A DNA stretch of 64,000 nt from Candidatus Gottesmanbacteria bacterium (GCA_903821745.1 CAIJMI010000004.1:85542-149541); one strand, 5' to 3'; counted from the first letter of the stretch, positions 1-64,000 are shown. Notes: generated by a model not told the origin, from the letters alone. Numbers and translations are program-made.

Positions 1-196
1 AAACTTTTTAAACAAGGAATACAGACACGATCATTTTTTTTCTCTCCAAAAACTGCATTTAAAAAATTGCGATTATTCCAACATAAAAAAAACCCCGTAG
101 CGGAAACGGTTGAAACAGAAGGATTTTATGTACCGTCTGGACTTGGAAACTCCGCTCAAGATTTTCTCAAAACAATAAAAATAATAAAAAATATAT

Positions 197-1075
197 ATGC
201 AACGACTCATGAGGCCTGACCTGTCAATCATTATTGTTGCAACAAACGAATTCTCTCTACTTAAAAAGTGCCTTCTATCAATCGAAAAAACCAAAGAAAA
301 ACTTCATGTTGAATTATTTATCGTAAACAATGCTTCAACTGACCAAACAAAACACTATTTAAAAAAATATACAAGAACACCATATGTTCACATTCTCGAA
401 AACACAACAATAAAAGGTTTTGCATATAACAACAATCAAGCCATAACAAAAGCACAAGCAAACTACATCATATTACTCAATCCTGACACAGAATTACTCC
501 CACAATCATTACAAAGAATGCTCTCATTTATAAAACTTCATAAGGCAGTTGGCATATGTGCGCCAAAATTACTCAATCCAGATATGTCTTTACAATACTC
601 TTGCCGTCATTTTCCAACATGGAAAACTTATGTTATGCGCAGAACGCCTTTTCGATATATGTTTCCAAATAGTACTACAAATAACTTCCACCTAATGAAA
701 AATGAAAATCACGATCAACAACAGCCAGTTGACTGGGTATTAGGCGGGTGTTTGTGCATCAAAAAAGAAATGATAAATTCTATTGGTATATTAGATGACA
801 AATATTTTTTATATGTTGACGATATTGATTACTGTCTACGCGCTTGGCATAAACATTGGAGCGTTTATTATCTTCCATCCGCCAAAGTGATACATCATCA
901 TCAAGCCAAAAGTGATAAAAAATTATTTAGTGTATATTCTCTATATCACATGAAAAGCATGATTTATTTTGTATTGAAACATGGATTGTCTCCAAAAAGA
1001 CAATTAAGACATCCGCTGAAGAATTGGCTTCATTTGCTCAATATTATAAAAAAGGGGATTAGAAAATTGCTGTAA
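197..1075 (+). CDS. Glycosyltransferase family 2 (rhamnosyltransferase-like)
   Basis: N-terminal GT2 fold signature (IIIVATNEF..LLKKCLLSI), DxD-like YVDDIDYC motif; neighbours are rhamnose/NDP-sugar enzymes. Confidence 0.7.
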   Translation: MQRLMRPDLSIIIVATNEFSLLKKCLLSIEKTKEKLHVELFIVNNASTDQTKHYLKKYTRTPYVHILENTTIKGFAYNNNQAITKAQANYIILLNPDTELLPQSLQRMLSFIKLHKAVGICAPKLLNPDMSLQYSCRHFPTWKTYVMRRTPFRYMFPNSTTNNFHLMKNENHDQQQPVDWVLGGCLCIKKEMINSIGILDDKYFLYVDDIDYCLRAWHKHWSVYYLPSAKVIHHHQAKSDKKLFSVYSLYHMKSMIYFVLKHGLSPKRQLRHPLKNWLHLLNIIKKGIRKLL

Positions 1076-2029
1076 TGCTCTGTGTCGTAAAATATATGGA
1101 ACAAGAAAACGTATGGATTTCTCAATGGTATCTTTAGACTGAAAATGAAGAATTTTTTCAGCCCGTTTTGTGCTTACTTTATAGGATCTATCTACTTTAT
1201 TATCATTTTCATAGATAAGTGATATTTCTCTATGAAACACCTTCTTAAACACCCGTTGTACTTCCTTTGCAATAAAGCCTACCTGATAGTTACCAGAGGA
1301 AATATTAATTATTTTTCCTTTTACCAATTTTTCTGGCGCTTGAACAGCTAATAGATAAGCTTCAGCTACGTCTTGTATTGAAATCAATGGTCTCCATTGC
1401 ATACCTTTGCAAAATATGTGGAGTTTTTTGTAACGAAGCGCGTCTCGAACCATAGTATTAATAATAAGGTCATAGCGCATACGAGGAGACCATCCGTACA
1501 CCGTTCCTTTGCGCAAAATAACAGGAGTAAATGTTGTATCAGAAAGTTTTAGTAATGCCTTTTCTGCAAGAAACTTGGATTGTGAGTATGGATTTTTTGG
1601 TTTAACTGACGCATTCTCCGTTTTTATTTTTGTTACCTTATGCAGTCCACAATCATAAATTGAACAGCTGGATGCAAAAATAAATCTTTTTACTCCTGCT
1701 TTCTTTGCCATACAACCAATGACTTTTGTACCTTCAGTGTTAATTGCTTTGTTGGCTGTTGGATTAAATTCTGCGGTAGGGTCATTCGAAAGTGCAGCTA
1801 AGTGAATAACGATATCCACAGTATCAAATAAATCTTTTGGTGGATTTCTAACATCACCCTGAATTACACGAACGTCTTTAGCAAAGTTTTTGATTGAATG
1901 TTTACCAAAAAAGAACGCATCAAAAATCGTAACAGCATATCCATGTTTTACAAGAAGAGGTACAAGAATAGAACCAATATATCCAGCTCCTCCAGTTACA
2001 AGTACATGCGGTTTTCTACAATGTTTCAT
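1004..2029 (-). CDS. NAD-dependent epimerase/dehydratase (SDR family; dTDP-glucose 4,6-dehydratase/UDP-sugar epimerase-like)
   Basis: Rossmann motif VLVTGGAGYIGS at N-terminus, catalytic YxxxK (YSQSK); 341 aa typical of RfbB/GalE-type enzymes. Confidence 0.75.
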   Translation of the reverse strand: MKHCRKPHVLVTGGAGYIGSILVPLLVKHGYAVTIFDAFFFGKHSIKNFAKDVRVIQGDVRNPPKDLFDTVDIVIHLAALSNDPTAEFNPTANKAINTEGTKVIGCMAKKAGVKRFIFASSCSIYDCGLHKVTKIKTENASVKPKNPYSQSKFLAEKALLKLSDTTFTPVILRKGTVYGWSPRMRYDLIINTMVRDALRYKKLHIFCKGMQWRPLISIQDVAEAYLLAVQAPEKLVKGKIINISSGNYQVGFIAKEVQRVFKKVFHREISLIYENDNKVDRSYKVSTKRAEKILHFQSKDTIEKSIRFLVPYILRHRALQQFSNPLFYNIEQMKPILQRMS

Positions 2030-2054
2030 AATCGTTAAGCTGCACTAGTATACA

Positions 2055-2621
2055 TTATACGAAGGCTGGATGAAGCAGATAGGTTTTTAAAGATATGCCA
2101 CTCTTATCACGAAAAGACAATATGGGTGTTGATTGTAAAGGCCAATGGATATCAATATCAACATCATTCCAAAGAATTGTTCCTTCTGCTAATGGGGTAT
2201 AGTAACCTGTTTGTTTGTATTGCATTTCCGCATAGGTTGTCAAAGTAAAAAATCCCAGAGCAAACCCAACAGGAACGTATAAAAGCTTTTTATTAGATGC
2301 TGAAAGTACAGTCGTATATGCCTTACCAAATGTTGTTGAAGAGATTCGTAAATCAACAGCAACTTCAAAAACCGAACCGACAGTACATCGGACTAGCTTA
2401 CCCATTGGGGCAGACATATCCTGATAATGAAGTCCTCGAAGAACACCGCGTTTTGATCTTGAATGGCCTTCTTGAACAAATTCTTTATCAAACCCCGCCT
2501 TCTTAAAATCTCTCTTATTCCACGGCTCTATAAAAAAACCCCGATCGTCTTGAAAATAATCAATTGTAAGAATCAACAAATCTTTAAACGCTGTTGTAGT
2601 AATGTGTGTATTCATGGACAC
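2055..2621 (-). CDS. rfbC: dTDP-4-dehydrorhamnose 3,5-epimerase
   Basis: 188 aa cupin; motifs ...DDRGFF.E..., HYQ..., typical RmlC length and signature. Confidence 0.8.
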   Translation of the reverse strand: MSMNTHITTTAFKDLLILTIDYFQDDRGFFIEPWNKRDFKKAGFDKEFVQEGHSRSKRGVLRGLHYQDMSAPMGKLVRCTVGSVFEVAVDLRISSTTFGKAYTTVLSASNKKLLYVPVGFALGFFTLTTYAEMQYKQTGYYTPLAEGTILWNDVDIDIHWPLQSTPILSFRDKSGISLKTYLLHPAFV

Positions 2622-2665
2622 CTCTGTTTATTATATAATACCTTGATATTAAACGTTTCTTTCTT

Positions 2666-3628
2666 ATGACTGTTACTTGTATTATTTCGTGTGCAGGTTA
2701 TCCAAAAAATATCGCTGTTTTACAACGATGTATTCAATCTATTGTTCAAGCAAAAAAGAAAGGAATAAAAGCTATTATTGTTGTCACCACAAATAATCCT
2801 CAACATTGCATACCAAAAAATTTGCACATAAATTTTCTTTTTGTTTCAACAAAAGACTCTGGGTTCGTACAAATTAATAATATCGCTGTCCAAAAAACCA
2901 TTCAGCTCGATAGTGATTTTTATTTAATTATTAATGATGATGCAGAAATTAAAAATGATTTTTTTTATGAATTAAAAAAGACTGCTTTCTTAGATAAACA
3001 AAGAGGGGACGTATATATACCATATATCTACGAAGGTCATTCAAAAAAACTAGATTCTTTTGGAGTGGAATATTTTCGAACGGGGTATTCAAAAAATTCT
3101 TTTTCTCCAAAAATTATCACTTCTCTTGCCTCAATGTCATGTCTTCTCATAAGAACTCGCTTTCTTAAAAAGATGGTGTCAACATATGGTTTTTTTCTCA
3201 ACCCGGTACTCTGTTGGTATCTTGATGACGTAGAATTCTCTATTCGAGCACTAGCAATTGGAGGAATTTTTTCTAAATGCAACAATCTTATCGCCTATCA
3301 TTTAAGAACGTTTACATGGGGAAGGAAAAGTTATTTTGTAATGTATCAAAGTTTTCGTAATCTCCTCTGGGTTATAGTATTAACCTGGCCGAGGCAATTT
3401 ATTCTAAAAAATGCTCTAAGAATTTCTTACTGGCAAACAATAACTGCTGCCTACTGCTTTATTAAATATTCTCCTTGGATGTACCTAAAGATTCTTTTGG
3501 ATACTGTTCAAAACTGGCACACATTACAGACGGGTAGAAAAAACATTCTTAAGCAGTACACCAATGCGCGTGTTTTTTCTACAATTTTTTCTTCGTTAGA
3601 AATTCGACATGATCGAATAACCTTCTAA
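2666..3628 (+). CDS. Glycosyltransferase family 2-like protein
   Basis: N-terminal GT-A like segment (CIISCAGYPKN...IIVVTTN), DD acidic motif (IINDDAEI); weak similarity only. Confidence 0.5.
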   Translation: MTVTCIISCAGYPKNIAVLQRCIQSIVQAKKKGIKAIIVVTTNNPQHCIPKNLHINFLFVSTKDSGFVQINNIAVQKTIQLDSDFYLIINDDAEIKNDFFYELKKTAFLDKQRGDVYIPYIYEGHSKKLDSFGVEYFRTGYSKNSFSPKIITSLASMSCLLIRTRFLKKMVSTYGFFLNPVLCWYLDDVEFSIRALAIGGIFSKCNNLIAYHLRTFTWGRKSYFVMYQSFRNLLWVIVLTWPRQFILKNALRISYWQTITAAYCFIKYSPWMYLKILLDTVQNWHTLQTGRKNILKQYTNARVFSTIFSSLEIRHDRITF

Positions 3629-3636
3629 GCCAATGG

Positions 3637-4992
3637 TTAAAACCAATTTATAGCAACTGCAAAAAGGAAGTAGATATATATGAAATTATTTGGTGCTGTG
3701 TTCTCAAACAAACCAATAAGATAAAAAAGAAAAACTGCGGTTAAGGTTGAGAGTGGCAAAATAATTTTTTGCTTAGACTTCAAAAAAGAGGCTTTTTTTA
3801 AAGAAAAGAGTAATTTAGATACAATCAAATAATTAATGACTACATACAATCCAGTGCCCAATATGCCCGTTTCCGCCAACATGGTTAGTTCGTCATTGTG
3901 AGACGAAACAGGTTCTCTAGCTGTGACATCTACTTCACTTTCTCCACCAACAACATAATTGTAATAATGTAAAATAACTGGCCTATCTACTATGAACCGA
4001 TAGTTTCCACTACCTATTCCAACAAAAGGAGATGCCGTAAAAGCAAATATAGCTTGTTGATACAAAAACAATCTTCCAAGTGTAAAAACAACATCTCGAC
4101 TTTTTTCCTTTAATAAAAACCTATCTACAACATTATATTGAAAGACAGATGATGCAATCATAATGCCTATAACCATAGACACAATAACGGGGATAATAAC
4201 TTTAACAAGCATTTGAACTCTAATCAATTGAGAACGAATAATCATAATAACATAAAAAACGACACCACTAATAAAACAGAGAGTGAGCCACCGAAAATTG
4301 GATGTGACAAACGAAAGGGGGATTAAAAATATTCCCAACCACACATAGAGTCGATTAAAAAATGTTTCTCGATGTTTTAACAATAATGTTGAACCAATGA
4401 AAAATGGAAAGGAAATAACCAAATTTCCCCATTGGGGACCTCTGCCTCTTCCCAAATCGCGCGCTATGCTATATGCCGCGTCTCCAAATAAAAATCTTTT
4501 GGCAATAATAATGGCTTGATCCCGAAAAAGAAGTTGAAATAGACTAATAGAAGCAAGAGCAACCGTGACAATACCAATCATATGTAATAATCTATTTTTT
4601 TCTTCATTTGAAAAATCAACAAGACGAACTGCTGCATATTGAATAATAGCTATTAATAGCAACCGAAAATTAGTTGGTTCAAATATATACTGACTTACAA
4701 TTAGAGAAATAGCATTTATTAAAAAAAATCCAACAACCAACCAATCCACCACCACCCTTTGTTTATTCATTAGTATCTTTTTCTGTTTCCAAAATATATA
4801 TAAAAACAAAACTATAAAAAAAGAGAATCCTGTTAAAAGACCGATACTTGTTTTTGGAGGAATTGGGAGGGGATTTGAAAAAATGGTAATGACACTTAGA
4901 GTGTTTTGAATTCCAATAAGAAAAACAAAATTAGTTTTAGTAAAAACTCGATCAGCAATTTGTTGAATGACTATATTAAAATTTTTCTTCAT
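3637..4992 (-). CDS. Polytopic membrane protein, O-antigen ligase/polymerase (Wzy/WaaL)-like
   Basis: About 10-12 predicted TM helices over 451 aa, embedded in glycosyltransferase cluster; family assignment by architecture only. Confidence 0.4.
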   Translation of the reverse strand: MKKNFNIVIQQIADRVFTKTNFVFLIGIQNTLSVITIFSNPLPIPPKTSIGLLTGFSFFIVLFLYIFWKQKKILMNKQRVVVDWLVVGFFLINAISLIVSQYIFEPTNFRLLLIAIIQYAAVRLVDFSNEEKNRLLHMIGIVTVALASISLFQLLFRDQAIIIAKRFLFGDAAYSIARDLGRGRGPQWGNLVISFPFFIGSTLLLKHRETFFNRLYVWLGIFLIPLSFVTSNFRWLTLCFISGVVFYVIMIIRSQLIRVQMLVKVIIPVIVSMVIGIMIASSVFQYNVVDRFLLKEKSRDVVFTLGRLFLYQQAIFAFTASPFVGIGSGNYRFIVDRPVILHYYNYVVGGESEVDVTAREPVSSHNDELTMLAETGILGTGLYVVINYLIVSKLLFSLKKASFLKSKQKIILPLSTLTAVFLFYLIGLFENTAPNNFIYIYFLFAVAINWF

Positions 4993-5095
4993 GTCGACTC
5001 TTTTATAAAAGCGTTCGTAGTATAGATGAATTTATCCTTTTGCGAAAGTGATTCAGAATATAATAATATGTGGTATAAATAGACGATACATAACC

Positions 5096-6271
5096 ATGAT
5101 GCGTCACAACCAAAAAACATTGTTTATCTTTCACACAGAATTTATACACCTACGCGGAGGAGAGAAATACGTTTATGAGCAAACAAAACGGCTTATAAAA
5201 AAACACACTATCACACTCTGTGTGGAACGTATTAATACATATTGGACAAAAAAATTTTATTCAATCGGTGTATCAATACACTATATATGGACGCCCCGCC
5301 ATTTATATTGGCTTCTTCTACCATTAACGTTTGTTGTAAATATTACTCAGTTAAAAAAATTCATCTCTCCAAGAGATACCGTCTTTGCAACCAGTTTTCC
5401 TTTAAGTCTGCTTGCAACGTTCGTAACAAAAAAATCCATCGTTTTTTGTTTTGAGCCATTAAGTATCTTCTATGACACGCTCAGAATTAAAACGGGGTCA
5501 TTAAAAGAAAAATTTTTTTTATTAATCATTCGATTTTTCTACTCACCTTTTGATCGTCTAGCGGTGAAGAGAGCAAAAATTCTCGCTACTTTAAACAAAC
5601 CTGTTGCCACAGCCATCTGGCGCCGCTACCACAGAAGGCCAAATGTTTTTATTCCAAACGGAGTTGATACAAAAGTATTTTGTTCTGATGCCCCTCGGTA
5701 TTTAACAAACAACAGACAGCAAAATTTTGTTGTGGGGCACAGCACGGACTACACAATATTAAAGGGCACAGAATTACTTCTCCGTGCGCTGCCTTTCGTT
5801 TTAAAAAAAAATAAAAACGTGTCACTACTCATTTCTGAAAGTATTTCAAATACAAAAAAACATACTCAATATTTAAAAATTATTAAAGCTCTACGTATTC
5901 AAAATCATGTTCATTTTGTTGGTTGTGTTCCAGAAAATAAACTCCCTGGTTTTTATACCATGTGTAATGTATTTTGCTATTGCGGATCTACACGGTGTAT
6001 TGGTGGTTCTTCCGCTAGTCTCTCTGTGATCGAGGCAGAATCATGTGGAATACCAGTATTAAGAACGCTTGGAAACACGGATGAGATTGTCAAAAACAAA
6101 ACCGGTTTTTATTTTAAAAACGAAAGCCCCATTTCTATTGCAAAAGGAATTCTCCACTACATGAGTCTACCGAAAAAAACCACCAAGAATATGGGGCTGT
6201 CGGCTCGCAAATACTGTGTTGCCAACTTTTCTTGGCAGTATTCCGCCAATAAATTGGCGTCCATCATATGA
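5096..6271 (+). CDS. Glycosyltransferase family 1 (GT4-type)
   Basis: C-terminal GT-B motif EAESCGIPVL...TGF; start moved to internal Met (MMRHNQKTLFIF) to avoid unlikely N-terminal extension. Confidence 0.7.
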   Translation: MMRHNQKTLFIFHTEFIHLRGGEKYVYEQTKRLIKKHTITLCVERINTYWTKKFYSIGVSIHYIWTPRHLYWLLLPLTFVVNITQLKKFISPRDTVFATSFPLSLLATFVTKKSIVFCFEPLSIFYDTLRIKTGSLKEKFFLLIIRFFYSPFDRLAVKRAKILATLNKPVATAIWRRYHRRPNVFIPNGVDTKVFCSDAPRYLTNNRQQNFVVGHSTDYTILKGTELLLRALPFVLKKNKNVSLLISESISNTKKHTQYLKIIKALRIQNHVHFVGCVPENKLPGFYTMCNVFCYCGSTRCIGGSSASLSVIEAESCGIPVLRTLGNTDEIVKNKTGFYFKNESPISIAKGILHYMSLPKKTTKNMGLSARKYCVANFSWQYSANKLASII

Positions 6272-7065
6272 ACACAACGCCATTTACCAAAAGTGCCACA
6301 TATTATGATCTTCTTTATCAGAAAAAAAATTATGAAGAGGAAACAAAAAAAATTGATTCTATTATTAGGATGCGTAAAGTTCCTTCCAAAAAAATGTTGG
6401 ATCTTGGTTGTGGAACAGGAGAGCATGCAATTCTCTTTACCAATCTAGGATATTCTGTCACGGGGGTTGATTTATCAACAAAAATGTTATCAATTGCAAA
6501 AAATAAAACTATTGAATTGAACACACCTATTAATTTTAAAAGGGGTAACATCGTCTCATTTACAGCTTCGCAACCTTTTGGTGTTGCAGTTTCTTTATTT
6601 CATGTGCTAAGTTATTTGTTAACCAACACTGATATCTCCACCTTTTTTTCTTCAACATATCAAAACTTGCAACCCGGCGGATTATTTATCTTCGACTGTT
6701 GGTATGGACCCGGAGTTCTACAAAACCCACCAACCAACCAAACGAAAACTGGCTTTAGCAATAACTATACTTATATACGGACAAAAACCCCGACCCATAA
6801 ACCAAAGCAACACATTGTCCGAGTAATGCATAATATGACTATTACATTTCCTCATCATACAGTTCGTTACAAAGAACTTCATTGTCTCCGATATTTTTTT
6901 ATTAAAGAGATAAAACAATTTCTTAAAAGAAATAATTTTAAATTGTTGTCTTGGGGAGATCTCAACAATAATTTAACTCATCCAAAACAGGGTGATTGGA
7001 ACGTTCTGTTCGTGGCACAAAAACCATCTACAAAGAAGGGGACAAAGAAATTGTCAGGGCGTTGA
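6268..7065 (+). CDS. Class I SAM-dependent methyltransferase
   Basis: Motif I LDLGCGTGEH; ATGA start/stop overlap with upstream GT1 gene. Confidence 0.7.
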   Translation: MNTTPFTKSATYYDLLYQKKNYEEETKKIDSIIRMRKVPSKKMLDLGCGTGEHAILFTNLGYSVTGVDLSTKMLSIAKNKTIELNTPINFKRGNIVSFTASQPFGVAVSLFHVLSYLLTNTDISTFFSSTYQNLQPGGLFIFDCWYGPGVLQNPPTNQTKTGFSNNYTYIRTKTPTHKPKQHIVRVMHNMTITFPHHTVRYKELHCLRYFFIKEIKQFLKRNNFKLLSWGDLNNNLTHPKQGDWNVLFVAQKPSTKKGTKKLSGR

Positions 7066-7870
7066 TGTTTATTCTTGGAAGAGAAATATATAACGGTTCT
7101 CCAATCTTAACCACCTGGGTATAATTAAAAAAGTTTTCGTTTCCTGACCGTGTTGTTAAAATGTCTAAGATCAACGTCACGTCTCTAAGCAAAGGGTCAC
7201 TCCGTAATAAAACAAGTTGTCCTATTTGTTTATAAGGAACCCCATATATACTTTGGGTATTTTCTGTGATAATCGTCTTTTCAGCAAAATTTTCTTCTTT
7301 TTTAACAACACGAACAACCTCACCACCAGAACCGTTCGTCATTGTGTCTCCAACTTGAATTGCGTCCGCCTGCCAAGGAAAAACGTTATACCACCGAACC
7401 ATAATAGTTTGTTTGTTTTGCTGACCAAACTCTTGTACCCCTTGAATGCCTATTACGTTAGCGTACATCTGTGTATTTCCTGGAGATATAGCTATCGTTG
7501 CTCCGATTTCGAGTGGATTCTGTTTAAAACGGTATTTTTTTGTCCGAAGGTCTTTTGACACAAGGAGACGTGCTTTTACAACCAATATTTTTCTGTTTCG
7601 ATCATCAAATTTTTGCACGCTTAAAACTTCTACAACCTTTTTTCCAGTAACATCGTATTCAACCGCCCCTCGCACAACTGGATCTCCAAGCCAATATGGG
7701 GGGTTAATTGTGTCCCACCACCACTCTCCTCCAGTAATAAAAAGGTCTGTCGTAATATAGGTTTTCTTCTGCAAAAAAAATGAAGTAAAGACAAAAACAC
7801 ACAGTGCGAGCGCGGTAATAATAAGTATAAAAAACCAACCTCTTTTTTTATTTTTCAATATCTGCTTCAT
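7028..7870 (-). CDS. Hypothetical bitopic membrane protein (N-terminal TM anchor, extracytoplasmic domain)
   Basis: N-terminal hydrophobic helix WFFILIITALALCVFVFTSFFL, no recognisable domain. Confidence 0.35.
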   Translation of the reverse strand: MKQILKNKKRGWFFILIITALALCVFVFTSFFLQKKTYITTDLFITGGEWWWDTINPPYWLGDPVVRGAVEYDVTGKKVVEVLSVQKFDDRNRKILVVKARLLVSKDLRTKKYRFKQNPLEIGATIAISPGNTQMYANVIGIQGVQEFGQQNKQTIMVRWYNVFPWQADAIQVGDTMTNGSGGEVVRVVKKEENFAEKTIITENTQSIYGVPYKQIGQLVLLRSDPLLRDVTLILDILTTRSGNENFFNYTQVVKIGEPLYISLPRININALTISLSPSL

Positions 7871-7964
7871 TTTAGTGTCGTTGTTAAACTTCTTAGTTCT
7901 TCCTGTGTAATGTACTACAGTTTTCCAGACAAAACAATCTAGTGTTTGTTTTATTAAATTAGTA

Positions 7965-8011
7965 TTGACAAACTATCACCAGGCGATTATATTGTGGATA
8001 AATTGTCCACA
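7965..8011 (+). promoter_or_regulatory. dnaA promoter (TTGACA -35 at 7965-7970, 17-nt spacer, TATATT -10 at 7988-7993) overlapping two DnaA boxes (TGTGGATAA 7993-8001, TTGTCCACA 8003-8011)
   Basis: Direct sequence read: consensus -35, 17 nt spacing, near-consensus -10; perfect reverse-complement DnaA box and 1-mismatch box directly downstream, classic autoregulatory layout. Confidence 0.55.
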
Positions 8012-8031
8012 CATCTTGCCCTTCATTATTT

Positions 8032-9399
8032 ATGGAACCACAACGACTATGGAGGTCTGTCCTTGCTGAACTCGAATTATCCGTTTCTAAGGCCACCTTT
8101 CAAACACATTTTTCTCAAAGTGACCTTCTTTCGTTAAAAAATGGTGTTGCAACCATTGGACTAACCAATCCGCTTGTTCGAACCATGGTGGAAACAAGAT
8201 ATTATTCTCTTGTAAAGAGCATCATTGACCATACGACAAACGAAAACATAAGCCTTGTTTTTGTCGTTATATCAAAAAAGTTAGTGCTAACTGAAAAAGA
8301 AGCTGGACCACTCTTTACCCAAACAGTTGACAGCCCGCGCCTTGATTCTGTTGGAGCAGCAAAAAGACTACATATTCAGCCAGAATACACATTTGAGGCG
8401 TTTGCCGTCTCTACAACGAACCAAATAGCCTATGCGGCGGCGTCTGCGGTTGCAAAAAGCCCGGGCTCCGCATATAATCCACTTTTTCTCTATGGTGGGG
8501 TTGGGGTAGGGAAGACACACCTTATGCACGCCGTTGCAAACAGCATGTTGGTAAAAAAACCCTCAACAAAAGTTGTGTATTGCATGGGAGAAGAATTTTT
8601 AAACGAAATCATCGAGGCCATTCAAACAAAATCGGTGCGACAATTTAAACAAAAATATCGATCTGCAGAACTTTTACTTGTTGACGACGTACAATTTATT
8701 GCAGGAAAACAAACAGCACAAGAGGAATTCTTTCACACGTTTAATGCTGTCCACCGCGAGGGGGGGCAAATTATTCTAACAAGCGACAGATCTCCTGGTG
8801 AAATTTCTCACTTAGAAGATCGACTGCGCTCTCGGTTTGAGGGGGGATTGCTGGTTGATATTTCTCCCCCGGATTATGAGCTGCGCGCGGCAATTGTAAA
8901 CATTAAGTCTCGATCATTAGGACTTCAGCTCACAACAGACGGCGCCAGGGTTATTGCGGCAAACTTTACAGACACGCGGGCCATTGAGGGGTTTTTAAAG
9001 CGGCTCACGACAGAAGTGAGCGCGCACGGAACAGAGCTCACACCAGATTCCATTACTGCGCTTCTTTCTTCACGGGGACAGGTAAACGGGGCTGCCCCCA
9101 TCACAAAGCGGCGCGTTTCTCCACAAGAGGTTTTGGACGCCGTCGCAACATTTTTTAATATTAAATCGTCAACAATTAAAGGACCAAAACGGGACAGGCC
9201 AATAGCAAGACCAAGACAACTTATTATGTATATATGTAAAATCGAGCTTGGTTTAACACTTGATGACATCGGCGGCCTTCTGGGGGGGAGAGATCACACC
9301 ACAATTATGCACGGAATTGACACTATTGCGCACGAGTTACCCACAAACGAACGCTTGCGGGAAGCGGCAGAGGGGATAAAACAACAATTATGGGCTTAG
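8032..9399 (+). CDS. dnaA: Chromosomal replication initiator protein DnaA
   Basis: AAA+ Walker A GGVGVGKTHL, Walker B LLLVDDVQF, C-terminal DnaA box-binding HTH domain (RDHTTIMH), followed by dnaN. Confidence 0.95.
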   Translation: MEPQRLWRSVLAELELSVSKATFQTHFSQSDLLSLKNGVATIGLTNPLVRTMVETRYYSLVKSIIDHTTNENISLVFVVISKKLVLTEKEAGPLFTQTVDSPRLDSVGAAKRLHIQPEYTFEAFAVSTTNQIAYAAASAVAKSPGSAYNPLFLYGGVGVGKTHLMHAVANSMLVKKPSTKVVYCMGEEFLNEIIEAIQTKSVRQFKQKYRSAELLLVDDVQFIAGKQTAQEEFFHTFNAVHREGGQIILTSDRSPGEISHLEDRLRSRFEGGLLVDISPPDYELRAAIVNIKSRSLGLQLTTDGARVIAANFTDTRAIEGFLKRLTTEVSAHGTELTPDSITALLSSRGQVNGAAPITKRRVSPQEVLDAVATFFNIKSSTIKGPKRDRPIARPRQLIMYICKIELGLTLDDIGGLLGGRDHTTIMHGIDTIAHELPTNERLREAAEGIKQQLWA

Positions 9400-9409
9400 T
9401 TTTGGCTAC

Positions 9410-9589
9410 TTTTCCACTTATCCACATAATGGTGATTTTTATCCACAGAGTTGTCCACGCGGTTTTTGCTGTTCTTGTTGATTTTTCTCTATGGGGTTTA
9501 GGTGATAAAAACAGCGCGTTGACAGATGAAGTAAAAAATCATACACTTTTCCACGCTTATTACTATTAACTACTACTAATAGAACCATT
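9410..9589 (+). promoter_or_regulatory. oriC-like region: DnaA box cluster (TTTTCCACT 9410, TTATCCACA 9418-9426, TTATCCACA 9439-9447, TTGTCCACG 9451-9459, TTTTCCACG 9547) plus AT-rich putative unwinding element (9557-9585)
   Basis: Two perfect consensus DnaA boxes and several 1-2 mismatch boxes in the dnaA-dnaN intergenic spacer, followed by an AT-rich tract immediately before dnaN. Confidence 0.6.
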
Positions 9590-10696
9590 ATGAAAGTTTC
9601 GCTATTACAAACACACTTAATGACAGCTCTTACAAAAACAACGCGCGTTATTTCTTCTAAATCACAATTGCCAATCCTACAAAACATCCTTATGGAAACC
9701 AGAGAAGAGCTTTTGTATATTGTGGGAACAAATACAGAAACAACGGTCGTAACCAAAACAAATGCAAAGATTGAAAAATCCGGCGGAGTCTGTGTACCAG
9801 CAAAACTGTTTATGGAGTTTGTTTCGACACTCCCCGAAGCACAAGTGGATTGTGTGTATAAAGACGGCTCACTTCTTGTAAATTGTGGAGGGTATGAGGC
9901 CACAATCCCATGTGTTGCTAAAGAAGAGTTTCCTCCAATTCCAGAAACCAAAAAAGGAAAAGAAATATCGATTCCCAAAGCGACGCTTTTGTCTTCGCTT
10001 GAAAGCGTTTTGTTTTCTGCCGCAACAGACGAAGGGAGACCGGTGCTAACCGGAATTAAGATTAAAAAAACGAACGAGGGCGTATTAATGGTTGCAACAG
10101 ACGGCTACAGGCTTTCTCTAAAAAGGGTTGCTGTGTCTCTGGGAGAGGAAACAGATGTAATTATTCCCGCCCGGGCGCTTTTTGAAGTGGTTCGAGTTGG
10201 TCAGGAAGAAAAAAAAGACGACGCGGTGTTGTTTAAAAAGATCGACGAATCACAGCTCGGTTTTTTTATTGGCAATACAGAGGTATACACACGAATCATT
10301 GATGGAGAATATCCAAATTTTGAAAAAATTCTTCCAAAGAATCACACGACAAAAGCGGTAATTCATAAGGGAGTTTTTGAGAAAGCAACAAAATCAGTAG
10401 CTCTTTTTGCTCGGGACAACGCAAACATTATTAAAATACACATAGAGGAAGGAAAGTTGGCGATATCAGCAAACACACCACAGGTTGGACAAAACACCGT
10501 AGAAATTGAAACAGAAACCGAAGGGGAGGGAGGAGAAATTGCTTTTAATAGCCGGTTTGTTCTCGATTTTTTAAGCCATTTTAATGAAGAAAAAGTAACG
10601 TTCGAGATGACCGGTTCGTTAAACCCAGGAGTATTTAAATCAATAAAAGACGAAGACTTTCTTCATATTATCATGCCCGTTAGAACTGCGACTTAG
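9590..10696 (+). CDS. dnaN: DNA polymerase III beta sliding clamp
   Basis: 368 aa, three-domain clamp pattern, N-terminus MKVSLLQTHLMTAL...LPILQNILME typical of DnaN; synteny with dnaA. Confidence 0.9.
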   Translation: MKVSLLQTHLMTALTKTTRVISSKSQLPILQNILMETREELLYIVGTNTETTVVTKTNAKIEKSGGVCVPAKLFMEFVSTLPEAQVDCVYKDGSLLVNCGGYEATIPCVAKEEFPPIPETKKGKEISIPKATLLSSLESVLFSAATDEGRPVLTGIKIKKTNEGVLMVATDGYRLSLKRVAVSLGEETDVIIPARALFEVVRVGQEEKKDDAVLFKKIDESQLGFFIGNTEVYTRIIDGEYPNFEKILPKNHTTKAVIHKGVFEKATKSVALFARDNANIIKIHIEEGKLAISANTPQVGQNTVEIETETEGEGGEIAFNSRFVLDFLSHFNEEKVTFEMTGSLNPGVFKSIKDEDFLHIIMPVRTAT

Positions 10697-10699
10697 GTG

Positions 10700-11689
10700 T
10701 TACTCAATGGCGGATATGGCATAACGAACATCAATTACCCCGTCTGGCGTCGTTGCTAACCCATCAAAAAGAAAAAAAGGGACGAGCGTTTTTGTCGACG
10801 GAGATTGATAATACACAATAGACACCGCACTGAGGGCAACTGATTGAAACGAGGGTTGATCCCCCCAGAAAACATTACCAGACTTTCTGCCCGAAAAAAC
10901 AAGCACCCCCAAGTTGTTATTTAATCCCCCAAGAGCTTCTTCAACAGAAAGAATAGGCTTGTCGCCCGCGACTATAATATTAGGAGGGGTTGAATAGGAT
11001 AAAGAAACAACACCCCCAAGACTATCGACGATAATGGTTGAGAGAGAGGGTTCAAAGGTTTGGGAAACGAGCGGATAAGTTTTATTGACAACAGCAAAAA
11101 ATGAAAACCCCATTAATGGAAGTTGTGTTGGTTTATCAAGCTGAACACCATCGAATGGACCGGTGTTTTTGTTGTTAAGAACAAGTTGTAGGTTGTTAGG
11201 TAGAAGAAATATCGTTTTTATAGTACTCGCAATTTCCGGTGCCCCCACACCTAATCCTGTTAAAGGAGTTGACTCTTTTGATATAAAAGACCAGTCTTGA
11301 GATAAACCGTCTGTGTAAAAAGAAAGTGATTTAGAAGGAAGAGACCATATTGATTTAGAAGATGAACCAACGGATTTTTTTATTGGAGCGGACGAAAAGC
11401 CAAACGATTTTGCGATCAAAGAAAGCTCGCCGCTTTGATATTCAAAATTTTGAACATGATAAACGGGAAGGGTTGTAGGAAACACGGGGGGCGCGTTAAC
11501 AAAAGAAAAAGCCACGTTTACCGGTGCGTTTTCAACAAGTGTGATTGCTGGTGGGAAAGCTGCTGTTCGTGGAGAGGGGCTTGGTGTTATCTTTGTTGTT
11601 GTGAAGTCCTTTTGTTTCCATGAAATAACAATCCCTATGCCAAGGGCAAAAATTGCAAAAATAATAATTAAGAGACGACGATTTTTCAT
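10700..11689 (-). CDS. Bitopic membrane protein at VirB8/PrgL position of T4SS operon (hypothetical)
   Basis: Start set to MKNRRLLIII (ATGA overlap with upstream gene, GGAGGTGG SD); one N-terminal TM helix then Ser/Thr/Pro-rich extracytoplasmic domain; last gene of the virB4 operon. Confidence 0.35.
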   Translation of the reverse strand: MKNRRLLIIIFAIFALGIGIVISWKQKDFTTTKITPSPSPRTAAFPPAITLVENAPVNVAFSFVNAPPVFPTTLPVYHVQNFEYQSGELSLIAKSFGFSSAPIKKSVGSSSKSIWSLPSKSLSFYTDGLSQDWSFISKESTPLTGLGVGAPEIASTIKTIFLLPNNLQLVLNNKNTGPFDGVQLDKPTQLPLMGFSFFAVVNKTYPLVSQTFEPSLSTIIVDSLGGVVSLSYSTPPNIIVAGDKPILSVEEALGGLNNNLGVLVFSGRKSGNVFWGDQPSFQSVALSAVSIVYYQSPSTKTLVPFFLFDGLATTPDGVIDVRYAISAIE

Positions 11690-13899
11690 GTTCCACCTCC
11701 CACAGTTAAAGACGGACAAGAAGGACAACCAGACGTGCCATTAGAACAAGAGGGAATTGCCGTTGGAAGAATGGAATTAATGCTTCCGGGCCCCCGGTAT
11801 TCAAAGTGAAGATGTGGACCGCTCGAATTTCCTGTATGATCAACCTCACCAATAACTGTTGTTGGAGAGACATAGTCCCCTTTGTGTACAGTAATGGATA
11901 ATCTTGAAAGGTGGCCAAACATAAGAGAATAAGAGCTTCCCTGGATAATTATATAATTTCCATACCCACCGCCGCATGTGTTACCCCAATAACCCGTGTT
12001 GTCGGCGCAACCAGAAAACACCCCCGTGATGGTGCCGTCAATTGTGGCATACACATCTGTTCCGTTTGCGGCTCCAATATCAATGGCGTTTGCCCTTGCG
12101 TGGGATCCACCACAAGAGGTGTGCGGCCCCTGTGTGATTGTACCGCTTGTTGGCCAACGACAATCCTGTTTTGTTGTATCACACGCACTCATTGAACAAA
12201 GGGGATTGTTTGGTTCTGCAACACAATCAACAATAGGACCAGCTCCGAACCCCCCAAGACCCTGAATAAAAGCGTTGTCTTGTACTGTTTGTTGGAAAAC
12301 AGAAGATCCACCAAGGGAAAAAGGTAGTATGGGTATAACAAAAAGTAGTGTAATAACACCAACAACAACCGCAGAAAAAATAAAAATAGGGTCCTTTGTG
12401 ATGGGGCCGCTTTCATAGGAACCAGACATTAGTTTCCCAAGCCAATCAAGGGTAATAAAACCAAAAAGTTTTTTTGCTCCACTGACGATTCCTCCTATAA
12501 TTTTGTCTCCAATTAACGAACCGACCCACGCAATAAAGGGGTTTCCCGTAGCTCCTCCCGCTATAGTTCCAGCAATTTTTCCAACGGCTGTGCCCGCAGC
12601 TTTTTTAGCAACGGCTTTTCCTGCAAGCCTCACTCCTTTGTCGGCGACGTAAGAAAGTCCTTGTTGCGCGGCCAATCCTGCATAATACCCCCCAACGGAA
12701 GACCCCATTTGTGTGTTTCCAAGTTGGGCAAGTTGGAGATATATTTCAGAAACCTCAGGATGAAAGACGGTAACAAAAACATCTACAAAAAACGATTGTG
12801 CTTTGGTAAATACGGCGCTTTTCCCTGATGATTCAAACAAAGTGTTTCCCCTTTGAATAGCCTGTTGAATGGCCGGGGATTGGAGAGCGGGACCAACAAT
12901 GCGTTGAAGCAACCCATTGTTTGAAACCTCTTTGTTCCAAGATGCACCCAGAACGCGCGCCGCAACAGCCTCCTGCGCATCTTTTGGAAACAAAGAAAAA
13001 ACTCTATCTGCAATTGGGGCCAGTGCCTTTTCTATCGCCTCACCCTTTGAACTTATGGTGGTAAAAAAACTAGAATAATCAATGCCACCAGATTCTGTTG
13101 TTTGTAACGCGTCGGCAACCACAGAAAGTCTAACCGCTTTTGTTATCACCGCCTCAATAGGAGCATCTGTTGTGGTAATTTGTTGAACAAAAGCTTGTTT
13201 GAAAAAATGCGGATCCGTTGAGGTAAGGGCATTTTCTACAAAGTCATTGGGTAAATCACGAGGAGTTTCTTCCTGGATTTTTTGCACCCCACGACGTAGT
13301 TGTTCATCCTCAACCATCTTACGGACCACCTCATCTCGTTTTGGCGTAGAATCTGGAATGGATTGTTCAATAATTTGTTCAGGTGATGCAGTTGGACTGG
13401 ATTGTGCTGAGGAAGCAATATTTTCAGCCGTGTGCATAAATGCTTCTCTTGTCCGACCGGTATATGGTTTTACAAGGTTTTCAATAAATTTGCGATTGGA
13501 TGGGGTTGGTTTGTGGTTTATTGCGTCAATAACAGAGGGCCCCTCTTCAATCATTTGGACAAGTTGTTCCCCGCGTTTGATAAATGCTTCATTATTGATT
13601 TCTATCTCTGGGGTTTGTTCTTGAATGGGTGTGGCCACCTGGTCAGGAAGGGTAAGGATTTCATTTTCAAAATTGGCAAATGATTTTTGCAGCGCATCTT
13701 GAAGCGCCATCACATCTTTTTTTTTAATGGCCGTTACAATAGCTGTGCGCTCTCTTTGTATGGTCCCCCGTAGTGGTGGATAGGTTTCTGCTGTAAATAG
13801 AATGGCAAGCAACTCCTCTTCTGATTTATTGGTTATATCAACAGAAGCAAGAAAATTTTTTAATGTTGGCCCAGAATTTTGCGTTGGCATACGTCCCAA
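11686..13899 (-). CDS. T4SS-associated cell-wall hydrolase with C-terminal M23 (LytM) peptidase domain, PrgK/TraG-like
   Basis: C-terminal M23 signature GEVDHTGNSSGPHLHFEY; long N-terminal coiled-coil/Gly-rich region and one internal TM helix; directly downstream of virB4. Confidence 0.6.
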   Translation of the reverse strand: MGRMPTQNSGPTLKNFLASVDITNKSEEELLAILFTAETYPPLRGTIQRERTAIVTAIKKKDVMALQDALQKSFANFENEILTLPDQVATPIQEQTPEIEINNEAFIKRGEQLVQMIEEGPSVIDAINHKPTPSNRKFIENLVKPYTGRTREAFMHTAENIASSAQSSPTASPEQIIEQSIPDSTPKRDEVVRKMVEDEQLRRGVQKIQEETPRDLPNDFVENALTSTDPHFFKQAFVQQITTTDAPIEAVITKAVRLSVVADALQTTESGGIDYSSFFTTISSKGEAIEKALAPIADRVFSLFPKDAQEAVAARVLGASWNKEVSNNGLLQRIVGPALQSPAIQQAIQRGNTLFESSGKSAVFTKAQSFFVDVFVTVFHPEVSEIYLQLAQLGNTQMGSSVGGYYAGLAAQQGLSYVADKGVRLAGKAVAKKAAGTAVGKIAGTIAGGATGNPFIAWVGSLIGDKIIGGIVSGAKKLFGFITLDWLGKLMSGSYESGPITKDPIFIFSAVVVGVITLLFVIPILPFSLGGSSVFQQTVQDNAFIQGLGGFGAGPIVDCVAEPNNPLCSMSACDTTKQDCRWPTSGTITQGPHTSCGGSHARANAIDIGAANGTDVYATIDGTITGVFSGCADNTGYWGNTCGGGYGNYIIIQGSSYSLMFGHLSRLSITVHKGDYVSPTTVIGEVDHTGNSSGPHLHFEYRGPGSINSILPTAIPSCSNGTSGCPSCPSLTVGGGT

Positions 13900-13917
13900 G
13901 TATTATACAATCATTAC

Positions 13918-15789
13918 TTAAGATTGTTGAGGTTCCACAGTTTCAACAGTAAAAACCGGTCGGTTTGTGGGTAGTTGTTGTTTTTGAGGAGTCTGTTGAT
14001 TTTCTTCTGATTGTTTTGTTTCCGTCTCTTGCGGCTTTGTTGTTGCAAGGGCGTGTTCTTCTTTGCTTGCTATGATGCGGATTGCAGCATGTGCCGGCCC
14101 AGCAAACAACAATCCCTCACCAACATCCGAAGAGAGGAGTCGGTGTTTTTCCCCCTCAGAGAGATAAAATATTTCTGCAACCTTGTCGATTGCGGCGGTG
14201 GATTGTTTAAGAAGTATTTGCATGCTGCTGTTTTGGATAATCGTTTTCCCTAGATTCCCAGAAAGAAAATCTTCCACGTCTTGGGTAATAGTGGTAAGTC
14301 CGAGATAATATTTACGACTCCGTTTTGCAATAGAATTTAAAAATTGTGCAGAATCAGGATATTTCATGAGGTACCACGCCTCATCAACAACCAAGATTCT
14401 TCGCTTGATGGCTTTTCGAATTTTTGTCCAGATGAAATCAAGGATTAAATACATAGCAATTGGCCGAAGCTCATCTTCAAGATCGCGGATGGAAAAAACC
14501 GTAAGGGGATTGGTGATTTCCATATTGGATTGTTCATCAAAAATACCAACCAAACTTCCTTTAACAAATTTTTCAATCCGGTCTGCTAGCCCACGAGCAA
14601 TTGGGTCTTCCATTCCAGTGAGAGTCTTAAACAGGTCTTCCATTAGCGGCGGTTCATTGTTTTGTGTTGCAGGATCTGGAGTGATGCCCTTTTGTTTGTA
14701 AGTTAATACAAGTGCGCGATCAAGGATAGCATCCTCAGTGGATGTGAGTTTTCCCATGACGACTCGAAAAAATCCATGTAGTGATAATATTTTTTGATTT
14801 AAATCATTTTCTTCAGGACCCGCGTCTTTGAGAACAGAAAGATCAAAGGGATTAATTTTGGTTCTTCCACCAAATTCAAAACGGATATATTCTCCACCGA
14901 GGGTTTTGGTCAGCGCCTCATATTCGTTTTCAGGATCAATGATAATAACTTCAGTACCAAACATCATGCTTCGGATCACTTCGAGTTTGACCATGTAAGA
15001 TTTTCCAGAACCAGATTTTCCAAACACAACAGTATTTGCGTTTTCAAGTGTAAACCGATCAAAAATTACCAAACTTTCATTTCCCTCGTTAATGCCATAG
15101 AGAATTCCTTCGTTAGCGGTCAATTCTGACGTGGTAAACGGAAATGTTGTTGCAAGAGATGTTGTATCCATGTTTCTTGTGATCATGAGCCGATCTTGTC
15201 CCATAGGAAGCGTTGTTTTAAACCCTTCCTCCATCTGTAAAATTGCCTTTTTGGTCACAATCATGAGAGATGCAAGCGTTGCCTCGACCTGTTTTGTTGT
15301 TTTATCAAGTTCCTCTTTGGTTTTGGAAGGAATCGTGATATATAAACCAAACTGGAAAAAACGTTGTGCACCCTTTGCTAGTTCCTGTTGCAGAGAAAGT
15401 GCGTCTTCAAGTGCTACTTGAATGGATGGTTCAATGACACGGCCACGCTTTAGGTCAGATTGAATGGTTGCCTCCATTTCCCCGACTTTCCGTTTTAAAT
15501 TTTCCAAAATCTCTTCAGATTTGGAGGGATATACATACATCGAAACATCAAGGGTGTGATTAAAGGAAATCAGTGGTTCGAGCCAGTTTGCACTGACGTA
15601 GCGCGGATAGCCTGCCACAAACAGCGTGCGAACCAACTGATCACCAATGGTAAGAAAATCAAAATCAACCTCAATTGCTGGAGGTGCAATAATATCCTTG
15701 ACGGTTAATGGTCCTGTTGGTGCATGCCCCTTGAGGGGGTTTGGCGGCTGCATGGTGACAAATGTTTTGATGACGTTTTTTATATCCAT
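13918..15789 (-). CDS. virB4: Type IV secretion ATPase VirB4/TraE/PrgJ family
   Basis: Walker A VVFGKSGSGKSY, Walker B ILVVDEAWYLM, and overall VirB4/CagE C-terminal domain pattern. Confidence 0.85.
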   Translation of the reverse strand: MDIKNVIKTFVTMQPPNPLKGHAPTGPLTVKDIIAPPAIEVDFDFLTIGDQLVRTLFVAGYPRYVSANWLEPLISFNHTLDVSMYVYPSKSEEILENLKRKVGEMEATIQSDLKRGRVIEPSIQVALEDALSLQQELAKGAQRFFQFGLYITIPSKTKEELDKTTKQVEATLASLMIVTKKAILQMEEGFKTTLPMGQDRLMITRNMDTTSLATTFPFTTSELTANEGILYGINEGNESLVIFDRFTLENANTVVFGKSGSGKSYMVKLEVIRSMMFGTEVIIIDPENEYEALTKTLGGEYIRFEFGGRTKINPFDLSVLKDAGPEENDLNQKILSLHGFFRVVMGKLTSTEDAILDRALVLTYKQKGITPDPATQNNEPPLMEDLFKTLTGMEDPIARGLADRIEKFVKGSLVGIFDEQSNMEITNPLTVFSIRDLEDELRPIAMYLILDFIWTKIRKAIKRRILVVDEAWYLMKYPDSAQFLNSIAKRSRKYYLGLTTITQDVEDFLSGNLGKTIIQNSSMQILLKQSTAAIDKVAEIFYLSEGEKHRLLSSDVGEGLLFAGPAHAAIRIIASKEEHALATTKPQETETKQSEENQQTPQKQQLPTNRPVFTVETVEPQQS

Positions 15790-15792
15790 AGA

Positions 15793-16443
15793 TTATGTTG
15801 TTACTTTTGTTTGTAAGGATTGTGGCATAGCTACTCCTGGATTGTATAAAGAAAAAAAGAGTTGTATGAGTTGATCGTCTGTGAGTTGTTGCGCTTTAAG
15901 GCCAAGTTTTGAAAGAAGCCGTAATAAATGATCTCGCTTTGGTGTAAGCGCAATAAGTGCACGCTCCATAATGACGGATTTTGGATACGGCAAACCGCTT
16001 TTTTTGGTTGAAAACAGCACACCTGGAGAAACACCAAGCTCAAGATTGGAAAAGGGAATCACGATATAAAATTTTTTATCCAACACCTCTTTTTCTTTAA
16101 CTGTTGATTCAATAAAGGCTCGATACCCATGAATACTGGTCGCAAGCTTTGGATTGGTTTGTGCTTTTTCCTGCTCTTCTAAAAGATGAAGATATGCACT
16201 AATATCTTTGTGTTTTGAACGGACGATAATTTGAATGGGAAACGAGAGGGAATTTAAGATTCCTGCATATGCATAAATCATTGCCTCCTGTTCGTTTCCG
16301 GACAATAAACTGAAATTAACTGCAGCAACACTGATAATGAATGCGCAGGATCCATTGCCGAAAAGAACAAGGTTTTGACTGACGTCTTCAATCTCAGTAA
16401 ATTGTTGTGTTGAAGCTCGTATTGGAACAATAGGATCTGCCAT
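15793..16443 (-). CDS. Hypothetical protein (T4SS operon member)
   Basis: 216 aa ORF tightly packed between VirB3-like and VirB4 genes; no recognisable motif. Confidence 0.35.
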   Translation of the reverse strand: MADPIVPIRASTQQFTEIEDVSQNLVLFGNGSCAFIISVAAVNFSLLSGNEQEAMIYAYAGILNSLSFPIQIIVRSKHKDISAYLHLLEEQEKAQTNPKLATSIHGYRAFIESTVKEKEVLDKKFYIVIPFSNLELGVSPGVLFSTKKSGLPYPKSVIMERALIALTPKRDHLLRLLSKLGLKAQQLTDDQLIQLFFSLYNPGVAMPQSLQTKVTT

Positions 16444-16446
16444 ATG

Positions 16447-17700
16447 TTATGTGTTTGTTGTTTGTCCAAAAATTTGTTTTGCAAGCGTTTCTCGGTCAAT
16501 ATCCCGTTTGCTTTTTGCGCCAATTTCAATCGCAGGAACCACGGTTCCATTCAGTGTAACCTGTGCGCGGTCAAAGATATAGCGACCGCGGGGATCTTCA
16601 ACTTCAACAAAATACACCCCGTTGGGGAGTTGCGTTGATGCGGCAAACTGGCCAATTTTATTTGTTTTAAGTGCACGAAGGGGAATGCCCTCTTTGTCTC
16701 GTACCGTCACAAGAACGCCAGGAAGAAGTCCTCCTTGATTGTCCTTGATAATGCCGGTGACGACGTTTGCAAATGTGGTGAGCCTTGGTAACCCTGCACG
16801 AGCTGCTGCATCAGGCATAATAATTTTTACCGTTGGCCCCTGGGACTTTGGCGTGGTAGTAACGCTCGAAGGTTGCGATGGTTTGAGATGTGCCATTGGT
16901 TCGTTGGATTGTTTTTTCATAGTAACAAGCTGATGTTCCATTTCCTGTTTTTGTTTCATCATTTCCGTCATTTCTTGTTGTAGTTCAAGGACACGAGTTT
17001 CCGCTTGGGCCTTTTCGGTTAGTTCTGATTGTAACGATGCAATCTTATTTTGTAAGGCATCAAGTTCTGGATTTTTTTCTGGTTTCGGTTGTTGTACCAC
17101 TGCTGGTTGCGGTTGGGGAACCACAACGGGCTGAGGAGGTGCGGCGGGTTGTGGATTGGTGGACAAGATGGTGTGTGTTGGTTGTGGAAATAGTTTGTCA
17201 ACCCAAGAAAACAGTGAATCAAACAGCGATTTTTTTTGAACCGCGGGAGTTTGGGTATACAGGCCCTGAAGAGCTGCTGCAATCGGTGTAGCCGGTGACG
17301 TAGTGGGTGATGGCGTATTGACCGGTGTGGGCACGTTTGGTCGTTGAAGGGTGGGTGACGACTGTTTTTGTGCTACAGCAGGAGGCGGTGTTGTTTGCGG
17401 TTCTGGTTTTGGTTGAGTTCTGTGCCACACAAACTGCGTTGGAGTATAGACACTTTTTAAAAACGATAACACCCACACATCCATCGGCCGTTCCTCAATG
17501 GGAACAAATGCAAATCCAATACCAAGTAGCGCAAACAAAACCGTAAGTGGCCAGGTAAAAAAGAACGGCAAAGGAAGAATATACGAAAGGTACGCTAAAA
17601 TTGCTCCGCCCGCGAGGTACCCAAACTGTTTAATCGTCATATCGCCGATTAAACGGAATTGAAACGTTGTGACATTTTGCGGGACAGGATGTTGTTCCAT
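16447..17700 (-). CDS. VirB3/PrgI-like membrane protein with Pro/Gln-rich linker, coiled coil and C-terminal beta-sandwich (carboxypeptidase-regulatory-like) domain
   Basis: N-terminal two-TM region (LAGGAILAYLSYILPLPFFFTWPLTVLFALLGIGFAF) immediately upstream of virB4 as VirB3/PrgI is in Gram-positive T4SS; low-complexity PTPV/PQP linker; C-terminal GVLVTVRD...GVYFVEVE motif. Confidence 0.4.
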   Translation of the reverse strand: MEQHPVPQNVTTFQFRLIGDMTIKQFGYLAGGAILAYLSYILPLPFFFTWPLTVLFALLGIGFAFVPIEERPMDVWVLSFLKSVYTPTQFVWHRTQPKPEPQTTPPPAVAQKQSSPTLQRPNVPTPVNTPSPTTSPATPIAAALQGLYTQTPAVQKKSLFDSLFSWVDKLFPQPTHTILSTNPQPAAPPQPVVVPQPQPAVVQQPKPEKNPELDALQNKIASLQSELTEKAQAETRVLELQQEMTEMMKQKQEMEHQLVTMKKQSNEPMAHLKPSQPSSVTTTPKSQGPTVKIIMPDAAARAGLPRLTTFANVVTGIIKDNQGGLLPGVLVTVRDKEGIPLRALKTNKIGQFAASTQLPNGVYFVEVEDPRGRYIFDRAQVTLNGTVVPAIEIGAKSKRDIDRETLAKQIFGQTTNT

Positions 17701-17830
17701 AAGGACCTAAAATCTATTGTAAAGAAGAACAGATATTCTCGCAAGAGGAAAAGCGCGTTAGAACCGTGAAAACTTTAATTTTCATTTCACGAAAGAAGTG
17801 AAAAAGTTTTTCTTGTGATATGATTACCTC

Positions 17831-20011
17831 ATGAGTGAAGATTCTGTTGTTGTTGAAATAAAAAATACTAGAGACAGCGAAGAAACGCCCCTTGTCATGG
17901 AGCAGGTTTTTGCCGCTATAGGAAGTGGAAGACCACAAGGGTTTATATCACAATTGTTACATGGTGCATCAAAAGGGACATGGGTGAGTTTTGAAATTGT
18001 TGCGTTCGATAGTACAATTCATTTTTATCTCGTCACCGCACGTTCAACACTTGCATATATTGAAAGCCAATTAACCGCACAATATCCAAAACTTGCCGTG
18101 TCTGAAACGAAAGATGTGTTGCCACAAATCATGGGGACAATACACGTGACGACACAATTGGTATTAGCAAGCCCGTTTTATTATCCGCTTAAAACATATA
18201 AAGACGTTCGGGATATCGATTTACTTTCGAGCACGTTGGGGTGTTTAGCTAAACTAAAAAAAGATCAATCTGCAGTAGTCCAAATTCGAATTGTTCCTGC
18301 AGGATCTTCTTGGCAACGCCACGCTTCAAGTGTCGTTGCACACGGTATTCCAGACTCATCATTTCCGGGAAGAACAAAAAATCATCCGCAAGCCCGGCTT
18401 ATCGAAACAAAAACGAATCAAATTGGCTTTCAAACCGCAATAAGAATAGTTGCAACAGGAGAAAATCAGGAAGCTGCACAAACAACCCTTTCCACCATTG
18501 CTGGAACATTTGGGGTGTTTGGCCTTGGGGAAGGAAACGCGCTGGTTCCCAATAAACCGACTTTTTGGCAACAAAAAAAATTAGAAGCAGCAATTCTTGA
18601 ACGCTCGGGAGCGCTGGCACCAAAATTTCATGTACTTGGGTCTTCGGAACTTGCTTCACTGTGGCACCCACCAGGACTTTTGCTTTCAGCAATTCGAAAT
18701 ATCTCCTGGGGAGCAAAATTAACAGGCGAGGCGCCGGAGAATTTGCCAATTGCAACGGAAGATGAAGAAGAGAAAAAACGAATTAATTTTTTTGCGCGGA
18801 CCGAATTTAAAAATAAACTAACAACATTTGGAATTAAAAGCGATGATCGGAGAAAACACCTGTATGTTGTTGGAAAAACAGGCACCGGAAAATCAACCAT
18901 GATTGCAACCATGGCAATTAACGACATGCGAAACCATGAGGGTATGGCCGTTATTGATCCTCATGGAGATTTAACAGATGCGCTGTTGGATTTTGTTCCG
19001 TCTTTTAGGTTGAATGACGTTGCGTATCTTGATCCTGCAGATTTTGAACACCCGTTTCATCTGAACCCACTAGAACTCAAAAATCCTGCACATCGAGAGC
19101 TAGTTGCATCAGGAATTGTGTCTATTTTTTACAAGCTGTATCACTATTCTTGGGGACCGAGACTCGAATATATTCTCAGAAATTGTATTTTGACACTGTT
19201 ATACGTTCCAAACTCAACACTCTTGGAGATTCCAGAAATTCTTACTAATGACAGATATCGAGAAAAGATTGTCATGGGCCTTCCAGATCACGTGTTAAAG
19301 AATTTTTGGATCAATGAATATAACAAATTGACGCCACAGATGAGAAGTGAGTCAATCATGCCAATTTTAAATAAGGTGGGTCAATTTTTATCATCTCAAA
19401 CAATCAGAAATATTGTGGGAAATCCAAAATCAACCATAGATCTTGAAGAAATGATGAACAAAGGAAAAATTATTTTAGTGAATTTATCACAGGGAAAATT
19501 AGGGGAAGACAACAGCGCACTATTGGGCGCCATGATTATTACAAAAATTCAACTTGCCGCAATGAACCGCGTCTATGAGCAAGAACAGACTAGAAAAGAC
19601 TTCTATCTCTATGTTGACGAGTTTCAAAATTTTGCAACAAGTTCATTCATTAAAATTCTTTCTGAAGCCAGGAAGTATCGGCTCAACTTGACGCTTGCCA
19701 ATCAATATATCGGACAAATCGATGAAGATGTCCAGAATGCTATCTTTGGAAACGCTGGATCCATTGTGTCGTTTTGTGTTGGCGCAACGGACGCACGGCC
19801 ACTAGCTCGGGAATTTGGACTCAAATACAAGGAAGAAGAATTAGTACAACTTGGCAACTATCAAATCGTATTAAAGCTTTCCATTGATAACCATACATCA
19901 AGTCCATTCTCAGCTACCACCTTGCCGCTTCCCAGGTCTCATAACCAAAGTAGGGAAAAGGTGATTCGGTCAAGCCGTGAACGGTATACCAAAACAATTG
20001 AGAAGTCATAA
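17831..20011 (+). CDS. T4SS coupling-protein-like ATPase (VirD4/TraG/TraD family, FtsK/HerA superfamily)
   Basis: Walker A VVGKTGTGKST, VIDPHGDL motif, Walker B LYVDEFQNF; no N-terminal TM helices, so could alternatively be a cytoplasmic DUF87/HerA-like ATPase. Confidence 0.5.
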   Translation: MSEDSVVVEIKNTRDSEETPLVMEQVFAAIGSGRPQGFISQLLHGASKGTWVSFEIVAFDSTIHFYLVTARSTLAYIESQLTAQYPKLAVSETKDVLPQIMGTIHVTTQLVLASPFYYPLKTYKDVRDIDLLSSTLGCLAKLKKDQSAVVQIRIVPAGSSWQRHASSVVAHGIPDSSFPGRTKNHPQARLIETKTNQIGFQTAIRIVATGENQEAAQTTLSTIAGTFGVFGLGEGNALVPNKPTFWQQKKLEAAILERSGALAPKFHVLGSSELASLWHPPGLLLSAIRNISWGAKLTGEAPENLPIATEDEEEKKRINFFARTEFKNKLTTFGIKSDDRRKHLYVVGKTGTGKSTMIATMAINDMRNHEGMAVIDPHGDLTDALLDFVPSFRLNDVAYLDPADFEHPFHLNPLELKNPAHRELVASGIVSIFYKLYHYSWGPRLEYILRNCILTLLYVPNSTLLEIPEILTNDRYREKIVMGLPDHVLKNFWINEYNKLTPQMRSESIMPILNKVGQFLSSQTIRNIVGNPKSTIDLEEMMNKGKIILVNLSQGKLGEDNSALLGAMIITKIQLAAMNRVYEQEQTRKDFYLYVDEFQNFATSSFIKILSEARKYRLNLTLANQYIGQIDEDVQNAIFGNAGSIVSFCVGATDARPLAREFGLKYKEEELVQLGNYQIVLKLSIDNHTSSPFSATTLPLPRSHNQSREKVIRSSRERYTKTIEKS

Positions 20012-20033
20012 GTAATCCTCTATACTTAGCCAC

Positions 20034-20588
20034 ATGAAGATCGGACTTTTCGGAGGAAAGTTTAATCCACCCCACATTGGGCATATTTTTATTGCCGAGC
20101 AGTGTTTGGACTTTGGCGGATTTGATGAAGTGTGGTTTATGCCAAACTATGGACAGAGCTTCCATGAGCCGGTGGCGCCGGTTGCAGATCGGCTTGCAAT
20201 GACAAAATGTATGTCTCTATCCCGGACAAAAATTTCAACTATTGAAATAGACAACAAACTGGATGGACAAACCATTCATTTATTACCATTTTTGCCAAAA
20301 GAACATGAATATACATTTATTATTGGATCCGATCAGTTGGCAACATTTCATCTATGGGGAAGTTACAAGGAATTATTGCGCCAGCTTCCCTTTATGGTTT
20401 TTCCTCGGTATGGATATCCGAATGAACCAATGTATGAACATATGCGCGTTCTTTCCCATCCTTCATTAATTGCTGCTAATTTGTCCTCAACAAAAATTCG
20501 GGACCGGGTAAAATTAGGACTTTCTATTGAGAATTTTGTTCCAAAAGGGGTAGCCACATACATTAAGGATCATAAGTTATATCTATGA
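20034..20588 (+). CDS. nadD: Nicotinate-nucleotide adenylyltransferase
   Basis: N-terminal GGKFNPPHIGH (H/T)xGH nucleotidyltransferase motif. Confidence 0.85.
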   Translation: MKIGLFGGKFNPPHIGHIFIAEQCLDFGGFDEVWFMPNYGQSFHEPVAPVADRLAMTKCMSLSRTKISTIEIDNKLDGQTIHLLPFLPKEHEYTFIIGSDQLATFHLWGSYKELLRQLPFMVFPRYGYPNEPMYEHMRVLSHPSLIAANLSSTKIRDRVKLGLSIENFVPKGVATYIKDHKLYL

Positions 20589-21370
20589 AACAAATAGATG
20601 CAGAACAAGAAACAGGAAAGATTATTGCCTTTATTAAACAATCATTTCAAAGCGCAGGATTTTCAGATGTAGTAATTGGACTTTCTGGTGGTGTTGACTC
20701 GACAGTTTCTTGTATCCTTGCGACTCGTGCATTAGGGTTAGAACACGTGTATCCGATTCTTTTGCCCTATGGACCATTAAATACAAGAGGTGTCTTGGAT
20801 GCCATGGAGCTGATTGAAAAACTCAAGCTTCCCATGAGTCATGTCGTACGGATTGATATGCAACCTGCGGTTGATGCAATTGTTCGGATTGATCCGTTTA
20901 TGAACCGCATCAGAAAAGGCAATATAATGGCACGTGTTCGTATGACGTACCTGTTTGATCAGGCAAAAAAAAGAAATGCACTAGTAATGGGCACAGAAAA
21001 TAAAAGTGAACATCTGTTGGGATATTTTACGCGATTTGGTGATGAAGCCAGCGATGTAGAGCCAATATTACATATGTATAAAACGCAAGTATTTGTATTG
21101 GCAAAATATCTTGAAGTGCCGCAAACTATTTTGAATAAAGCTCCATCTGCAGATTTATGGCCCGAGCAAACAGACGAGGGGGAATTAGGATTTACCTATG
21201 AAGAAGCAGATGAAGTATTGTATTTAGCAAATGACGAACATAAATCCAAGGCAGAAATTATCAAGAGTGGTTTGGGTGAAATCCAAGTTAATGCGATTTT
21301 TCAGCGTATTGATAAAAATAAATTCAAGATCTTAACGGATCATGGGATAAAATTTTTTGGTATGTCGTGA
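20585..21370 (+). CDS. nadE: NH3-dependent NAD+ synthetase
   Basis: PP-loop SGGVDS motif; overlaps nadD stop (ATGA). Confidence 0.85.
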   Translation: MKQIDAEQETGKIIAFIKQSFQSAGFSDVVIGLSGGVDSTVSCILATRALGLEHVYPILLPYGPLNTRGVLDAMELIEKLKLPMSHVVRIDMQPAVDAIVRIDPFMNRIRKGNIMARVRMTYLFDQAKKRNALVMGTENKSEHLLGYFTRFGDEASDVEPILHMYKTQVFVLAKYLEVPQTILNKAPSADLWPEQTDEGELGFTYEEADEVLYLANDEHKSKAEIIKSGLGEIQVNAIFQRIDKNKFKILTDHGIKFFGMS

Positions 21371-21430
21371 TGGCATCACAGATAAATCCCATGCTATAAT
21401 CTAAATAGCGTAATATTTATTTATATATTT

Positions 21431-24400
21431 ATGGGAACAGAATCAAAAGAGGGTTTAGGAAAAGCAATCGAAGCAACCGTTCAGGTGGTTAAAGCTGCTG
21501 TTGGAATAGAGGGAAACGATCAGTCGCAAACCACCATTGCCGCGGTGAGAAAAATAGAAAAAGAAAAAGCTGAAGCAAGAAAAATTACAGAAGGACTTGA
21601 AACCAATCCATCAAAAACCGAAGCAGAGCTCCAGAAAAAACCAAAAGAACACGTTTCTATTAAAGAGGCGAATGTTCTTTTAGAAAAAGCAACGAGTGCC
21701 CCGCAGGCAAAAAATGTTACATGGTTAATCAGTGAGGTTGGAGATGTGCACCATAATCCAGATGCAATTGCTTTTGTTGCAAGAATTGCAGAAGCGCCAA
21801 CACAGCTGCAAGACGATCCACATTACCTGCTTGCAGAAGGAGCAAAACTTTTTTGGTCAACACCATGGGGTGAACTTTCATCTGAGGCGCACAGGGAAAC
21901 AAGGGCAATATTAAAAAGTGTGTTTAATCGTGTTGAACAACTGCGAGAAAATAATCCAGATTTTACCATTGACCCCGACGTTGTGCGTGAAGGTTTACTT
22001 CCAGAGGCAAGGATGGGACAAAGACAACGGCAACAGAGAAATGGACCACACGTAATGGCGACAGCTGATAATTGGCTAAAAGATTTTGATATTCCTAAAA
22101 ATGAAAGAGGAGAGGTAATTCCGATAAGTGCTGATACGGCAAGAGTAGTTGCTCGGTTCCAAGAATTAGGAAGCAAACAAAATCCTAGAGAAATATCAGA
22201 AGCATGGACGGAAATAGAAGAACTACGAAGATCACAGGCGCATTTAATATCTCCAGATGAAGAGGCATATCTTGAAAGAGTGAAAAAACGTATTTATGAA
22301 ACATTTTGTACGATGAATGGTGACAGATTGCAATTTAGTCCAAATGAATTAAATCAAATTATAAGGGGTCCAAACGCAGCAAGTTTGCGTGATAAATTGT
22401 TTTATGACCGTATTAAAAAGATCCTGTTAAATCCAAACGAAGAGACGCATAAACAAATTAATCTTTATGATCAAGTGGATATGGACATTCTGATGTCCGC
22501 ATACTCTCAAGCTGTCGAAGTTGATCCTCGTACGGGAGTAGAAAGGAAAATCGGTTCCAGTGTTCAGGCACATTATCAGAATCTTTATGACACAATATTA
22601 CGTTTATCAGATACGGAATTTTGGGCAAGGCATCCCGCTGGCGATGTAGAGAATTTACAAAAAACCCTTGGTTATTTTGAAAATAAATTTGCTGTTGAAG
22701 CAATGTCAGATCCTCTTGTTGAGGATATGACGCAATGTATGGAATTGGCCATAAAATTTGTTCGCGATGCAAACGACGGCACCATTCCAGGTGAGCTTTC
22801 ACGATATAATCCAAGAACACAAAGGACATATATTGATGATTTAACATTACAATTTTTTAATCAACGAATGAGAAGTGGTGCAGTAAGAGACTATGTGAGA
22901 AATCCTCAAACTGGTATTCCTGAAGTGGACCCAAAAAATAACGGGAGAACTTTTCTTCGTTCAGACAACGCATTTCATTTTGATACTTTAGTTGAAGAGG
23001 AAAAAGAACTTCGATTATTAGCAACCCTTCGTTTAGCAAAAGGCGTTGGTATTATTACAAATAGAACCATAGAGCTTTACGCTTTCACGCGTACTCCAGG
23101 GGTGGGTCCAAAAGCTGAATCAGGATCTAGATCTGGTTTTTCTAGCAAGGCTTATGGAGGATTAACTCGGTGGACAAATCCGCTTTCCGAATGGTTTGAA
23201 ATGTATGGTTTTGGTGATACATTACATGTTCCTTTTTTCAATGCGCTTCTTGGTGCCGATGGAAAACCGTTTAATTGGAACATGGATCAATTTAAGGAAG
23301 TTATTGATTTAGTCATGGGTGGTGCAAGCGAAAAACAACTTCAAGCAAAGTTCGGACCAAACGCTGGACGAATAATGGATATGGTAAACGACTTTAGCTT
23401 TTCAGGTAGGTTCGGTCCATTATCTATGTGGGGAACGAAAGATGCGACGCTTGATTGGACATTCAAAGAAAACGAACGGCTTGGTGGTTCCATGCGATTG
23501 TCTTTGGCTGGAGGTTGGGCAGAGGAAAAGGTTAAAGCGCGATTTGAGAAAGCTAATGCACATCAAGGATGGACAAAAAGGCAAATGGATGAAGAGTGGA
23601 CAAACGCACGGTTTGGCGAAGGACATTGGGGGGAAAATAATCAATGGAAGCGGGGTGTGGAATTAGAAACCAAGGCATACAAAACGCTGATTTGGTCTCA
23701 AAGCATTTTAAGAAATCCCTTAGGCGCTGCCGCATCCCAAAAAATTGAATACAGATCCTTAGATGGTAGAACACATCAAGGAAAATTAAAAAGCAAAATA
23801 TTACATGATATTTTTCTTCCTGAAGATTTAGCAGCATACGGTCTTACTGACTTGGTGGTGGAACGAGATGTTGCATCAATGCGGTCAATTAGCACGGATA
23901 AACGTTTATTGATGGAACGGATTTCAGTCGTTGATAGTGATTTAAGTTCTGTAATGCGATATGCAATGAATAGTGGAGAATTTCCGCGAGATATTGAATT
24001 GTCAGATTTTGAACGATGTATCGTTGGAGACATTATTATTGATGGGCCCAATGGAAAACTAACAATTACCGAAGAAACACGAAGAAGACAGGCAACGGAA
24101 TTTTGGAAAAAGACTCAACGAGAAATATTGGGGAAAGCAGTTGGAGATGGAGGTCGAGGTTTCGATGCATTAGAAATTAGACAAGAGCTTGGAATTCAGG
24201 GGAACGATGCGGTTCTTAAGCCCAGTGAGATAATCTTTTCTAATATCAACAATTTGGAATCCATTATTGAGAATGCCGCATCATCTAATGCCGCTATGCC
24301 ATTAAAGGAAATGCTTCAGCAACGAATTCAGGTTCATCTTGGCACTGAGGATACTCAATGGAGATATTTAGATTTAGACACGCTTGGAGATCGTCATTGG

Positions 24401-24952
24401 GGGCGTCGTGGAGGAGATAATTTAACTCGGGCAAAAACAGTAAAACTAATGATGGACTATTTTCATAAGCTTGTGGGAAAACCAAAAATGGAAGATTTGG
24501 TAAAAGCTATTGCCGAAATTGGACAATCAGAAAAAGGACATGATCCCAAGGAGGCAGCTAAATTTGCATATATATGGGCAACAGCAACAGCGGACATTTA
24601 TAGACAAAGAAATCTTGCGGAAATTCCGTTTATTGGAAGAATTTTACCAAAACTGGGTATTCCTATGTCCATAGCGCAGGAAAAAATGGGTGTAAATAGC
24701 GCAGATTTTTGGAGTGCCAATAATATGGTGAAATTTGCAGATTTACTTGGGGGGACAAGAGTTATACCAGGACAAAGAATCATAGACGGAAAAGACTTCG
24801 GTCCATATAATATGAAGAAATTTAGAAAAGACATAGGAGCCAGCCGTATCGCAGCGGCGCTTGAAATTTTGATTATTGGTGGTTCATTGGCCGCTGTTAC
24901 ATCCATGTTAGCAGGTGCAACAAAATCCATGGAAGACGAAAAGAAGAAATAA
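21431..24952 (+). CDS. Giant (1173 aa) tail-anchored hypothetical protein within T4SS locus
   Basis: No signal peptide, no recognisable catalytic motif, single C-terminal TM helix (IAAALEILIIGGSLAAVTSMLAG) followed by KKK; sits between nadE and virB6-like gene. Confidence 0.5.
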   Translation: MGTESKEGLGKAIEATVQVVKAAVGIEGNDQSQTTIAAVRKIEKEKAEARKITEGLETNPSKTEAELQKKPKEHVSIKEANVLLEKATSAPQAKNVTWLISEVGDVHHNPDAIAFVARIAEAPTQLQDDPHYLLAEGAKLFWSTPWGELSSEAHRETRAILKSVFNRVEQLRENNPDFTIDPDVVREGLLPEARMGQRQRQQRNGPHVMATADNWLKDFDIPKNERGEVIPISADTARVVARFQELGSKQNPREISEAWTEIEELRRSQAHLISPDEEAYLERVKKRIYETFCTMNGDRLQFSPNELNQIIRGPNAASLRDKLFYDRIKKILLNPNEETHKQINLYDQVDMDILMSAYSQAVEVDPRTGVERKIGSSVQAHYQNLYDTILRLSDTEFWARHPAGDVENLQKTLGYFENKFAVEAMSDPLVEDMTQCMELAIKFVRDANDGTIPGELSRYNPRTQRTYIDDLTLQFFNQRMRSGAVRDYVRNPQTGIPEVDPKNNGRTFLRSDNAFHFDTLVEEEKELRLLATLRLAKGVGIITNRTIELYAFTRTPGVGPKAESGSRSGFSSKAYGGLTRWTNPLSEWFEMYGFGDTLHVPFFNALLGADGKPFNWNMDQFKEVIDLVMGGASEKQLQAKFGPNAGRIMDMVNDFSFSGRFGPLSMWGTKDATLDWTFKENERLGGSMRLSLAGGWAEEKVKARFEKANAHQGWTKRQMDEEWTNARFGEGHWGENNQWKRGVELETKAYKTLIWSQSILRNPLGAAASQKIEYRSLDGRTHQGKLKSKILHDIFLPEDLAAYGLTDLVVERDVASMRSISTDKRLLMERISVVDSDLSSVMRYAMNSGEFPRDIELSDFERCIVGDIIIDGPNGKLTITEETRRRQATEFWKKTQREILGKAVGDGGRGFDALEIRQELGIQGNDAVLKPSEIIFSNINNLESIIENAASSNAAMPLKEMLQQRIQVHLGTEDTQWRYLDLDTLGDRHWGRRGGDNLTRAKTVKLMMDYFHKLVGKPKMEDLVKAIAEIGQSEKGHDPKEAAKFAYIWATATADIYRQRNLAEIPFIGRILPKLGIPMSIAQEKMGVNSADFWSANNMVKFADLLGGTRVIPGQRIIDGKDFGPYNMKKFRKDIGASRIAAALEILIIGGSLAAVTSMLAGATKSMEDEKKK

Positions 24953-24963
24953 TAACCAATAGC

Positions 24964-26343
24964 TTAGGCTGAAGGAGGTTTGGGTTTTGTCTTCAGATTC
25001 TGCAGAATTGATTGTCCATAATAGAAACCAGATACCGCTTGTGTCCCCGTTTGGAATGCTCCAGTAATTGGGCTTAATGCAGCTCCTGCACCCATCGGAA
25101 CCATTGGTTTTGCTTTAAGTGATTCTTGGATTCCTTTGACGATATTTGGAATGATAAAAAGCATACCAAGACCAATAAGCCCTCCAACACCTCCACTACC
25201 GGTTCCCAACATTGGAGGAGTCCAGGTTTTTGTAGATGTACCAATTAAATACCAGCTTACAGTTATGCAAATGGCAGTGATTGGAAAAACGATGAGATGA
25301 GAAATAAGATTTTTTATCCACGAAGCAAACCCATTTCCTCCTGGAACAGCATCGAGCAGTAATTGAATAGGAGCGGTAATAAGACTGATAATGATTTGTA
25401 TGTATGCGTTTAAAAGCATGAAAAAGAGGCGAACTCCACCAAAGAGAAAAGCAAGAGATAAAAGAACAAAGATTAATACTCCCACTACATCATAGACTGG
25501 ATTAAAAAGAGCAAAATAACCAAGTTGTGATTGGCCAGGAAAGAGAAAAGCCATGAGGTCGGGTAATGAGTTAAATCCTGCAAGAAGACCTCGGTTGACA
25601 GCGGAAAAACTACTACTGGAGATGCGCGTAATATGTCCAGCATCAAACATTCCTGTGGGACTTGCATTAACAATAAGTTGAACCCCAAGAATAAGGACAA
25701 CATACATAAGATCAATTAAAATTCCAACAATCGCATAGGAGAAGGTAATAAGAATAAGGGTGATGACGATTTTTGGGAGCGCATTTTGGACTGTTACAAC
25801 AGTTTTTGGATCAATCTTTTTTCGAAACATCACCATAAATCCAATGACAACCATGATGATTGCAAGAAGCGCGTAGCTAATATTTCGGAACGCTTTCCAA
25901 ATGGGAAGGAGTGTTACAAGTCCAGAAAAACCTATGCCTTGCGCATATGCTTTTTTGGGCATAAACCCAAGGGTTTGTCCCATATCTTGCACAAAGGCAT
26001 ATGTTGATGCGGGCGGATTTGCATACATGGTATAGATATAGTTAGATAATCCAGCCATGGCACTTTGTTGCCGCATCGCCTCTGCATAGGGAGTATTCAT
26101 ATCCGCAGCAGATACTGTCAGCCCAGGAACAGGTCCTAAGACACGCCTCACAAAATCTGAGTAGTTATTAGTGTTTACATTTGATACATGAGCAGCAGCG
26201 TTAACATCAGATTGTTTTGCAGCTGCGCTCATGCTTTCTGCATAACCCGCGTCCACCCAACTGGTCTCTTGTGCGTGCACACGAAGAGGCAGTAAGAAAA
26301 GGGTAAAGAGAAAGAAAATCACGTAATACAAGGACCGTTTCAT
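24964..26343 (-). CDS. VirB6/TrbL-like polytopic T4SS membrane protein
   Basis: Signal peptide (…LPLRVHAQE) then >=6 TM helices over 459 aa; immediately upstream of pilin-like gene array. Confidence 0.5.
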   Translation of the reverse strand: MKRSLYYVIFFLFTLFLLPLRVHAQETSWVDAGYAESMSAAAKQSDVNAAAHVSNVNTNNYSDFVRRVLGPVPGLTVSAADMNTPYAEAMRQQSAMAGLSNYIYTMYANPPASTYAFVQDMGQTLGFMPKKAYAQGIGFSGLVTLLPIWKAFRNISYALLAIIMVVIGFMVMFRKKIDPKTVVTVQNALPKIVITLILITFSYAIVGILIDLMYVVLILGVQLIVNASPTGMFDAGHITRISSSSFSAVNRGLLAGFNSLPDLMAFLFPGQSQLGYFALFNPVYDVVGVLIFVLLSLAFLFGGVRLFFMLLNAYIQIIISLITAPIQLLLDAVPGGNGFASWIKNLISHLIVFPITAICITVSWYLIGTSTKTWTPPMLGTGSGGVGGLIGLGMLFIIPNIVKGIQESLKAKPMVPMGAGAALSPITGAFQTGTQAVSGFYYGQSILQNLKTKPKPPSA

Positions 26344-26381
26344 ATTGGTATTATCTGTTACTTTGCAACAAGCGTCAAGAT

Positions 26382-26756
26382 TTATTGCGTTTTATAAATT
26401 TGAAATATCGTCAAGTTTTGAATGCCGGTAACTTTTTGAATAATAAGAAGAATAAGATAGCTACCAACGAGAAGTGCAAGGCCGATAATCGCATTGGAAA
26501 TGGTCCCTTTGGCTTTTTCTAGTTTTTTTTGGTCACCGCCGGAAAAGAGGAAGGTAAATCCTCCAATGACCAGCATGACAAATAAGACAACGCCAGCAAA
26601 TGCAGTAACAGCACGTATCACATTGCCAAATACCGAAACTAGCGATGAAATGGTTGCAACATCCGCTGGTCCATTAGGCCCAGCCTTTTCCAGGCCAACC
26701 CAATTAGAAGTTGCTTGCGCAAGGGTGTTCATGATGTTAAGTATACCAGATATCAA
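26382..26756 (-). CDS. VirB2/TrbC-like T4SS pilin family protein (paralog 1)
   Basis: Two hydrophobic helices separated by conserved GG(F)TFLFSGGD..K motif; ~100-135 aa; member of 6-gene tandem array. Confidence 0.5.
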   Translation of the reverse strand: MISGILNIMNTLAQATSNWVGLEKAGPNGPADVATISSLVSVFGNVIRAVTAFAGVVLFVMLVIGGFTFLFSGGDQKKLEKAKGTISNAIIGLALLVGSYLILLIIQKVTGIQNLTIFQIYKTQ

Positions 26757-26803
26757 AAATCCCCCAAAGGGGGATTTTTGAATATACTCTTATTTTTAAC
26801 AAA

Positions 26804-27136
26804 TTAATACGGTTTTGGAAGGTTAATTCCTTGAGAACCGATGATGTTGACGCCTAAGAAACTCTGCACCAACATCATAATTGCCCACGCCGCTCCGACG
26901 ATAATAAGTCCAACGATTGCATGAGTAATTTTATTTCGTGCTGCTTCCATGGCTGCTTTGTCTCCACCTGAGGTAATCCATTGAAGACCACCCAAAATCA
27001 AGAACAAAAATGCCATGAGTGCGGCCAAAATAAGGAGTGTTCCGACAACTGCACTTATTAGTTGTCCAACATCGGTAATGCGGATACCCGTTGGTTGTGC
27101 AACAGTAAGATCAGCTGCAAATAGTTTTTCTAACAT
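26804..27136 (-). CDS. VirB2/TrbC-like T4SS pilin family protein (paralog 2)
   Basis: LILGGLQWITSGGDKAAMEAARNKITHAIVGLIIV motif; strong SD (AGGAGGTGA) upstream. Confidence 0.5.
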   Translation of the reverse strand: MLEKLFAADLTVAQPTGIRITDVGQLISAVVGTLLILAALMAFLFLILGGLQWITSGGDKAAMEAARNKITHAIVGLIIVGAAWAIMMLVQSFLGVNIIGSQGINLPKPY

Positions 27137-27222
27137 ACGTCACCTCCTTAAATTACTTTACAATTAGTACAAAATAGGAACAATGCTTATTTTATTATAC
27201 GGTACTCACTGTAAATCAGCAA

Positions 27223-27570
27223 TCAACCACCAAACGATGGAATTTTGAGTGCTTTGATGTCGATACCCAAAAATTGTCCAATCAGCGTGAATATCGCATA
27301 TGCTGCTGCAACAATAATCAGTCCAATCATTGCATTCGTTATTTTATTTCGTGCCTGTTCCAGTTGTGCTTTGTCTCCGCCAGACGTGAGCCATTGAATG
27401 CCGCCAAGGAGAAGATACATAAATGTGAGAAAGAATGCAAAAATAAAAAGAAGCCCTGCAATGTTACTGACTAATTTTCCAATGACGGTTCCTCCTTGTT
27501 CAGTTGTTCCAGACCCCAAAAGTGGTGGGAGAACGGGATTCGTAATTTGTGCAAGTATTTGTTGTCCCAT
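27223..27570 (-). CDS. VirB2/TrbC-like T4SS pilin family protein (paralog 3)
   Basis: LLLGGIQWLTSGGDKAQLEQARNKITNAMIGLIIV motif. Confidence 0.5.
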   Translation of the reverse strand: MGQQILAQITNPVLPPLLGSGTTEQGGTVIGKLVSNIAGLLFIFAFFLTFMYLLLGGIQWLTSGGDKAQLEQARNKITNAMIGLIIVAAAYAIFTLIGQFLGIDIKALKIPSFGG

Positions 27571-27572
27571 GA

Positions 27573-27980
27573 TTATTTAAAAATAATACTATTTATATTC
27601 GGTGATAAAATATTTGTCCATCCAAAGAATTGGCCTGCAAGCGCAACAATAGCCCATCCTACAACAACAATGACCAATCCGATGAATGCATTGGATATTT
27701 TATCACGTGCTTCCGTGAGTTTTGCTTTATCTCCTCCAGCAGTGATCCAACTAATACCGCCAAGTAAAACTTGGATGAAAAACCATATAGCTGCAACAAC
27801 AGTTAAAAGACCAATAATGGCAGAGATCGCTCCGGTAAATTTCGTCATGACGTTACCAGCATTAAAACTTCCGGTTCCAAAAGGACCAAGACCAGATCCG
27901 CCAATGCGATCGGTTGTGAGTGGTACGGCCTGCTGTGCGAGAAGTCTATCCATATTAAGGTGTGACGGCTGATGGGCCAT
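27573..27980 (-). CDS. VirB2/TrbC-like T4SS pilin family protein (paralog 4)
   Basis: VLLGGISWITAGGDKAKLTEARDKISNAFIGLVIV motif; real start may be internal Met (MDRLLAQ) removing overlap with next gene. Confidence 0.5.
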   Translation of the reverse strand: MAHQPSHLNMDRLLAQQAVPLTTDRIGGSGLGPFGTGSFNAGNVMTKFTGAISAIIGLLTVVAAIWFFIQVLLGGISWITAGGDKAKLTEARDKISNAFIGLVIVVVGWAIVALAGQFFGWTNILSPNINSIIFK

Positions 27981-28335
27981 AAATAACTGGTTTTAATATA
28001 AACATTGCATCTCCAAATAATATGTATCCAAATAAGGCAGCAAGAACGAACGATCCCGCAATAATGGCAAGTCCAAGGAGTGTTTGCCAAATTCTTCCCC
28101 AGGCTTTGGTGAGTGCTTTTGAGTCGCCACCAGCGCTCATATATTCAAAACCAGCAATAATTAAATTGATGAATGCGTAAATCCCGGCAACCACAAAGAC
28201 AAGACGAAGGAGATTGGATAAAAATACGACTAAACCACCACCTCTGACGTCGGCATACGGAAGGGGATTTGAAATTTTTCCGATAATGTCAGTTGCTGAC
28301 GTGTCTGCTAGAGCAAAAATGCGTTCGATAAACAT
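27955..28335 (-). CDS. VirB2/TrbC-like T4SS pilin family protein (paralog 5)
   Basis: LIIAGFEYMSAGGDSKALTKAWGRIWQTLLGLAII motif. Confidence 0.45.
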   Translation of the reverse strand: MFIERIFALADTSATDIIGKISNPLPYADVRGGGLVVFLSNLLRLVFVVAGIYAFINLIIAGFEYMSAGGDSKALTKAWGRIWQTLLGLAIIAGSFVLAALFGYILFGDAMFILKPVIYGPSAVTP

Positions 28336-28336
28336 A

Positions 28337-28651
28337 TTATTTTGGTAAAATGGTTACTCCGGTAATTATTTCAATAATCTGTATGATCCAGTAGGAAGCA
28401 AAAATAAGAACAAGCCCAATTGCTGCTGATGTCAGTGCTTGTTTACTCTGTTCTGCTTTTTTTGCATCCCCGCTACCTGCTGATACTATAAAGCTAAAAC
28501 CTCCAAAAATCAATAAAACTAAGAAAATAACGCCTGCGATAACGAAGGCGTTTTTAAGGATAACATTAACAAAAGACCCGATGGTAGGAAATGATTTGGC
28601 GGGAGCAAATACTTGTCCAATATTAACTGTTGGAATTGGTTCCATATTCAA
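28337..28651 (-). CDS. VirB2/TrbC-like T4SS pilin family protein (paralog 6)
   Basis: LIFGGFSFIVSAGSGDAKKAEQSKQALTSAAIGLVLI motif. Confidence 0.45.
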   Translation of the reverse strand: MNMEPIPTVNIGQVFAPAKSFPTIGSFVNVILKNAFVIAGVIFLVLLIFGGFSFIVSAGSGDAKKAEQSKQALTSAAIGLVLIFASYWIIQIIEIITGVTILPK

Positions 28652-28703
28652 AAGTGTACGAAATCTGCGTTAGAAACACAAGAAGGGCATTTCATGGTAT
28701 AGT

Positions 28704-29255
28704 ATGAAGCACGGTATGGACGATGCAAAACTGATTTCTCGAATACTTGCTCGTGACGAACACGCCCTCCACGAGTTTTATATTACTTACGCGCCAAAAT
28801 TGCGCAGGTTTATCCAAACAAAAATTCAAAATCCAAATGATGGGGAAGATATTTTACAGGATACACTCTATGCATTTTTGGATGCTATTCGTGATTTTCA
28901 AGGCAACTGTCAAATGAACACGTTTTTGCAGTCAATCTGTAACCATAAAATTATTGATTACTATCGTAAAAAAAAGATACGAAATGTGGTATTTTCCCAA
29001 CTACCAGAAGTGGAAGGTTTAGTTTCTCCCTTATTAAATCCCGAAGAAGCGCTTGATGAAGTTGTGTTACGTGAGGAATTGCATAAAACATTAAATAAAT
29101 TGCTCCCGCAATACAAGCATGTTCTGTATTCCAGATATATATTAAACATGCCGGTTGCGGATATCGCAAAAAAACTCGCAGTTACTTTAAAAAGTGCAGA
29201 ATCGATGCTGTTTCGTGCAAAAAAAGCATTTGTCAAAACCCATGAACACATTTAA
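28704..29255 (+). CDS. RNA polymerase sigma-70 factor, ECF subfamily
   Basis: Region 2 (ILQDTLYAFLDAIRDF..) and region 4 HTH (MPVADIAKKLAVTLKSAESMLFRAKKAF) signatures; 183 aa. Confidence 0.8.
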   Translation: MKHGMDDAKLISRILARDEHALHEFYITYAPKLRRFIQTKIQNPNDGEDILQDTLYAFLDAIRDFQGNCQMNTFLQSICNHKIIDYYRKKKIRNVVFSQLPEVEGLVSPLLNPEEALDEVVLREELHKTLNKLLPQYKHVLYSRYILNMPVADIAKKLAVTLKSAESMLFRAKKAFVKTHEHI

Positions 29256-29472
29256 ATACAAAAATTTGGTTTCTCGGTGGAGAGAAACGACAGAGTTGAC
29301 GCCACAGACGGTTGGGCCATTGACTGGACTGTATAAACAGGTTACCCATCGATTAAAAATCATGCCTATTCCAACGTTGATTTTGTTAAGCTGTATTCTT
29401 GTTTGCGGTGTTGTGTTTCTTTTAGGGCCTTCTATTGCTTCCCTGGTGAGCCTTCTGCAGCGAGGGTTTTAA
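29242..29472 (+). CDS. Putative single-pass anti-sigma factor (small membrane protein)
   Basis: Overlaps ECF sigma stop; short cytoplasmic N-terminus then one TM helix (PIPTLILLSCILVCGVVFLLGPSIASLV); assignment by position only. Confidence 0.3.
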   Translation: MNTFKYKNLVSRWRETTELTPQTVGPLTGLYKQVTHRLKIMPIPTLILLSCILVCGVVFLLGPSIASLVSLLQRGF

Positions 29473-29497
29473 CGTCCTGTTACGACAAATACTATAT

Positions 29498-30115
29498 ATG
29501 AAGGGACATACCTTACGTGGGTGTATTGGATTTGCAAGAACAACCATTGGTCTTGTTACTCGCCCATACGAAACATACCGCCGGATTGTTAATCACGGCT
29601 CCTTGTGGGAATTGGTTCCGCTTTCCGTACTCCTTGCATGTTATTTTGCAATTGCCTCATTGGTAAAAACTGCAGCATTTCGTCCATTTGTATTAACAAA
29701 ACAATTTATTATTCTTGCCATTTCGGTTTGTGTGACCTATGGGGTGACGGTTTCATTATTGTGGTGTGTTGCAAAAATCATGAAGGGAAAAGGAACGTTT
29801 CGTTCACTTGCGCTTGCGTGGGGATATACCCTTGTACCAACCCTGCTGTGGTTTTTAATTACGTCGCTTCTTTATGTGCTGTTTCCACCACCGCGAACAG
29901 GAAGACCACTTGGTATATTGTTTAGCGCGTTATATCTATCTTTTTCAACCGTTCTTTTTTTCTGGAAGGCGATGCTTACCTATCTTACATTACGGTTTGG
30001 TATGCGGCTCGACCTGTTTCGAATTATTGCTGTATGTGGAATTGTTGGAAGCGTAATGGTATTTTATAGTCTTGGGATGTATCACTTAGGGATTTTTAAA
30101 ATTCCATTTATATAA
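29498..30115 (+). CDS. Polytopic membrane protein (Yip1-domain-like)
   Basis: Five predicted TM helices, 205 aa; no catalytic motif. Confidence 0.35.
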   Translation: MKGHTLRGCIGFARTTIGLVTRPYETYRRIVNHGSLWELVPLSVLLACYFAIASLVKTAAFRPFVLTKQFIILAISVCVTYGVTVSLLWCVAKIMKGKGTFRSLALAWGYTLVPTLLWFLITSLLYVLFPPPRTGRPLGILFSALYLSFSTVLFFWKAMLTYLTLRFGMRLDLFRIIAVCGIVGSVMVFYSLGMYHLGIFKIPFI

Positions 30116-30116
30116 T

Positions 30117-31259
30117 ATGAAATTAAATAAAACAGAGTCAGTATCCAGAAGACGAAAAGAAGTTGAAAAATACTTACATATTTCTCTTGCTAACACTGGC
30201 TCCTTTTCACTGGATGAAGAAATGGCTGCAACACGGCACTGTGAACACATGATTGGGGTAACGCAAGTTCCACTCGGTGTTGCAGGCCCACTCAAATATA
30301 GAACGTTGCAGTCACCATTTCAGGAAGTATATCTTCCACTTGCCACAACGGAGGGTGCGCTTATTGCATCTATTAATCGGGGATGTAAAGCAATTGTTGA
30401 AAGTGGAGGAGCGGTCGTGGATAGCTATGATGTTGGGGCAACACGTGGTCCGGTATTTTACACAAAAAATTTGAAGGAAAGCGATCGACTAAACATATTT
30501 TTGGATGCGCATCTTAAAGAAATGCAACAACTTGTTCGAGTTACATCGAATCACTGTACACTAAAAAAAATATTTTCCCGTGGTGTTGGACAATATCGGT
30601 TTGTTCGTTTTGTGTTTGATACACAAGATGCCATGGGCTTAAACATGGTAACCATTGCCACAGAAAAAATTGCACAATATATCGAAGAAAAAACAGGAAT
30701 TGTTTGCGTTTCATTATCCGGAAACTATTGTGTCGACAAAAAGCCATCATGGCTTAATGCAATTGAGGGGCGTGGCTCAAAAGTGTGGGCAGAAGTTGTT
30801 ATTCCGGAAACAGTAATAAAAAGCATACTTAAAACAACGGCGCAAAATATATATGACGTCTGGATTTCAAAATGCATGATGGGAAGCGTGATGAGTGGTT
30901 CGATGGGCTATAACGCACAATTTGCCAATGTCCTAGCAGCGGTCTTTTTGGCAACAGGCCAGGACATCGCACATGTTATAGAATGTTCAATTGGTATCAC
31001 CACGACGGAAGTTCGCGGGAAAGATTTATATGTGAGTGTGTATTTGCCGGACCTTTTGGTGGGCACTGTGGGTGGCGGGACCGAACTTGCCACGCAAAAA
31101 GAAGCATTACAAATTCTTGGCGTATATGGAAAAGACAAAAAACAATTTGTAGGAATTATTGGGGCAGCGGTGCTTGCTGGAGAAATTTCACTCCTGGCGA
31201 GCTTGGCTGAAGGAACGCTTGCGAAAGCACACATAAAGCTGGCAAGAGGAAAGAAATAA
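30117..31259 (+). CDS. hmgA: Hydroxymethylglutaryl-CoA reductase
   Basis: Conserved HMGR motifs EHMIGVTQVPLGVAGPL, DAMGLNMV, GTVGGGT; 380 aa. Confidence 0.85.
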   Translation: MKLNKTESVSRRRKEVEKYLHISLANTGSFSLDEEMAATRHCEHMIGVTQVPLGVAGPLKYRTLQSPFQEVYLPLATTEGALIASINRGCKAIVESGGAVVDSYDVGATRGPVFYTKNLKESDRLNIFLDAHLKEMQQLVRVTSNHCTLKKIFSRGVGQYRFVRFVFDTQDAMGLNMVTIATEKIAQYIEEKTGIVCVSLSGNYCVDKKPSWLNAIEGRGSKVWAEVVIPETVIKSILKTTAQNIYDVWISKCMMGSVMSGSMGYNAQFANVLAAVFLATGQDIAHVIECSIGITTTEVRGKDLYVSVYLPDLLVGTVGGGTELATQKEALQILGVYGKDKKQFVGIIGAAVLAGEISLLASLAEGTLAKAHIKLARGKK

Positions 31260-31266
31260 TACAGAT

Positions 31267-32310
31267 ATGATTGGCATCGTCTCATACGGAACATATGTAC
31301 CAAAATATCGGGTGAGAGTTACCGATATAGCTTCTGCATGGAAGAAAAATCCCGCTGATATTATCGGTGTCCTTGGGGTAAAAGAAAAAACGGTTCCCGG
31401 TGTGGATGAAGATGCAGTAACCATAGCGGTAGAGGCAGCACTGCAAAGTCTGAAAAATTTTCATGGGATCCCAGCAGATATTGAAGCTTTGCTTATTGGA
31501 TCAGAAAGCCATCCATATGCAGTGAACCCTTCATCAACTATTGTTGGGGAGATGCTTGAAATTGGAAACAAGTATTTGGCATCGGATTTGGAATTTGCAT
31601 GTAAAGCAGGAACTGCCGGCATGCAAATGATTGCCAGTTTGGTTTCCTCAGGGCAAATAACCTATGGTATGGCCATTGGTGCAGATACCGCACAAAGCAA
31701 ACCTCACGATGCGTTGGAATATACTTCCGCTTCTGCAGGAGTTGCAATGTTGATGGGGAAAACAAAGACGATTGCATCGTTGTTGTCATACACATCCTAT
31801 TCTTCAGACACACCAGATTTTTGGCGGCGTGATGGAATTCGGTATCCGTCACATGCAGGCAGATTTACTGGAGAACCTGCATATTTTGCACACGTTATGG
31901 GAGCAGCAAACCAATTGATGAAAAAAGTGCGTATTCAGCCTAAAGATATTGATTACTGTATTTTTCATATGCCAAATGGAAAATTCCCTCGTGAAGTTGC
32001 AAAACGGTTGGGATTTACCGAGAAACAATTGGCTCCGTCTTTGACTGTTGATTATATCGGCAATCCCTATTCTGCATCAGCCATGATGGGGCTTGCTGCG
32101 GTACTCGATATTGCAAAACCAAACAAAAAAATATTTATGGTGTCCTACGGATCAGGTGCAGGGAGCGACGCATTTTTATGGAAAACAACAGCAAACATTA
32201 CTGCGTTGCAGGCAAAACGAAAAAAGCAGCAAGGTCTAGTGATGCAACAAGTGGAACAGAAAAGCTTTGTCGATTATCTTGGATATCTAAAACAAACACA
32301 CAAAATATGA
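31267..32310 (+). CDS. Hydroxymethylglutaryl-CoA synthase (archaeal/PksG-like type)
   Basis: N-terminus MIGIVSYGTYVPKYRV typical of archaeal HMGS; thiolase-like fold; followed by thiolase and DUF35 genes. Confidence 0.8.
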   Translation: MIGIVSYGTYVPKYRVRVTDIASAWKKNPADIIGVLGVKEKTVPGVDEDAVTIAVEAALQSLKNFHGIPADIEALLIGSESHPYAVNPSSTIVGEMLEIGNKYLASDLEFACKAGTAGMQMIASLVSSGQITYGMAIGADTAQSKPHDALEYTSASAGVAMLMGKTKTIASLLSYTSYSSDTPDFWRRDGIRYPSHAGRFTGEPAYFAHVMGAANQLMKKVRIQPKDIDYCIFHMPNGKFPREVAKRLGFTEKQLAPSLTVDYIGNPYSASAMMGLAAVLDIAKPNKKIFMVSYGSGAGSDAFLWKTTANITALQAKRKKQQGLVMQQVEQKSFVDYLGYLKQTHKI

Positions 32311-33449
32311 ACATAACCGTTGCAGGAATCGGTATTACAAAGTTTGGAGAATTATGGTCAGCCTCTCCGCGGTCGCTTGCGAAGATTGCGGTGGAAATGG
32401 CAATTGCTGATAGCGGTGTTGAAAAGAAATCAATTCAAGGATTGTTTGTTGCAAATATGCTTGCAGGAATGCTGGGAATGCAGGGTCATCTTGGCGCATT
32501 ATTTTCTGAAGAGCTGGGACTTTCTGTTCCTGCATATACTGTTGAAGGAGCGTGTGCATCTGGCGGACTGGCAGTACAAGCCGGTGTCATGAGTATTCTG
32601 TCTGGACAGTACGATACCGTCGTAGTACTTGGGGTAGAAAAAATGACGGATCACAAACCGGAAGAAGTAAGCTCTGCATTGATGGGGGCGGGAAGTAATG
32701 AAGAGCGACTTGCAGGTGCAACATTCCCGGGACTCTATGCCATGCTTGCTCGGGCGCATATGGAAAAATTTGGTACAACAGAAAAACAAATGGCAGCAGT
32801 TGCAGTAAAGAATCATTTTCATGCAAGTTTAAACCCAAATGCACAATATAAGAATACAATTACCGTTGATCACGTACTGCGCAGTTCTTGTATTGCAGAC
32901 CCATTGAAACTTTTGGATTGTTCTCCAGTAACAGATGGCGCCGCAGCAATTGTCCTTACGAAAGACACAAAAAACAAAAAAGGAGTGCATATCATTGCTT
33001 CCCAAATAGCAACAGATACGTTGGGACTTGCGGGGAGGAAAAGCTTAACTGAGCTTTCTGCAACCAAACAAGCAGCGCAACATGCATTTATCCAAGCTGG
33101 AGTTGGTCAAAAAGATATTCATCTTGCGGAAGTACATGATTGTTTTACCATTGCAGAAATTCTTGCCATTGAAGATATTGGATTTGGAAAAAAAGGAGAA
33201 GTTGGAAGAGAGATGGAACATGGTACATACACGCTTGGAACTGCACCGGGAGTTGTTGTGAATTCGTCAGGAGGACTGAAAGGGTGTGGTCATCCAATTG
33301 GTGCAACTGGTGTAAAACAAATTGTTGAAATTACCAGCCAATTACGAGGAACGTGCGGAAAACGGCAGGTTCATGATGCAAAAATTGGACTTGCACATAA
33401 CGTTGGGGGAAGTGGCGCAACCGCGGTTGTTCACATTTTACAAAAATAA
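32307..33449 (+). CDS. Acetyl-CoA acetyltransferase (thiolase, archaeal type)
   Basis: Start set at MNITVAGIGITKFGE (ATGA overlap with HMGS stop); C-terminal thiolase motifs GCGHPIGATG and NVGGSGA. Confidence 0.8.
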   Translation: MNITVAGIGITKFGELWSASPRSLAKIAVEMAIADSGVEKKSIQGLFVANMLAGMLGMQGHLGALFSEELGLSVPAYTVEGACASGGLAVQAGVMSILSGQYDTVVVLGVEKMTDHKPEEVSSALMGAGSNEERLAGATFPGLYAMLARAHMEKFGTTEKQMAAVAVKNHFHASLNPNAQYKNTITVDHVLRSSCIADPLKLLDCSPVTDGAAAIVLTKDTKNKKGVHIIASQIATDTLGLAGRKSLTELSATKQAAQHAFIQAGVGQKDIHLAEVHDCFTIAEILAIEDIGFGKKGEVGREMEHGTYTLGTAPGVVVNSSGGLKGCGHPIGATGVKQIVEITSQLRGTCGKRQVHDAKIGLAHNVGGSGATAVVHILQK

Positions 33450-33453
33450 AAAT

Positions 33454-33753
33454 ATGATAAGCCCTGTTAAAATTTGGCGAAATCAAAAACACACAGCGAA
33501 ACTCGTCGGAAAAACCGGCAGTATTTTAGTCTGGACCATTATCCGCGTGCCACCTGAAGGATTTAGTAATCAAGCACCGTATCCACTTGCGGTGGTTGTT
33601 CTTGATAAAGGACCAACTATTACTGCACAGGTTGTTGATTGGGACGAGAAACAATTGCACACAAAACAAAAAGTGATTACGGTTATTCGTCGGACAATTG
33701 ATACAACTGCTGACGGGGTGATTCCATACGGCATGAAAGTAAAACCAGTATGA
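33454..33753 (+). CDS. DUF35 OB-fold protein (HMGS/thiolase complex partner), no Zn-ribbon
   Basis: ~99 aa ORF immediately after thiolase, start MISPVK 4 nt after thiolase stop; position and size match third subunit of archaeal thiolase/HMGS complex; lacks Cys of Zn ribbon. Confidence 0.5.
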   Translation: MISPVKIWRNQKHTAKLVGKTGSILVWTIIRVPPEGFSNQAPYPLAVVVLDKGPTITAQVVDWDEKQLHTKQKVITVIRRTIDTTADGVIPYGMKVKPV

Positions 33754-34688
33754 TAACAGTTTCTGTTCCAGGAAAAATTCATTTGATGGGAGAGCATGCG
33801 GTGGTATATGGGACACCGGCGCTACTTGCGGCAATCAATAAACGCATGTCTATATCAATTGAATCCGCAAAAAAAACTGAAATTATCACGTTGGAATCAA
33901 AAAAGTATGTGTCGTATGCACTTGAACAGGTAAAAAAATATTTGCATATGGAAACGCTCCCTCCAATGCGGATTACCATCACATCAAATATCCCTGCAGG
34001 ATTTCACTTAGGGTCATCTGCAGCAGCAGCCGTTGGTATCGTTGCTGCTGTTATTTATTTCATAAAAAAAATATGGAATCCAAATTTAATAAATCAAATT
34101 GCCTATGAGGTAGAGAAAAAGCAACATGGAAATCCATCTGGTGGAGATAATACCATAGTGACCATGGGGGGAATGATCTGGTTCCGGAAAGAATTAGAAT
34201 TTTTAAAAAGCATATGGCAACTTGATATAGCCATTCCTAAATCATTAAATCATTTTGTCCTTGTAAATACCGGGAAGCCAAAAGAAACAACTGGAGAGAT
34301 GGTTGCTTTCGTTCGAATAAAAGTAAATAAGAATCCAGAAAAAATGAAACGATTGTTCCTAGAAAATGAAGAACAAGTGAAAAAAATTGCAGTAGCAATA
34401 AAAGAAGAAAATGAGACAATGTTACTGAATGCACTTAAACAGGGTGAACAAACACTTGAAAAAATGGGAGTTGTTGGCAAAACAATTATTCCTTGTATAC
34501 GGGCAATTGAAGCATCAGGGGGAGCAGTAAAAATTCTAGGTGGCGGCGGAAAAAAGGAAGGCGTTGGGTTTCTTCTCTGCTATCATAAAAAGAAGAAGAT
34601 TTTGGAAAACATAACAAAAAAATTTGGTTATCCTATTGAAAACATTGTATTAGGAGAAGCAGGCGTTCGTCTTGACCGAAAGGAATAA
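33750..34688 (+). CDS. mvk: Mevalonate kinase (GHMP kinase)
   Basis: N-terminal PGKIHLMGEHAVVYG and GHMP motif PAGFHLGSSAAAAVG. Confidence 0.7.
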   Translation: MITVSVPGKIHLMGEHAVVYGTPALLAAINKRMSISIESAKKTEIITLESKKYVSYALEQVKKYLHMETLPPMRITITSNIPAGFHLGSSAAAAVGIVAAVIYFIKKIWNPNLINQIAYEVEKKQHGNPSGGDNTIVTMGGMIWFRKELEFLKSIWQLDIAIPKSLNHFVLVNTGKPKETTGEMVAFVRIKVNKNPEKMKRLFLENEEQVKKIAVAIKEENETMLLNALKQGEQTLEKMGVVGKTIIPCIRAIEASGGAVKILGGGGKKEGVGFLLCYHKKKKILENITKKFGYPIENIVLGEAGVRLDRKE

Positions 34689-34693
34689 GAAAT

Positions 34694-35617
34694 ATGTTGA
34701 CTGTTTCAGCACCAGGAAAACTTATGCTTATGGGGGAACATGCCGTTGTGTACGGATACCCCTGTATTGTAACCGCGGTGTCTGAACGGTTATCTGTGTC
34801 AATTGAAGAAACACAGGATGAAAAAATAACTATTGATGCGCCACAGGTGAAGGACACCCGATTTGTGGATCAGGCAATTATTGAAGGATGTAAGGCATGG
34901 AACATTACGCATCATGGTTTACGTTTAACCACCCACAGCAATTTTTCTAACTGTTATGGATTCGGATCATCATCAGCGGTTACTGTTGCAACACTGTATG
35001 CAATTGCAACCCTTTTTAAACAATCTCTTGATACAAAAATGTTGTTTGATCTTGCATATCAAACCGTGCTTGCAATTCAAGGTGTAGGTTCTGGATTTGA
35101 CATTGCCGCAGCAATATATGGTGGAACGATCGTTTATACAAAAGGCGGAAAAATTTTAGACCAACTAGCATGGGATTTAAATAATGATGTGTCACTGGTT
35201 GTTGGATATACGGGAATGAAAGCAGATACACCAACCATTGTAAAAGAGATCGCAAAAAAGAAAGAAGAACAACCAGAACGGGTAAATAGAATTTTTGAAG
35301 CAATTGCAAAACTCGTGATGCAGGCCAAAACTGCAGGAGACAAAAAAGATTGGGAAACTGTTGGGAAATTTATGAATTTCAATCAAGAATATTTGCGTGA
35401 TCTTGGAGTAAGCACTGAAAAACTTGAGGTAATGATTCATGCGGCAAACAAAGCAGGGGCCTACGGTGCAAAATTATCGGGCGCAGGAGGCGGCGATTGT
35501 ATGATTGCACTGACCCTAACGGAAAAAAAGAAAATTATTGAACAGGCAATTATTTCAGTAGGTGGTATTGTTGTTCCCGTGAGTATCCATACGGAAGGGG
35601 TACGGATAGAGCAATGA
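34694..35617 (+). CDS. GHMP kinase, probable phosphomevalonate kinase
   Basis: PGKLMLMGEHAVVYG N-terminus and GFGSSSAVTVA GHMP motif; second GHMP kinase between mvk and decarboxylase. Confidence 0.55.
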   Translation: MLTVSAPGKLMLMGEHAVVYGYPCIVTAVSERLSVSIEETQDEKITIDAPQVKDTRFVDQAIIEGCKAWNITHHGLRLTTHSNFSNCYGFGSSSAVTVATLYAIATLFKQSLDTKMLFDLAYQTVLAIQGVGSGFDIAAAIYGGTIVYTKGGKILDQLAWDLNNDVSLVVGYTGMKADTPTIVKEIAKKKEEQPERVNRIFEAIAKLVMQAKTAGDKKDWETVGKFMNFNQEYLRDLGVSTEKLEVMIHAANKAGAYGAKLSGAGGGDCMIALTLTEKKKIIEQAIISVGGIVVPVSIHTEGVRIEQ

Positions 35618-36597
35618 TAAAAATAACGGTGGTTGCACCAGCAAATATCGCGTTTATAAAATATTGGGGCAAACGGTCAGAAAAATTTCGAATACCACTC
35701 AATGATTCCATTTCCATGAATTTAAGCGGAGCAGCAACAACAACAACGGTGGAATTTTCTTCTGCGTTTGAGAAAGACGACATTACATTTAGTGGAGAAA
35801 CAATTTCAGAAAAAGAAATCGAACGGATAACAACGCATCTGGATCGGGTTCGACGTATTGCTCACAAAAAAATATATGCTCGTGTAGTAACGAAAAATTC
35901 TTTTCCAAAAGGAACAGGAATTGCATCATCTGCATCCGGATTTGCAGCACTCACCGTTGCAGCGACACAAGCAATTGACCTTCGTCTTTCAGAAAAAGCG
36001 GTAACTATACTTGCTCGTATTGGATCAGGGTCTGCATGTCGAAGTATTCCTGACGGATTTTCTTGGTGGCATGCTGGAAAAAAATCGTCTGATTCTTATG
36101 CAGAATCTTTTGTTCCATCAACGTGGTGGGATATACGTGACATCTTGTGTGTTGTTTCAACGGAAGCAAAAAAAATATCAAGCACGGAGGGAATGGAGAA
36201 TATACGAACCAGCCCTTATTGGCAAGAACGGATATTGGGAATACCAGAAAAAATTGGGCGCGTGCAACAGGCTATAAAAGAACGAAATATTAACACACTT
36301 GGTAGCATTATCGAAGAAGATGCAATTTCAATGCATTGTGTCATGATGACGCAAAAACCCCCGTTATTTTATTGGAATGATACGACATTGCGGGTTATGG
36401 AAGGAGTGTATGCACTTCGAGCAAAAGGATTTCCAGCTTACTTTACGATAGACGCTGGTCCTAATGTACACATCATTTGCAGAAGTGAAGAGGAACAAAT
36501 CATTGTGGAAGAAATGAAGAGAATAAACGGTGTACAATCTATTATTGTAAATGAACCGTGTTTAGGAGCACATAGTATTTCAAGTCATCTATTTTAA
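35614..36597 (+). CDS. mvaD: Diphosphomevalonate decarboxylase
   Basis: N-terminal APANIAFIKYWGKR signature, GHMP fold (GIASSASGFAAL). Confidence 0.8.
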   Translation: MIKITVVAPANIAFIKYWGKRSEKFRIPLNDSISMNLSGAATTTTVEFSSAFEKDDITFSGETISEKEIERITTHLDRVRRIAHKKIYARVVTKNSFPKGTGIASSASGFAALTVAATQAIDLRLSEKAVTILARIGSGSACRSIPDGFSWWHAGKKSSDSYAESFVPSTWWDIRDILCVVSTEAKKISSTEGMENIRTSPYWQERILGIPEKIGRVQQAIKERNINTLGSIIEEDAISMHCVMMTQKPPLFYWNDTTLRVMEGVYALRAKGFPAYFTIDAGPNVHIICRSEEEQIIVEEMKRINGVQSIIVNEPCLGAHSISSHLF

Positions 36598-36598
36598 T

Positions 36599-37285
36599 AT
36601 GGAAGAAAAAAAGATCATCCCACAACATATTGCAATTATCATGGATGGAAATCGGCGGTGGGCAAAAGAGCGGGGGTTGCCAACGATTGAGGGGCATAGA
36701 AAAGTTGCAGATGAAATACTTGAACCACTAATAGAACACGCCGCTAATAAGGGTGTGAAATACATAACACTGTGGGCCTGGTCAACAGAAAATTGGAACC
36801 GTTCAAGTGCTGAAGTATCTGCCATTATGAAACTATTTCACCATATTATTCAAAATCGCTGGGGGAGATTACATGAAAAAGGCGTGAAAATTAGGGTGAT
36901 TGGTGATATTTCCAAGTTCTCGCCTGACATTAAAGACGCCATCACCAAAGTCATTGAGCAAACAAAGAATAATACGAGGATAACGGCAATTTTTGCACTA
37001 AATTATGGCGGACGCGATGAAGTGATTCGAGCAATAAAGAAAATTAAAAATTTTAAAGAAATGACAACAGAGACGTTTGGAAATGCGCTTGATACTGGGG
37101 GAATTCCAGATCCGGAACTCATCATCAGAACAGGTGGAGAACAACGGTTATCTGGATTTTTGTTATGGCAAAGTGAATATAGTGAGTTATCATTTCCTTC
37201 TTGGTATATGCCAGAATTTATACCAAAAAAATTAGATGAATTAATTGAAGAATTTCATTCTCGACAAAGAAGATTTGGTAAGTAA
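36599..37285 (+). CDS. uppS: Undecaprenyl-diphosphate synthase (cis-prenyltransferase)
   Basis: PQHIAIIMDGNRRWA catalytic motif, C-terminal RFG(K); terminal gene of mevalonate operon. Confidence 0.85.
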   Translation: MEEKKIIPQHIAIIMDGNRRWAKERGLPTIEGHRKVADEILEPLIEHAANKGVKYITLWAWSTENWNRSSAEVSAIMKLFHHIIQNRWGRLHEKGVKIRVIGDISKFSPDIKDAITKVIEQTKNNTRITAIFALNYGGRDEVIRAIKKIKNFKEMTTETFGNALDTGGIPDPELIIRTGGEQRLSGFLLWQSEYSELSFPSWYMPEFIPKKLDELIEEFHSRQRRFGK

Positions 37286-37287
37286 AT

Positions 37288-37617
37288 TTACTTAAATATA
37301 TTTCCTATAGCGCTGATGCCAAAAATAATGCCAAGAAGCTGAGTTAACCAGAAGGCGACAAAAATAACAATGAATCCTACGATGGCATATGTCAGTGTTT
37401 GTTTCCCCTTTTCCATTTTTTTTGTATCGCCAGCGCTTGTTAAAAGTGTAAAACCTGCGCTAATTATCATAATGAGAAGTCCGATGCCAGCTATTGGGAG
37501 AGCGAATTTAAAGATACCGCTCAGAATATCTCCGAGTGTTTTTGTGGTATTTCCTAACGGGCCTACATAAGTGGTTCCACCTGGAAATTCTACTTTTTGT
37601 GCAAGTAATAAATGCAT
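37288..37617 (-). CDS. VirB2/TrbC-like pilin family protein (paralog 7)
   Basis: IISAGFTLLTSAGDTKKMEKGKQTLTYAIVGFIVI motif, same family as 26.4-28.7 kb array. Confidence 0.45.
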   Translation of the reverse strand: MHLLLAQKVEFPGGTTYVGPLGNTTKTLGDILSGIFKFALPIAGIGLLIMIISAGFTLLTSAGDTKKMEKGKQTLTYAIVGFIVIFVAFWLTQLLGIIFGISAIGNIFK

Positions 37618-37618
37618 A

Positions 37619-38182
37619 TTATTTGAAACCTGGAATAGCTAATATTTTTACGCCTATAAGTTGCAACAGAAAAATGGAAAATATGATGAGCAAGAGTCCT
37701 GTGATAGCTGCGTTGACAAGTTCTTTTCCTGCGTTAAGTTTTTCAGGATTTCCTGCTGACATCATAATTTGAAGTGCTCCAAATAAAATCAGGAGAAAGG
37801 CGATTCCTCCTGCAATGCCTACGCCTAAGGTTGAAAGGGTAGTAACTAATCCAATTGCTGTTGCATCAATGCAACCGATTGCTGTCCACACTTTTGTATT
37901 CGTTTTCATGCAATCTTTACAGTGTGTTTGATCTGCTGGGTTAGGAAGGATTTCACAAGCAGTCTTTGGGATTATTATACTATTTCCTTCACTTTCAGCA
38001 CACCGTAAATTGAAATAACAAATATTTTGCCCAACGACGATAGAATTACCACTACAACAGGTTTTACCAAGAGGTTTACATTCCCCATTCGGAATGCAAT
38101 CTGCCGCCACAATGGGAGTCCCTTGAGTCAGAAAGAGTACCGCAACAACAAAGGTAAGTATGAAAGAAACTACTTTTTTCAC
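37619..38182 (-). CDS. Pilin-like protein with N-terminal Cys-rich (10 Cys) extracytoplasmic domain (paralog 8)
   Basis: Signal/TM then ~80-aa segment with 10 Cys (CIPNGECKPLGKTCCSGN...CKDC...), C-terminal pilin-like module ILFGALQIMMSAGNPEKLNAGKELVNAAITGLLLI. Confidence 0.45.
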   Translation of the reverse strand: MKKVVSFILTFVVAVLFLTQGTPIVAADCIPNGECKPLGKTCCSGNSIVVGQNICYFNLRCAESEGNSIIIPKTACEILPNPADQTHCKDCMKTNTKVWTAIGCIDATAIGLVTTLSTLGVGIAGGIAFLLILFGALQIMMSAGNPEKLNAGKELVNAAITGLLLIIFSIFLLQLIGVKILAIPGFK

Positions 38183-38229
38183 TCTTTAAGTGTATCAAAG
38201 CTCCCCTTTAAAGAAAAGGGCATGATAGA

Positions 38230-40014
38230 ATGGACATACGCATGAAACGCTTAGTTGGTATACTATTTTTTCTTTGTTTGCTTTTTTTTACATTTCCTTT
38301 TGTGTCGCCAACTCATGCTCAAGAGTGCACCGTTCCAAATTGTGATCCGAGCGGTTCTGATTGTTGGGATCAGTTGCAAAAAGCAAAAGATAAATGTTCG
38401 CAAGCGATCAGTGCGATTGAAGCAGCAAAAAAACCACATGTTGATGAACTGCAAAAACTACAAAACGCGATTACTGCGTTTCAAACTCGAATTAAGGCGA
38501 TCGAAGATGAAGCCTTAAAAAAGGCACTTGCAATTGCCGCGGGTGAAAAAGAATTAAATGGGTTGCTTGCAATAGCAGACGTGAAGATTCGATCGTTTTA
38601 CATGCATTCGTTTAATGTGAGTCCGTTATTTGCATTTTTATCCTCAGCAAGTATCGGATCAGCAATGCGTGCATATGGATATCAACAAGCAGTCGTGAAT
38701 GCTGATAAAAAAGTGATTGTGCAAACGGCAACCATGGTGAAGGATTTAGAAGATAGAAAAGCAGCATTGGAAATAGAGAAGATAAATCTTGCGGCATTGA
38801 AGGCAGATGTTGATAAAAAAGCGGTATCTATTAAGCAGTTGGTGGATTCTGCAAATTCATATGAAAACGTGTTAAGTACAACGCTTGCTGCAGTGAGCGC
38901 AAAACAACAAAGCTTTTTGGCACAAAAACTTGCAGGTCTCGGTATCCCATTATTTGCCATCTCAGGTGGGGGGTGTTCAAGCGATTTAACCAATGGAAAA
39001 GACCCTGGTTCTGGTTTTAATGGGGCTTTTGGATTTTTTAGTTTTGGAGTGCCAAATAGGGTAGGACTGAATCAATATGGTGCATGGGGTCGCGCAAAAG
39101 CAGGACAGGGATATGAAACAATTCTTCGTGCATATTATAATTTTGATTCCATAGAGCATCGCGATGCCACAATTAATGTTGAAGGATATAAAGGATATCC
39201 ACTTGATGAGTATGTTCAACGTGTTTATGAAGTCCCAGCATCATGGACGGAAAATAATTCCGCAGCATTAAAAGCCCAAGCAATCGCAATTCGATCTTAT
39301 GCCCTTGCATATACAAATAACGGTTCTGGATCAATATGCACAACGCAACAATGTCAGGTATTCAAGCCTGATCCAAAAACTGATAACAATAATGCTTGGA
39401 TAAACGCCGTTAATGCAACAGCTGGATTAGTTATGGTTCAGGGGGGCAGTCCTATTAAAGCATTTTTTTCTTCAACACATGGGGGTTATGCATTTAATAC
39501 AGGAGATCTAACTGGGTGGTCTACAACGGGATATACAAAACGTATGGTGGATACATCGAGTGGATCTTTTTCAGGGTTTTCCGATTTACGGAATAATGCA
39601 TATGATAAAGATAGTCCATGGTTTTATTGTGATTGGGGTGGTCGAAGTAGTGCTAATGGAACTGCATGGTTAAAGCCTGATGAAGTAGCCGATATTGTGA
39701 ATGTCATGCTTCTTGTCCAACAGGATAGCAGTGCACAAAATCATGTTGTGCAAACAGATAAACCAAATCCAGATGGAACAGATACGTGGGATGCAAGTAC
39801 CGTTCGTTCTAAGCTTGGCGGATCCGCATACAACACTATTGCCAACATTAGTGTAAATGCAGATTTTGGTGTTGGTCGTGTGACCAGTGTTACGGTATCA
39901 GGCGATGGCAAAACGAGTACGTTTAATGGAAATGATTTTAAGACCTATTTTAACTTGCGGGCTCCATCCAATATTCAAATTGTCGGTCCCTTGTTTAATG
40001 TTGAACGGAAGTAG
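38230..40014 (+). CDS. Secreted SpoIID/LytB-domain protein with N-terminal coiled-coil region
   Basis: Signal peptide; coiled-coil 60-260; C-terminal SpoIID/LytB signature (ALKAQAIAIRSYALAYTNN...ICTTQQCQVFKP). Confidence 0.65.
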   Translation: MDIRMKRLVGILFFLCLLFFTFPFVSPTHAQECTVPNCDPSGSDCWDQLQKAKDKCSQAISAIEAAKKPHVDELQKLQNAITAFQTRIKAIEDEALKKALAIAAGEKELNGLLAIADVKIRSFYMHSFNVSPLFAFLSSASIGSAMRAYGYQQAVVNADKKVIVQTATMVKDLEDRKAALEIEKINLAALKADVDKKAVSIKQLVDSANSYENVLSTTLAAVSAKQQSFLAQKLAGLGIPLFAISGGGCSSDLTNGKDPGSGFNGAFGFFSFGVPNRVGLNQYGAWGRAKAGQGYETILRAYYNFDSIEHRDATINVEGYKGYPLDEYVQRVYEVPASWTENNSAALKAQAIAIRSYALAYTNNGSGSICTTQQCQVFKPDPKTDNNNAWINAVNATAGLVMVQGGSPIKAFFSSTHGGYAFNTGDLTGWSTTGYTKRMVDTSSGSFSGFSDLRNNAYDKDSPWFYCDWGGRSSANGTAWLKPDEVADIVNVMLLVQQDSSAQNHVVQTDKPNPDGTDTWDASTVRSKLGGSAYNTIANISVNADFGVGRVTSVTVSGDGKTSTFNGNDFKTYFNLRAPSNIQIVGPLFNVERK

Positions 40015-40058
40015 TACAATGAAGCCAGTCGACGCTGTTTAACCATAAACAAACGCCC

Positions 40059-40616
40059 ATGAATCTATTTACCGCTTTTGCCAAAAGTCCAAAAAACCTC
40101 AGGTTTGAAACCCAAGAAAAAAATGAAGTGGTGGTATTATTTTTGCGTCAACACATTGTCACTCTTGTTCCTTGGATCCTATTAAGCGTTCTTATGGTTT
40201 TCGCGCCAACGATTTTATTTCCGCTTCTTATTAAATTGCTTTCTACAGCATTTCCAGTTCCGGTTGGATATGTCATTATTGGAACATTCTTTTGGTATAT
40301 CGCAACATTCGGATTTATGATGTCGAAATTTTTATATTGGTTTTTCAATATTTTTATCGTGACAAATGAACGGATTGTGGATATTGATTTTGTGAATCTT
40401 TTGTATAAAGATATTGCCGAAACACAACTTGAACGCGTTCAGGATATCTCATACAGCACTCGCGGACTTATCGGAACAACATTCAATTATGGTGACGTAG
40501 TGATTCAAACAGCCGGTGAAATGCCAAATTTTGCATTTGAACGGGTGCCGAAACCAAATGAAGTAGCTGATATTATCAGTGACACAGCAAAATTAAAAAT
40601 GAAAAAAGAAATATGA
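40059..40616 (+). CDS. Membrane protein with bacterial PH (bPH_2/YdbT-like) domain
   Basis: Two TM helices followed by ~90-aa soluble domain with PH-like pattern. Confidence 0.4.
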   Translation: MNLFTAFAKSPKNLRFETQEKNEVVVLFLRQHIVTLVPWILLSVLMVFAPTILFPLLIKLLSTAFPVPVGYVIIGTFFWYIATFGFMMSKFLYWFFNIFIVTNERIVDIDFVNLLYKDIAETQLERVQDISYSTRGLIGTTFNYGDVVIQTAGEMPNFAFERVPKPNEVADIISDTAKLKMKKEI

Positions 40617-40834
40617 TACCACTACAATACACCAGTATCGGACTGCTTATTGCAAAAGTGTTAACCGTTATTGGTTTAATTCTCTATGCAATTTATGCAG
40701 GCATCATGTTCAGGCAGGAACAGTTGATGTCAAAGGTACTTGCGGACAAATCTGAAGGGGTGTTGCGGATTCTTACACTTACACATTTTGGTGCTGCCCT
40801 GTTTGTCGTTGTTCTGGCACTTATCATTTTATAA
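40613..40834 (+). CDS. Small two-TM membrane protein
   Basis: 73 aa, two hydrophobic helices, ATGA overlap with upstream gene. Confidence 0.3.
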   Translation: MIPLQYTSIGLLIAKVLTVIGLILYAIYAGIMFRQEQLMSKVLADKSEGVLRILTLTHFGAALFVVVLALIIL

Positions 40835-40849
40835 TCATTTCCCCAAAAC

Positions 40850-42658
40850 GTGATACGATGGACGTGTATGCATATTATTTCCTCCGTTGGTTCAGTTGTC
40901 GGAAATAACACCTCTGTGCATTGGGCACAAACGATAAAAACTCCTTCTGTTTATGGAGCAATTGAGGTCGTGGATGCTGCTGGTATTGCGCAAACCATTG
41001 GTATGCAGGTGATTGGAAAAATGGAAGCATTCTGTAATCAATCTATCGTGAGTCTGCATGAGTTGGAAGCACTTGCTGATGATGGAATGCGGGAAGGGGT
41101 AAAATCAATTGCTCTCGTTGTTCCAGTTGGAACAACGCTGTATGTGGTTATTCGGGGAGCAGGTACGGTGTATTTAAAACGACACGGACAATATGCAAAA
41201 CTTCTTGATCATGAAGGGAGTATTTCAGGAGAAGGGAAGATAGGTGACATTGTGCTTTTGATTTCTGAAGCCTGTAAAACTACCGTGTCAGAATCGGAAA
41301 TGATGGGTATATTTGACCATCTTCCAGCAGCTGATGCCGCAGAAAAATTAGCATTTCTTTTAAACGGAAAAACAGAATCAGCTGGAAGTGCGGCAGTGGT
41401 ATTTGAAATAACACATATTATTCCAACTGAACCTGTCAAACCAGAAGATGTTGAACCAAGAATCGGAAAAGTGCAGCGGTTTATATACGCAAGGCCCCAT
41501 GAGAAGGTCCTTACCATGAAGCGTCATATCGCTGTTTGGGGACGGAAACTCAAAAATCCAAAAGTGAGTGTAACCATGCTTCTTCTTATTCTCTTTATTG
41601 GAAGTGTTCTTTTCGGAATACAAAAAGAATTTTCTATGAAAACGGATAAACAGGTAACAACGATCATGACAGAAGTACAACGAGTATATGAAGAGGGTTC
41701 AGCACTCATGGAGCTAAATCCTGTTAAAGGACGAGAGCGATTAGTTACTGCAAAAACAGAACTTACTCCATTAAAAGAAATCGTTACAGCTAAAACAAAA
41801 GAAGGTCGACGCGTGTTAGAACTGTATGCACAAATTGACAGTGCACTTACACAGGCGATGCATGCATATACAGAAGAACCAACCCTTTTTTATGATGCTG
41901 CACTGTTAAAAAGTGGAGGGGTGGTAAATACCGTTGCACTGATTGATGACACGATGATTTTAGGAGATGCAAAACAGAAAGCTGTATATAGTTTGTCTCT
42001 TCTGGGGAAAACTGGGCAAATTGTTGCAGGTGGAATAGGATATGACACGCTCGGATCGGTTGCAATTCACGGCAGTACGGGATACGCGTTACTTGCAGAT
42101 GGGATTAATGCAATAGCATTATTAGATAAAACAACAAAGCAAAATGTGGTTAAAAAAAGTAGCGATTGGGGAAAAATTACGGCCATGGTTTCCTTTGGAG
42201 GAAATTTATATCTCCTTGATACCGAAAAAGGAAGAATTTGGAAATATGTTGCGACGGAAACAGGATTTTCAGATATCAAAGAATATTTAAATCCTGATAC
42301 GCTTCCTGACTTATCCAAAGCAACCGGACTTTCTATTGATGGTTCTGTTTGGTTAGGAACAACAGATGGAAAAATCATGCGATTCACGCAGGGAAAAGAA
42401 AATACGTTTATTCCCAAAGGGGTGGATCCAGCATTCGGTCAACAACTTGTGGTATATACCAGTGACAGTGTGAACAATATTTATGTATTAGATAGTCAAA
42501 ACAAACGGGTTGTGGTATTGGATAAAGATGGTATGTATTTGTCTCAATATGTTTGGAAGGGAGATATTGCTCCCACAAATTTGGTTGTTTCAGAAAAACA
42601 AGGTAAAATACTGCTTCTTGTTGGAAATGGGACAATGTTTGGCATTGACCTAAAATAA
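40850..42658 (+). CDS. Transmembrane protein: cytoplasmic degenerate PP2C-like domain, TM helix, extracytoplasmic beta-propeller repeats
   Basis: N-terminal similarity to PPM phosphatase core (…TLYVVIRGAGTVYLKRHGQYAKLLDHEG, catalytic GDS replaced by GAG); TM at ~235-255; C-terminal repeated blade-like motifs (NLYLLDTEKGRIW, KIMRFTQGKE, NIYVLDSQNKRVVVLD). Confidence 0.35.
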   Translation: MIRWTCMHIISSVGSVVGNNTSVHWAQTIKTPSVYGAIEVVDAAGIAQTIGMQVIGKMEAFCNQSIVSLHELEALADDGMREGVKSIALVVPVGTTLYVVIRGAGTVYLKRHGQYAKLLDHEGSISGEGKIGDIVLLISEACKTTVSESEMMGIFDHLPAADAAEKLAFLLNGKTESAGSAAVVFEITHIIPTEPVKPEDVEPRIGKVQRFIYARPHEKVLTMKRHIAVWGRKLKNPKVSVTMLLLILFIGSVLFGIQKEFSMKTDKQVTTIMTEVQRVYEEGSALMELNPVKGRERLVTAKTELTPLKEIVTAKTKEGRRVLELYAQIDSALTQAMHAYTEEPTLFYDAALLKSGGVVNTVALIDDTMILGDAKQKAVYSLSLLGKTGQIVAGGIGYDTLGSVAIHGSTGYALLADGINAIALLDKTTKQNVVKKSSDWGKITAMVSFGGNLYLLDTEKGRIWKYVATETGFSDIKEYLNPDTLPDLSKATGLSIDGSVWLGTTDGKIMRFTQGKENTFIPKGVDPAFGQQLVVYTSDSVNNIYVLDSQNKRVVVLDKDGMYLSQYVWKGDIAPTNLVVSEKQGKILLLVGNGTMFGIDLK

Positions 42659-42666
42659 GAACTGAT

Positions 42667-43110
42667 ATGAATATCATCAACAAAAAAGCACCATTTGAAT
42701 ATACCATCGTGGACCGGATAGAAGCTGGTGTTGTTTTGACGGGCGCCGAGGTTAAATCGTTGCGATTAGGGCATGGGAAACTTGAAGGAGCATTTGTTAA
42801 AATACTTGGAGGAGAAGCTTTCCTGATTAATGCCGATATTGTGCAATATAGCTATGCCAGACCGCTTGGATACGATCCAAAACGGACAAGAAAGCTTTTG
42901 TTGCACAAAAAGGAGCTTATTTCGCTCCAAAGCAAGCTAGAAAGCGCTAAATTGACCTTAATACCTCTTTCTTGGTATACTAAAGGCCCCCAAATGAAGC
43001 TAGAAGTCGGGTTAGCTCGTGGGAAGAAAGAATACGAAAAACGCGAAATTTTGAAAAACGCCGACTTACGAAGAGAATTGGAAAGAGAATTTCGGGGAAA
43101 GATAAAATAA
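42667..43110 (+). CDS. smpB: SsrA-binding protein
   Basis: 147 aa, conserved N-terminus (IVDRIEAGVVLTGAEVKSLR) and basic C-terminal tail. Confidence 0.9.
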   Translation: MNIINKKAPFEYTIVDRIEAGVVLTGAEVKSLRLGHGKLEGAFVKILGGEAFLINADIVQYSYARPLGYDPKRTRKLLLHKKELISLQSKLESAKLTLIPLSWYTKGPQMKLEVGLARGKKEYEKREILKNADLRRELEREFRGKIK

Positions 43111-43518
43111 GGGGATGTACGATTCGACAGAAATGCACTTTGACAGATGGCAAGCCGACATGGATACATTGTCGATAATCAGGTATCAAAAAATACATGC
43201 TGATACAACCATCAGTAAACTTGAAGCGAAACTTGCTCAACTTGAGCAGGCGTTAGCATTCAAGAGTTCCCGCGCTTTTGCATACGCACGAGCATAAGGA
43301 ATCATCCTTTCGTTCCTGTTTTCCAGCGAGTAGCGTAAGGGTGACAATATAGCTGGAACGTCAAAAATCGAAATGACTGGTTCGATTTTGGTGTTTATTT
43401 CAGTCACACCCTGTTTACTTTTTTGTCTATATTTAGGTAAATAGGAAATGAAATAGACTACGCTTGTAGATGTTTGTTATTTGCGTTTTTGGACCCGGGC
43501 TCACCCCCGGCATCTCCA
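43111..43518 (+). ncRNA. ssrA: tmRNA (transfer-messenger RNA)
   Basis: 5' end GGGGAUGUACGAUUCGACAG matches canonical tmRNA 5' tRNA-like domain (cf. GGGGCUGAUUCUGGAUUCGACGGG) and starts 1 nt after smpB stop; 3' end CAUCUCC(A) pairs with 5' GGGGAUG giving acceptor stem with G3-U70 wobble (Ala identity); GC-rich T-arm-like element 43495-43511. 3' boundary approximate; tag ORF not confidently resolved. Confidence 0.6.
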
Positions 43519-43570
43519 CTTAAGAAAAACGGCGAATATATAGGAACAATCTATATACCGCCGTATTTTT

Positions 43571-44263
43571 ATGTCCCTTCTTGATGTAATATATCCAAAA
43601 TTTTGTCTTGGATGTGGTACGTTTGGAACGTACTGCTGTACAAACTGTTTGCGTTCTCTTCCACCACTCTCCGTTTTAAAATGTCCAAAATGTGAAAAAG
43701 TAACTCCTGATGGAAGAACACATCCGTGGTGTCAGACCAAATATGGGCTTGATGGACTAATAAGTTTTTATCCATATAGGGGCATCATTCAAAAGGCAAT
43801 TAAAGGGATTAAATATCGCTTAGCCTTTCGTATTGCAGGGGATGTATTACAAAGCATTCCAGAAAAACAACAATTGCTTATCAATAAAATTATAAAAACT
43901 GAGCATGCTGTGATGCTGATTCCTATTCCTCTTCATGCATCACGGCAACGAGTTCGAGGATTTAATCAAGCAGAAATAATTGCACACCGTCTCTCAACAT
44001 TATTGTCAGTTTCGATACAAGCCGGCATATTGGAACGGGTGGTAAAAACACAACCACAAGTAGAAATGCGGTATCGGAATGAAAGATTTAAAAATATGAA
44101 ACACGTGTTTGCTATAAAAAAAAGAAATCCCTATTCGATTCAAGGAGCATCTGTATTTCTTGTTGATGACGTGTTTACCACAGGCGCAACGCTTCAAAGT
44201 GCTACTGAAGTGTTAAAGCGTGCTGGCGCAAAGCATGTTTTTGGAATAACTATTGCTCAATAA
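43571..44263 (+). CDS. comF: ComF family protein (phosphoribosyltransferase-domain competence protein)
   Basis: N-terminal double Zn-finger Cys pairs (CLGCG..CTNC, CPKCEK..C), C-terminal PRTase motif VFLVDDVFTTGATL. Confidence 0.75.
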   Translation: MSLLDVIYPKFCLGCGTFGTYCCTNCLRSLPPLSVLKCPKCEKVTPDGRTHPWCQTKYGLDGLISFYPYRGIIQKAIKGIKYRLAFRIAGDVLQSIPEKQQLLINKIIKTEHAVMLIPIPLHASRQRVRGFNQAEIIAHRLSTLLSVSIQAGILERVVKTQPQVEMRYRNERFKNMKHVFAIKKRNPYSIQGASVFLVDDVFTTGATLQSATEVLKRAGAKHVFGITIAQ

Positions 44264-44272
44264 GCATGTTCT

Positions 44273-44653
44273 TTACGCTACGTCTATCTTCCAAAGTCCA
44301 TGAACGTTACAAAATTCTCTAACAGTAACAGGTCCCTCAATAAAGGGAAAGTCGGCTTCCGGTTTTTCCCCAGGGGATAAATTGACTCTGAAAGTCTTTT
44401 TTCCTGCGATGAGTTCAATCCATTCAATGAAATGTGCCTCTTCCATTGGATGAGGGATTGATCCAATAGCAACATGGATGCCTTGGGTAGTTCTTGTCAC
44501 GACAGGAAGATGTTTTTCTTGACCCACGTCACTGGTTTTTTCCAATACGAGAGTGGGTTTATGACAGACTTCTTGTAATTCTTTTCCAGGTTTCAATATC
44601 TCGACTAGGTTATTACAAACCGAACACTGATAGATTTGATGCAGTTGATTCAT
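44273..44653 (-). CDS. Desulfoferrodoxin-type superoxide reductase
   Basis: N-terminal desulforedoxin-like CSVC..C(H) motif and C-terminal SOR center II ligands (HxxxxH..., CNVHGLW); 126 aa. Confidence 0.75.
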   Translation of the reverse strand: MNQLHQIYQCSVCNNLVEILKPGKELQEVCHKPTLVLEKTSDVGQEKHLPVVTRTTQGIHVAIGSIPHPMEEAHFIEWIELIAGKKTFRVNLSPGEKPEADFPFIEGPVTVREFCNVHGLWKIDVA

Positions 44654-44760
44654 ATGTGGTCCTCCTACTAATTAAAGAGTGTAACAGAACGGCAAATAAG
44701 TACATAGTCGCCAGAATGCTGCCTCTCTTGATATAATGAGGACCAACAACTGATGTTGTT

Positions 44761-44845
44761 GGAGAGTGGGCAGAACGGTAATGCACAGGTTTGCTAAACC
44801 TGCGGGACGAATAATCCCGAGTGGGTTCGACTCCCACACTCTCCG
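44761..44845 (+). tRNA. tRNA-Ser (anticodon GCU)
   Basis: Acceptor GGAGAGU/ACUCUCC, anticodon stem CAGGU/ACCUG with loop UUGCUAA, long variable arm, T-loop UUCGACU. Confidence 0.8.
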
Positions 44846-44865
44846 CAAAAATCATCAATGCACAA

Positions 44866-44956
44866 GGAGAGGTCGCATAGTTGGTCTAGTGCGGTAGTCT
44901 TGAAAACTACTAAGGGCGCAAGCTCTTCGCGAGTTCGAATCTCGCCCTCTCCGCCA
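44866..44956 (+). tRNA. tRNA-Ser (anticodon UGA), CCA encoded
   Basis: Acceptor GGAGAGG/CCUCUCC, anticodon stem GUAGU/ACUAC loop CUUGAAA, long variable arm, T-arm GCGAG-UUCGAAU-CUCGC, 3' GCCA. Confidence 0.8.
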
Positions 44957-45126
44957 GCACGTACAAATACAAATTTACATTCATTATATCCATTTGCGGC
45001 GTTACAAAAGCAAGTTTTGACTTTTGCGGTTACAAAAATTGGTTTGAGGCTAATAGAGGGCGGGATTAGAACCTAAAGTCCTTGAAAAACATCTTGGAGC
45101 GCTTGGTATCTTTGTTGATCTACAAT

Positions 45127-46524
45127 CTACTTAATTTTTGTTTGAACAAATATACCCCACGCGAGGAGTAACCACAAGGGTTGCGGATATCGGTAATCAG
45201 CTCCTGCAAAAATAATAGTTAATGTAAAATATACGACTGCCACAAACCAAATTATTAGTAATTCCCCATACATTTTTATAAATTTCCTTGGTTGAATTAG
45301 TCCTCTAATAAGTAGCCAAATTGGAATTATTATATACATCACTAAAATAATTATTTTTTGACTAAACGCTGCTAGAAGTGCAAAAAATAATACGTTTTGA
45401 TTATTAAAATTTATGGCATTATGATGTATATAGACCTGATAATCTATACCGAAATTATCCAAATACTCCGCGCATCCTGCTTCTTTTGGATATCTATTAC
45501 TCTCATAAAATGAGTTATTTGCGGTAAAGGTATCTTGTATACTTTCAGAAAATATTTTAACAATCACCTGGGGATCTTTCAGAAGTAGTTGCTTGGAAGT
45601 TTCCAGGTATAAAGTATCTGATTTTGCCCTATCTAAATTTAGTGTATTGTTAACTTTATATATTAATCCGGTGTCTGAAAACATTATTTCAGAATAATCT
45701 TGTGGTCCCGTTTCTTTACACGTGTTTTTAAGCGTTTTTAAAAATACATAATCAACGTTAATGGAATCAAATTTATCACAGGAGGTAAATTCCATAATTC
45801 TTGAGAAAAGAGCTCTGCCACCAAAGCTACTTATTTGTTTTACCCCTAATTTTGGATAAACAAAAATAGTTATATAAAGGCTATTAATTACTAGAAAGGG
45901 AACACAAAGTAAGAGGAGATACGATATATAAGTTTTAATATTCTCTCGAGAGAAGAATAGTTTATATGTCGTTATGCCAACGAGTAACAGAGAGAAAATA
46001 AGATAATTTGTTCGTAATAATGGAAAAAGTCCTGCAATGGTTCCAACGAGTATATATTTCCACGAACGATTTAAACCGGAAATAATTATAAGCGCACCGA
46101 AAACCAATAGATTATAGGAGACGGAGTCTGACATAATCGATTTTTCCATAAATATAGCCTGAAAATTAAAAAAGACCAAGCAAATCCATACGAGTACCCA
46201 GGATTTAGAGAACCTGTGTTTCAGGATGAGTAAGGACAAACACAAAAGACTAAAGGAAAACACAGCTTGAAGGAGTAATAACGTATACCAATTTTTGTAG
46301 AACATGGGGAGAATTAGCCTTAATATTGCCGGATATCCGCTTGGTCTGTTTGCATCCGCTTTTCCTAGATCTGATGCTAAACGAAGATACGTTATGCTGT
46401 CTGAACAATAAAGGTTGAATGGATAGCTGTATATATGCAAGACAACCAATCTGATTACTACAAAAAAAAGAAGTAGTACTATGGTAAACACTATATAATT
46501 CGAAAAAATATTTTTTTTATTCAT
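45127..46524 (-). CDS. GT-C type polytopic membrane glycosyltransferase (ArnT/PMT, GT39/GT83-like)
   Basis: ~12 TM helices with extracytoplasmic loops; paired with polyprenol-phosphate sugar synthase-like GT2; start set to MNKKNIF to avoid overlap. Confidence 0.45.
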   Translation of the reverse strand: MNKKNIFSNYIVFTIVLLLFFVVIRLVVLHIYSYPFNLYCSDSITYLRLASDLGKADANRPSGYPAILRLILPMFYKNWYTLLLLQAVFSFSLLCLSLLILKHRFSKSWVLVWICLVFFNFQAIFMEKSIMSDSVSYNLLVFGALIIISGLNRSWKYILVGTIAGLFPLLRTNYLIFSLLLVGITTYKLFFSRENIKTYISYLLLLCVPFLVINSLYITIFVYPKLGVKQISSFGGRALFSRIMEFTSCDKFDSINVDYVFLKTLKNTCKETGPQDYSEIMFSDTGLIYKVNNTLNLDRAKSDTLYLETSKQLLLKDPQVIVKIFSESIQDTFTANNSFYESNRYPKEAGCAEYLDNFGIDYQVYIHHNAINFNNQNVLFFALLAAFSQKIIILVMYIIIPIWLLIRGLIQPRKFIKMYGELLIIWFVAVVYFTLTIIFAGADYRYPQPLWLLLAWGIFVQTKIK

Positions 46525-46531
46525 AATGTTC

Positions 46532-47227
46532 CTAATCTTTTCTTGCGAGTTCTCGGAGTAAATATGCAATAAGTTTTATACCAGTTGGGAGTGTCTTAAA
46601 GTGAGACGTGCCTGCTAAGCGTGGAGATTCTTTTGTTGGGAATTCAATACAGTGAAGTCCCTTTTTATATGAACGAACAATCATTTCTATGTCTATGGTT
46701 ATTGATCCGGAATCTTGTATGCCTAAAGACTTATATGCTTTGAGAGTGATACCTCTAAAACCATGTAACACGTCCCAAATGATAGGACCTCTTTTTCTAA
46801 ATTTTAACGCTACTAAAAGAGAAAGAACTAACATACCCCACTTGCGAGGCTTGAGTAGTCTATTGTCTTCTTCATTTTTAGCACCTTTTATTACCCGGCT
46901 TCCGACAATCAAATCAAAACCGCGTGTGAATAATTTTTTGAATTTTAATAAGTCTTCAACGGGAATTGATCCTTTAGGGTGGAAGAAAATAATTGCATCT
47001 GCGGAGCAAATATTTACTGCGTCCCGGTATGCCGCATTTAATCCCTTTTGTTTTTGTATATATACGGGAATAAGCTTACTTTTTAAATATTTTATAGTTC
47101 CATCTTTGCTGTTTCCGTCAATGGCAAATATTTCATCAAACCCCTTTGCAAATTTTTGAATTTTTGGGATATCGTTTTTACATCCCGTCAATTCGTTATA
47201 CGTCAACAGACACAGTGCAAGTTTCAT
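46532..47227 (-). CDS. GT2 polyprenol-phosphate glycosyltransferase (dolichol-phosphate mannose synthase/ArnC-like)
   Basis: 231 aa, N-terminal LTYNE...D.D motif typical of DPM1-like GT2. Confidence 0.6.
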   Translation of the reverse strand: MKLALCLLTYNELTGCKNDIPKIQKFAKGFDEIFAIDGNSKDGTIKYLKSKLIPVYIQKQKGLNAAYRDAVNICSADAIIFFHPKGSIPVEDLLKFKKLFTRGFDLIVGSRVIKGAKNEEDNRLLKPRKWGMLVLSLLVALKFRKRGPIIWDVLHGFRGITLKAYKSLGIQDSGSITIDIEMIVRSYKKGLHCIEFPTKESPRLAGTSHFKTLPTGIKLIAYLLRELARKD

Positions 47228-48444
47228 AGTAAATGATATTTTTTATCCATCGCATTCGCCATTTCGATTGCCTTAGTTACTGCAATATCAGAATTCATGT
47301 GCTCCCATTCTCCCCAGCGACCCAAACCGAATATTTGTTTATTGGAGAAGTAGGTCAAAATCATTTTTGTTGCTTCTAATTTCTTTATTGTGTTTAAGGG
47401 GTATGCAAATGTATTTATCCAGAATGGTTGATGTCGTGTAGAATGAAGTTCAGCCCTTTTTTTATTTGTTTCAGTCCAATAACCACGCGCGTTGGTACAA
47501 AAATTTGAACGATAAAGACACCTATGATATGAAACTGATTTGTTTGGAACGTATGTCCACTGTGCGTGAGTCTGTATCTGTTCGGGATAATAGGAAACTC
47601 TAATAGAGGAGTATTGTAAAGAATCGATTGCCTGATAAATATCATCAGGAATGGACGGTAAAAAATTAACCACCCTCCAAGGAATTGTCGTGATGATGAA
47701 TGATCCATGATATTTTCCGTTGATTATTTTGTTGTGTACATGTATTGATTCGATGGGTTCGTTATATCTTATTTTATTTCCCAATTTTTTTGCCATCCGT
47801 TTCCATACCTCTCCGAAGCCAAAATTTTTCGGATAATAAAATAGTGCATGTGCAGGTATAGCTACTTTGGATTTTTTTTGTAAATAACTCAGCACAATTT
47901 CTTTGGATGAAGACTTAGGTAATTTATTTAGCCAGTACGTACCCATCGTTTTGAGGTTAACAGACCAAACCTTTTCATTATATGGAATCATATAATCTCG
48001 TGCGATTTGATTACCAAATTTCCAAATGATCCAATCTTTAAAATTTTCAGGTTTGGGTTTACCAAAAACACTACCAGCCGTAAGAATTGAATATAGGTAG
48101 CGCAACTGGTTTCTGATAGAGAACTGCCAAATGTTTGATTCGAAGGGGTAATCAATTTCGGACTTGTCTAACCTGATAGTCGAAACCCGATGGTATTGTC
48201 TCCATTCGGCTTTAGGCATAAATTGAAAAATAAACGCTAAGGCTTTTCGATTTTTAACTTCTAAAAAATGCCCCCCTCCGATATCTAGGGGACTGCCGTC
48301 TACCACTTTGCTTTTACATAGCCCGCCCGCCTCCTGGTCTTTCTCAAGAACAAGAAATGAGGTTTCCCCTAGCGCTAATAGTCTATTGGCAAAGGTTAAA
48401 CCAGCGGGACCAGCTCCCAAAATAATATATTTAAAGTTTTCCAT
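47224..48444 (-). CDS. FAD-dependent oxidoreductase, UDP-galactopyranose mutase-like
   Basis: N-terminal dinucleotide fold ILGAGPAGL; YNEKVWS motif resembling UGM YTEKQWG; operon with GT2/GT-C genes. Confidence 0.45.
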   Translation of the reverse strand: MENFKYIILGAGPAGLTFANRLLALGETSFLVLEKDQEAGGLCKSKVVDGSPLDIGGGHFLEVKNRKALAFIFQFMPKAEWRQYHRVSTIRLDKSEIDYPFESNIWQFSIRNQLRYLYSILTAGSVFGKPKPENFKDWIIWKFGNQIARDYMIPYNEKVWSVNLKTMGTYWLNKLPKSSSKEIVLSYLQKKSKVAIPAHALFYYPKNFGFGEVWKRMAKKLGNKIRYNEPIESIHVHNKIINGKYHGSFIITTIPWRVVNFLPSIPDDIYQAIDSLQYSSIRVSYYPEQIQTHAQWTYVPNKSVSYHRCLYRSNFCTNARGYWTETNKKRAELHSTRHQPFWINTFAYPLNTIKKLEATKMILTYFSNKQIFGLGRWGEWEHMNSDIAVTKAIEMANAMDKKYHLL

Positions 48445-48587
48445 AAATATTTATTGCACTATAAATACAGACAACTTTGTTGTATCTCTCTAGAGAAGTG
48501 TACTATGTTAATGTGTAAAACTGAAGCGTCGTCAAATAAATCGAGTTCTTACTTCAATTTAGAAACTTTGTAGTATATACTGATTGT

Positions 48588-49106
48588 ATGGATGAAACGT
48601 CTGCCCCAGAAACACCAAATGTGAAAGAAGAGGTGTATGTCACCTGGACATCTCCGTCCCGCTTGTTTAAAAGGCGGAACAAAGAATATTTTACCAATAT
48701 TGGGGCAATTGTTTTTCTTCTTGTGGTCATACTTATATTTGCAAGAGAGTTTGTGTTAGTAGCCGCCGTACTTTCCATCGTATTTTTGATTTATGTGTTA
48801 TCAACGGTTCCACCTGAGGATGTTACGCATAGATTGACGAATTTGGGCATTGAAAGCACTGGCCATTTTTATCATTGGGAGGAGCTTGCAGAATTTTGGT
48901 TTGAAGAACAATGGGGACAGATGCTTTTGATTTTACAACCAAGACTGGGACCACGGATTATTATATTACTTGGACAGCTGGATAAGAAGAAAATACAAGA
49001 AATAGCGGAAAAACATATACCATTTCGTGAACAGCCGGATAAGTCATGGGTGGAAAATGCAGCCTCATGGCTTTCTAAAAAAGTTCCTCTGGAAAAGCCA
49101 CAGTGA
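48588..49106 (+). CDS. Hypothetical membrane protein
   Basis: Two adjacent TM helices (residues ~40-85), no motif. Confidence 0.3.
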   Translation: MDETSAPETPNVKEEVYVTWTSPSRLFKRRNKEYFTNIGAIVFLLVVILIFAREFVLVAAVLSIVFLIYVLSTVPPEDVTHRLTNLGIESTGHFYHWEELAEFWFEEQWGQMLLILQPRLGPRIIILLGQLDKKKIQEIAEKHIPFREQPDKSWVENAASWLSKKVPLEKPQ

Positions 49107-49145
49107 TGGCCTCAATCTCAATTTCGTAGTAAAATGCATCCATTG

Positions 49146-49217
49146 GCTCCTGTAGTTTAACGGATAGAATAGGGGTTTGCGGAACCTCTGATCGCAGTTC
49201 GATTCTGCGCGGGAGCG
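49146..49217 (+). tRNA. tRNA-Arg (anticodon GCG, tentative)
   Basis: Cloverleaf: acceptor GCUCCUG/CGGGAGC (one G-U), anticodon stem GGGGU/ACCUC loop UUGCGGA, T-arm CGCAG-UUCGAUU-CUGCG. Confidence 0.6.
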
Positions 49218-49226
49218 CAAAAAGTT

Positions 49227-49312
49227 GGAGGATTAGCCAAGTGGTTTACGGCGACAGTCTCGAAAACTGTTCTCCCGAAAGGGAGGCGCAGGTTCGAATC
49301 CTGCATCCTCCG
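49227..49312 (+). tRNA. tRNA-Ser (anticodon CGA)
   Basis: Acceptor GGAGGAU/AUCCUCC, anticodon stem ACAGU/ACUGU loop CUCGAAA, long variable arm, T-loop UUCGAAU. Confidence 0.8.
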
Positions 49313-49346
49313 CATAAAAAAGGAGCGAAAATAACAAAGGAGGCAT

Positions 49347-49766
49347 ATGAAAATAACAATTTGCGGAAGCATGCAGTTTTATCAGGAAATGAAAGCTATT
49401 AAAGATGGGCTTGAAATTTTGGGTCATGATGTATTAGTTCCAAAAGAAGTAGAAGATAATACTATTCCCATTGAGGCGTTACCAGGGACAACAGATGAAG
49501 AAAAAATTACCGCTAAAATAGAATACGATTTTATCCGTGAGCACTTTTTTAAGATCCAGGTGTCAGAGGCAATTTTGATTTTAAACTATGAGAAAAAAGG
49601 GATTCCTGGATATATTGGTGGCAATACATTTTTGGAAATGGGGTATGCTTTTGGATTTGGAAAGAAAATTTATCTCATGTTTCCCATACCGAAGACGGAA
49701 TATTCTGTTGAAATGTTCTCTATGCAGCCAATAGTGATTGATGGGGATATTACAAAAATTAAATAA
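49347..49766 (+). CDS. Nucleoside 2-deoxyribosyltransferase-like (Rossmann-like) protein
   Basis: 139 aa; N-terminal MKITICGSM and GNTFLEMGYAFGFGKKIY motif resemble NDT/LOG-like fold; flanked by tRNA genes. Confidence 0.4.
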   Translation: MKITICGSMQFYQEMKAIKDGLEILGHDVLVPKEVEDNTIPIEALPGTTDEEKITAKIEYDFIREHFFKIQVSEAILILNYEKKGIPGYIGGNTFLEMGYAFGFGKKIYLMFPIPKTEYSVEMFSMQPIVIDGDITKIK

Positions 49767-49772
49767 AAGTAA

Positions 49773-49844
49773 GCTTCTGTAGTTCAATGGATAGAACGCG
49801 GCCCTCCGGAGGCTGTAATTGCAGTTCGACTCTGCACAGGAGCG
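49773..49844 (+). tRNA. tRNA-Arg (anticodon CCG)
   Basis: Acceptor GCUUCUG/CAGGAGC, D-arm GUUC..GAAC, anticodon stem CGGCC/GGCUG loop CUCCGGA, T-arm UGCAG-UUCGACU-CUGCA. Confidence 0.7.
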
Positions 49845-50118
49845 CACATCGTTTGTTGTAATAGGGAATTTAATTTCCAATGGTTGCCACAGTGAGTTCT
49901 GTTGCCGCAAATGCTGTACCAACAAGAAATACTGATGTCATTATTTCTACAAAAAAATATGACGTTGAGAAGACTGCAAAATGGTTTCAATATTTTGTTT
50001 AAATGATGCTGTTGTTCTGCCTAAAGAAGAGAAATAACGATAAGGGCAATAAATGCGGGGATTTATTGGATATACTCCGATTATGTTGCAAGGATGATAT
50101 AATTCGATAAGTTTTCTT

Positions 50119-50206
50119 GGAGGAGTCGCCTAGTTGGTTTATGGCGCAGACCTGGAAAGTCTGTTTGGGGGCAACCTCATCGCAGGTTCGAATCCTGTCT
50201 CCTCCG
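50119..50206 (+). tRNA. tRNA-Ser (anticodon GGA)
   Basis: Acceptor GGAGGAG/CUCCUCC, anticodon stem CAGAC/GUCUG loop CUGGAAA, long variable arm, T-loop UUCGAAU. Confidence 0.8.
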
Positions 50207-50299
50207 CACAAGATACACTTCGTGTTATTTCAAGGAGAATAAAAATAATCAAACATTGCATAGTCGTGGTACGATGACGACTAAGAAGGAATAGTAAAG

Positions 50300-50935
50300 C
50301 TATTTTTTTAATTTGTGCTTCACAGCCTCGACCACCATTGGAATGACAGAAACTAAAACAATGGCAATAATTACTAAGGAGAAATTATGTTTGATAGATG
50401 GGATATTTCCAAAGAAAAAGCCAGCAAGAATAAATAAAGAGACCCACATAATGCCACCCGCAATATCAAAAGGTAAAAATGTTTTATAATTCATTTTTCC
50501 AATACCCGCAACAAATGGGGTGAATGTTCGGACAATGGGAACAAAACGAGCAAGGATAATAGTTTTCTTGCCATATTTTTCAAAGAACCGTTGTGTTTTT
50601 TCAATATGTTCTTTCTGAATAGGAATTTTTGGATTCTCGATCATTTTTTGCCCAAAAAAATGCCCTATCCAATAGTTGGAATTATCACCAATAATAGCTG
50701 CCAGGATCATGAGGGGGAGAATAAGCCAAATATTAAATGATCCAAGTGCTGCCATAGCTCCCGTTGCAAATAGCAGTGAGTCTCCAGGAAGAAAAGGTGT
50801 TAGCACCAGCCCAGTTTCAATAAAAATAATACCAAAGATAATTGCATAGGTTGCTGTTCCATAGGTGGCAAGCAGTTGCACAAGGTGGGTGTCAATATGC
50901 AAAATAAAGCTCACAAGGTTCATGATGATATCCAT
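50300..50935 (-). CDS. DedA/SNARE-associated family membrane protein
   Basis: LTPFLPGDSLLFATGAMAA motif and 4-5 TM helices. Confidence 0.75.
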   Translation of the reverse strand: MDIIMNLVSFILHIDTHLVQLLATYGTATYAIIFGIIFIETGLVLTPFLPGDSLLFATGAMAALGSFNIWLILPLMILAAIIGDNSNYWIGHFFGQKMIENPKIPIQKEHIEKTQRFFEKYGKKTIILARFVPIVRTFTPFVAGIGKMNYKTFLPFDIAGGIMWVSLFILAGFFFGNIPSIKHNFSLVIIAIVLVSVIPMVVEAVKHKLKK

Positions 50936-50981
50936 AGAGTTTGATTATACGAAAAAACGAATTATGTGTATACTCACAGGT

Positions 50982-52217
50982 ATGGATAATTTCAATGTAG
51001 GTGTCATTGGGGGTGGGGCAGCAGGCATCATGGCAGCCTTATCCGTGAAAAAGCATCATCCCGAAAAATCCGTTATTTTGATAGACCGAACGTTTGAGCT
51101 AGGACGAAAATTGCTTATTGCAGGAGCTGGAAGAGGGAATCTCACCAATAAGAATCTTCAAAAAGATCCGACGGAGTATATTCACGGACCCAAAGCGTTG
51201 ATACAACACATATTCCAACAATTGGGATATCAGGATATTGTGACGTTTTTTCAAGATATAGGAATTACCCTGTATGAAGAGCAAAAGACTGGAAGAGGAA
51301 AAATGTTTCCGAGTATTGATCATGCCAAAACGGTGCGGGATATTTTAGTTGATGAGCTTACCACGAACCATGTTGTTGTTCAGGTAAATACTGAGGTGCA
51401 ATCTATGACTTATGCTGGAACAGCATGGAACATACAAACAACCAATGGCCCAGTGCAAGTACAAGATTGTATTCTTTCTTGTGGAGGAAAAACCTATCCA
51501 TCGCTCGGATCAAACGGATCAGGATACGAGTTAGCCCGAAGTATCGGACACACCATTATTGAACCGATTCCAAGCGCGGTTCCTTTAGTGTCAAAAAATA
51601 CGCTCTCTCACCTTCTGCAAGGGGAAAAATTAGGAATGCAGGTAACTAGTGAAGATGGCGTATCTATGATTGGCGATGTTTTGTTTACTCAATATGGTCT
51701 TTCAGGTTCTGCAATTCTGGATATGAGCAGGAATATTTCTATCGCATTGCATCGTCATCATCAAACACAGGTGGTTATAAAACTATCATTTTTCCCTGGT
51801 AAAACAGAACGAGACATACGACAAGTATTAGAAGAACGATGGAAAAGTCATGAAGATCAATTAGTTGCCCGAAGTTTGTGGGGACTCGTAACAACAAAAG
51901 TTGCGGGAGCGGTATGCGCAGTTTCAGAAATCCCAAAAGATAAAACAGTGGGAAATATGACAATGGAAGAAAAGAACAGAGTAATACAAACGCTTTCTTC
52001 ATATGAATGTAGAATTACGGATACGCGAGGATGGAATGAGGCTGAATTTTCAACTGGAGGTGTGGTGGCGGATGAAGTAGATGATAGAACTCTTGCGTCT
52101 AAAAAAGTTTCGCATTTATATATCGCAGGAGAACTCTTGGATGTTGATGGTGACGTCGGCGGATTTAATTTGTCTTGGGCATGGGCCTCCGGATGGGTGG
52201 CCGGAAAATTACAATAA
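50982..52217 (+). CDS. HI0933-like (BaiN/aminoacetone oxidase family) NAD(P)/FAD-dependent flavoprotein
   Basis: Start set at MDNFNVGVIGGGAAGIMAA (dinucleotide-binding motif) to remove overlap with dedA; HI0933-family length and pattern. Confidence 0.7.
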   Translation: MDNFNVGVIGGGAAGIMAALSVKKHHPEKSVILIDRTFELGRKLLIAGAGRGNLTNKNLQKDPTEYIHGPKALIQHIFQQLGYQDIVTFFQDIGITLYEEQKTGRGKMFPSIDHAKTVRDILVDELTTNHVVVQVNTEVQSMTYAGTAWNIQTTNGPVQVQDCILSCGGKTYPSLGSNGSGYELARSIGHTIIEPIPSAVPLVSKNTLSHLLQGEKLGMQVTSEDGVSMIGDVLFTQYGLSGSAILDMSRNISIALHRHHQTQVVIKLSFFPGKTERDIRQVLEERWKSHEDQLVARSLWGLVTTKVAGAVCAVSEIPKDKTVGNMTMEEKNRVIQTLSSYECRITDTRGWNEAEFSTGGVVADEVDDRTLASKKVSHLYIAGELLDVDGDVGGFNLSWAWASGWVAGKLQ

Positions 52218-52237
52218 AAGAATAGTACAATAGAGGT

Positions 52238-52708
52238 ATGATCACCTGTACGTTTGAAAATGGAAATACAAATTCTTTGCGCCATGTTGTGGTTCATATG
52301 ATTGTGGAAAAAGACGGATGTCTGCTTTTGGAAAAACGCGATGGGCCAATTCTCGAAACAGGAAAATGGAGTATACCCGCTGGATTTTTGGAACGGGATG
52401 AAACTGCCGCGCAGTGTGCAATCCGGGAACTTAAAGAAGAGACGGGATGGGATGGGGAAGTGATAAAACTTTTTAAAATTAATACGGATCCTCACCGGCC
52501 ACATGAAGATAGACAAAACATCACCATTGAATTTTTAGTAAAACCAATAAAGAAAACCGGAGACAAGGATTGGGAGTCATCAAAGGTTGAGTGGATTCCG
52601 ATTGAGAAATTGCTGCCGTTTGAAGAATATGCATTTGATCACGGAGAGACCATTAGGCAATACTTGGAATATAAGAAAAACCCATTTCCATTACCAATTC
52701 TTCTCTAA
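52238..52708 (+). CDS. NUDIX hydrolase
   Basis: Nudix box GKWSIPAGFLERDETAAQCAIRELKEETG. Confidence 0.75.
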   Translation: MITCTFENGNTNSLRHVVVHMIVEKDGCLLLEKRDGPILETGKWSIPAGFLERDETAAQCAIRELKEETGWDGEVIKLFKINTDPHRPHEDRQNITIEFLVKPIKKTGDKDWESSKVEWIPIEKLLPFEEYAFDHGETIRQYLEYKKNPFPLPILL

Positions 52709-52775
52709 CGGTTGTTATTTTTGCATTTTGTGATATTCTTTAAGCCACGAGTTGTGTATCTTAGGTTTTTGAGGA

Positions 52776-54563
52776 GTGTCACGTATGGGCGATGCAGATG
52801 AAGTCAAATCACGATTAAACATTGTCGATATTATTGGCGAAAAAGTAATACTTAAAAAATCCGGTCGTAACTTCAAAGGATTATGTCCCTTCCATAATGA
52901 GAAAACACCATCCTTTATGGTGTCTCCTGATCGTCAAGTATTTCATTGTTTTGGATGTGGGAAAGGCGGATCGGTTATCGATTTTATCATGGAATATGAA
53001 CACGTGGAATTTCCTGAAGCCCTAGAAGAGTTAGCGTCGCGTGCAGGAGTAACGTTATCAACCGTTAAAAGTGAATCTCCCGAGAGAAAATTGAAAGAAG
53101 AATTGTATGAAATGAACGCGCTTGCAAGTGATTTTTATCAATATCTGCTCGTTAAACATCCGCTAGGAGAAAAAGCACTGTTATATTTAAAAAATCGAGG
53201 CATTACAGATAAATCGATAAAGACATTTGGCATTGGATATAGTCCCAATAGTTGGGAAGCGTTATATCAGTTTTTAAAAAAGAAAAAATATTCGGATGAT
53301 TTGATTGAAAAGGCAGGATTAGCACTTCATGGAAATCGGGGATTGTATGATCGGTTTCGCGGTCGTCTCATGTTTACGCTCCATGACCATCGGGGAAATG
53401 TTGTCGGATTTTCCGGACGGGTGCTCAATCCAACAATAAAAGACGCAAAATATATTAATACATCGGAGACCCCGGTATATAGTAAAAGCAATGTATTGTT
53501 TGGTCTTGATGTCACGCATGAGGCAATCGCCAAGGCAAATGAAGCAATTCTTATGGAAGGGGAAATTGATGCAATTTCTTCATTTCAGGCAGGGGTTTCA
53601 AATGTTGTTGCGATTAAAGGATCAGCGCTGACTGAAGGTCATGTTCATCTTCTTAAACGGTATACAGAACGGATTATTTTTTCACTTGATAGTGATATGG
53701 CAGGGGATGCTGCATCAAGACGAGGTATTGATATCGCAGAGCGTGCGGGGCTGGATATGAAAGTTGCGGTGATGCCCGTTGGAAAAGACCCAGATGAAGC
53801 TGTGCGCGAAGATCCTGTAGGATTTAAAAAAGCAATGAAAAACGCAGTTCCTATTTATGATTATTTTATTACCTCTGCAGTGAAACGATTTGACACAAAA
53901 ACTGCGTTTGGAAAAAAGAAAGCGAGTGAAGAATTATTGCCGATACTTTCAAAAATAGAAAATAGTATTGTGCAGGGACATTACATCAAAAAAGTTGCAC
54001 AAGCGCTCGATGTTTCAGAAGATATTGTTGTTGACGGAGTAAAAAAAGTCAAACAACCAGTAAGTTCATTTCGAGATCAGATAGTTCCAGAAAAAACGAA
54101 AGAAAGTTTTGCCATTTCAGGACCGGAACGGTTGGAGCTGTATTGTTTAGGATTAATGCTTCAAGGAGACACACGAACACTCTATGCGGAGTTTACACAG
54201 GTTGTTGCACCGGGTGATATGAAACATATGGGAGTGCGGAGAATTGTTGAAGCGCTGATTCCGTATATGAAAAATGATTCTTCCTTTGAAGTTGCGGATT
54301 TTGCAAAAGTGCTTTCCAAAGAATTACTTCCAGTTTTGGATGAAGCATATCTGTGGGATATTTCGGTAAGTACAGAAAACAGTGAATTCTTTACGAAAGA
54401 ATGGGTTAGAACTCTGAAAGAGGTAAGAAAAAGTATCTTAAAACGGAAGATGCGGGAGGTGGCAGATAGAATACGGACAACGTCTGAACAGGAAGCAGAA
54501 GTCATCCAGGAAGAATTGGCAAAATTAGCTTCAGAATATGCGCTTCTGGAAAAAACCAGCTGA
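52776..54563 (+). CDS. dnaG: DNA primase
   Basis: N-terminal Zn ribbon CPFHNEKTPSFMV...HCFGCG, TOPRIM EGEIDAIS..D.D; followed by rpoD. Confidence 0.9.
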   Translation: MSRMGDADEVKSRLNIVDIIGEKVILKKSGRNFKGLCPFHNEKTPSFMVSPDRQVFHCFGCGKGGSVIDFIMEYEHVEFPEALEELASRAGVTLSTVKSESPERKLKEELYEMNALASDFYQYLLVKHPLGEKALLYLKNRGITDKSIKTFGIGYSPNSWEALYQFLKKKKYSDDLIEKAGLALHGNRGLYDRFRGRLMFTLHDHRGNVVGFSGRVLNPTIKDAKYINTSETPVYSKSNVLFGLDVTHEAIAKANEAILMEGEIDAISSFQAGVSNVVAIKGSALTEGHVHLLKRYTERIIFSLDSDMAGDAASRRGIDIAERAGLDMKVAVMPVGKDPDEAVREDPVGFKKAMKNAVPIYDYFITSAVKRFDTKTAFGKKKASEELLPILSKIENSIVQGHYIKKVAQALDVSEDIVVDGVKKVKQPVSSFRDQIVPEKTKESFAISGPERLELYCLGLMLQGDTRTLYAEFTQVVAPGDMKHMGVRRIVEALIPYMKNDSSFEVADFAKVLSKELLPVLDEAYLWDISVSTENSEFFTKEWVRTLKEVRKSILKRKMREVADRIRTTSEQEAEVIQEELAKLASEYALLEKTS

Positions 54564-54648
54564 GACTGGTATAATGCTGTTTATCCAAGCGAAGTTCATT
54601 GTTTATTGATTGTTCAATCATTTATAAACAGGGACTCACGGTACATCT

Positions 54649-55737
54649 ATGACAAAGCCAAAAACTATTGCTAGTGCTGAAGAACTTCTTAAAGAAGGAA
54701 AAGAAAACGGTTTTATCTCCCAGGAAGACATTCTCTTTTTATACCCCAAACCAGAAGATCATATCGTTGATATTGATCACTTATATGATAAATTGATCCG
54801 CGCAGGCATTGATGTCTTCGAAACAACATCAGCAGATGTTGAAAAAGAAGCAGGAAAAAGTATTGAAGAGCTTGAAAAAGAGATTGAATCTCTTGTGACA
54901 TCAAGTGCGGAACCTGTATCAGATCCAGTACGCATGTATTTAAAAGAAATCGGTCGTATTCCACTTTTGAAATTTGAAGATGAAATATACCTTGCAAAGC
55001 GGTATGAAAAAGGAGACAAAAAAGCAAAGAAAAAATTAACAGAATCCAATCTTCGGCTCGTGGTGTCCATTGCCAAAAAATATATCGGCCGTGGGATGAG
55101 TTTACTGGATTTGATTCAAGAAGGAAATCAAGGACTGATTCGGGCTGTAGAAAAATATGATTGGCGCAAAGGATATAAATTTTCAACGTACGCAACATGG
55201 TGGATTAGACAGGCAATAACCCGGGCAATAGCTGACCAGGCACGTACCATTCGTATTCCCGTTCATATGGTAGAAACCATTAATCGATTTGCACGCATTT
55301 CCCGTCGACTGATGCAAGATCTTGGTCGGGAACCGTTTCCTGAAGAAATTGCCAAAGCAATGGAAGTGGATGTGACAAAAGTGCGTGAGATTATGAAAGT
55401 TTCTCAGGAACCAACCAGTCTTGAAACACCCGTTGGTGATGAAGAAGATAGCCATCTTGGAGATTTTATTTCAGATCCAGGACCAACTCCTTATGATCAA
55501 ACAAGCAAACAGCTGTTGAAAGAACATATGGAAGAAGTGTTAACAACACTTTCAGATCGTGAGAAAAAAGTGTTGATTTTACGGTTTGGTCTTGAAGATG
55601 GAAAGCCAAGAACATTGGAAGAAGTGGGTGCTATGTTTGGAGTTACCCGTGAACGTATTAGACAAATTGAGGCAAAAGCATTGAGAAAACTTCGTCATCC
55701 GTCACGGAGTAAAAAGCTAAAAGATTACCTCGAGTAA
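54649..55737 (+). CDS. rpoD: RNA polymerase primary sigma factor sigma-70
   Basis: Region 2.1-2.4 ([44 protein letters not shown]), region 3 and 4 HTH ([30 protein letters not shown]). Confidence 0.9.
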
Positions 55738-55767
55738 CCGTCTCCCTTAAAAAATGGAAAAATCCTT

Positions 55768-56922
55768 ATGATAGATCATTACCAACCCTTTTTATTTCCC
55801 TTTTTTAGCTTCCACTCATCGGTGCCCAGTCCACTGGTTACGCGGTATTATTACTGGTCATGGGAAGACGGTTTATGGGATTTGCTTCGCGCAAAAAAAG
55901 TAGAAAAAGGGAGTACACTTTTAGTTCCCAATTTTTATTGTTCTGACGTTATTGAAAATATGCGGGTACATGGGTATACCGTTGTTACATATCGGTTGGA
56001 TCAACATTTTCAGGTGAAACAACAAACACTGCAAAATAGCATACGAAAATATCACCCTGCCGTTGTCGTTTTATTTCATGCATGTGGTATGACAAATCCG
56101 GTAGTAAATAAAAAAACCTATATAGAGCGCATAACGAAAAAATCCATACTTCTCGAAGACTGTGTGCACCAGTTGCTTGATCCGTCAGTAGTTAAACCTG
56201 TGAATGATAGCCATTTTTTAATGGATAGCCTACGGAAGGTGAGTCCGTTCTATGGCAGTTTTTTGTACGGTACAAAAAAAGGAATGCAGTTTCAACAAAC
56301 GAGTAAACGGTTGTCACTCTATACGATGAAAACATCGTTTCTTTATGTGTTATTTAGGGGAATACTTCAGGCTGCACATATTTTTAAAAAACCATCACTT
56401 GCACTCTTTGCGCACGAACAACTTTTAAAAAGACATGACACCATTATTGGTGATGGAATTGCACATCAGGGAATGCCACTTACTGCATGGATGATGCAGT
56501 GGATGAATAGGGAAAAGTTAGAACGGGTGAAGCGGGAACAGGTAAAATGGTATGAACATATGTTGACGCCGATTTATAAAAAATCCTCACCGTTTTACAG
56601 AATAAAAATAAAACGGACTGATTTTGGAAAACTTCATGTCTATCCGGTCGGCATGAAAAAGAAAGCAGATAAGGAATTATTAGACTTCTTAAAAGAAAAA
56701 GATATTATTGTTTTTCCCAAATTTGCAGACAGTGAGTGGGCAAAAAAACGGGATGTACTCTTTTTCCCTTTAGGATTTCATATGGACAAAAACAAAATTA
56801 AAATAATTGCAAAAACATTGTTATCTTTAAAAACCGGGGAATACAAGCAGGCAAAAGTTCCAGTAAAAAGTATATCACCACATCTACTTGTTCGGGCAGC
56901 AGAGCTTATCCTTTCATTCTAA
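55768..56922 (+). CDS. Hypothetical protein
   Basis: 384 aa ORF downstream of rpoD, no confident motif (weak resemblance to aminotransferase-like fold). Confidence 0.3.
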   Translation: MIDHYQPFLFPFFSFHSSVPSPLVTRYYYWSWEDGLWDLLRAKKVEKGSTLLVPNFYCSDVIENMRVHGYTVVTYRLDQHFQVKQQTLQNSIRKYHPAVVVLFHACGMTNPVVNKKTYIERITKKSILLEDCVHQLLDPSVVKPVNDSHFLMDSLRKVSPFYGSFLYGTKKGMQFQQTSKRLSLYTMKTSFLYVLFRGILQAAHIFKKPSLALFAHEQLLKRHDTIIGDGIAHQGMPLTAWMMQWMNREKLERVKREQVKWYEHMLTPIYKKSSPFYRIKIKRTDFGKLHVYPVGMKKKADKELLDFLKEKDIIVFPKFADSEWAKKRDVLFFPLGFHMDKNKIKIIAKTLLSLKTGEYKQAKVPVKSISPHLLVRAAELILSF

Positions 56923-56937
56923 CTCATTGAGTGATCG

Positions 56938-58371
56938 TTATAGCTCTTCCACGTTATGCGATTTACTTTCCCGAAGTCCTGCATCCGTAATCCGGATAAA
57001 CCGTGCATTTTTCCATAAGTCTTTAATGGATTTAGCATTACAGTAACTCATCCCAGATTGCAAAGCACCGCGCAGTTGATACAACACGTCAGTAACTTTC
57101 CCTTTGTAGGGAATTAGTGCTTCCACGCCCTCCGCAACAATGGAATTGAGTTTTTGGTCACTGCTGTTTTCCAGTTTAATTTTGCGGTCTGCTGTTGCGA
57201 GGAATGATGCACTTCCCCGATGTACTTTGTATTTCATACCTTTCCGCATTATGATGCCGCCCGGGCTTTCATCAGTTCCTGCAAACCAACCAGCAAGCAT
57301 GACAGCAGATGCGCCGGCTGCGAGTGCTTTAGTAAGGTCTCCTGGATAGTTAGTTCCGCCGTCAGCAATGACGGGAATATTTGCTTTTTTAGCAGCAGTT
57401 GACGCACGCATAACGGCGGTCAGTTGTGGAACACCGACGCCAGCAACGATGCGTGTTGTGCATAATCCGCCGGGTCCAATCCCTACTTTTACTGCATCAA
57501 CACCAGTGGCAATTAGATCCTGCACTCCTTCAGGGGTGGCCACATTTCCACCAATCAACTGAATGTTTTTATATTTTCTTCGAATTGTTTTTAATGCCCG
57601 GATGGACACATCATTTTGTCCGTGTGCAACATCAACAACAATAACGTCTGTCCCAGCATCAAGTAGTGCTTTGGTTCGATCCAGATAATCATTCACCACA
57701 CCGACAGCTGCTCCCACTCTGTACCGTCCAAATTTATCTTTAGTTGAATAGGGGAATTTTTCAAAATTCTGTATGGAATGTGCGGTGATGAGGCCAACTA
57801 ATTGGTCATTTTTATCAACCAATGGAAGTTTTTCAATCTTTTTGGATGCAAATATTTTTTTAGCTTCCGCGAGATTTGTTTTTTTATTTCCGACAATGAG
57901 ATTACTTCTGGTAGTCATGAGTTTGTGCACCGGTGTATCATTGTCGGTGACAAACTGATAGTCACGTCTTGATAAAATTCCGATCACTGTATGTTTTTCA
58001 TCCGTCACGATAAAACAATCAATCCCGGTTTTGATTTTTTTCTTATATACATTTTGTAATGTGTCAGTCGGTGCAATGGTATATGGTGCATCGAGAATAA
58101 ATCCAACCGTGCGTTTTACTTTTGATATTTCCTGAACCTGCTCTTCAATGGTCATAAATCGATGAATGATACCAATGCCGCCTTCTGTCGCAAGAGCAAT
58201 CGCCATGGCTGATTCGGTGACCGTGTCCATATTCGCAGATATAAATGGAAGTTGTAATTCTATATCACGGGTTAATTTCGTTTTGAGTGATATTTCATGC
58301 CGATGATCAATAAATGAACGCTGTGGAACCAACAACACGTCATCATAGGTAAATCCTTCATCAAATTTCAT
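56938..58371 (-). CDS. guaB: Inosine-5'-monophosphate dehydrogenase
   Basis: IMPDH catalytic loop [11 protein letters not shown], tandem CBS domains, 477 aa. Confidence 0.9.
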
Positions 58372-59672
58372 ATACCCCCTTTTTGTTTTTTATAAATAAA
58401 TAATTGTGATCGTTTTGGTCCAACGGAAACAAATGCGATAGGAACATGCAGTTGGGTTTCAATAAAGAAAAGATATCTTTTTGCTGCCAGCGGAAGGTCA
58501 TTATATTTTTTTATTTGAGATATATCTTCATTCCATCCTGGAAATTTTTTGTAAACAGGAACACAGGAATGGTAATCATACATGGAAGCCGGAATTTCTA
58601 AATATCGTTTATTTTGTATTTTGTATGCAACACAAACAGATATTGTCGGAAGCCCGCTTAAGACATCAAGTTTTGTGATTGCAAGGGTGGTAAATCCTGA
58701 CAGACGCGAAGCGGTTCTTAGTGCAGGAAGATCAAGCCACCCGCATCGTCTCGGCCGTTTTGACACTGTCCCAAATTCCTGTCCGTTTTTCCGTATTGTT
58801 TCTCCAATTGGATTGGTTTGTTCTGTTGGAAACGGTCCGTTGCCAACACGCGTTGTATATGCTTTGACAATACCTATGGTATGAAGGGCTCGTGGAGCAA
58901 GACCGACATACGGAAAAATGGATCCGGATATTGTATGGATTGCAACAGTATACGGGTAGGTTCCGAATACTGGATCCAAGAGTGATCCGTGTGCTCCTTC
59001 AAAAACAACGCGTTTTGTTGTAAGCGACTTTTCAATCAGGACAGATGTGTCTGCAATATATGGTCGTAATTTTTTTCCGTATGCAACATAAGTTTTCCAA
59101 ATAGCATCAATAGTAAAATGTTCATCCAGTCCAAAAACATTTTGGATACGTTTGGATTGTAGCTCAAGAGCGTTTCTAATTTTTTGTTTTAATTCAGTAG
59201 GGTGCAATACATCGTCTAATCGGATACCCGCCCTGTTGTTTTTGTCTTCGTAGCAATATCCGATACCAAGATGTAAACTTCCGGTTGCTGATTTTCCTTT
59301 CCAGTGTTCTGTCGCCCGGTCCAGTGCTTTATGGTAGGGCATGACAATATGAACACGGGGATCAATCGTTAAATACACAGGAAGATGCTGCTTTTTTACC
59401 ATTGCTATTTCATCCAGAAGCATCTGAGGATCAATAACGCAGCCCTGGGCAATGATGAGCTTTTTTTTCTGGATAACTCCTGAAGGAAGAAGTGAGAGTT
59501 TAAATGTTTGAGTGCCGACAACAACAGTGTGGCCCGCATTGTTGCCGCCGTTGTATCGGACAACATAATCAGCGTGTTCTGTGAGGACATCGACCAGTTT
59601 TCCTTTCCCCTCATCTCCCCATTGTGCTCCAACGATTGATAACGGAAATTGAATGTTATACATAGGTTTCAA
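58368..59672 (-). CDS. purA: Adenylosuccinate synthetase
   Basis: N-terminal GAQWGDEGKGK P-loop and GNNAGHTV motif. Confidence 0.9.
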   Translation of the reverse strand: MKPMYNIQFPLSIVGAQWGDEGKGKLVDVLTEHADYVVRYNGGNNAGHTVVVGTQTFKLSLLPSGVIQKKKLIIAQGCVIDPQMLLDEIAMVKKQHLPVYLTIDPRVHIVMPYHKALDRATEHWKGKSATGSLHLGIGYCYEDKNNRAGIRLDDVLHPTELKQKIRNALELQSKRIQNVFGLDEHFTIDAIWKTYVAYGKKLRPYIADTSVLIEKSLTTKRVVFEGAHGSLLDPVFGTYPYTVAIHTISGSIFPYVGLAPRALHTIGIVKAYTTRVGNGPFPTEQTNPIGETIRKNGQEFGTVSKRPRRCGWLDLPALRTASRLSGFTTLAITKLDVLSGLPTISVCVAYKIQNKRYLEIPASMYDYHSCVPVYKKFPGWNEDISQIKKYNDLPLAAKRYLFFIETQLHVPIAFVSVGPKRSQLFIYKKQKGGI

Positions 59673-61023
59673 CTAGTGTTTTTGCAAGACCAATATATGT
59701 TGTTGGCGTGAGGGTGAGTAGTTTTTGTTTTGTTTTTTCTGGTAGCGGCAATGATTGCATAAACGTATTGATTTCATTCCGTGTGCGCGATTCACCGCGG
59801 AAAAACTGTTTAGTTCTCTCATATGCATCATCTACTCCTGCAGCTCGGAGAGCCGTCTGAATAGCTTCAGAAAGAATTTCCCAATGACCCAATAATTCTT
59901 TTTGCATTGCTTCGTAATTTGGCTCTAACCGGTTGAGTCCTTCAAGGATGCTTTGATACGAAAGGTGTGTGTAAGAAAACATAATCCCGAAAGATCGTCT
60001 GATGGTGCTGTCAGATAAGTCACGTTGCAACCGGGAATATGAAAGTTTTCGAATATATCCCTCAAGTAAGCTGTTGGCAATTTCAAAACCGCCCTCAGCC
60101 CCTTCTAAATAAATCGGATTGATTTTGTGGGGGAGTGCAGTTGAACCGACTTCTTTTGCAATCCGTTTTTGTGTAAGCAATCCCAACGATGCATACGTCC
60201 ACAAATCTTTACATAGGCCAAGAAGCAGTAAATTTATATGCTGGATTGTTTGAAAAAGTTGAATATACGAATCATATGGTGCAATTTGAGTAGTCATGGG
60301 AGATTGTGGGAGCTCAAGATGCGCAAGAAACGTTTTTGAAAATTTCAGCCAATGGAGAGTAGGAAAGATTGCATGATGTGCGTTAAAATTGCCAACATTT
60401 CCGGAACATTTCCCAGTAACACGATTTGTCTGTAACAATTGGATACATTCACGTAATCGGTACGCGTAGATGCCGATTTCTTTTCCATACGTTGTTCCAT
60501 TTGCCGGTTGTCCATGCGTTCGGGCAAGGAGGGGAGTTGCTTTATATTTTTTTGCCTGCGTCTGCAGGACAGCAAAAAGATCGTGGAGTATGGGAAGAAA
60601 AACTATTTTGATGGATACATTGATGCACCGAGCGTATGCACAGGAATTAATATCGTCAGACGTCAGTCCAATGTGAACCATTTGAGTAATATCACGAAGT
60701 GTTGTAGAAGAAAGTTTTTTTTGAATAAAAAGTTCGACTGCTTGAACATCATGGTTTGTTTTTGATTCAATTTCACGGATCAGCTGATAATCGCCGGTGG
60801 AAAGATTTGATAGTTTTTTCAGCAATCGATTTTCTTTTTTTGTAAGTTTCCGTACAACGCCGTATTTGGATAACCACAGGAGATATGCAGTTTCTACAAA
60901 TACGCGAGATGAATTTATTGCGCGTTCTGAAAAATATTTGGAGAGGATTTTTACCTTGTGATAATTTCTTCCGTCAATCGGAGTAATGTGCAGGTCGATG
61001 GGAGTTTCACCTATCGTACTCAC
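59656..61023 (-). CDS. purB: Adenylosuccinate lyase
   Basis: Lyase-1 family motifs ARTHGQPA and GSTALPHKINP. Confidence 0.85.
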   Translation of the reverse strand: MSTIGETPIDLHITPIDGRNYHKVKILSKYFSERAINSSRVFVETAYLLWLSKYGVVRKLTKKENRLLKKLSNLSTGDYQLIREIESKTNHDVQAVELFIQKKLSSTTLRDITQMVHIGLTSDDINSCAYARCINVSIKIVFLPILHDLFAVLQTQAKKYKATPLLARTHGQPANGTTYGKEIGIYAYRLRECIQLLQTNRVTGKCSGNVGNFNAHHAIFPTLHWLKFSKTFLAHLELPQSPMTTQIAPYDSYIQLFQTIQHINLLLLGLCKDLWTYASLGLLTQKRIAKEVGSTALPHKINPIYLEGAEGGFEIANSLLEGYIRKLSYSRLQRDLSDSTIRRSFGIMFSYTHLSYQSILEGLNRLEPNYEAMQKELLGHWEILSEAIQTALRAAGVDDAYERTKQFFRGESRTRNEINTFMQSLPLPEKTKQKLLTLTPTTYIGLAKTLVETYV

Positions 61024-61078
61024 GAACTACAGCTTACTACAGGAATTTTTTTCTGTAAACAGGGAAAATAATTTATAT

Positions 61079-62284
61079 TGTAGGGAGGTCAGCACATGGT
61101 ATACAGTTTCTAGATCGGCAACGATATCTTAATTATCGTCAGTTATGCCTCAAGATATTCGGTGAAACGTATGATCAATTATCATACCGAATATATGAAT
61201 ACTGGCATCCATTTAGAATACAAAGAATTAAGATCAATAAGTCCTAAGGCGGCAAGACAGGCAGTATTGCAAATCCTTGCTTCAAACAAAGGAAACATTA
61301 CTCAAACTGCTCAAATGCTTAATGTCACCAGAAGGACGATATACAAGGCGCTTAAAAAGAAATCAGCAAACAAACTTGATGACACGTCTACTGCTCCGCA
61401 TACAGTTCACAACAAAACTGCATTCAATATTGAAGAGATTGTGGTTAAACTGAAAGAAAAAACAAACTACGGTCCAGTACGTTTACAAGAAGAACTCTAT
61501 GAGAGTAGCGGTATTTCGCTTTCATCTCATACTATCAGAAATATTATCAGGCGTAATAGAAAGACTAAAACAAAAAAGTGCAGGAGGCATAACAGGTCAA
61601 ATCGACCATTTGTTGACTGGTACAGCTCTCAAGCGTTTGAGGTGGTCCAGATTGATCTCAAGTATATTATCGATCAAAAAGCTCTCTCTGCCTCTCAAAT
61701 TGCTCATGTCATTAAGCATGATTTACCACTGTACCAATGGAGCGCTATTGATGTAGCTAGTAGATTTAAATTGATGGCGTATTCAAGGGAAAAATCATGG
61801 ACGAATGAATTAACCTGGTTTTTGTGGGTTACATCATGGCTGAGAAGTCATGGAGTAACAGTGAGGATTATGTATACGGTTGACCATGGAGTAGAATTTG
61901 GCGGAGACTGTTGGTACAAGATCGTTGAACTACGCAGACTTCTGAAAGGATTTGGTTGTTTTATCATCCAAAACAGGAAAAAACATCCGGAAGAAAATGC
62001 GCATCTTGAACGATCACACAAAACTGATGATGATGAATTCTATATCCCAAGAATTCATACAATCACTACACAAGGTCAATTCTACAAGGAAGCGTTCAAT
62101 TATCTATACTATTACAACTGTGTCAGAAAACACTCCAGTTTATCCCGAATACCACCGTACTCCCACCTGAAAAAGATATCATCTGGCTTAGATGATACAA
62201 TCAAATATGTTCCACCGATATTTCTTGATGGCATATCTTCAGAACTAGGAGCATGGAGTGGATACAATGTGCTGGCTCAGTACC
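61079..62284 (+). mobile_element. IS481-like insertion sequence (approximate ends) with imperfect ~20-bp terminal inverted repeats and flanking 15-bp direct repeat GAAAATAATTTATAT (61064-61078 and 62285-62299)
   Basis: Left GAGGTCAGCACATGGTATAC (61087-61106) matches reverse complement of 62262-62281 at 16/20; perfect 15-bp direct repeat immediately outside; encloses DDE transposase ORF. Confidence 0.45.
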
Positions 62285-62292
62285 GAAAATAA
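61162..62292 (+). CDS. DDE transposase (HTH + rve integrase core), IS481 family-like
   Basis: N-terminal HTH (LNVTRRTIYKALKK), integrase catalytic core with D (QIDLKY), D (TVDHGVEF) and downstream E; GTG start. Confidence 0.7.
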   Translation: MKRMINYHTEYMNTGIHLEYKELRSISPKAARQAVLQILASNKGNITQTAQMLNVTRRTIYKALKKKSANKLDDTSTAPHTVHNKTAFNIEEIVVKLKEKTNYGPVRLQEELYESSGISLSSHTIRNIIRRNRKTKTKKCRRHNRSNRPFVDWYSSQAFEVVQIDLKYIIDQKALSASQIAHVIKHDLPLYQWSAIDVASRFKLMAYSREKSWTNELTWFLWVTSWLRSHGVTVRIMYTVDHGVEFGGDCWYKIVELRRLLKGFGCFIIQNRKKHPEENAHLERSHKTDDDEFYIPRIHTITTQGQFYKEAFNYLYYYNCVRKHSSLSRIPPYSHLKKISSGLDDTIKYVPPIFLDGISSELGAWSGYNVLAQYRK

Positions 62293-62353
62293 TTTATATG
62301 GTTCTCTGCCCAAATCAAAATGGGCGTGGTATAATACCAATTGTTCTTAACAT

Positions 62354-62425
62354 TCCCCTGTAGCTCAACGGTAGAGCGGCTTCCTGTTAAGAAGAAGGTT
62401 CGAGGTTCGAATCCTCGCGGGGGAG
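62354..62425 (+). tRNA. tRNA-Asn (anticodon GUU)
   Basis: 5' UCCCCUGUAGCUCAACGGUAGAGC (cf. canonical tRNA-Asn UCCUCUGUAG...), anticodon loop CUGUUAA, T-arm CGAGG-UUCGAAU-CCUCG. Confidence 0.75.
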
Positions 62426-62533
62426 CAAGTGATAGTTTGGAGCGTATTGACAATCTAAACCACTAATTAACACATCAGCATTGAAGCCTTCTAATTCTAG
62501 TTTACAAGATGTTTCTAAGAAATGAAGAGGTAG

Positions 62534-63529
62534 TTACAATTGGTATGAGTAAGTTGTTGAGGTAGCTTGGATAAAATCAACGATTACGCTTGTTGGTCTT
62601 ACGGTGACATTTAGAAATCCTGAACCACCGATTATTTTTCCATTTTTGTAACTATAAGAATCATATTTATCTCCAGCATGACTTGGTTGTGGTAACGTTT
62701 GGTAAACGATGCCATCGAGATCTTGTTTAGCAAACAAGTGGTCATGTCCTTTGAATACAATGGTGACATGATTTTCAACAAGCAGGTCATGAATTGGTTT
62801 ACTCCATCCTGGTCTATGAGAGGTGAATCCATAACTCCCATCAGTATTATTTCCACCCCATTCATAAAGTTTTGCTAATTCTACTCCACCACGACCTTGG
62901 TTATCACCACCAACTAATTGATGAATGAATACAAACTTATATTTTGCAGTAGACGTTTTTAACGTGTTTGAAAACCAGTCATATTGTGTTTTTCCCAATG
63001 TCCATTGCCAACCATCAGTATTTGGTTTTGTAGTTGTATAACTATATGGATCAAGAACGACAAATAACGCATTACCTTTTTCAAAAGAAAAGTAATTTTT
63101 ATCTTTCGTTTCGTCAGGGAAGTAGGCTCTACGGTATGATTTTGTATTTAGTTTGTCCCATCCGGTTTCCCCATCATGGTTGCCCATAGCAAAATAGAGT
63201 GGAATTGATTGAAGTTGATTGTAATATGATTTCATGAGCTCATATCGCTTTGTAATATTTGTGTCACTTTTTATTTGAAGTTTATCAACCATAAATATGT
63301 CGCCAAGATCAATAAGAAAAGAAGGATTCGCTTTCACAATTTGTTGGAGCGTCTGTGTATATGTTGAGTCGTCCGATTGTTCATCCATATGTGGATCAGC
63401 CTCTACAGCAAATGAAAAACTGGCTGGAGAGGTTACAGGAAGAAGGGATCTATGATTACCATACTTCAAATAGACCCAGAGTATACAAACGGCAACAATT
63501 GCGATTAATAGCATCAGTATCTTTTTCAT
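62534..63529 (-). CDS. Secreted metallophosphoesterase (calcineurin-like phosphoesterase)
   Basis: Signal peptide; metallophosphatase motifs GDIFMVD, GNHDGE, GHDHLF. Confidence 0.65.
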   Translation of the reverse strand: MKKILMLLIAIVAVCILWVYLKYGNHRSLLPVTSPASFSFAVEADPHMDEQSDDSTYTQTLQQIVKANPSFLIDLGDIFMVDKLQIKSDTNITKRYELMKSYYNQLQSIPLYFAMGNHDGETGWDKLNTKSYRRAYFPDETKDKNYFSFEKGNALFVVLDPYSYTTTKPNTDGWQWTLGKTQYDWFSNTLKTSTAKYKFVFIHQLVGGDNQGRGGVELAKLYEWGGNNTDGSYGFTSHRPGWSKPIHDLLVENHVTIVFKGHDHLFAKQDLDGIVYQTLPQPSHAGDKYDSYSYKNGKIIGGSGFLNVTVRPTSVIVDFIQATSTTYSYQL

Positions 63530-64000
63530 TGAACTGTATATGAATAGATTGATTGACCGTTATTATTTTGACCAGACTTTATGTAATCAACTTTTACTTG
63601 GTTAGGTGAAACGGTTACGTTTAAAAAGCCGGAATTTGGAAGTACAGTTCCTGACGTGTATGCGTCTTTATTAAATGCAGTGTATGTGTTGTCCGCTGGA
63701 TTTGGAACCTCCTGATAGATAACACCATCAAGTTCTTGTTTAGCAAAAAGGTGGTCATGTCCTTGAAAAAATATTGTCACGTGATTTTTCACCATCAGTT
63801 GGTGAATCGGTCCTTCCCAACCAGGGCGTTTGGTATTAAATTCCCAAACGCCTTTACTATTGTCTCCACCCCATTCATAGAGTTTTGCTTCTTCTATACC
63901 GCCACGACCAGTGCCTAACACGTGATGAGCAAACACAAATTTATATGTTGCATTACTCGTTTCAAGTGTTCGTTTAAACCATTGATATTGCTCATCACCA
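63526..64000 (-). CDS. Metallophosphoesterase paralog (5' part beyond window end)
   Basis: Strong paralogy with 62534..63529 (QGHDHLFAKQELDGVIYQ vs KGHDHLFAKQDLDGIVYQ); reading frame continues upstream of annotated Met to window edge (…KFVFAHHV). Confidence 0.6.
   Translation of the reverse strand, partial: GDEQYQWFKRTLETSNATYKFVFAHHVLGTGRGGIEEAKLYEWGGDNSKGVWEFNTKRPGWEGPIHQLMVKNHVTIFFQGHDHLFAKQELDGVIYQEVPNPADNTYTAFNKDAYTSGTVLPNSGFLNVTVSPNQVKVDYIKSGQNNNGQSIYSYTVQ

Follow-up and report, generated by a model that had tools for sequence, protein, structure and literature searches.

A probable mevalonate-to-polyprenyl operon with a short, ribbon-less DUF35 gene in a Gottesmanbacteria-like CPR bacterium

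Can a single bacterial operon contain the whole route from acetyl-CoA to the lipid carrier of the cell wall, and are its first steps of archaeal type? This question was raised by a 64,000-nucleotide stretch of DNA assigned to Candidatus Gottesmanbacteria (hereafter the window), for which an original prediction had described a complete mevalonate pathway operon with an archaeal-type trio of HMG-CoA synthase (HMGS), thiolase and DUF35 genes. Our analysis supports, with a probability of about 0.85, that the locus is the mevalonate-to-polyprenyl operon usual in Microgenomates, here from a Gottesmanbacteria-like CPR bacterium; all enzymes of the operon score at or near curated family cut-offs, which counts in favour of this reading. 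The CPR affiliation is also apparent from PF18895 pilins and a CPR-like gene context on the source contig.

Extent of the operon and its archaeal-type first genes

Eight tightly packed genes occupy positions 30117-37285 on the + strand. All of them were present as ORFs when the window was checked, and genes called independently on the source contig have identical boundaries, in agreement with the predicted series of eight co-directional, mostly overlapping genes ending in uppS. The intergenic spacing from the HMG-CoA reductase (HMGR) gene to uppS is, in order, 7, -4, 4, -4, 5, -4, and 1 nt, and the GC content of the operon (0.39-0.43) is that of its surroundings. The UppS gene is the last of the operon, and the next gene, an ORF on the - strand (37288-37617), is convergent with it. 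On the 5' side, a gene for a Yip1-domain membrane protein (29498..30115, + strand; PF04893), absent from the original prediction, has its stop 1 nt short of the HMGR gene and shows conserved synteny in six of seven GTDB CPR loci and in L016, a contig of Woesebacteria. Because of this short distance and of the synteny in relatives, the transcription unit probably starts upstream of 30117, with the Yip1 gene probably being its first gene. Further upstream, an ECF-type sigma-70 factor (28704..29255, + strand; TIGR02937, 79 bits, above 42.9) also lies 5' of the mevalonate genes in six of the seven GTDB CPR loci, in L016 and in L017. The interval between the sigma factor and Yip1 genes contains a 76-aa ORF (29242..29472, + strand; called as a gene at 5789-6019 of the source contig, L001), with a small ORF at the equivalent position in L016 and L017. 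It had no match in the family-model search, and an anti-sigma role is possible.

The HMGR gene (30117..31259, + strand) encodes a class I (NADPH) enzyme of 380 aa (PF00368, 377.5 bits) containing the motifs TTEG, DAMGLN, and GTVGGG. It scored 406 bits with the class I model TIGR00533 versus 74 bits with the class II model TIGR00532; the former value is slightly below the cut-off of 441.8, a point against the main reading. The next gene (31267..32310, + strand) codes for an archaeal-type HMGS of 347 aa (TIGR00748, 425 bits, above 353; NF003274, 474 bits) that reached only 114 bits with the bacterial model TIGR01835. The motifs with its E-C-H-N tetrad, GSESHPY, EFACKAGT, FHMPNG, and GNPYS, are intact and located at residues 78, 109, 233, and 265. 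The third gene (32307..33449, + strand), whose first 4 nt are shared with the end of the HMGS gene, encodes an archaeal-type acetoacetyl-CoA thiolase of 380 aa (NF004720, 452 bits, above 420; 422 bits with the equivalog NF053570, below 600). An upstream ATG at 32178 was rejected as its start; the true start, 32307, also results from gene calling on the source contig. The CxS, HDxF, and GHx motifs of the thiolase are intact (CASG, HDCF, and GHPIG); mevalonate-making complexes keep them and acylase derivatives have lost them (PMC12960953). The nature of HMGS and thiolase had been set beforehand as a refutation test, and both proved archaeal-type, not MvaS/MvaE-like: the top PDB match of HMGS was 6ESQ chain I with 354 bits, versus 68 bits for bacterial MvaS structures, and that of the thiolase was 6ESQ chain A with 282 bits, versus 49 bits for thiolase II.

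The most distinctive gene of the locus (33454..33753, + strand) encodes a DUF35 protein of 99 aa (PF01796, 49 bits, above 27) made up of an N-terminal helix bearing W8-R9 and a C-terminal OB fold. Its similarity to DUF35 OB-fold proteins, the other refutation test set beforehand, was upheld by a profile search against solved structures (6ESQ chain E, E=1.2e-17) and by Foldseek with the AF2 model (top match 6esq_E, E=1.8e-8), a model with a pLDDT of 84.9 in which residues 4-17 form a helix and five strands a barrel. The cysteines of the zinc ribbon had been reported as missing and, indeed, there is not a single cysteine in the 99 residues. Furthermore, the alignment with DPANN DUF35 proteins has a 32-column gap at the ribbon region (CxxC...CxxC), confirming at the sequence level that the ~32-residue Cys4 zinc ribbon is missing as a whole module and not by its cysteines alone. 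Close homologues have 98-108 aa, the short form is kept in every Microgenomates locus examined, and 122 of the best 150 cluster representatives (at 50% identity) are short and devoid of a ribbon. All organism names that the sources give for the short homologues are CPR (Gottesmanbacteria, Woesebacteria, Microgenomates, and Patescibacteria). The short DUF35 protein is under strong constraint: 18 columns do not vary among 27 sequences with as little as 47% identity, W8-R9 is unchanged in all 44 sequences of a set reaching down to 29% identity, and the N-terminal motif MxSPVKIWRNQ is invariant in the short form, its W-R pair being common to archaeal DUF35 proteins. Nevertheless, every structurally characterised DUF35 protein binds zinc in its ribbon (PMC6996347), so that a scaffold function of the short form is only putative, a point against the main reading.

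The lower pathway and the supply of isoprenoid precursors

Two GHMP kinases, 28% identical to each other, follow the DUF35 gene. Kinase A (33750..34688, + strand) is a divergent mevalonate kinase (MVK)-like protein that scored 159.7 with TIGR00549, just below 163, and its GHMP motifs are invariant in eight orthologues. Kinase B (34694..35617, + strand) is also MVK-like, with 202 for the same model, above 163, and aligned over its full length with the Methanosarcina MVK 6mde (142 bits, rising to 208 bits when a profile is used). Profiles of the orthologues of either kinase ranked solved MVKs above solved phosphomevalonate kinases (PMKs). With the PMK models TIGR01220 (cut-off 165.7) and NF040957 (cut-off 500), kinase A scored 61 and 50 and kinase B 117 and 97, respectively; neither of them reaches the cut-off of any PMK model, so that a recognised PMK family is missing, which weighs against the main reading. 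Kinase B is most probably the mevalonate kinase and kinase A is, by elimination, the candidate phosphomevalonate kinase, a function that may thus reside in one MVK-like paralogue. The pathway is complete, as originally described, on the assumption that one of the two paralogues is a phosphomevalonate kinase.

The seventh gene (35614..36597, + strand) encodes a mevalonate (di)phosphate decarboxylase that passed the diphosphomevalonate decarboxylase (DMD) model TIGR01240 (277, above 171) and scored 184 with the phosphomevalonate decarboxylase (PMD) equivalog NF040704, below 475. Its closest structures, 6n0x and 6n0z (283 and 289 bits, respectively), are those of the Anaerolinea PMD, true DMDs reaching at most 213 bits, and this also speaks against the main reading. 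6n0x is the Anaerolinea PMD (PMC9254496), and we infer that it represents the wild-type form. At the two positions at which 6n0z and 6n0x differ, the decarboxylase has K (YWGK) and M (STEGM), as do the DMDs of S. aureus and E. faecalis and the 6n0z variant, whereas 6n0x has N and H. The DAGPN motif with the catalytic Asp is intact, and the enzyme is predicted to be diphosphate-specific. In those sister CPR lineages in which NTGQD replaces the catalytic DAGPN, the chemistry could be yet another one.

The operon ends with an undecaprenyl-diphosphate synthase (UppS, a cis-prenyltransferase or cis-IPPS; 36599..37285, + strand; TIGR00055, 233, above 109.6; PF01255, 241 bits) with the motifs DGNRRWA at residue 16 and RTGGEQRLSGF at residue 177. 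Gene tables and family models revealed no idi, ipk, or trans-prenyltransferase gene in the window and its 10-kb flanks (84 kb), which counts against the main reading. As stated originally, the window contains no IPP isomerase (IDI): the sole Nudix protein (52238-52708) matched models of the general MutT/NudE type but none for isomerases. An upstream gene of the amino-acid-kinase fold (4376-5077 in L014), the only one within 10 kb, was rejected as isopentenyl-phosphate kinase (IPK), being an archaeal-type pyrH/UMP kinase (173, above 158) with only 38 bits for the IPK model. UppS requires an allylic primer and, hence, IDI and a trans-prenyltransferase. Since neither is encoded in these 84 kb, the idea that the pathway output is wired directly to the cell-wall lipid carrier holds as to the presence of UppS in the operon but overstates the directness of the connection; the genes for IDI and for a short-chain trans-prenyltransferase must lie elsewhere.

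Proposed pathway and competing readings

In the pathway that we propose, two acetyl-CoA would be condensed by the thiolase and the resulting acetoacetyl-CoA used at once by HMGS. If the homologous archaeal complex 6ESQ is taken as a guide, the small DUF35 protein, a scaffold cut down to the N-terminal helix and the OB fold, would hold both enzymes together, and the unfavourable first step would be drawn forward through a common CoA site of the complex. The class I HMGR would then make mevalonate, which would be phosphorylated twice by the tandem MVK-like GHMP kinases, B being the likeliest mevalonate kinase and A the likeliest phosphomevalonate kinase. The decarboxylase would yield IPP, and the co-transcribed UppS would polymerise it to the C55 lipid that serves peptidoglycan and surface glycans as carrier.

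The lower half might alternatively follow the haloarchaeal/Chloroflexi route, in which mevalonate kinase is succeeded by PMD and IPK and the second GHMP kinase does something else. The proximity of the decarboxylase to the Anaerolinea PMD, the absence of a GHMP kinase above the PMK cut-off, and the IPK homologues reported in CPR genomes (PMC6107057) agree with this possibility. However, we deem it improbable given the DMD-type K and M residues, the failure with the PMD equivalog of an enzyme that passes the DMD model, the two conserved GHMP kinases always found directly 5' of the decarboxylase in relatives, and the identity of the only nearby amino-acid-kinase-fold gene as a UMP kinase.

Doubts of another kind concern the trio. 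A ribbon-less DUF35 protein could be a decaying remnant that bridges nothing, with thiolase and HMGS acting separately or binding each other directly, as the loss of a module present in every solved DUF35 scaffold (PMC6996347) might suggest. This is unlikely in view of its fixed length and position across Microgenomates, its invariant N-terminal motif, the lack of frameshifts or truncations in ten related loci and the confident AF2 model; in addition, archaeal partner subunits produced on their own are reported to be insoluble or to have no activity (PMC12960953). The trio might even have been repurposed for other acyl-transfer chemistry, such as a PhlABC/MucABC-like acylase or the DUF35-dependent synthesis of fatty acids or PHA, without making HMG-CoA. 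Several pathways do use DUF35 scaffolds (PMC12960953; bioRxiv 10.1101/2024.07.05.601840) and PhlA, PhlB, and PhlC come second among the structural matches, but the tetrad of HMGS and the HDxF motif of the thiolase are both preserved, unlike in the acylases, which have lost them (PMC12960953), HMGS has 354 bits to the archaeal enzyme versus 183-193 to PhlA, and the genes are set between those of HMGR and the kinases, all of which renders this explanation very hard to sustain.

Under the mevalonate-to-polyprenyl reading, the locus might, tentatively, preserve two evolutionary intermediates: a minimal 99-aa DUF35 scaffold still assembling a channeling complex, and a lower pathway near the PMD-to-DMD and MVK-to-PMK transitions. 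If the short protein still nucleates the complex, the zinc ribbon of every solved DUF35 protein would be dispensable, a minimal scaffold would be defined and the bridging part of DUF35 located, and such a scaffold would be useful for engineering the flux from acetyl-CoA to HMG-CoA. If the second part is true, one of the tandem MVK-like paralogues would be a lineage-specific phosphomevalonate kinase, next to a decarboxylase nearest to Chloroflexi PMD and yet with two diphosphate-type residues. The identities of the kinases and the substrate of the decarboxylase bear on the origin of the classical pathway from archaeal and Chloroflexi variants.

The locus among known systems

The same mevalonate gene order occurs in all ten related CPR loci fetched, and six of them have the full order sigma factor, Yip1, HMGR, HMGS, thiolase, DUF35, two GHMP kinases, decarboxylase, and UppS (L002, L004, L005, L007, L008, and the Woesebacteria contig L016); the other four (L003, L006, L017, and L018) are truncated or different at their ends. 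Hoshino and Gaucher described in 2018 a CPR cluster with archaeal-type AACT, HMGS, HMGR-I, MVK, a second GHMP kinase, and DPMD, linked to a cis-prenyltransferase and with no IDI in the cluster (PMC6107057). Our locus has the same enzyme set, taxon and clustering with a cis-prenyltransferase, and likewise no IDI in the cluster. The second GHMP kinase is named PMVK in that work, and the DUF35 gene between thiolase and kinases (with 0 occurrences of DUF35), the ribbon loss, and the upstream sigma factor and Yip1 genes are unmentioned. The arrangement HMGS-thiolase-DUF35, originally considered unusual in bacteria, is so outside CPR, whereas in CPR Microgenomates the cluster, with its link to a cis-prenyltransferase, is the rule according to published work (PMC6107057). 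The locus thus mainly confirms a known picture, a CPR Microgenomates mevalonate route with archaeal-type first steps and an output linked at the gene level to the lipid carrier of the cell envelope. With the operon layout known in CPR since 2018, the DUF35 scaffold gene overlooked in that description, conserved in the lineage in its 99-aa ribbon-less form, is the one modestly new feature.

Each protein of the trio has as its best solved-structure match the corresponding chain of the Methanothermococcus thiolase/HMGCS/DUF35 complex (6ESQ/6ET9), with which the locus shares three adjacent genes, the catalytic motifs, and a DUF35 protein with W-R helix and OB fold. It differs from that complex in the ~32-residue deletion that removes the rubredoxin-like Cys4 ribbon, in its bacterial host and in that a single operon unites the trio with UppS and all genes of the lower pathway. 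The classical MVK-PMK-DMD pathway (e.g., mvaK1-mvaD-mvaK2 of Gram-positive cocci) likewise has two GHMP kinases and a DMD-family decarboxylase with DMD-type residues, whereas here both kinases are MVK-like and outside the recognised PMK family by cut-off, the decarboxylase is overall nearest to Chloroflexi PMD, and the upper pathway is archaeal-type instead of MvaS/MvaE. Finally, the PhlABC/MucABC Friedel-Crafts acyltransferases (PDB 5M3K and 9VBO) are also bacterial tripartite assemblies of HMGS-like, thiolase-like, and DUF35 proteins, but in them the zinc ribbon is retained whereas the tetrad of HMGS and HDxF of the thiolase are gone, the reverse of what we find here.

A mevalonate operon with an archaeal-type trio, and its relatives

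The region 30117-37285 carries eight plus-strand genes separated by intergenic distances of 7, -4, 4, -4, 5, -4 and 1 nt in the ORF list, and an independent gene call on the source contig (ENA ERZ27313374 k141_417974, 233,936 bp) recovered identical boundaries for all of them. This call starts the thiolase at 32307 (380 aa) rather than at an upstream ATG at 32178, and it contains the same 99-aa ORF at 33454-33753. Searches with Pfam and NCBIfam models identified, in order, a class I HMG-CoA reductase (HMGR; PF00368, 378 bits; TIGR00533, 406 bits versus 74 for the class II model), an HMG-CoA synthase (HMGS; archaeal equivalog TIGR00748, 425 bits for a cut-off of 353; bacterial TIGR01835, 114 bits), an archaeal PRK06064-type thiolase (452 bits for a cut-off of 420), a DUF35 OB-fold C-terminal domain in the 99-aa ORF (PF01796, 49 bits against a cut-off of 27), a pair of GHMP kinases, a mevalonate-diphosphate decarboxylase (TIGR01240, 277 bits against a cut-off of 171) and the undecaprenyl-diphosphate synthase UppS (TIGR00055, 233 bits, cut-off 110). 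The catalytic motifs of HMGS, thiolase, HMGR, decarboxylase and UppS are all intact. Chance cannot account for this arrangement, and the eight-gene co-directional mevalonate operon of the original prediction is borne out by the ORF list, the source-contig gene call, the family scans and these motifs alike.

Among solved structures, the best match to each of HMGS, thiolase and DUF35 was its counterpart chain in the complex from Methanothermococcus thermolithotrophicus (6ESQ/6ET9). HMGS scored 354 bits against 6ESQ versus 68 against bacterial MvaS, the thiolase 282 versus 49 against thiolase II, and the DUF35 profile reached E=1.2e-17, so that the first two enzymes are of archaeal type and not MvaS-like, as had been proposed. 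Mevalonate-making complexes keep the HMGS E-C-H-N tetrad and the thiolase HDxF motif, both lost in the PhlABC/MucABC acylases (PMC12960953); unlike these acylases, the window proteins retain both.

Upstream, the stop codon of a gene for a Yip1-domain membrane protein (29498-30115) lies 1 nt ahead of the HMGR start and is itself preceded by an ECF sigma factor (28704-29255) and a small 76-aa ORF; the gene 3' of UppS is convergent. A consensus scan of 28300-38300 for promoters and terminators gave counts at shuffle level and was uninformative on the operon boundaries. Scanning GTDB species representatives with HMGS yielded seven bacterial and five DPANN archaeal loci. The former belong to Gottesmanbacteria and other Patescibacteria MAGs, with one labelled Gammaproteobacteria whose synteny is equally CPR-like. 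The full order sigma-Yip1-HMGR-HMGS-thiolase-short DUF35-GHMP-A-GHMP-B-decarboxylase-UppS occurs in five of the seven (L002, L004, L005, L007 and L008); L003 breaks off past GHMP-B and L006 is devoid of Yip1 and of a downstream UppS. Three metagenomic contigs were added via more distant short DUF35 proteins: a Woesebacteria contig (L016) with the full sigma-to-UppS order, L017, with mevalonate genes as in the window and other genes intervening between sigma factor and HMGR, and L018, which begins at the thiolase and has two small genes between decarboxylase and UppS. A recent horizontal transfer of the operon finds no sign in its GC content, which equals that of its surroundings, and flanking synteny is kept across species; the cluster is thus long established in the lineage.

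Kinase and decarboxylase assignments

The tandem kinases GHMP-A (33750-34688) and GHMP-B (34694-35617) share 28% identity, and the orthologues of each retain the complete set of GHMP motifs. GHMP-B exceeds the cut-off of the mevalonate kinase (MVK) equivalog (202 versus 163 bits) and aligns end to end with archaeal MVKs (6mde, 142 bits, rising to 208 when an orthologue profile is used). The more divergent GHMP-A (TIGR00549, 159.7 bits) has rat MVK as its best structure match, at 73 bits. Neither approached the cut-offs of the phosphomevalonate kinase (PMK) models, and solved MVKs ranked above solved PMKs for both in single-sequence and orthologue-profile searches. Local motifs conflict: PSGGDN in GHMP-A is MVK-like, whereas GSGFDIAAAIYGG in GHMP-B presumably resembles PMKs and thus pulls in the opposite direction. 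Overall, these comparisons lean towards GHMP-B as the MVK and GHMP-A, by elimination, as the PMK, with the reverse assignment a realistic alternative.

The decarboxylase raises a similar question, since its closest structures are 6n0z (289 bits) and 6n0x (283 bits), with true diphosphomevalonate decarboxylases (DMDs) at 213 bits or less, and 6n0x is the phosphomevalonate decarboxylase (PMD) of Anaerolinea thermophila (PMC9254496). Thomas et al. 2019 are reported to have switched PMD to DMD specificity by mutagenesis (PMC9254496). The printed alignments set 6n0z apart from 6n0x at two sites, with K replacing N in YWG[N/K]R and M replacing H in TQG[H/M]A; 6n0z is probably an engineered variant of the Anaerolinea enzyme. 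K and M occupy these sites in the DMDs of S. aureus and E. faecalis and in the window protein (YWGKR, STEGM), which also exceeds the cut-off of the DMD model and fails that of the PMD model (184 versus 475). Because of these residues, the DMD model, the two kinases directly upstream and the lack of an isopentenyl-phosphate kinase (IPK) gene within 10 kb, the substrate is quite probably the diphosphate.

Of the ten related CPR loci, six encode a decarboxylase homologue with NTG(Q/C)D in place of DAGPN, the catalytic Asp motif (L005 14513-15487, L006 14508-15482, L007 11317-12291, L008 10220-11194, L017 12062-13039 and L018 3491-4468), and these six homologues also have Q where STEGM has M; DAGPN is kept in the window and in L002, L004 and L016. 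As a DMD deprived of that Asp becomes a 3-kinase (PMC9254496), these lineages may use different chemistry. Alternatively, an Asp four residues later may substitute for the missing one. The uncertain identities of the kinases and the decarboxylase offer modest leads that merit testing.

Carrier lipid and genomic surroundings

The window and its 10-kb flanks contain no idi, ipk or trans-prenyltransferase gene; the predicted lack of an IPP isomerase (IDI) in the window therefore holds and extends to the flanks. Two candidates were rejected. A Nudix gene (52238-52708) matched generic Nudix models only, no isomerase model, and its motif lacks, by eye, the catalytic Cys and His of a type-1 IDI. An AA_kinase gene ~5 kb upstream of the window (4376-5077 of the flank L014) is, rather than an IPK, an archaeal-type UMP kinase (TIGR02076, 173 bits, cut-off 158; bacterial pyrH model, 44 bits), a further case of an enzyme of archaeal character in a CPR bacterium.

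UppS requires an allylic primer, so that the pathway is not biochemically wired straight to the carrier lipid. The linkage between the two is genetic: the proposal of direct wiring stands for the gene order but not for the biochemistry, given the lack of a trans-prenyltransferase in the window and 10-kb flanks. In the distant CPR contig L017 the operon runs past UppS into a trans-prenyltransferase (13043-14694, PF00348), which would supply the primer absent from the window operon.

The surroundings, with polyprenyl-phosphate glycosyltransferases, a Wzy-like protein, SpoIID and a DedA protein, point to envelope use. The DedA-family membrane protein (50300-50935, minus strand; NF008102, 258 bits, over cut-off) matches models of the undecaprenyl-phosphate transporter UptA weakly (65 and 53 bits, under cut-offs) and is a plausible partner for the UppS-made carrier lipid. 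Most related CPR loci keep the sigma factor/small ORF/Yip1 arrangement (28704-30115), a pattern that may reflect control of carrier-lipid synthesis by envelope stress.

A type IV secretion cluster of CPR type borders the operon on both sides (10700-20011, 24964-28651 and 37288-38182), with VirB4-like and coupling-protein-like ATPases and at least seven small PF18895 pilin genes; it likewise flanks the operon in the Woesebacteria contig. The window also holds dnaA, dnaN, dnaG, rpoD and smpB, directly followed by tmRNA (RF00023, 108 bits); smpB, tmRNA and tRNA features occupy 42667-43521, 44761-44956, 49146-50207 and 62354-62426. Four of the seven tRNA genes are tRNA-Ser with differing anticodons, and an integrase/transposase-like gene (61162-62292) adjoins tRNA-Asn. 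A low-GC block (1-8000 and 8032-10696; 0.33-0.365 versus 0.39-0.44 elsewhere) with genes for glycosyltransferases, a Wzy-like protein and sugar modification stops shortly before dnaA-dnaN, and the cumulative GC skew minimum at 8-10 kb is consistent with a replication origin beside dnaA. A desulfoferrodoxin gene (44273-44653, minus strand) barely exceeds its cut-off (TIGR00320, 147.4 versus 146.9 bits); this protein is a superoxide reductase, an enzyme characteristic of anaerobes.

A DUF35 protein without zinc ribbon in a known CPR cluster

DUF35 proteins consist of a short helix, a rubredoxin-like domain and an OB fold, and all structurally characterised members bind zinc (PMC6996347). Cysteine is absent from the 99-aa protein. 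In an alignment with canonical DUF35 proteins of ~130-146 aa encoded after the thiolase in three DPANN loci (L009, L011 and L013), the CPR short forms show one clean 32-column gap over the CxxC...CxxC ribbon. The residues before the gap correspond to the archaeal N-terminal helix (VKIWRNQK versus VRSWRHMK in 6ESQ chain E), and W8-R9 is invariant across 44 diverse short proteins with identity down to 29%. The AlphaFold2 model (pLDDT 84.9) places a helix at residues 4-17 ahead of a five-strand barrel, with 6esq_E as best Foldseek PDB match (E=1.8e-8, 35% identity). Together with the Pfam and 6ESQ profile matches, this validated both predictions made for the ORF, a DUF35-like OB fold and the loss of the ribbon cysteines.

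An assembly or annotation artefact is contradicted by the 68 close homologues, all of 98-108 aa with a common invariant N-terminus (MxSPVKIWRNQ). When all 1.84 billion cluster representatives were scanned, 1143 relatives were retrieved; among the best 150, 122 were short and ribbon-less and 17 had two CxxC pairs, and all organism names attached to short forms were CPR. The short form is thus a conserved lineage trait under selection. Some ~133-aa homologues from the representative library (P0169 and P0187) possess a ribbon-length but cysteine-free segment, so that zinc loss without deletion occurs elsewhere in the family. Since the conserved helix motif is common to the archaeal scaffold, we infer, with a probability of roughly 0.6-0.7, that the short DUF35 still bridges thiolase and HMGS; that archaeal subunits are reportedly insoluble or inactive if expressed alone (PMC12960953) is an added reason.

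The ribbon-less DUF35 was the sole feature for which we found no description, a search of the accessible literature for DUF35 together with CPR terms having returned no paper; it is a modest lead that merits testing. [quoted passage not shown] The arrangement had been considered unusual in bacteria, which is valid outside CPR but not within them, where the cluster was already published (PMC6107057). The operon as a whole is real and was correctly read, and its match to these descriptions makes it a further, ordinary example of the CPR mevalonate cluster known from the literature.
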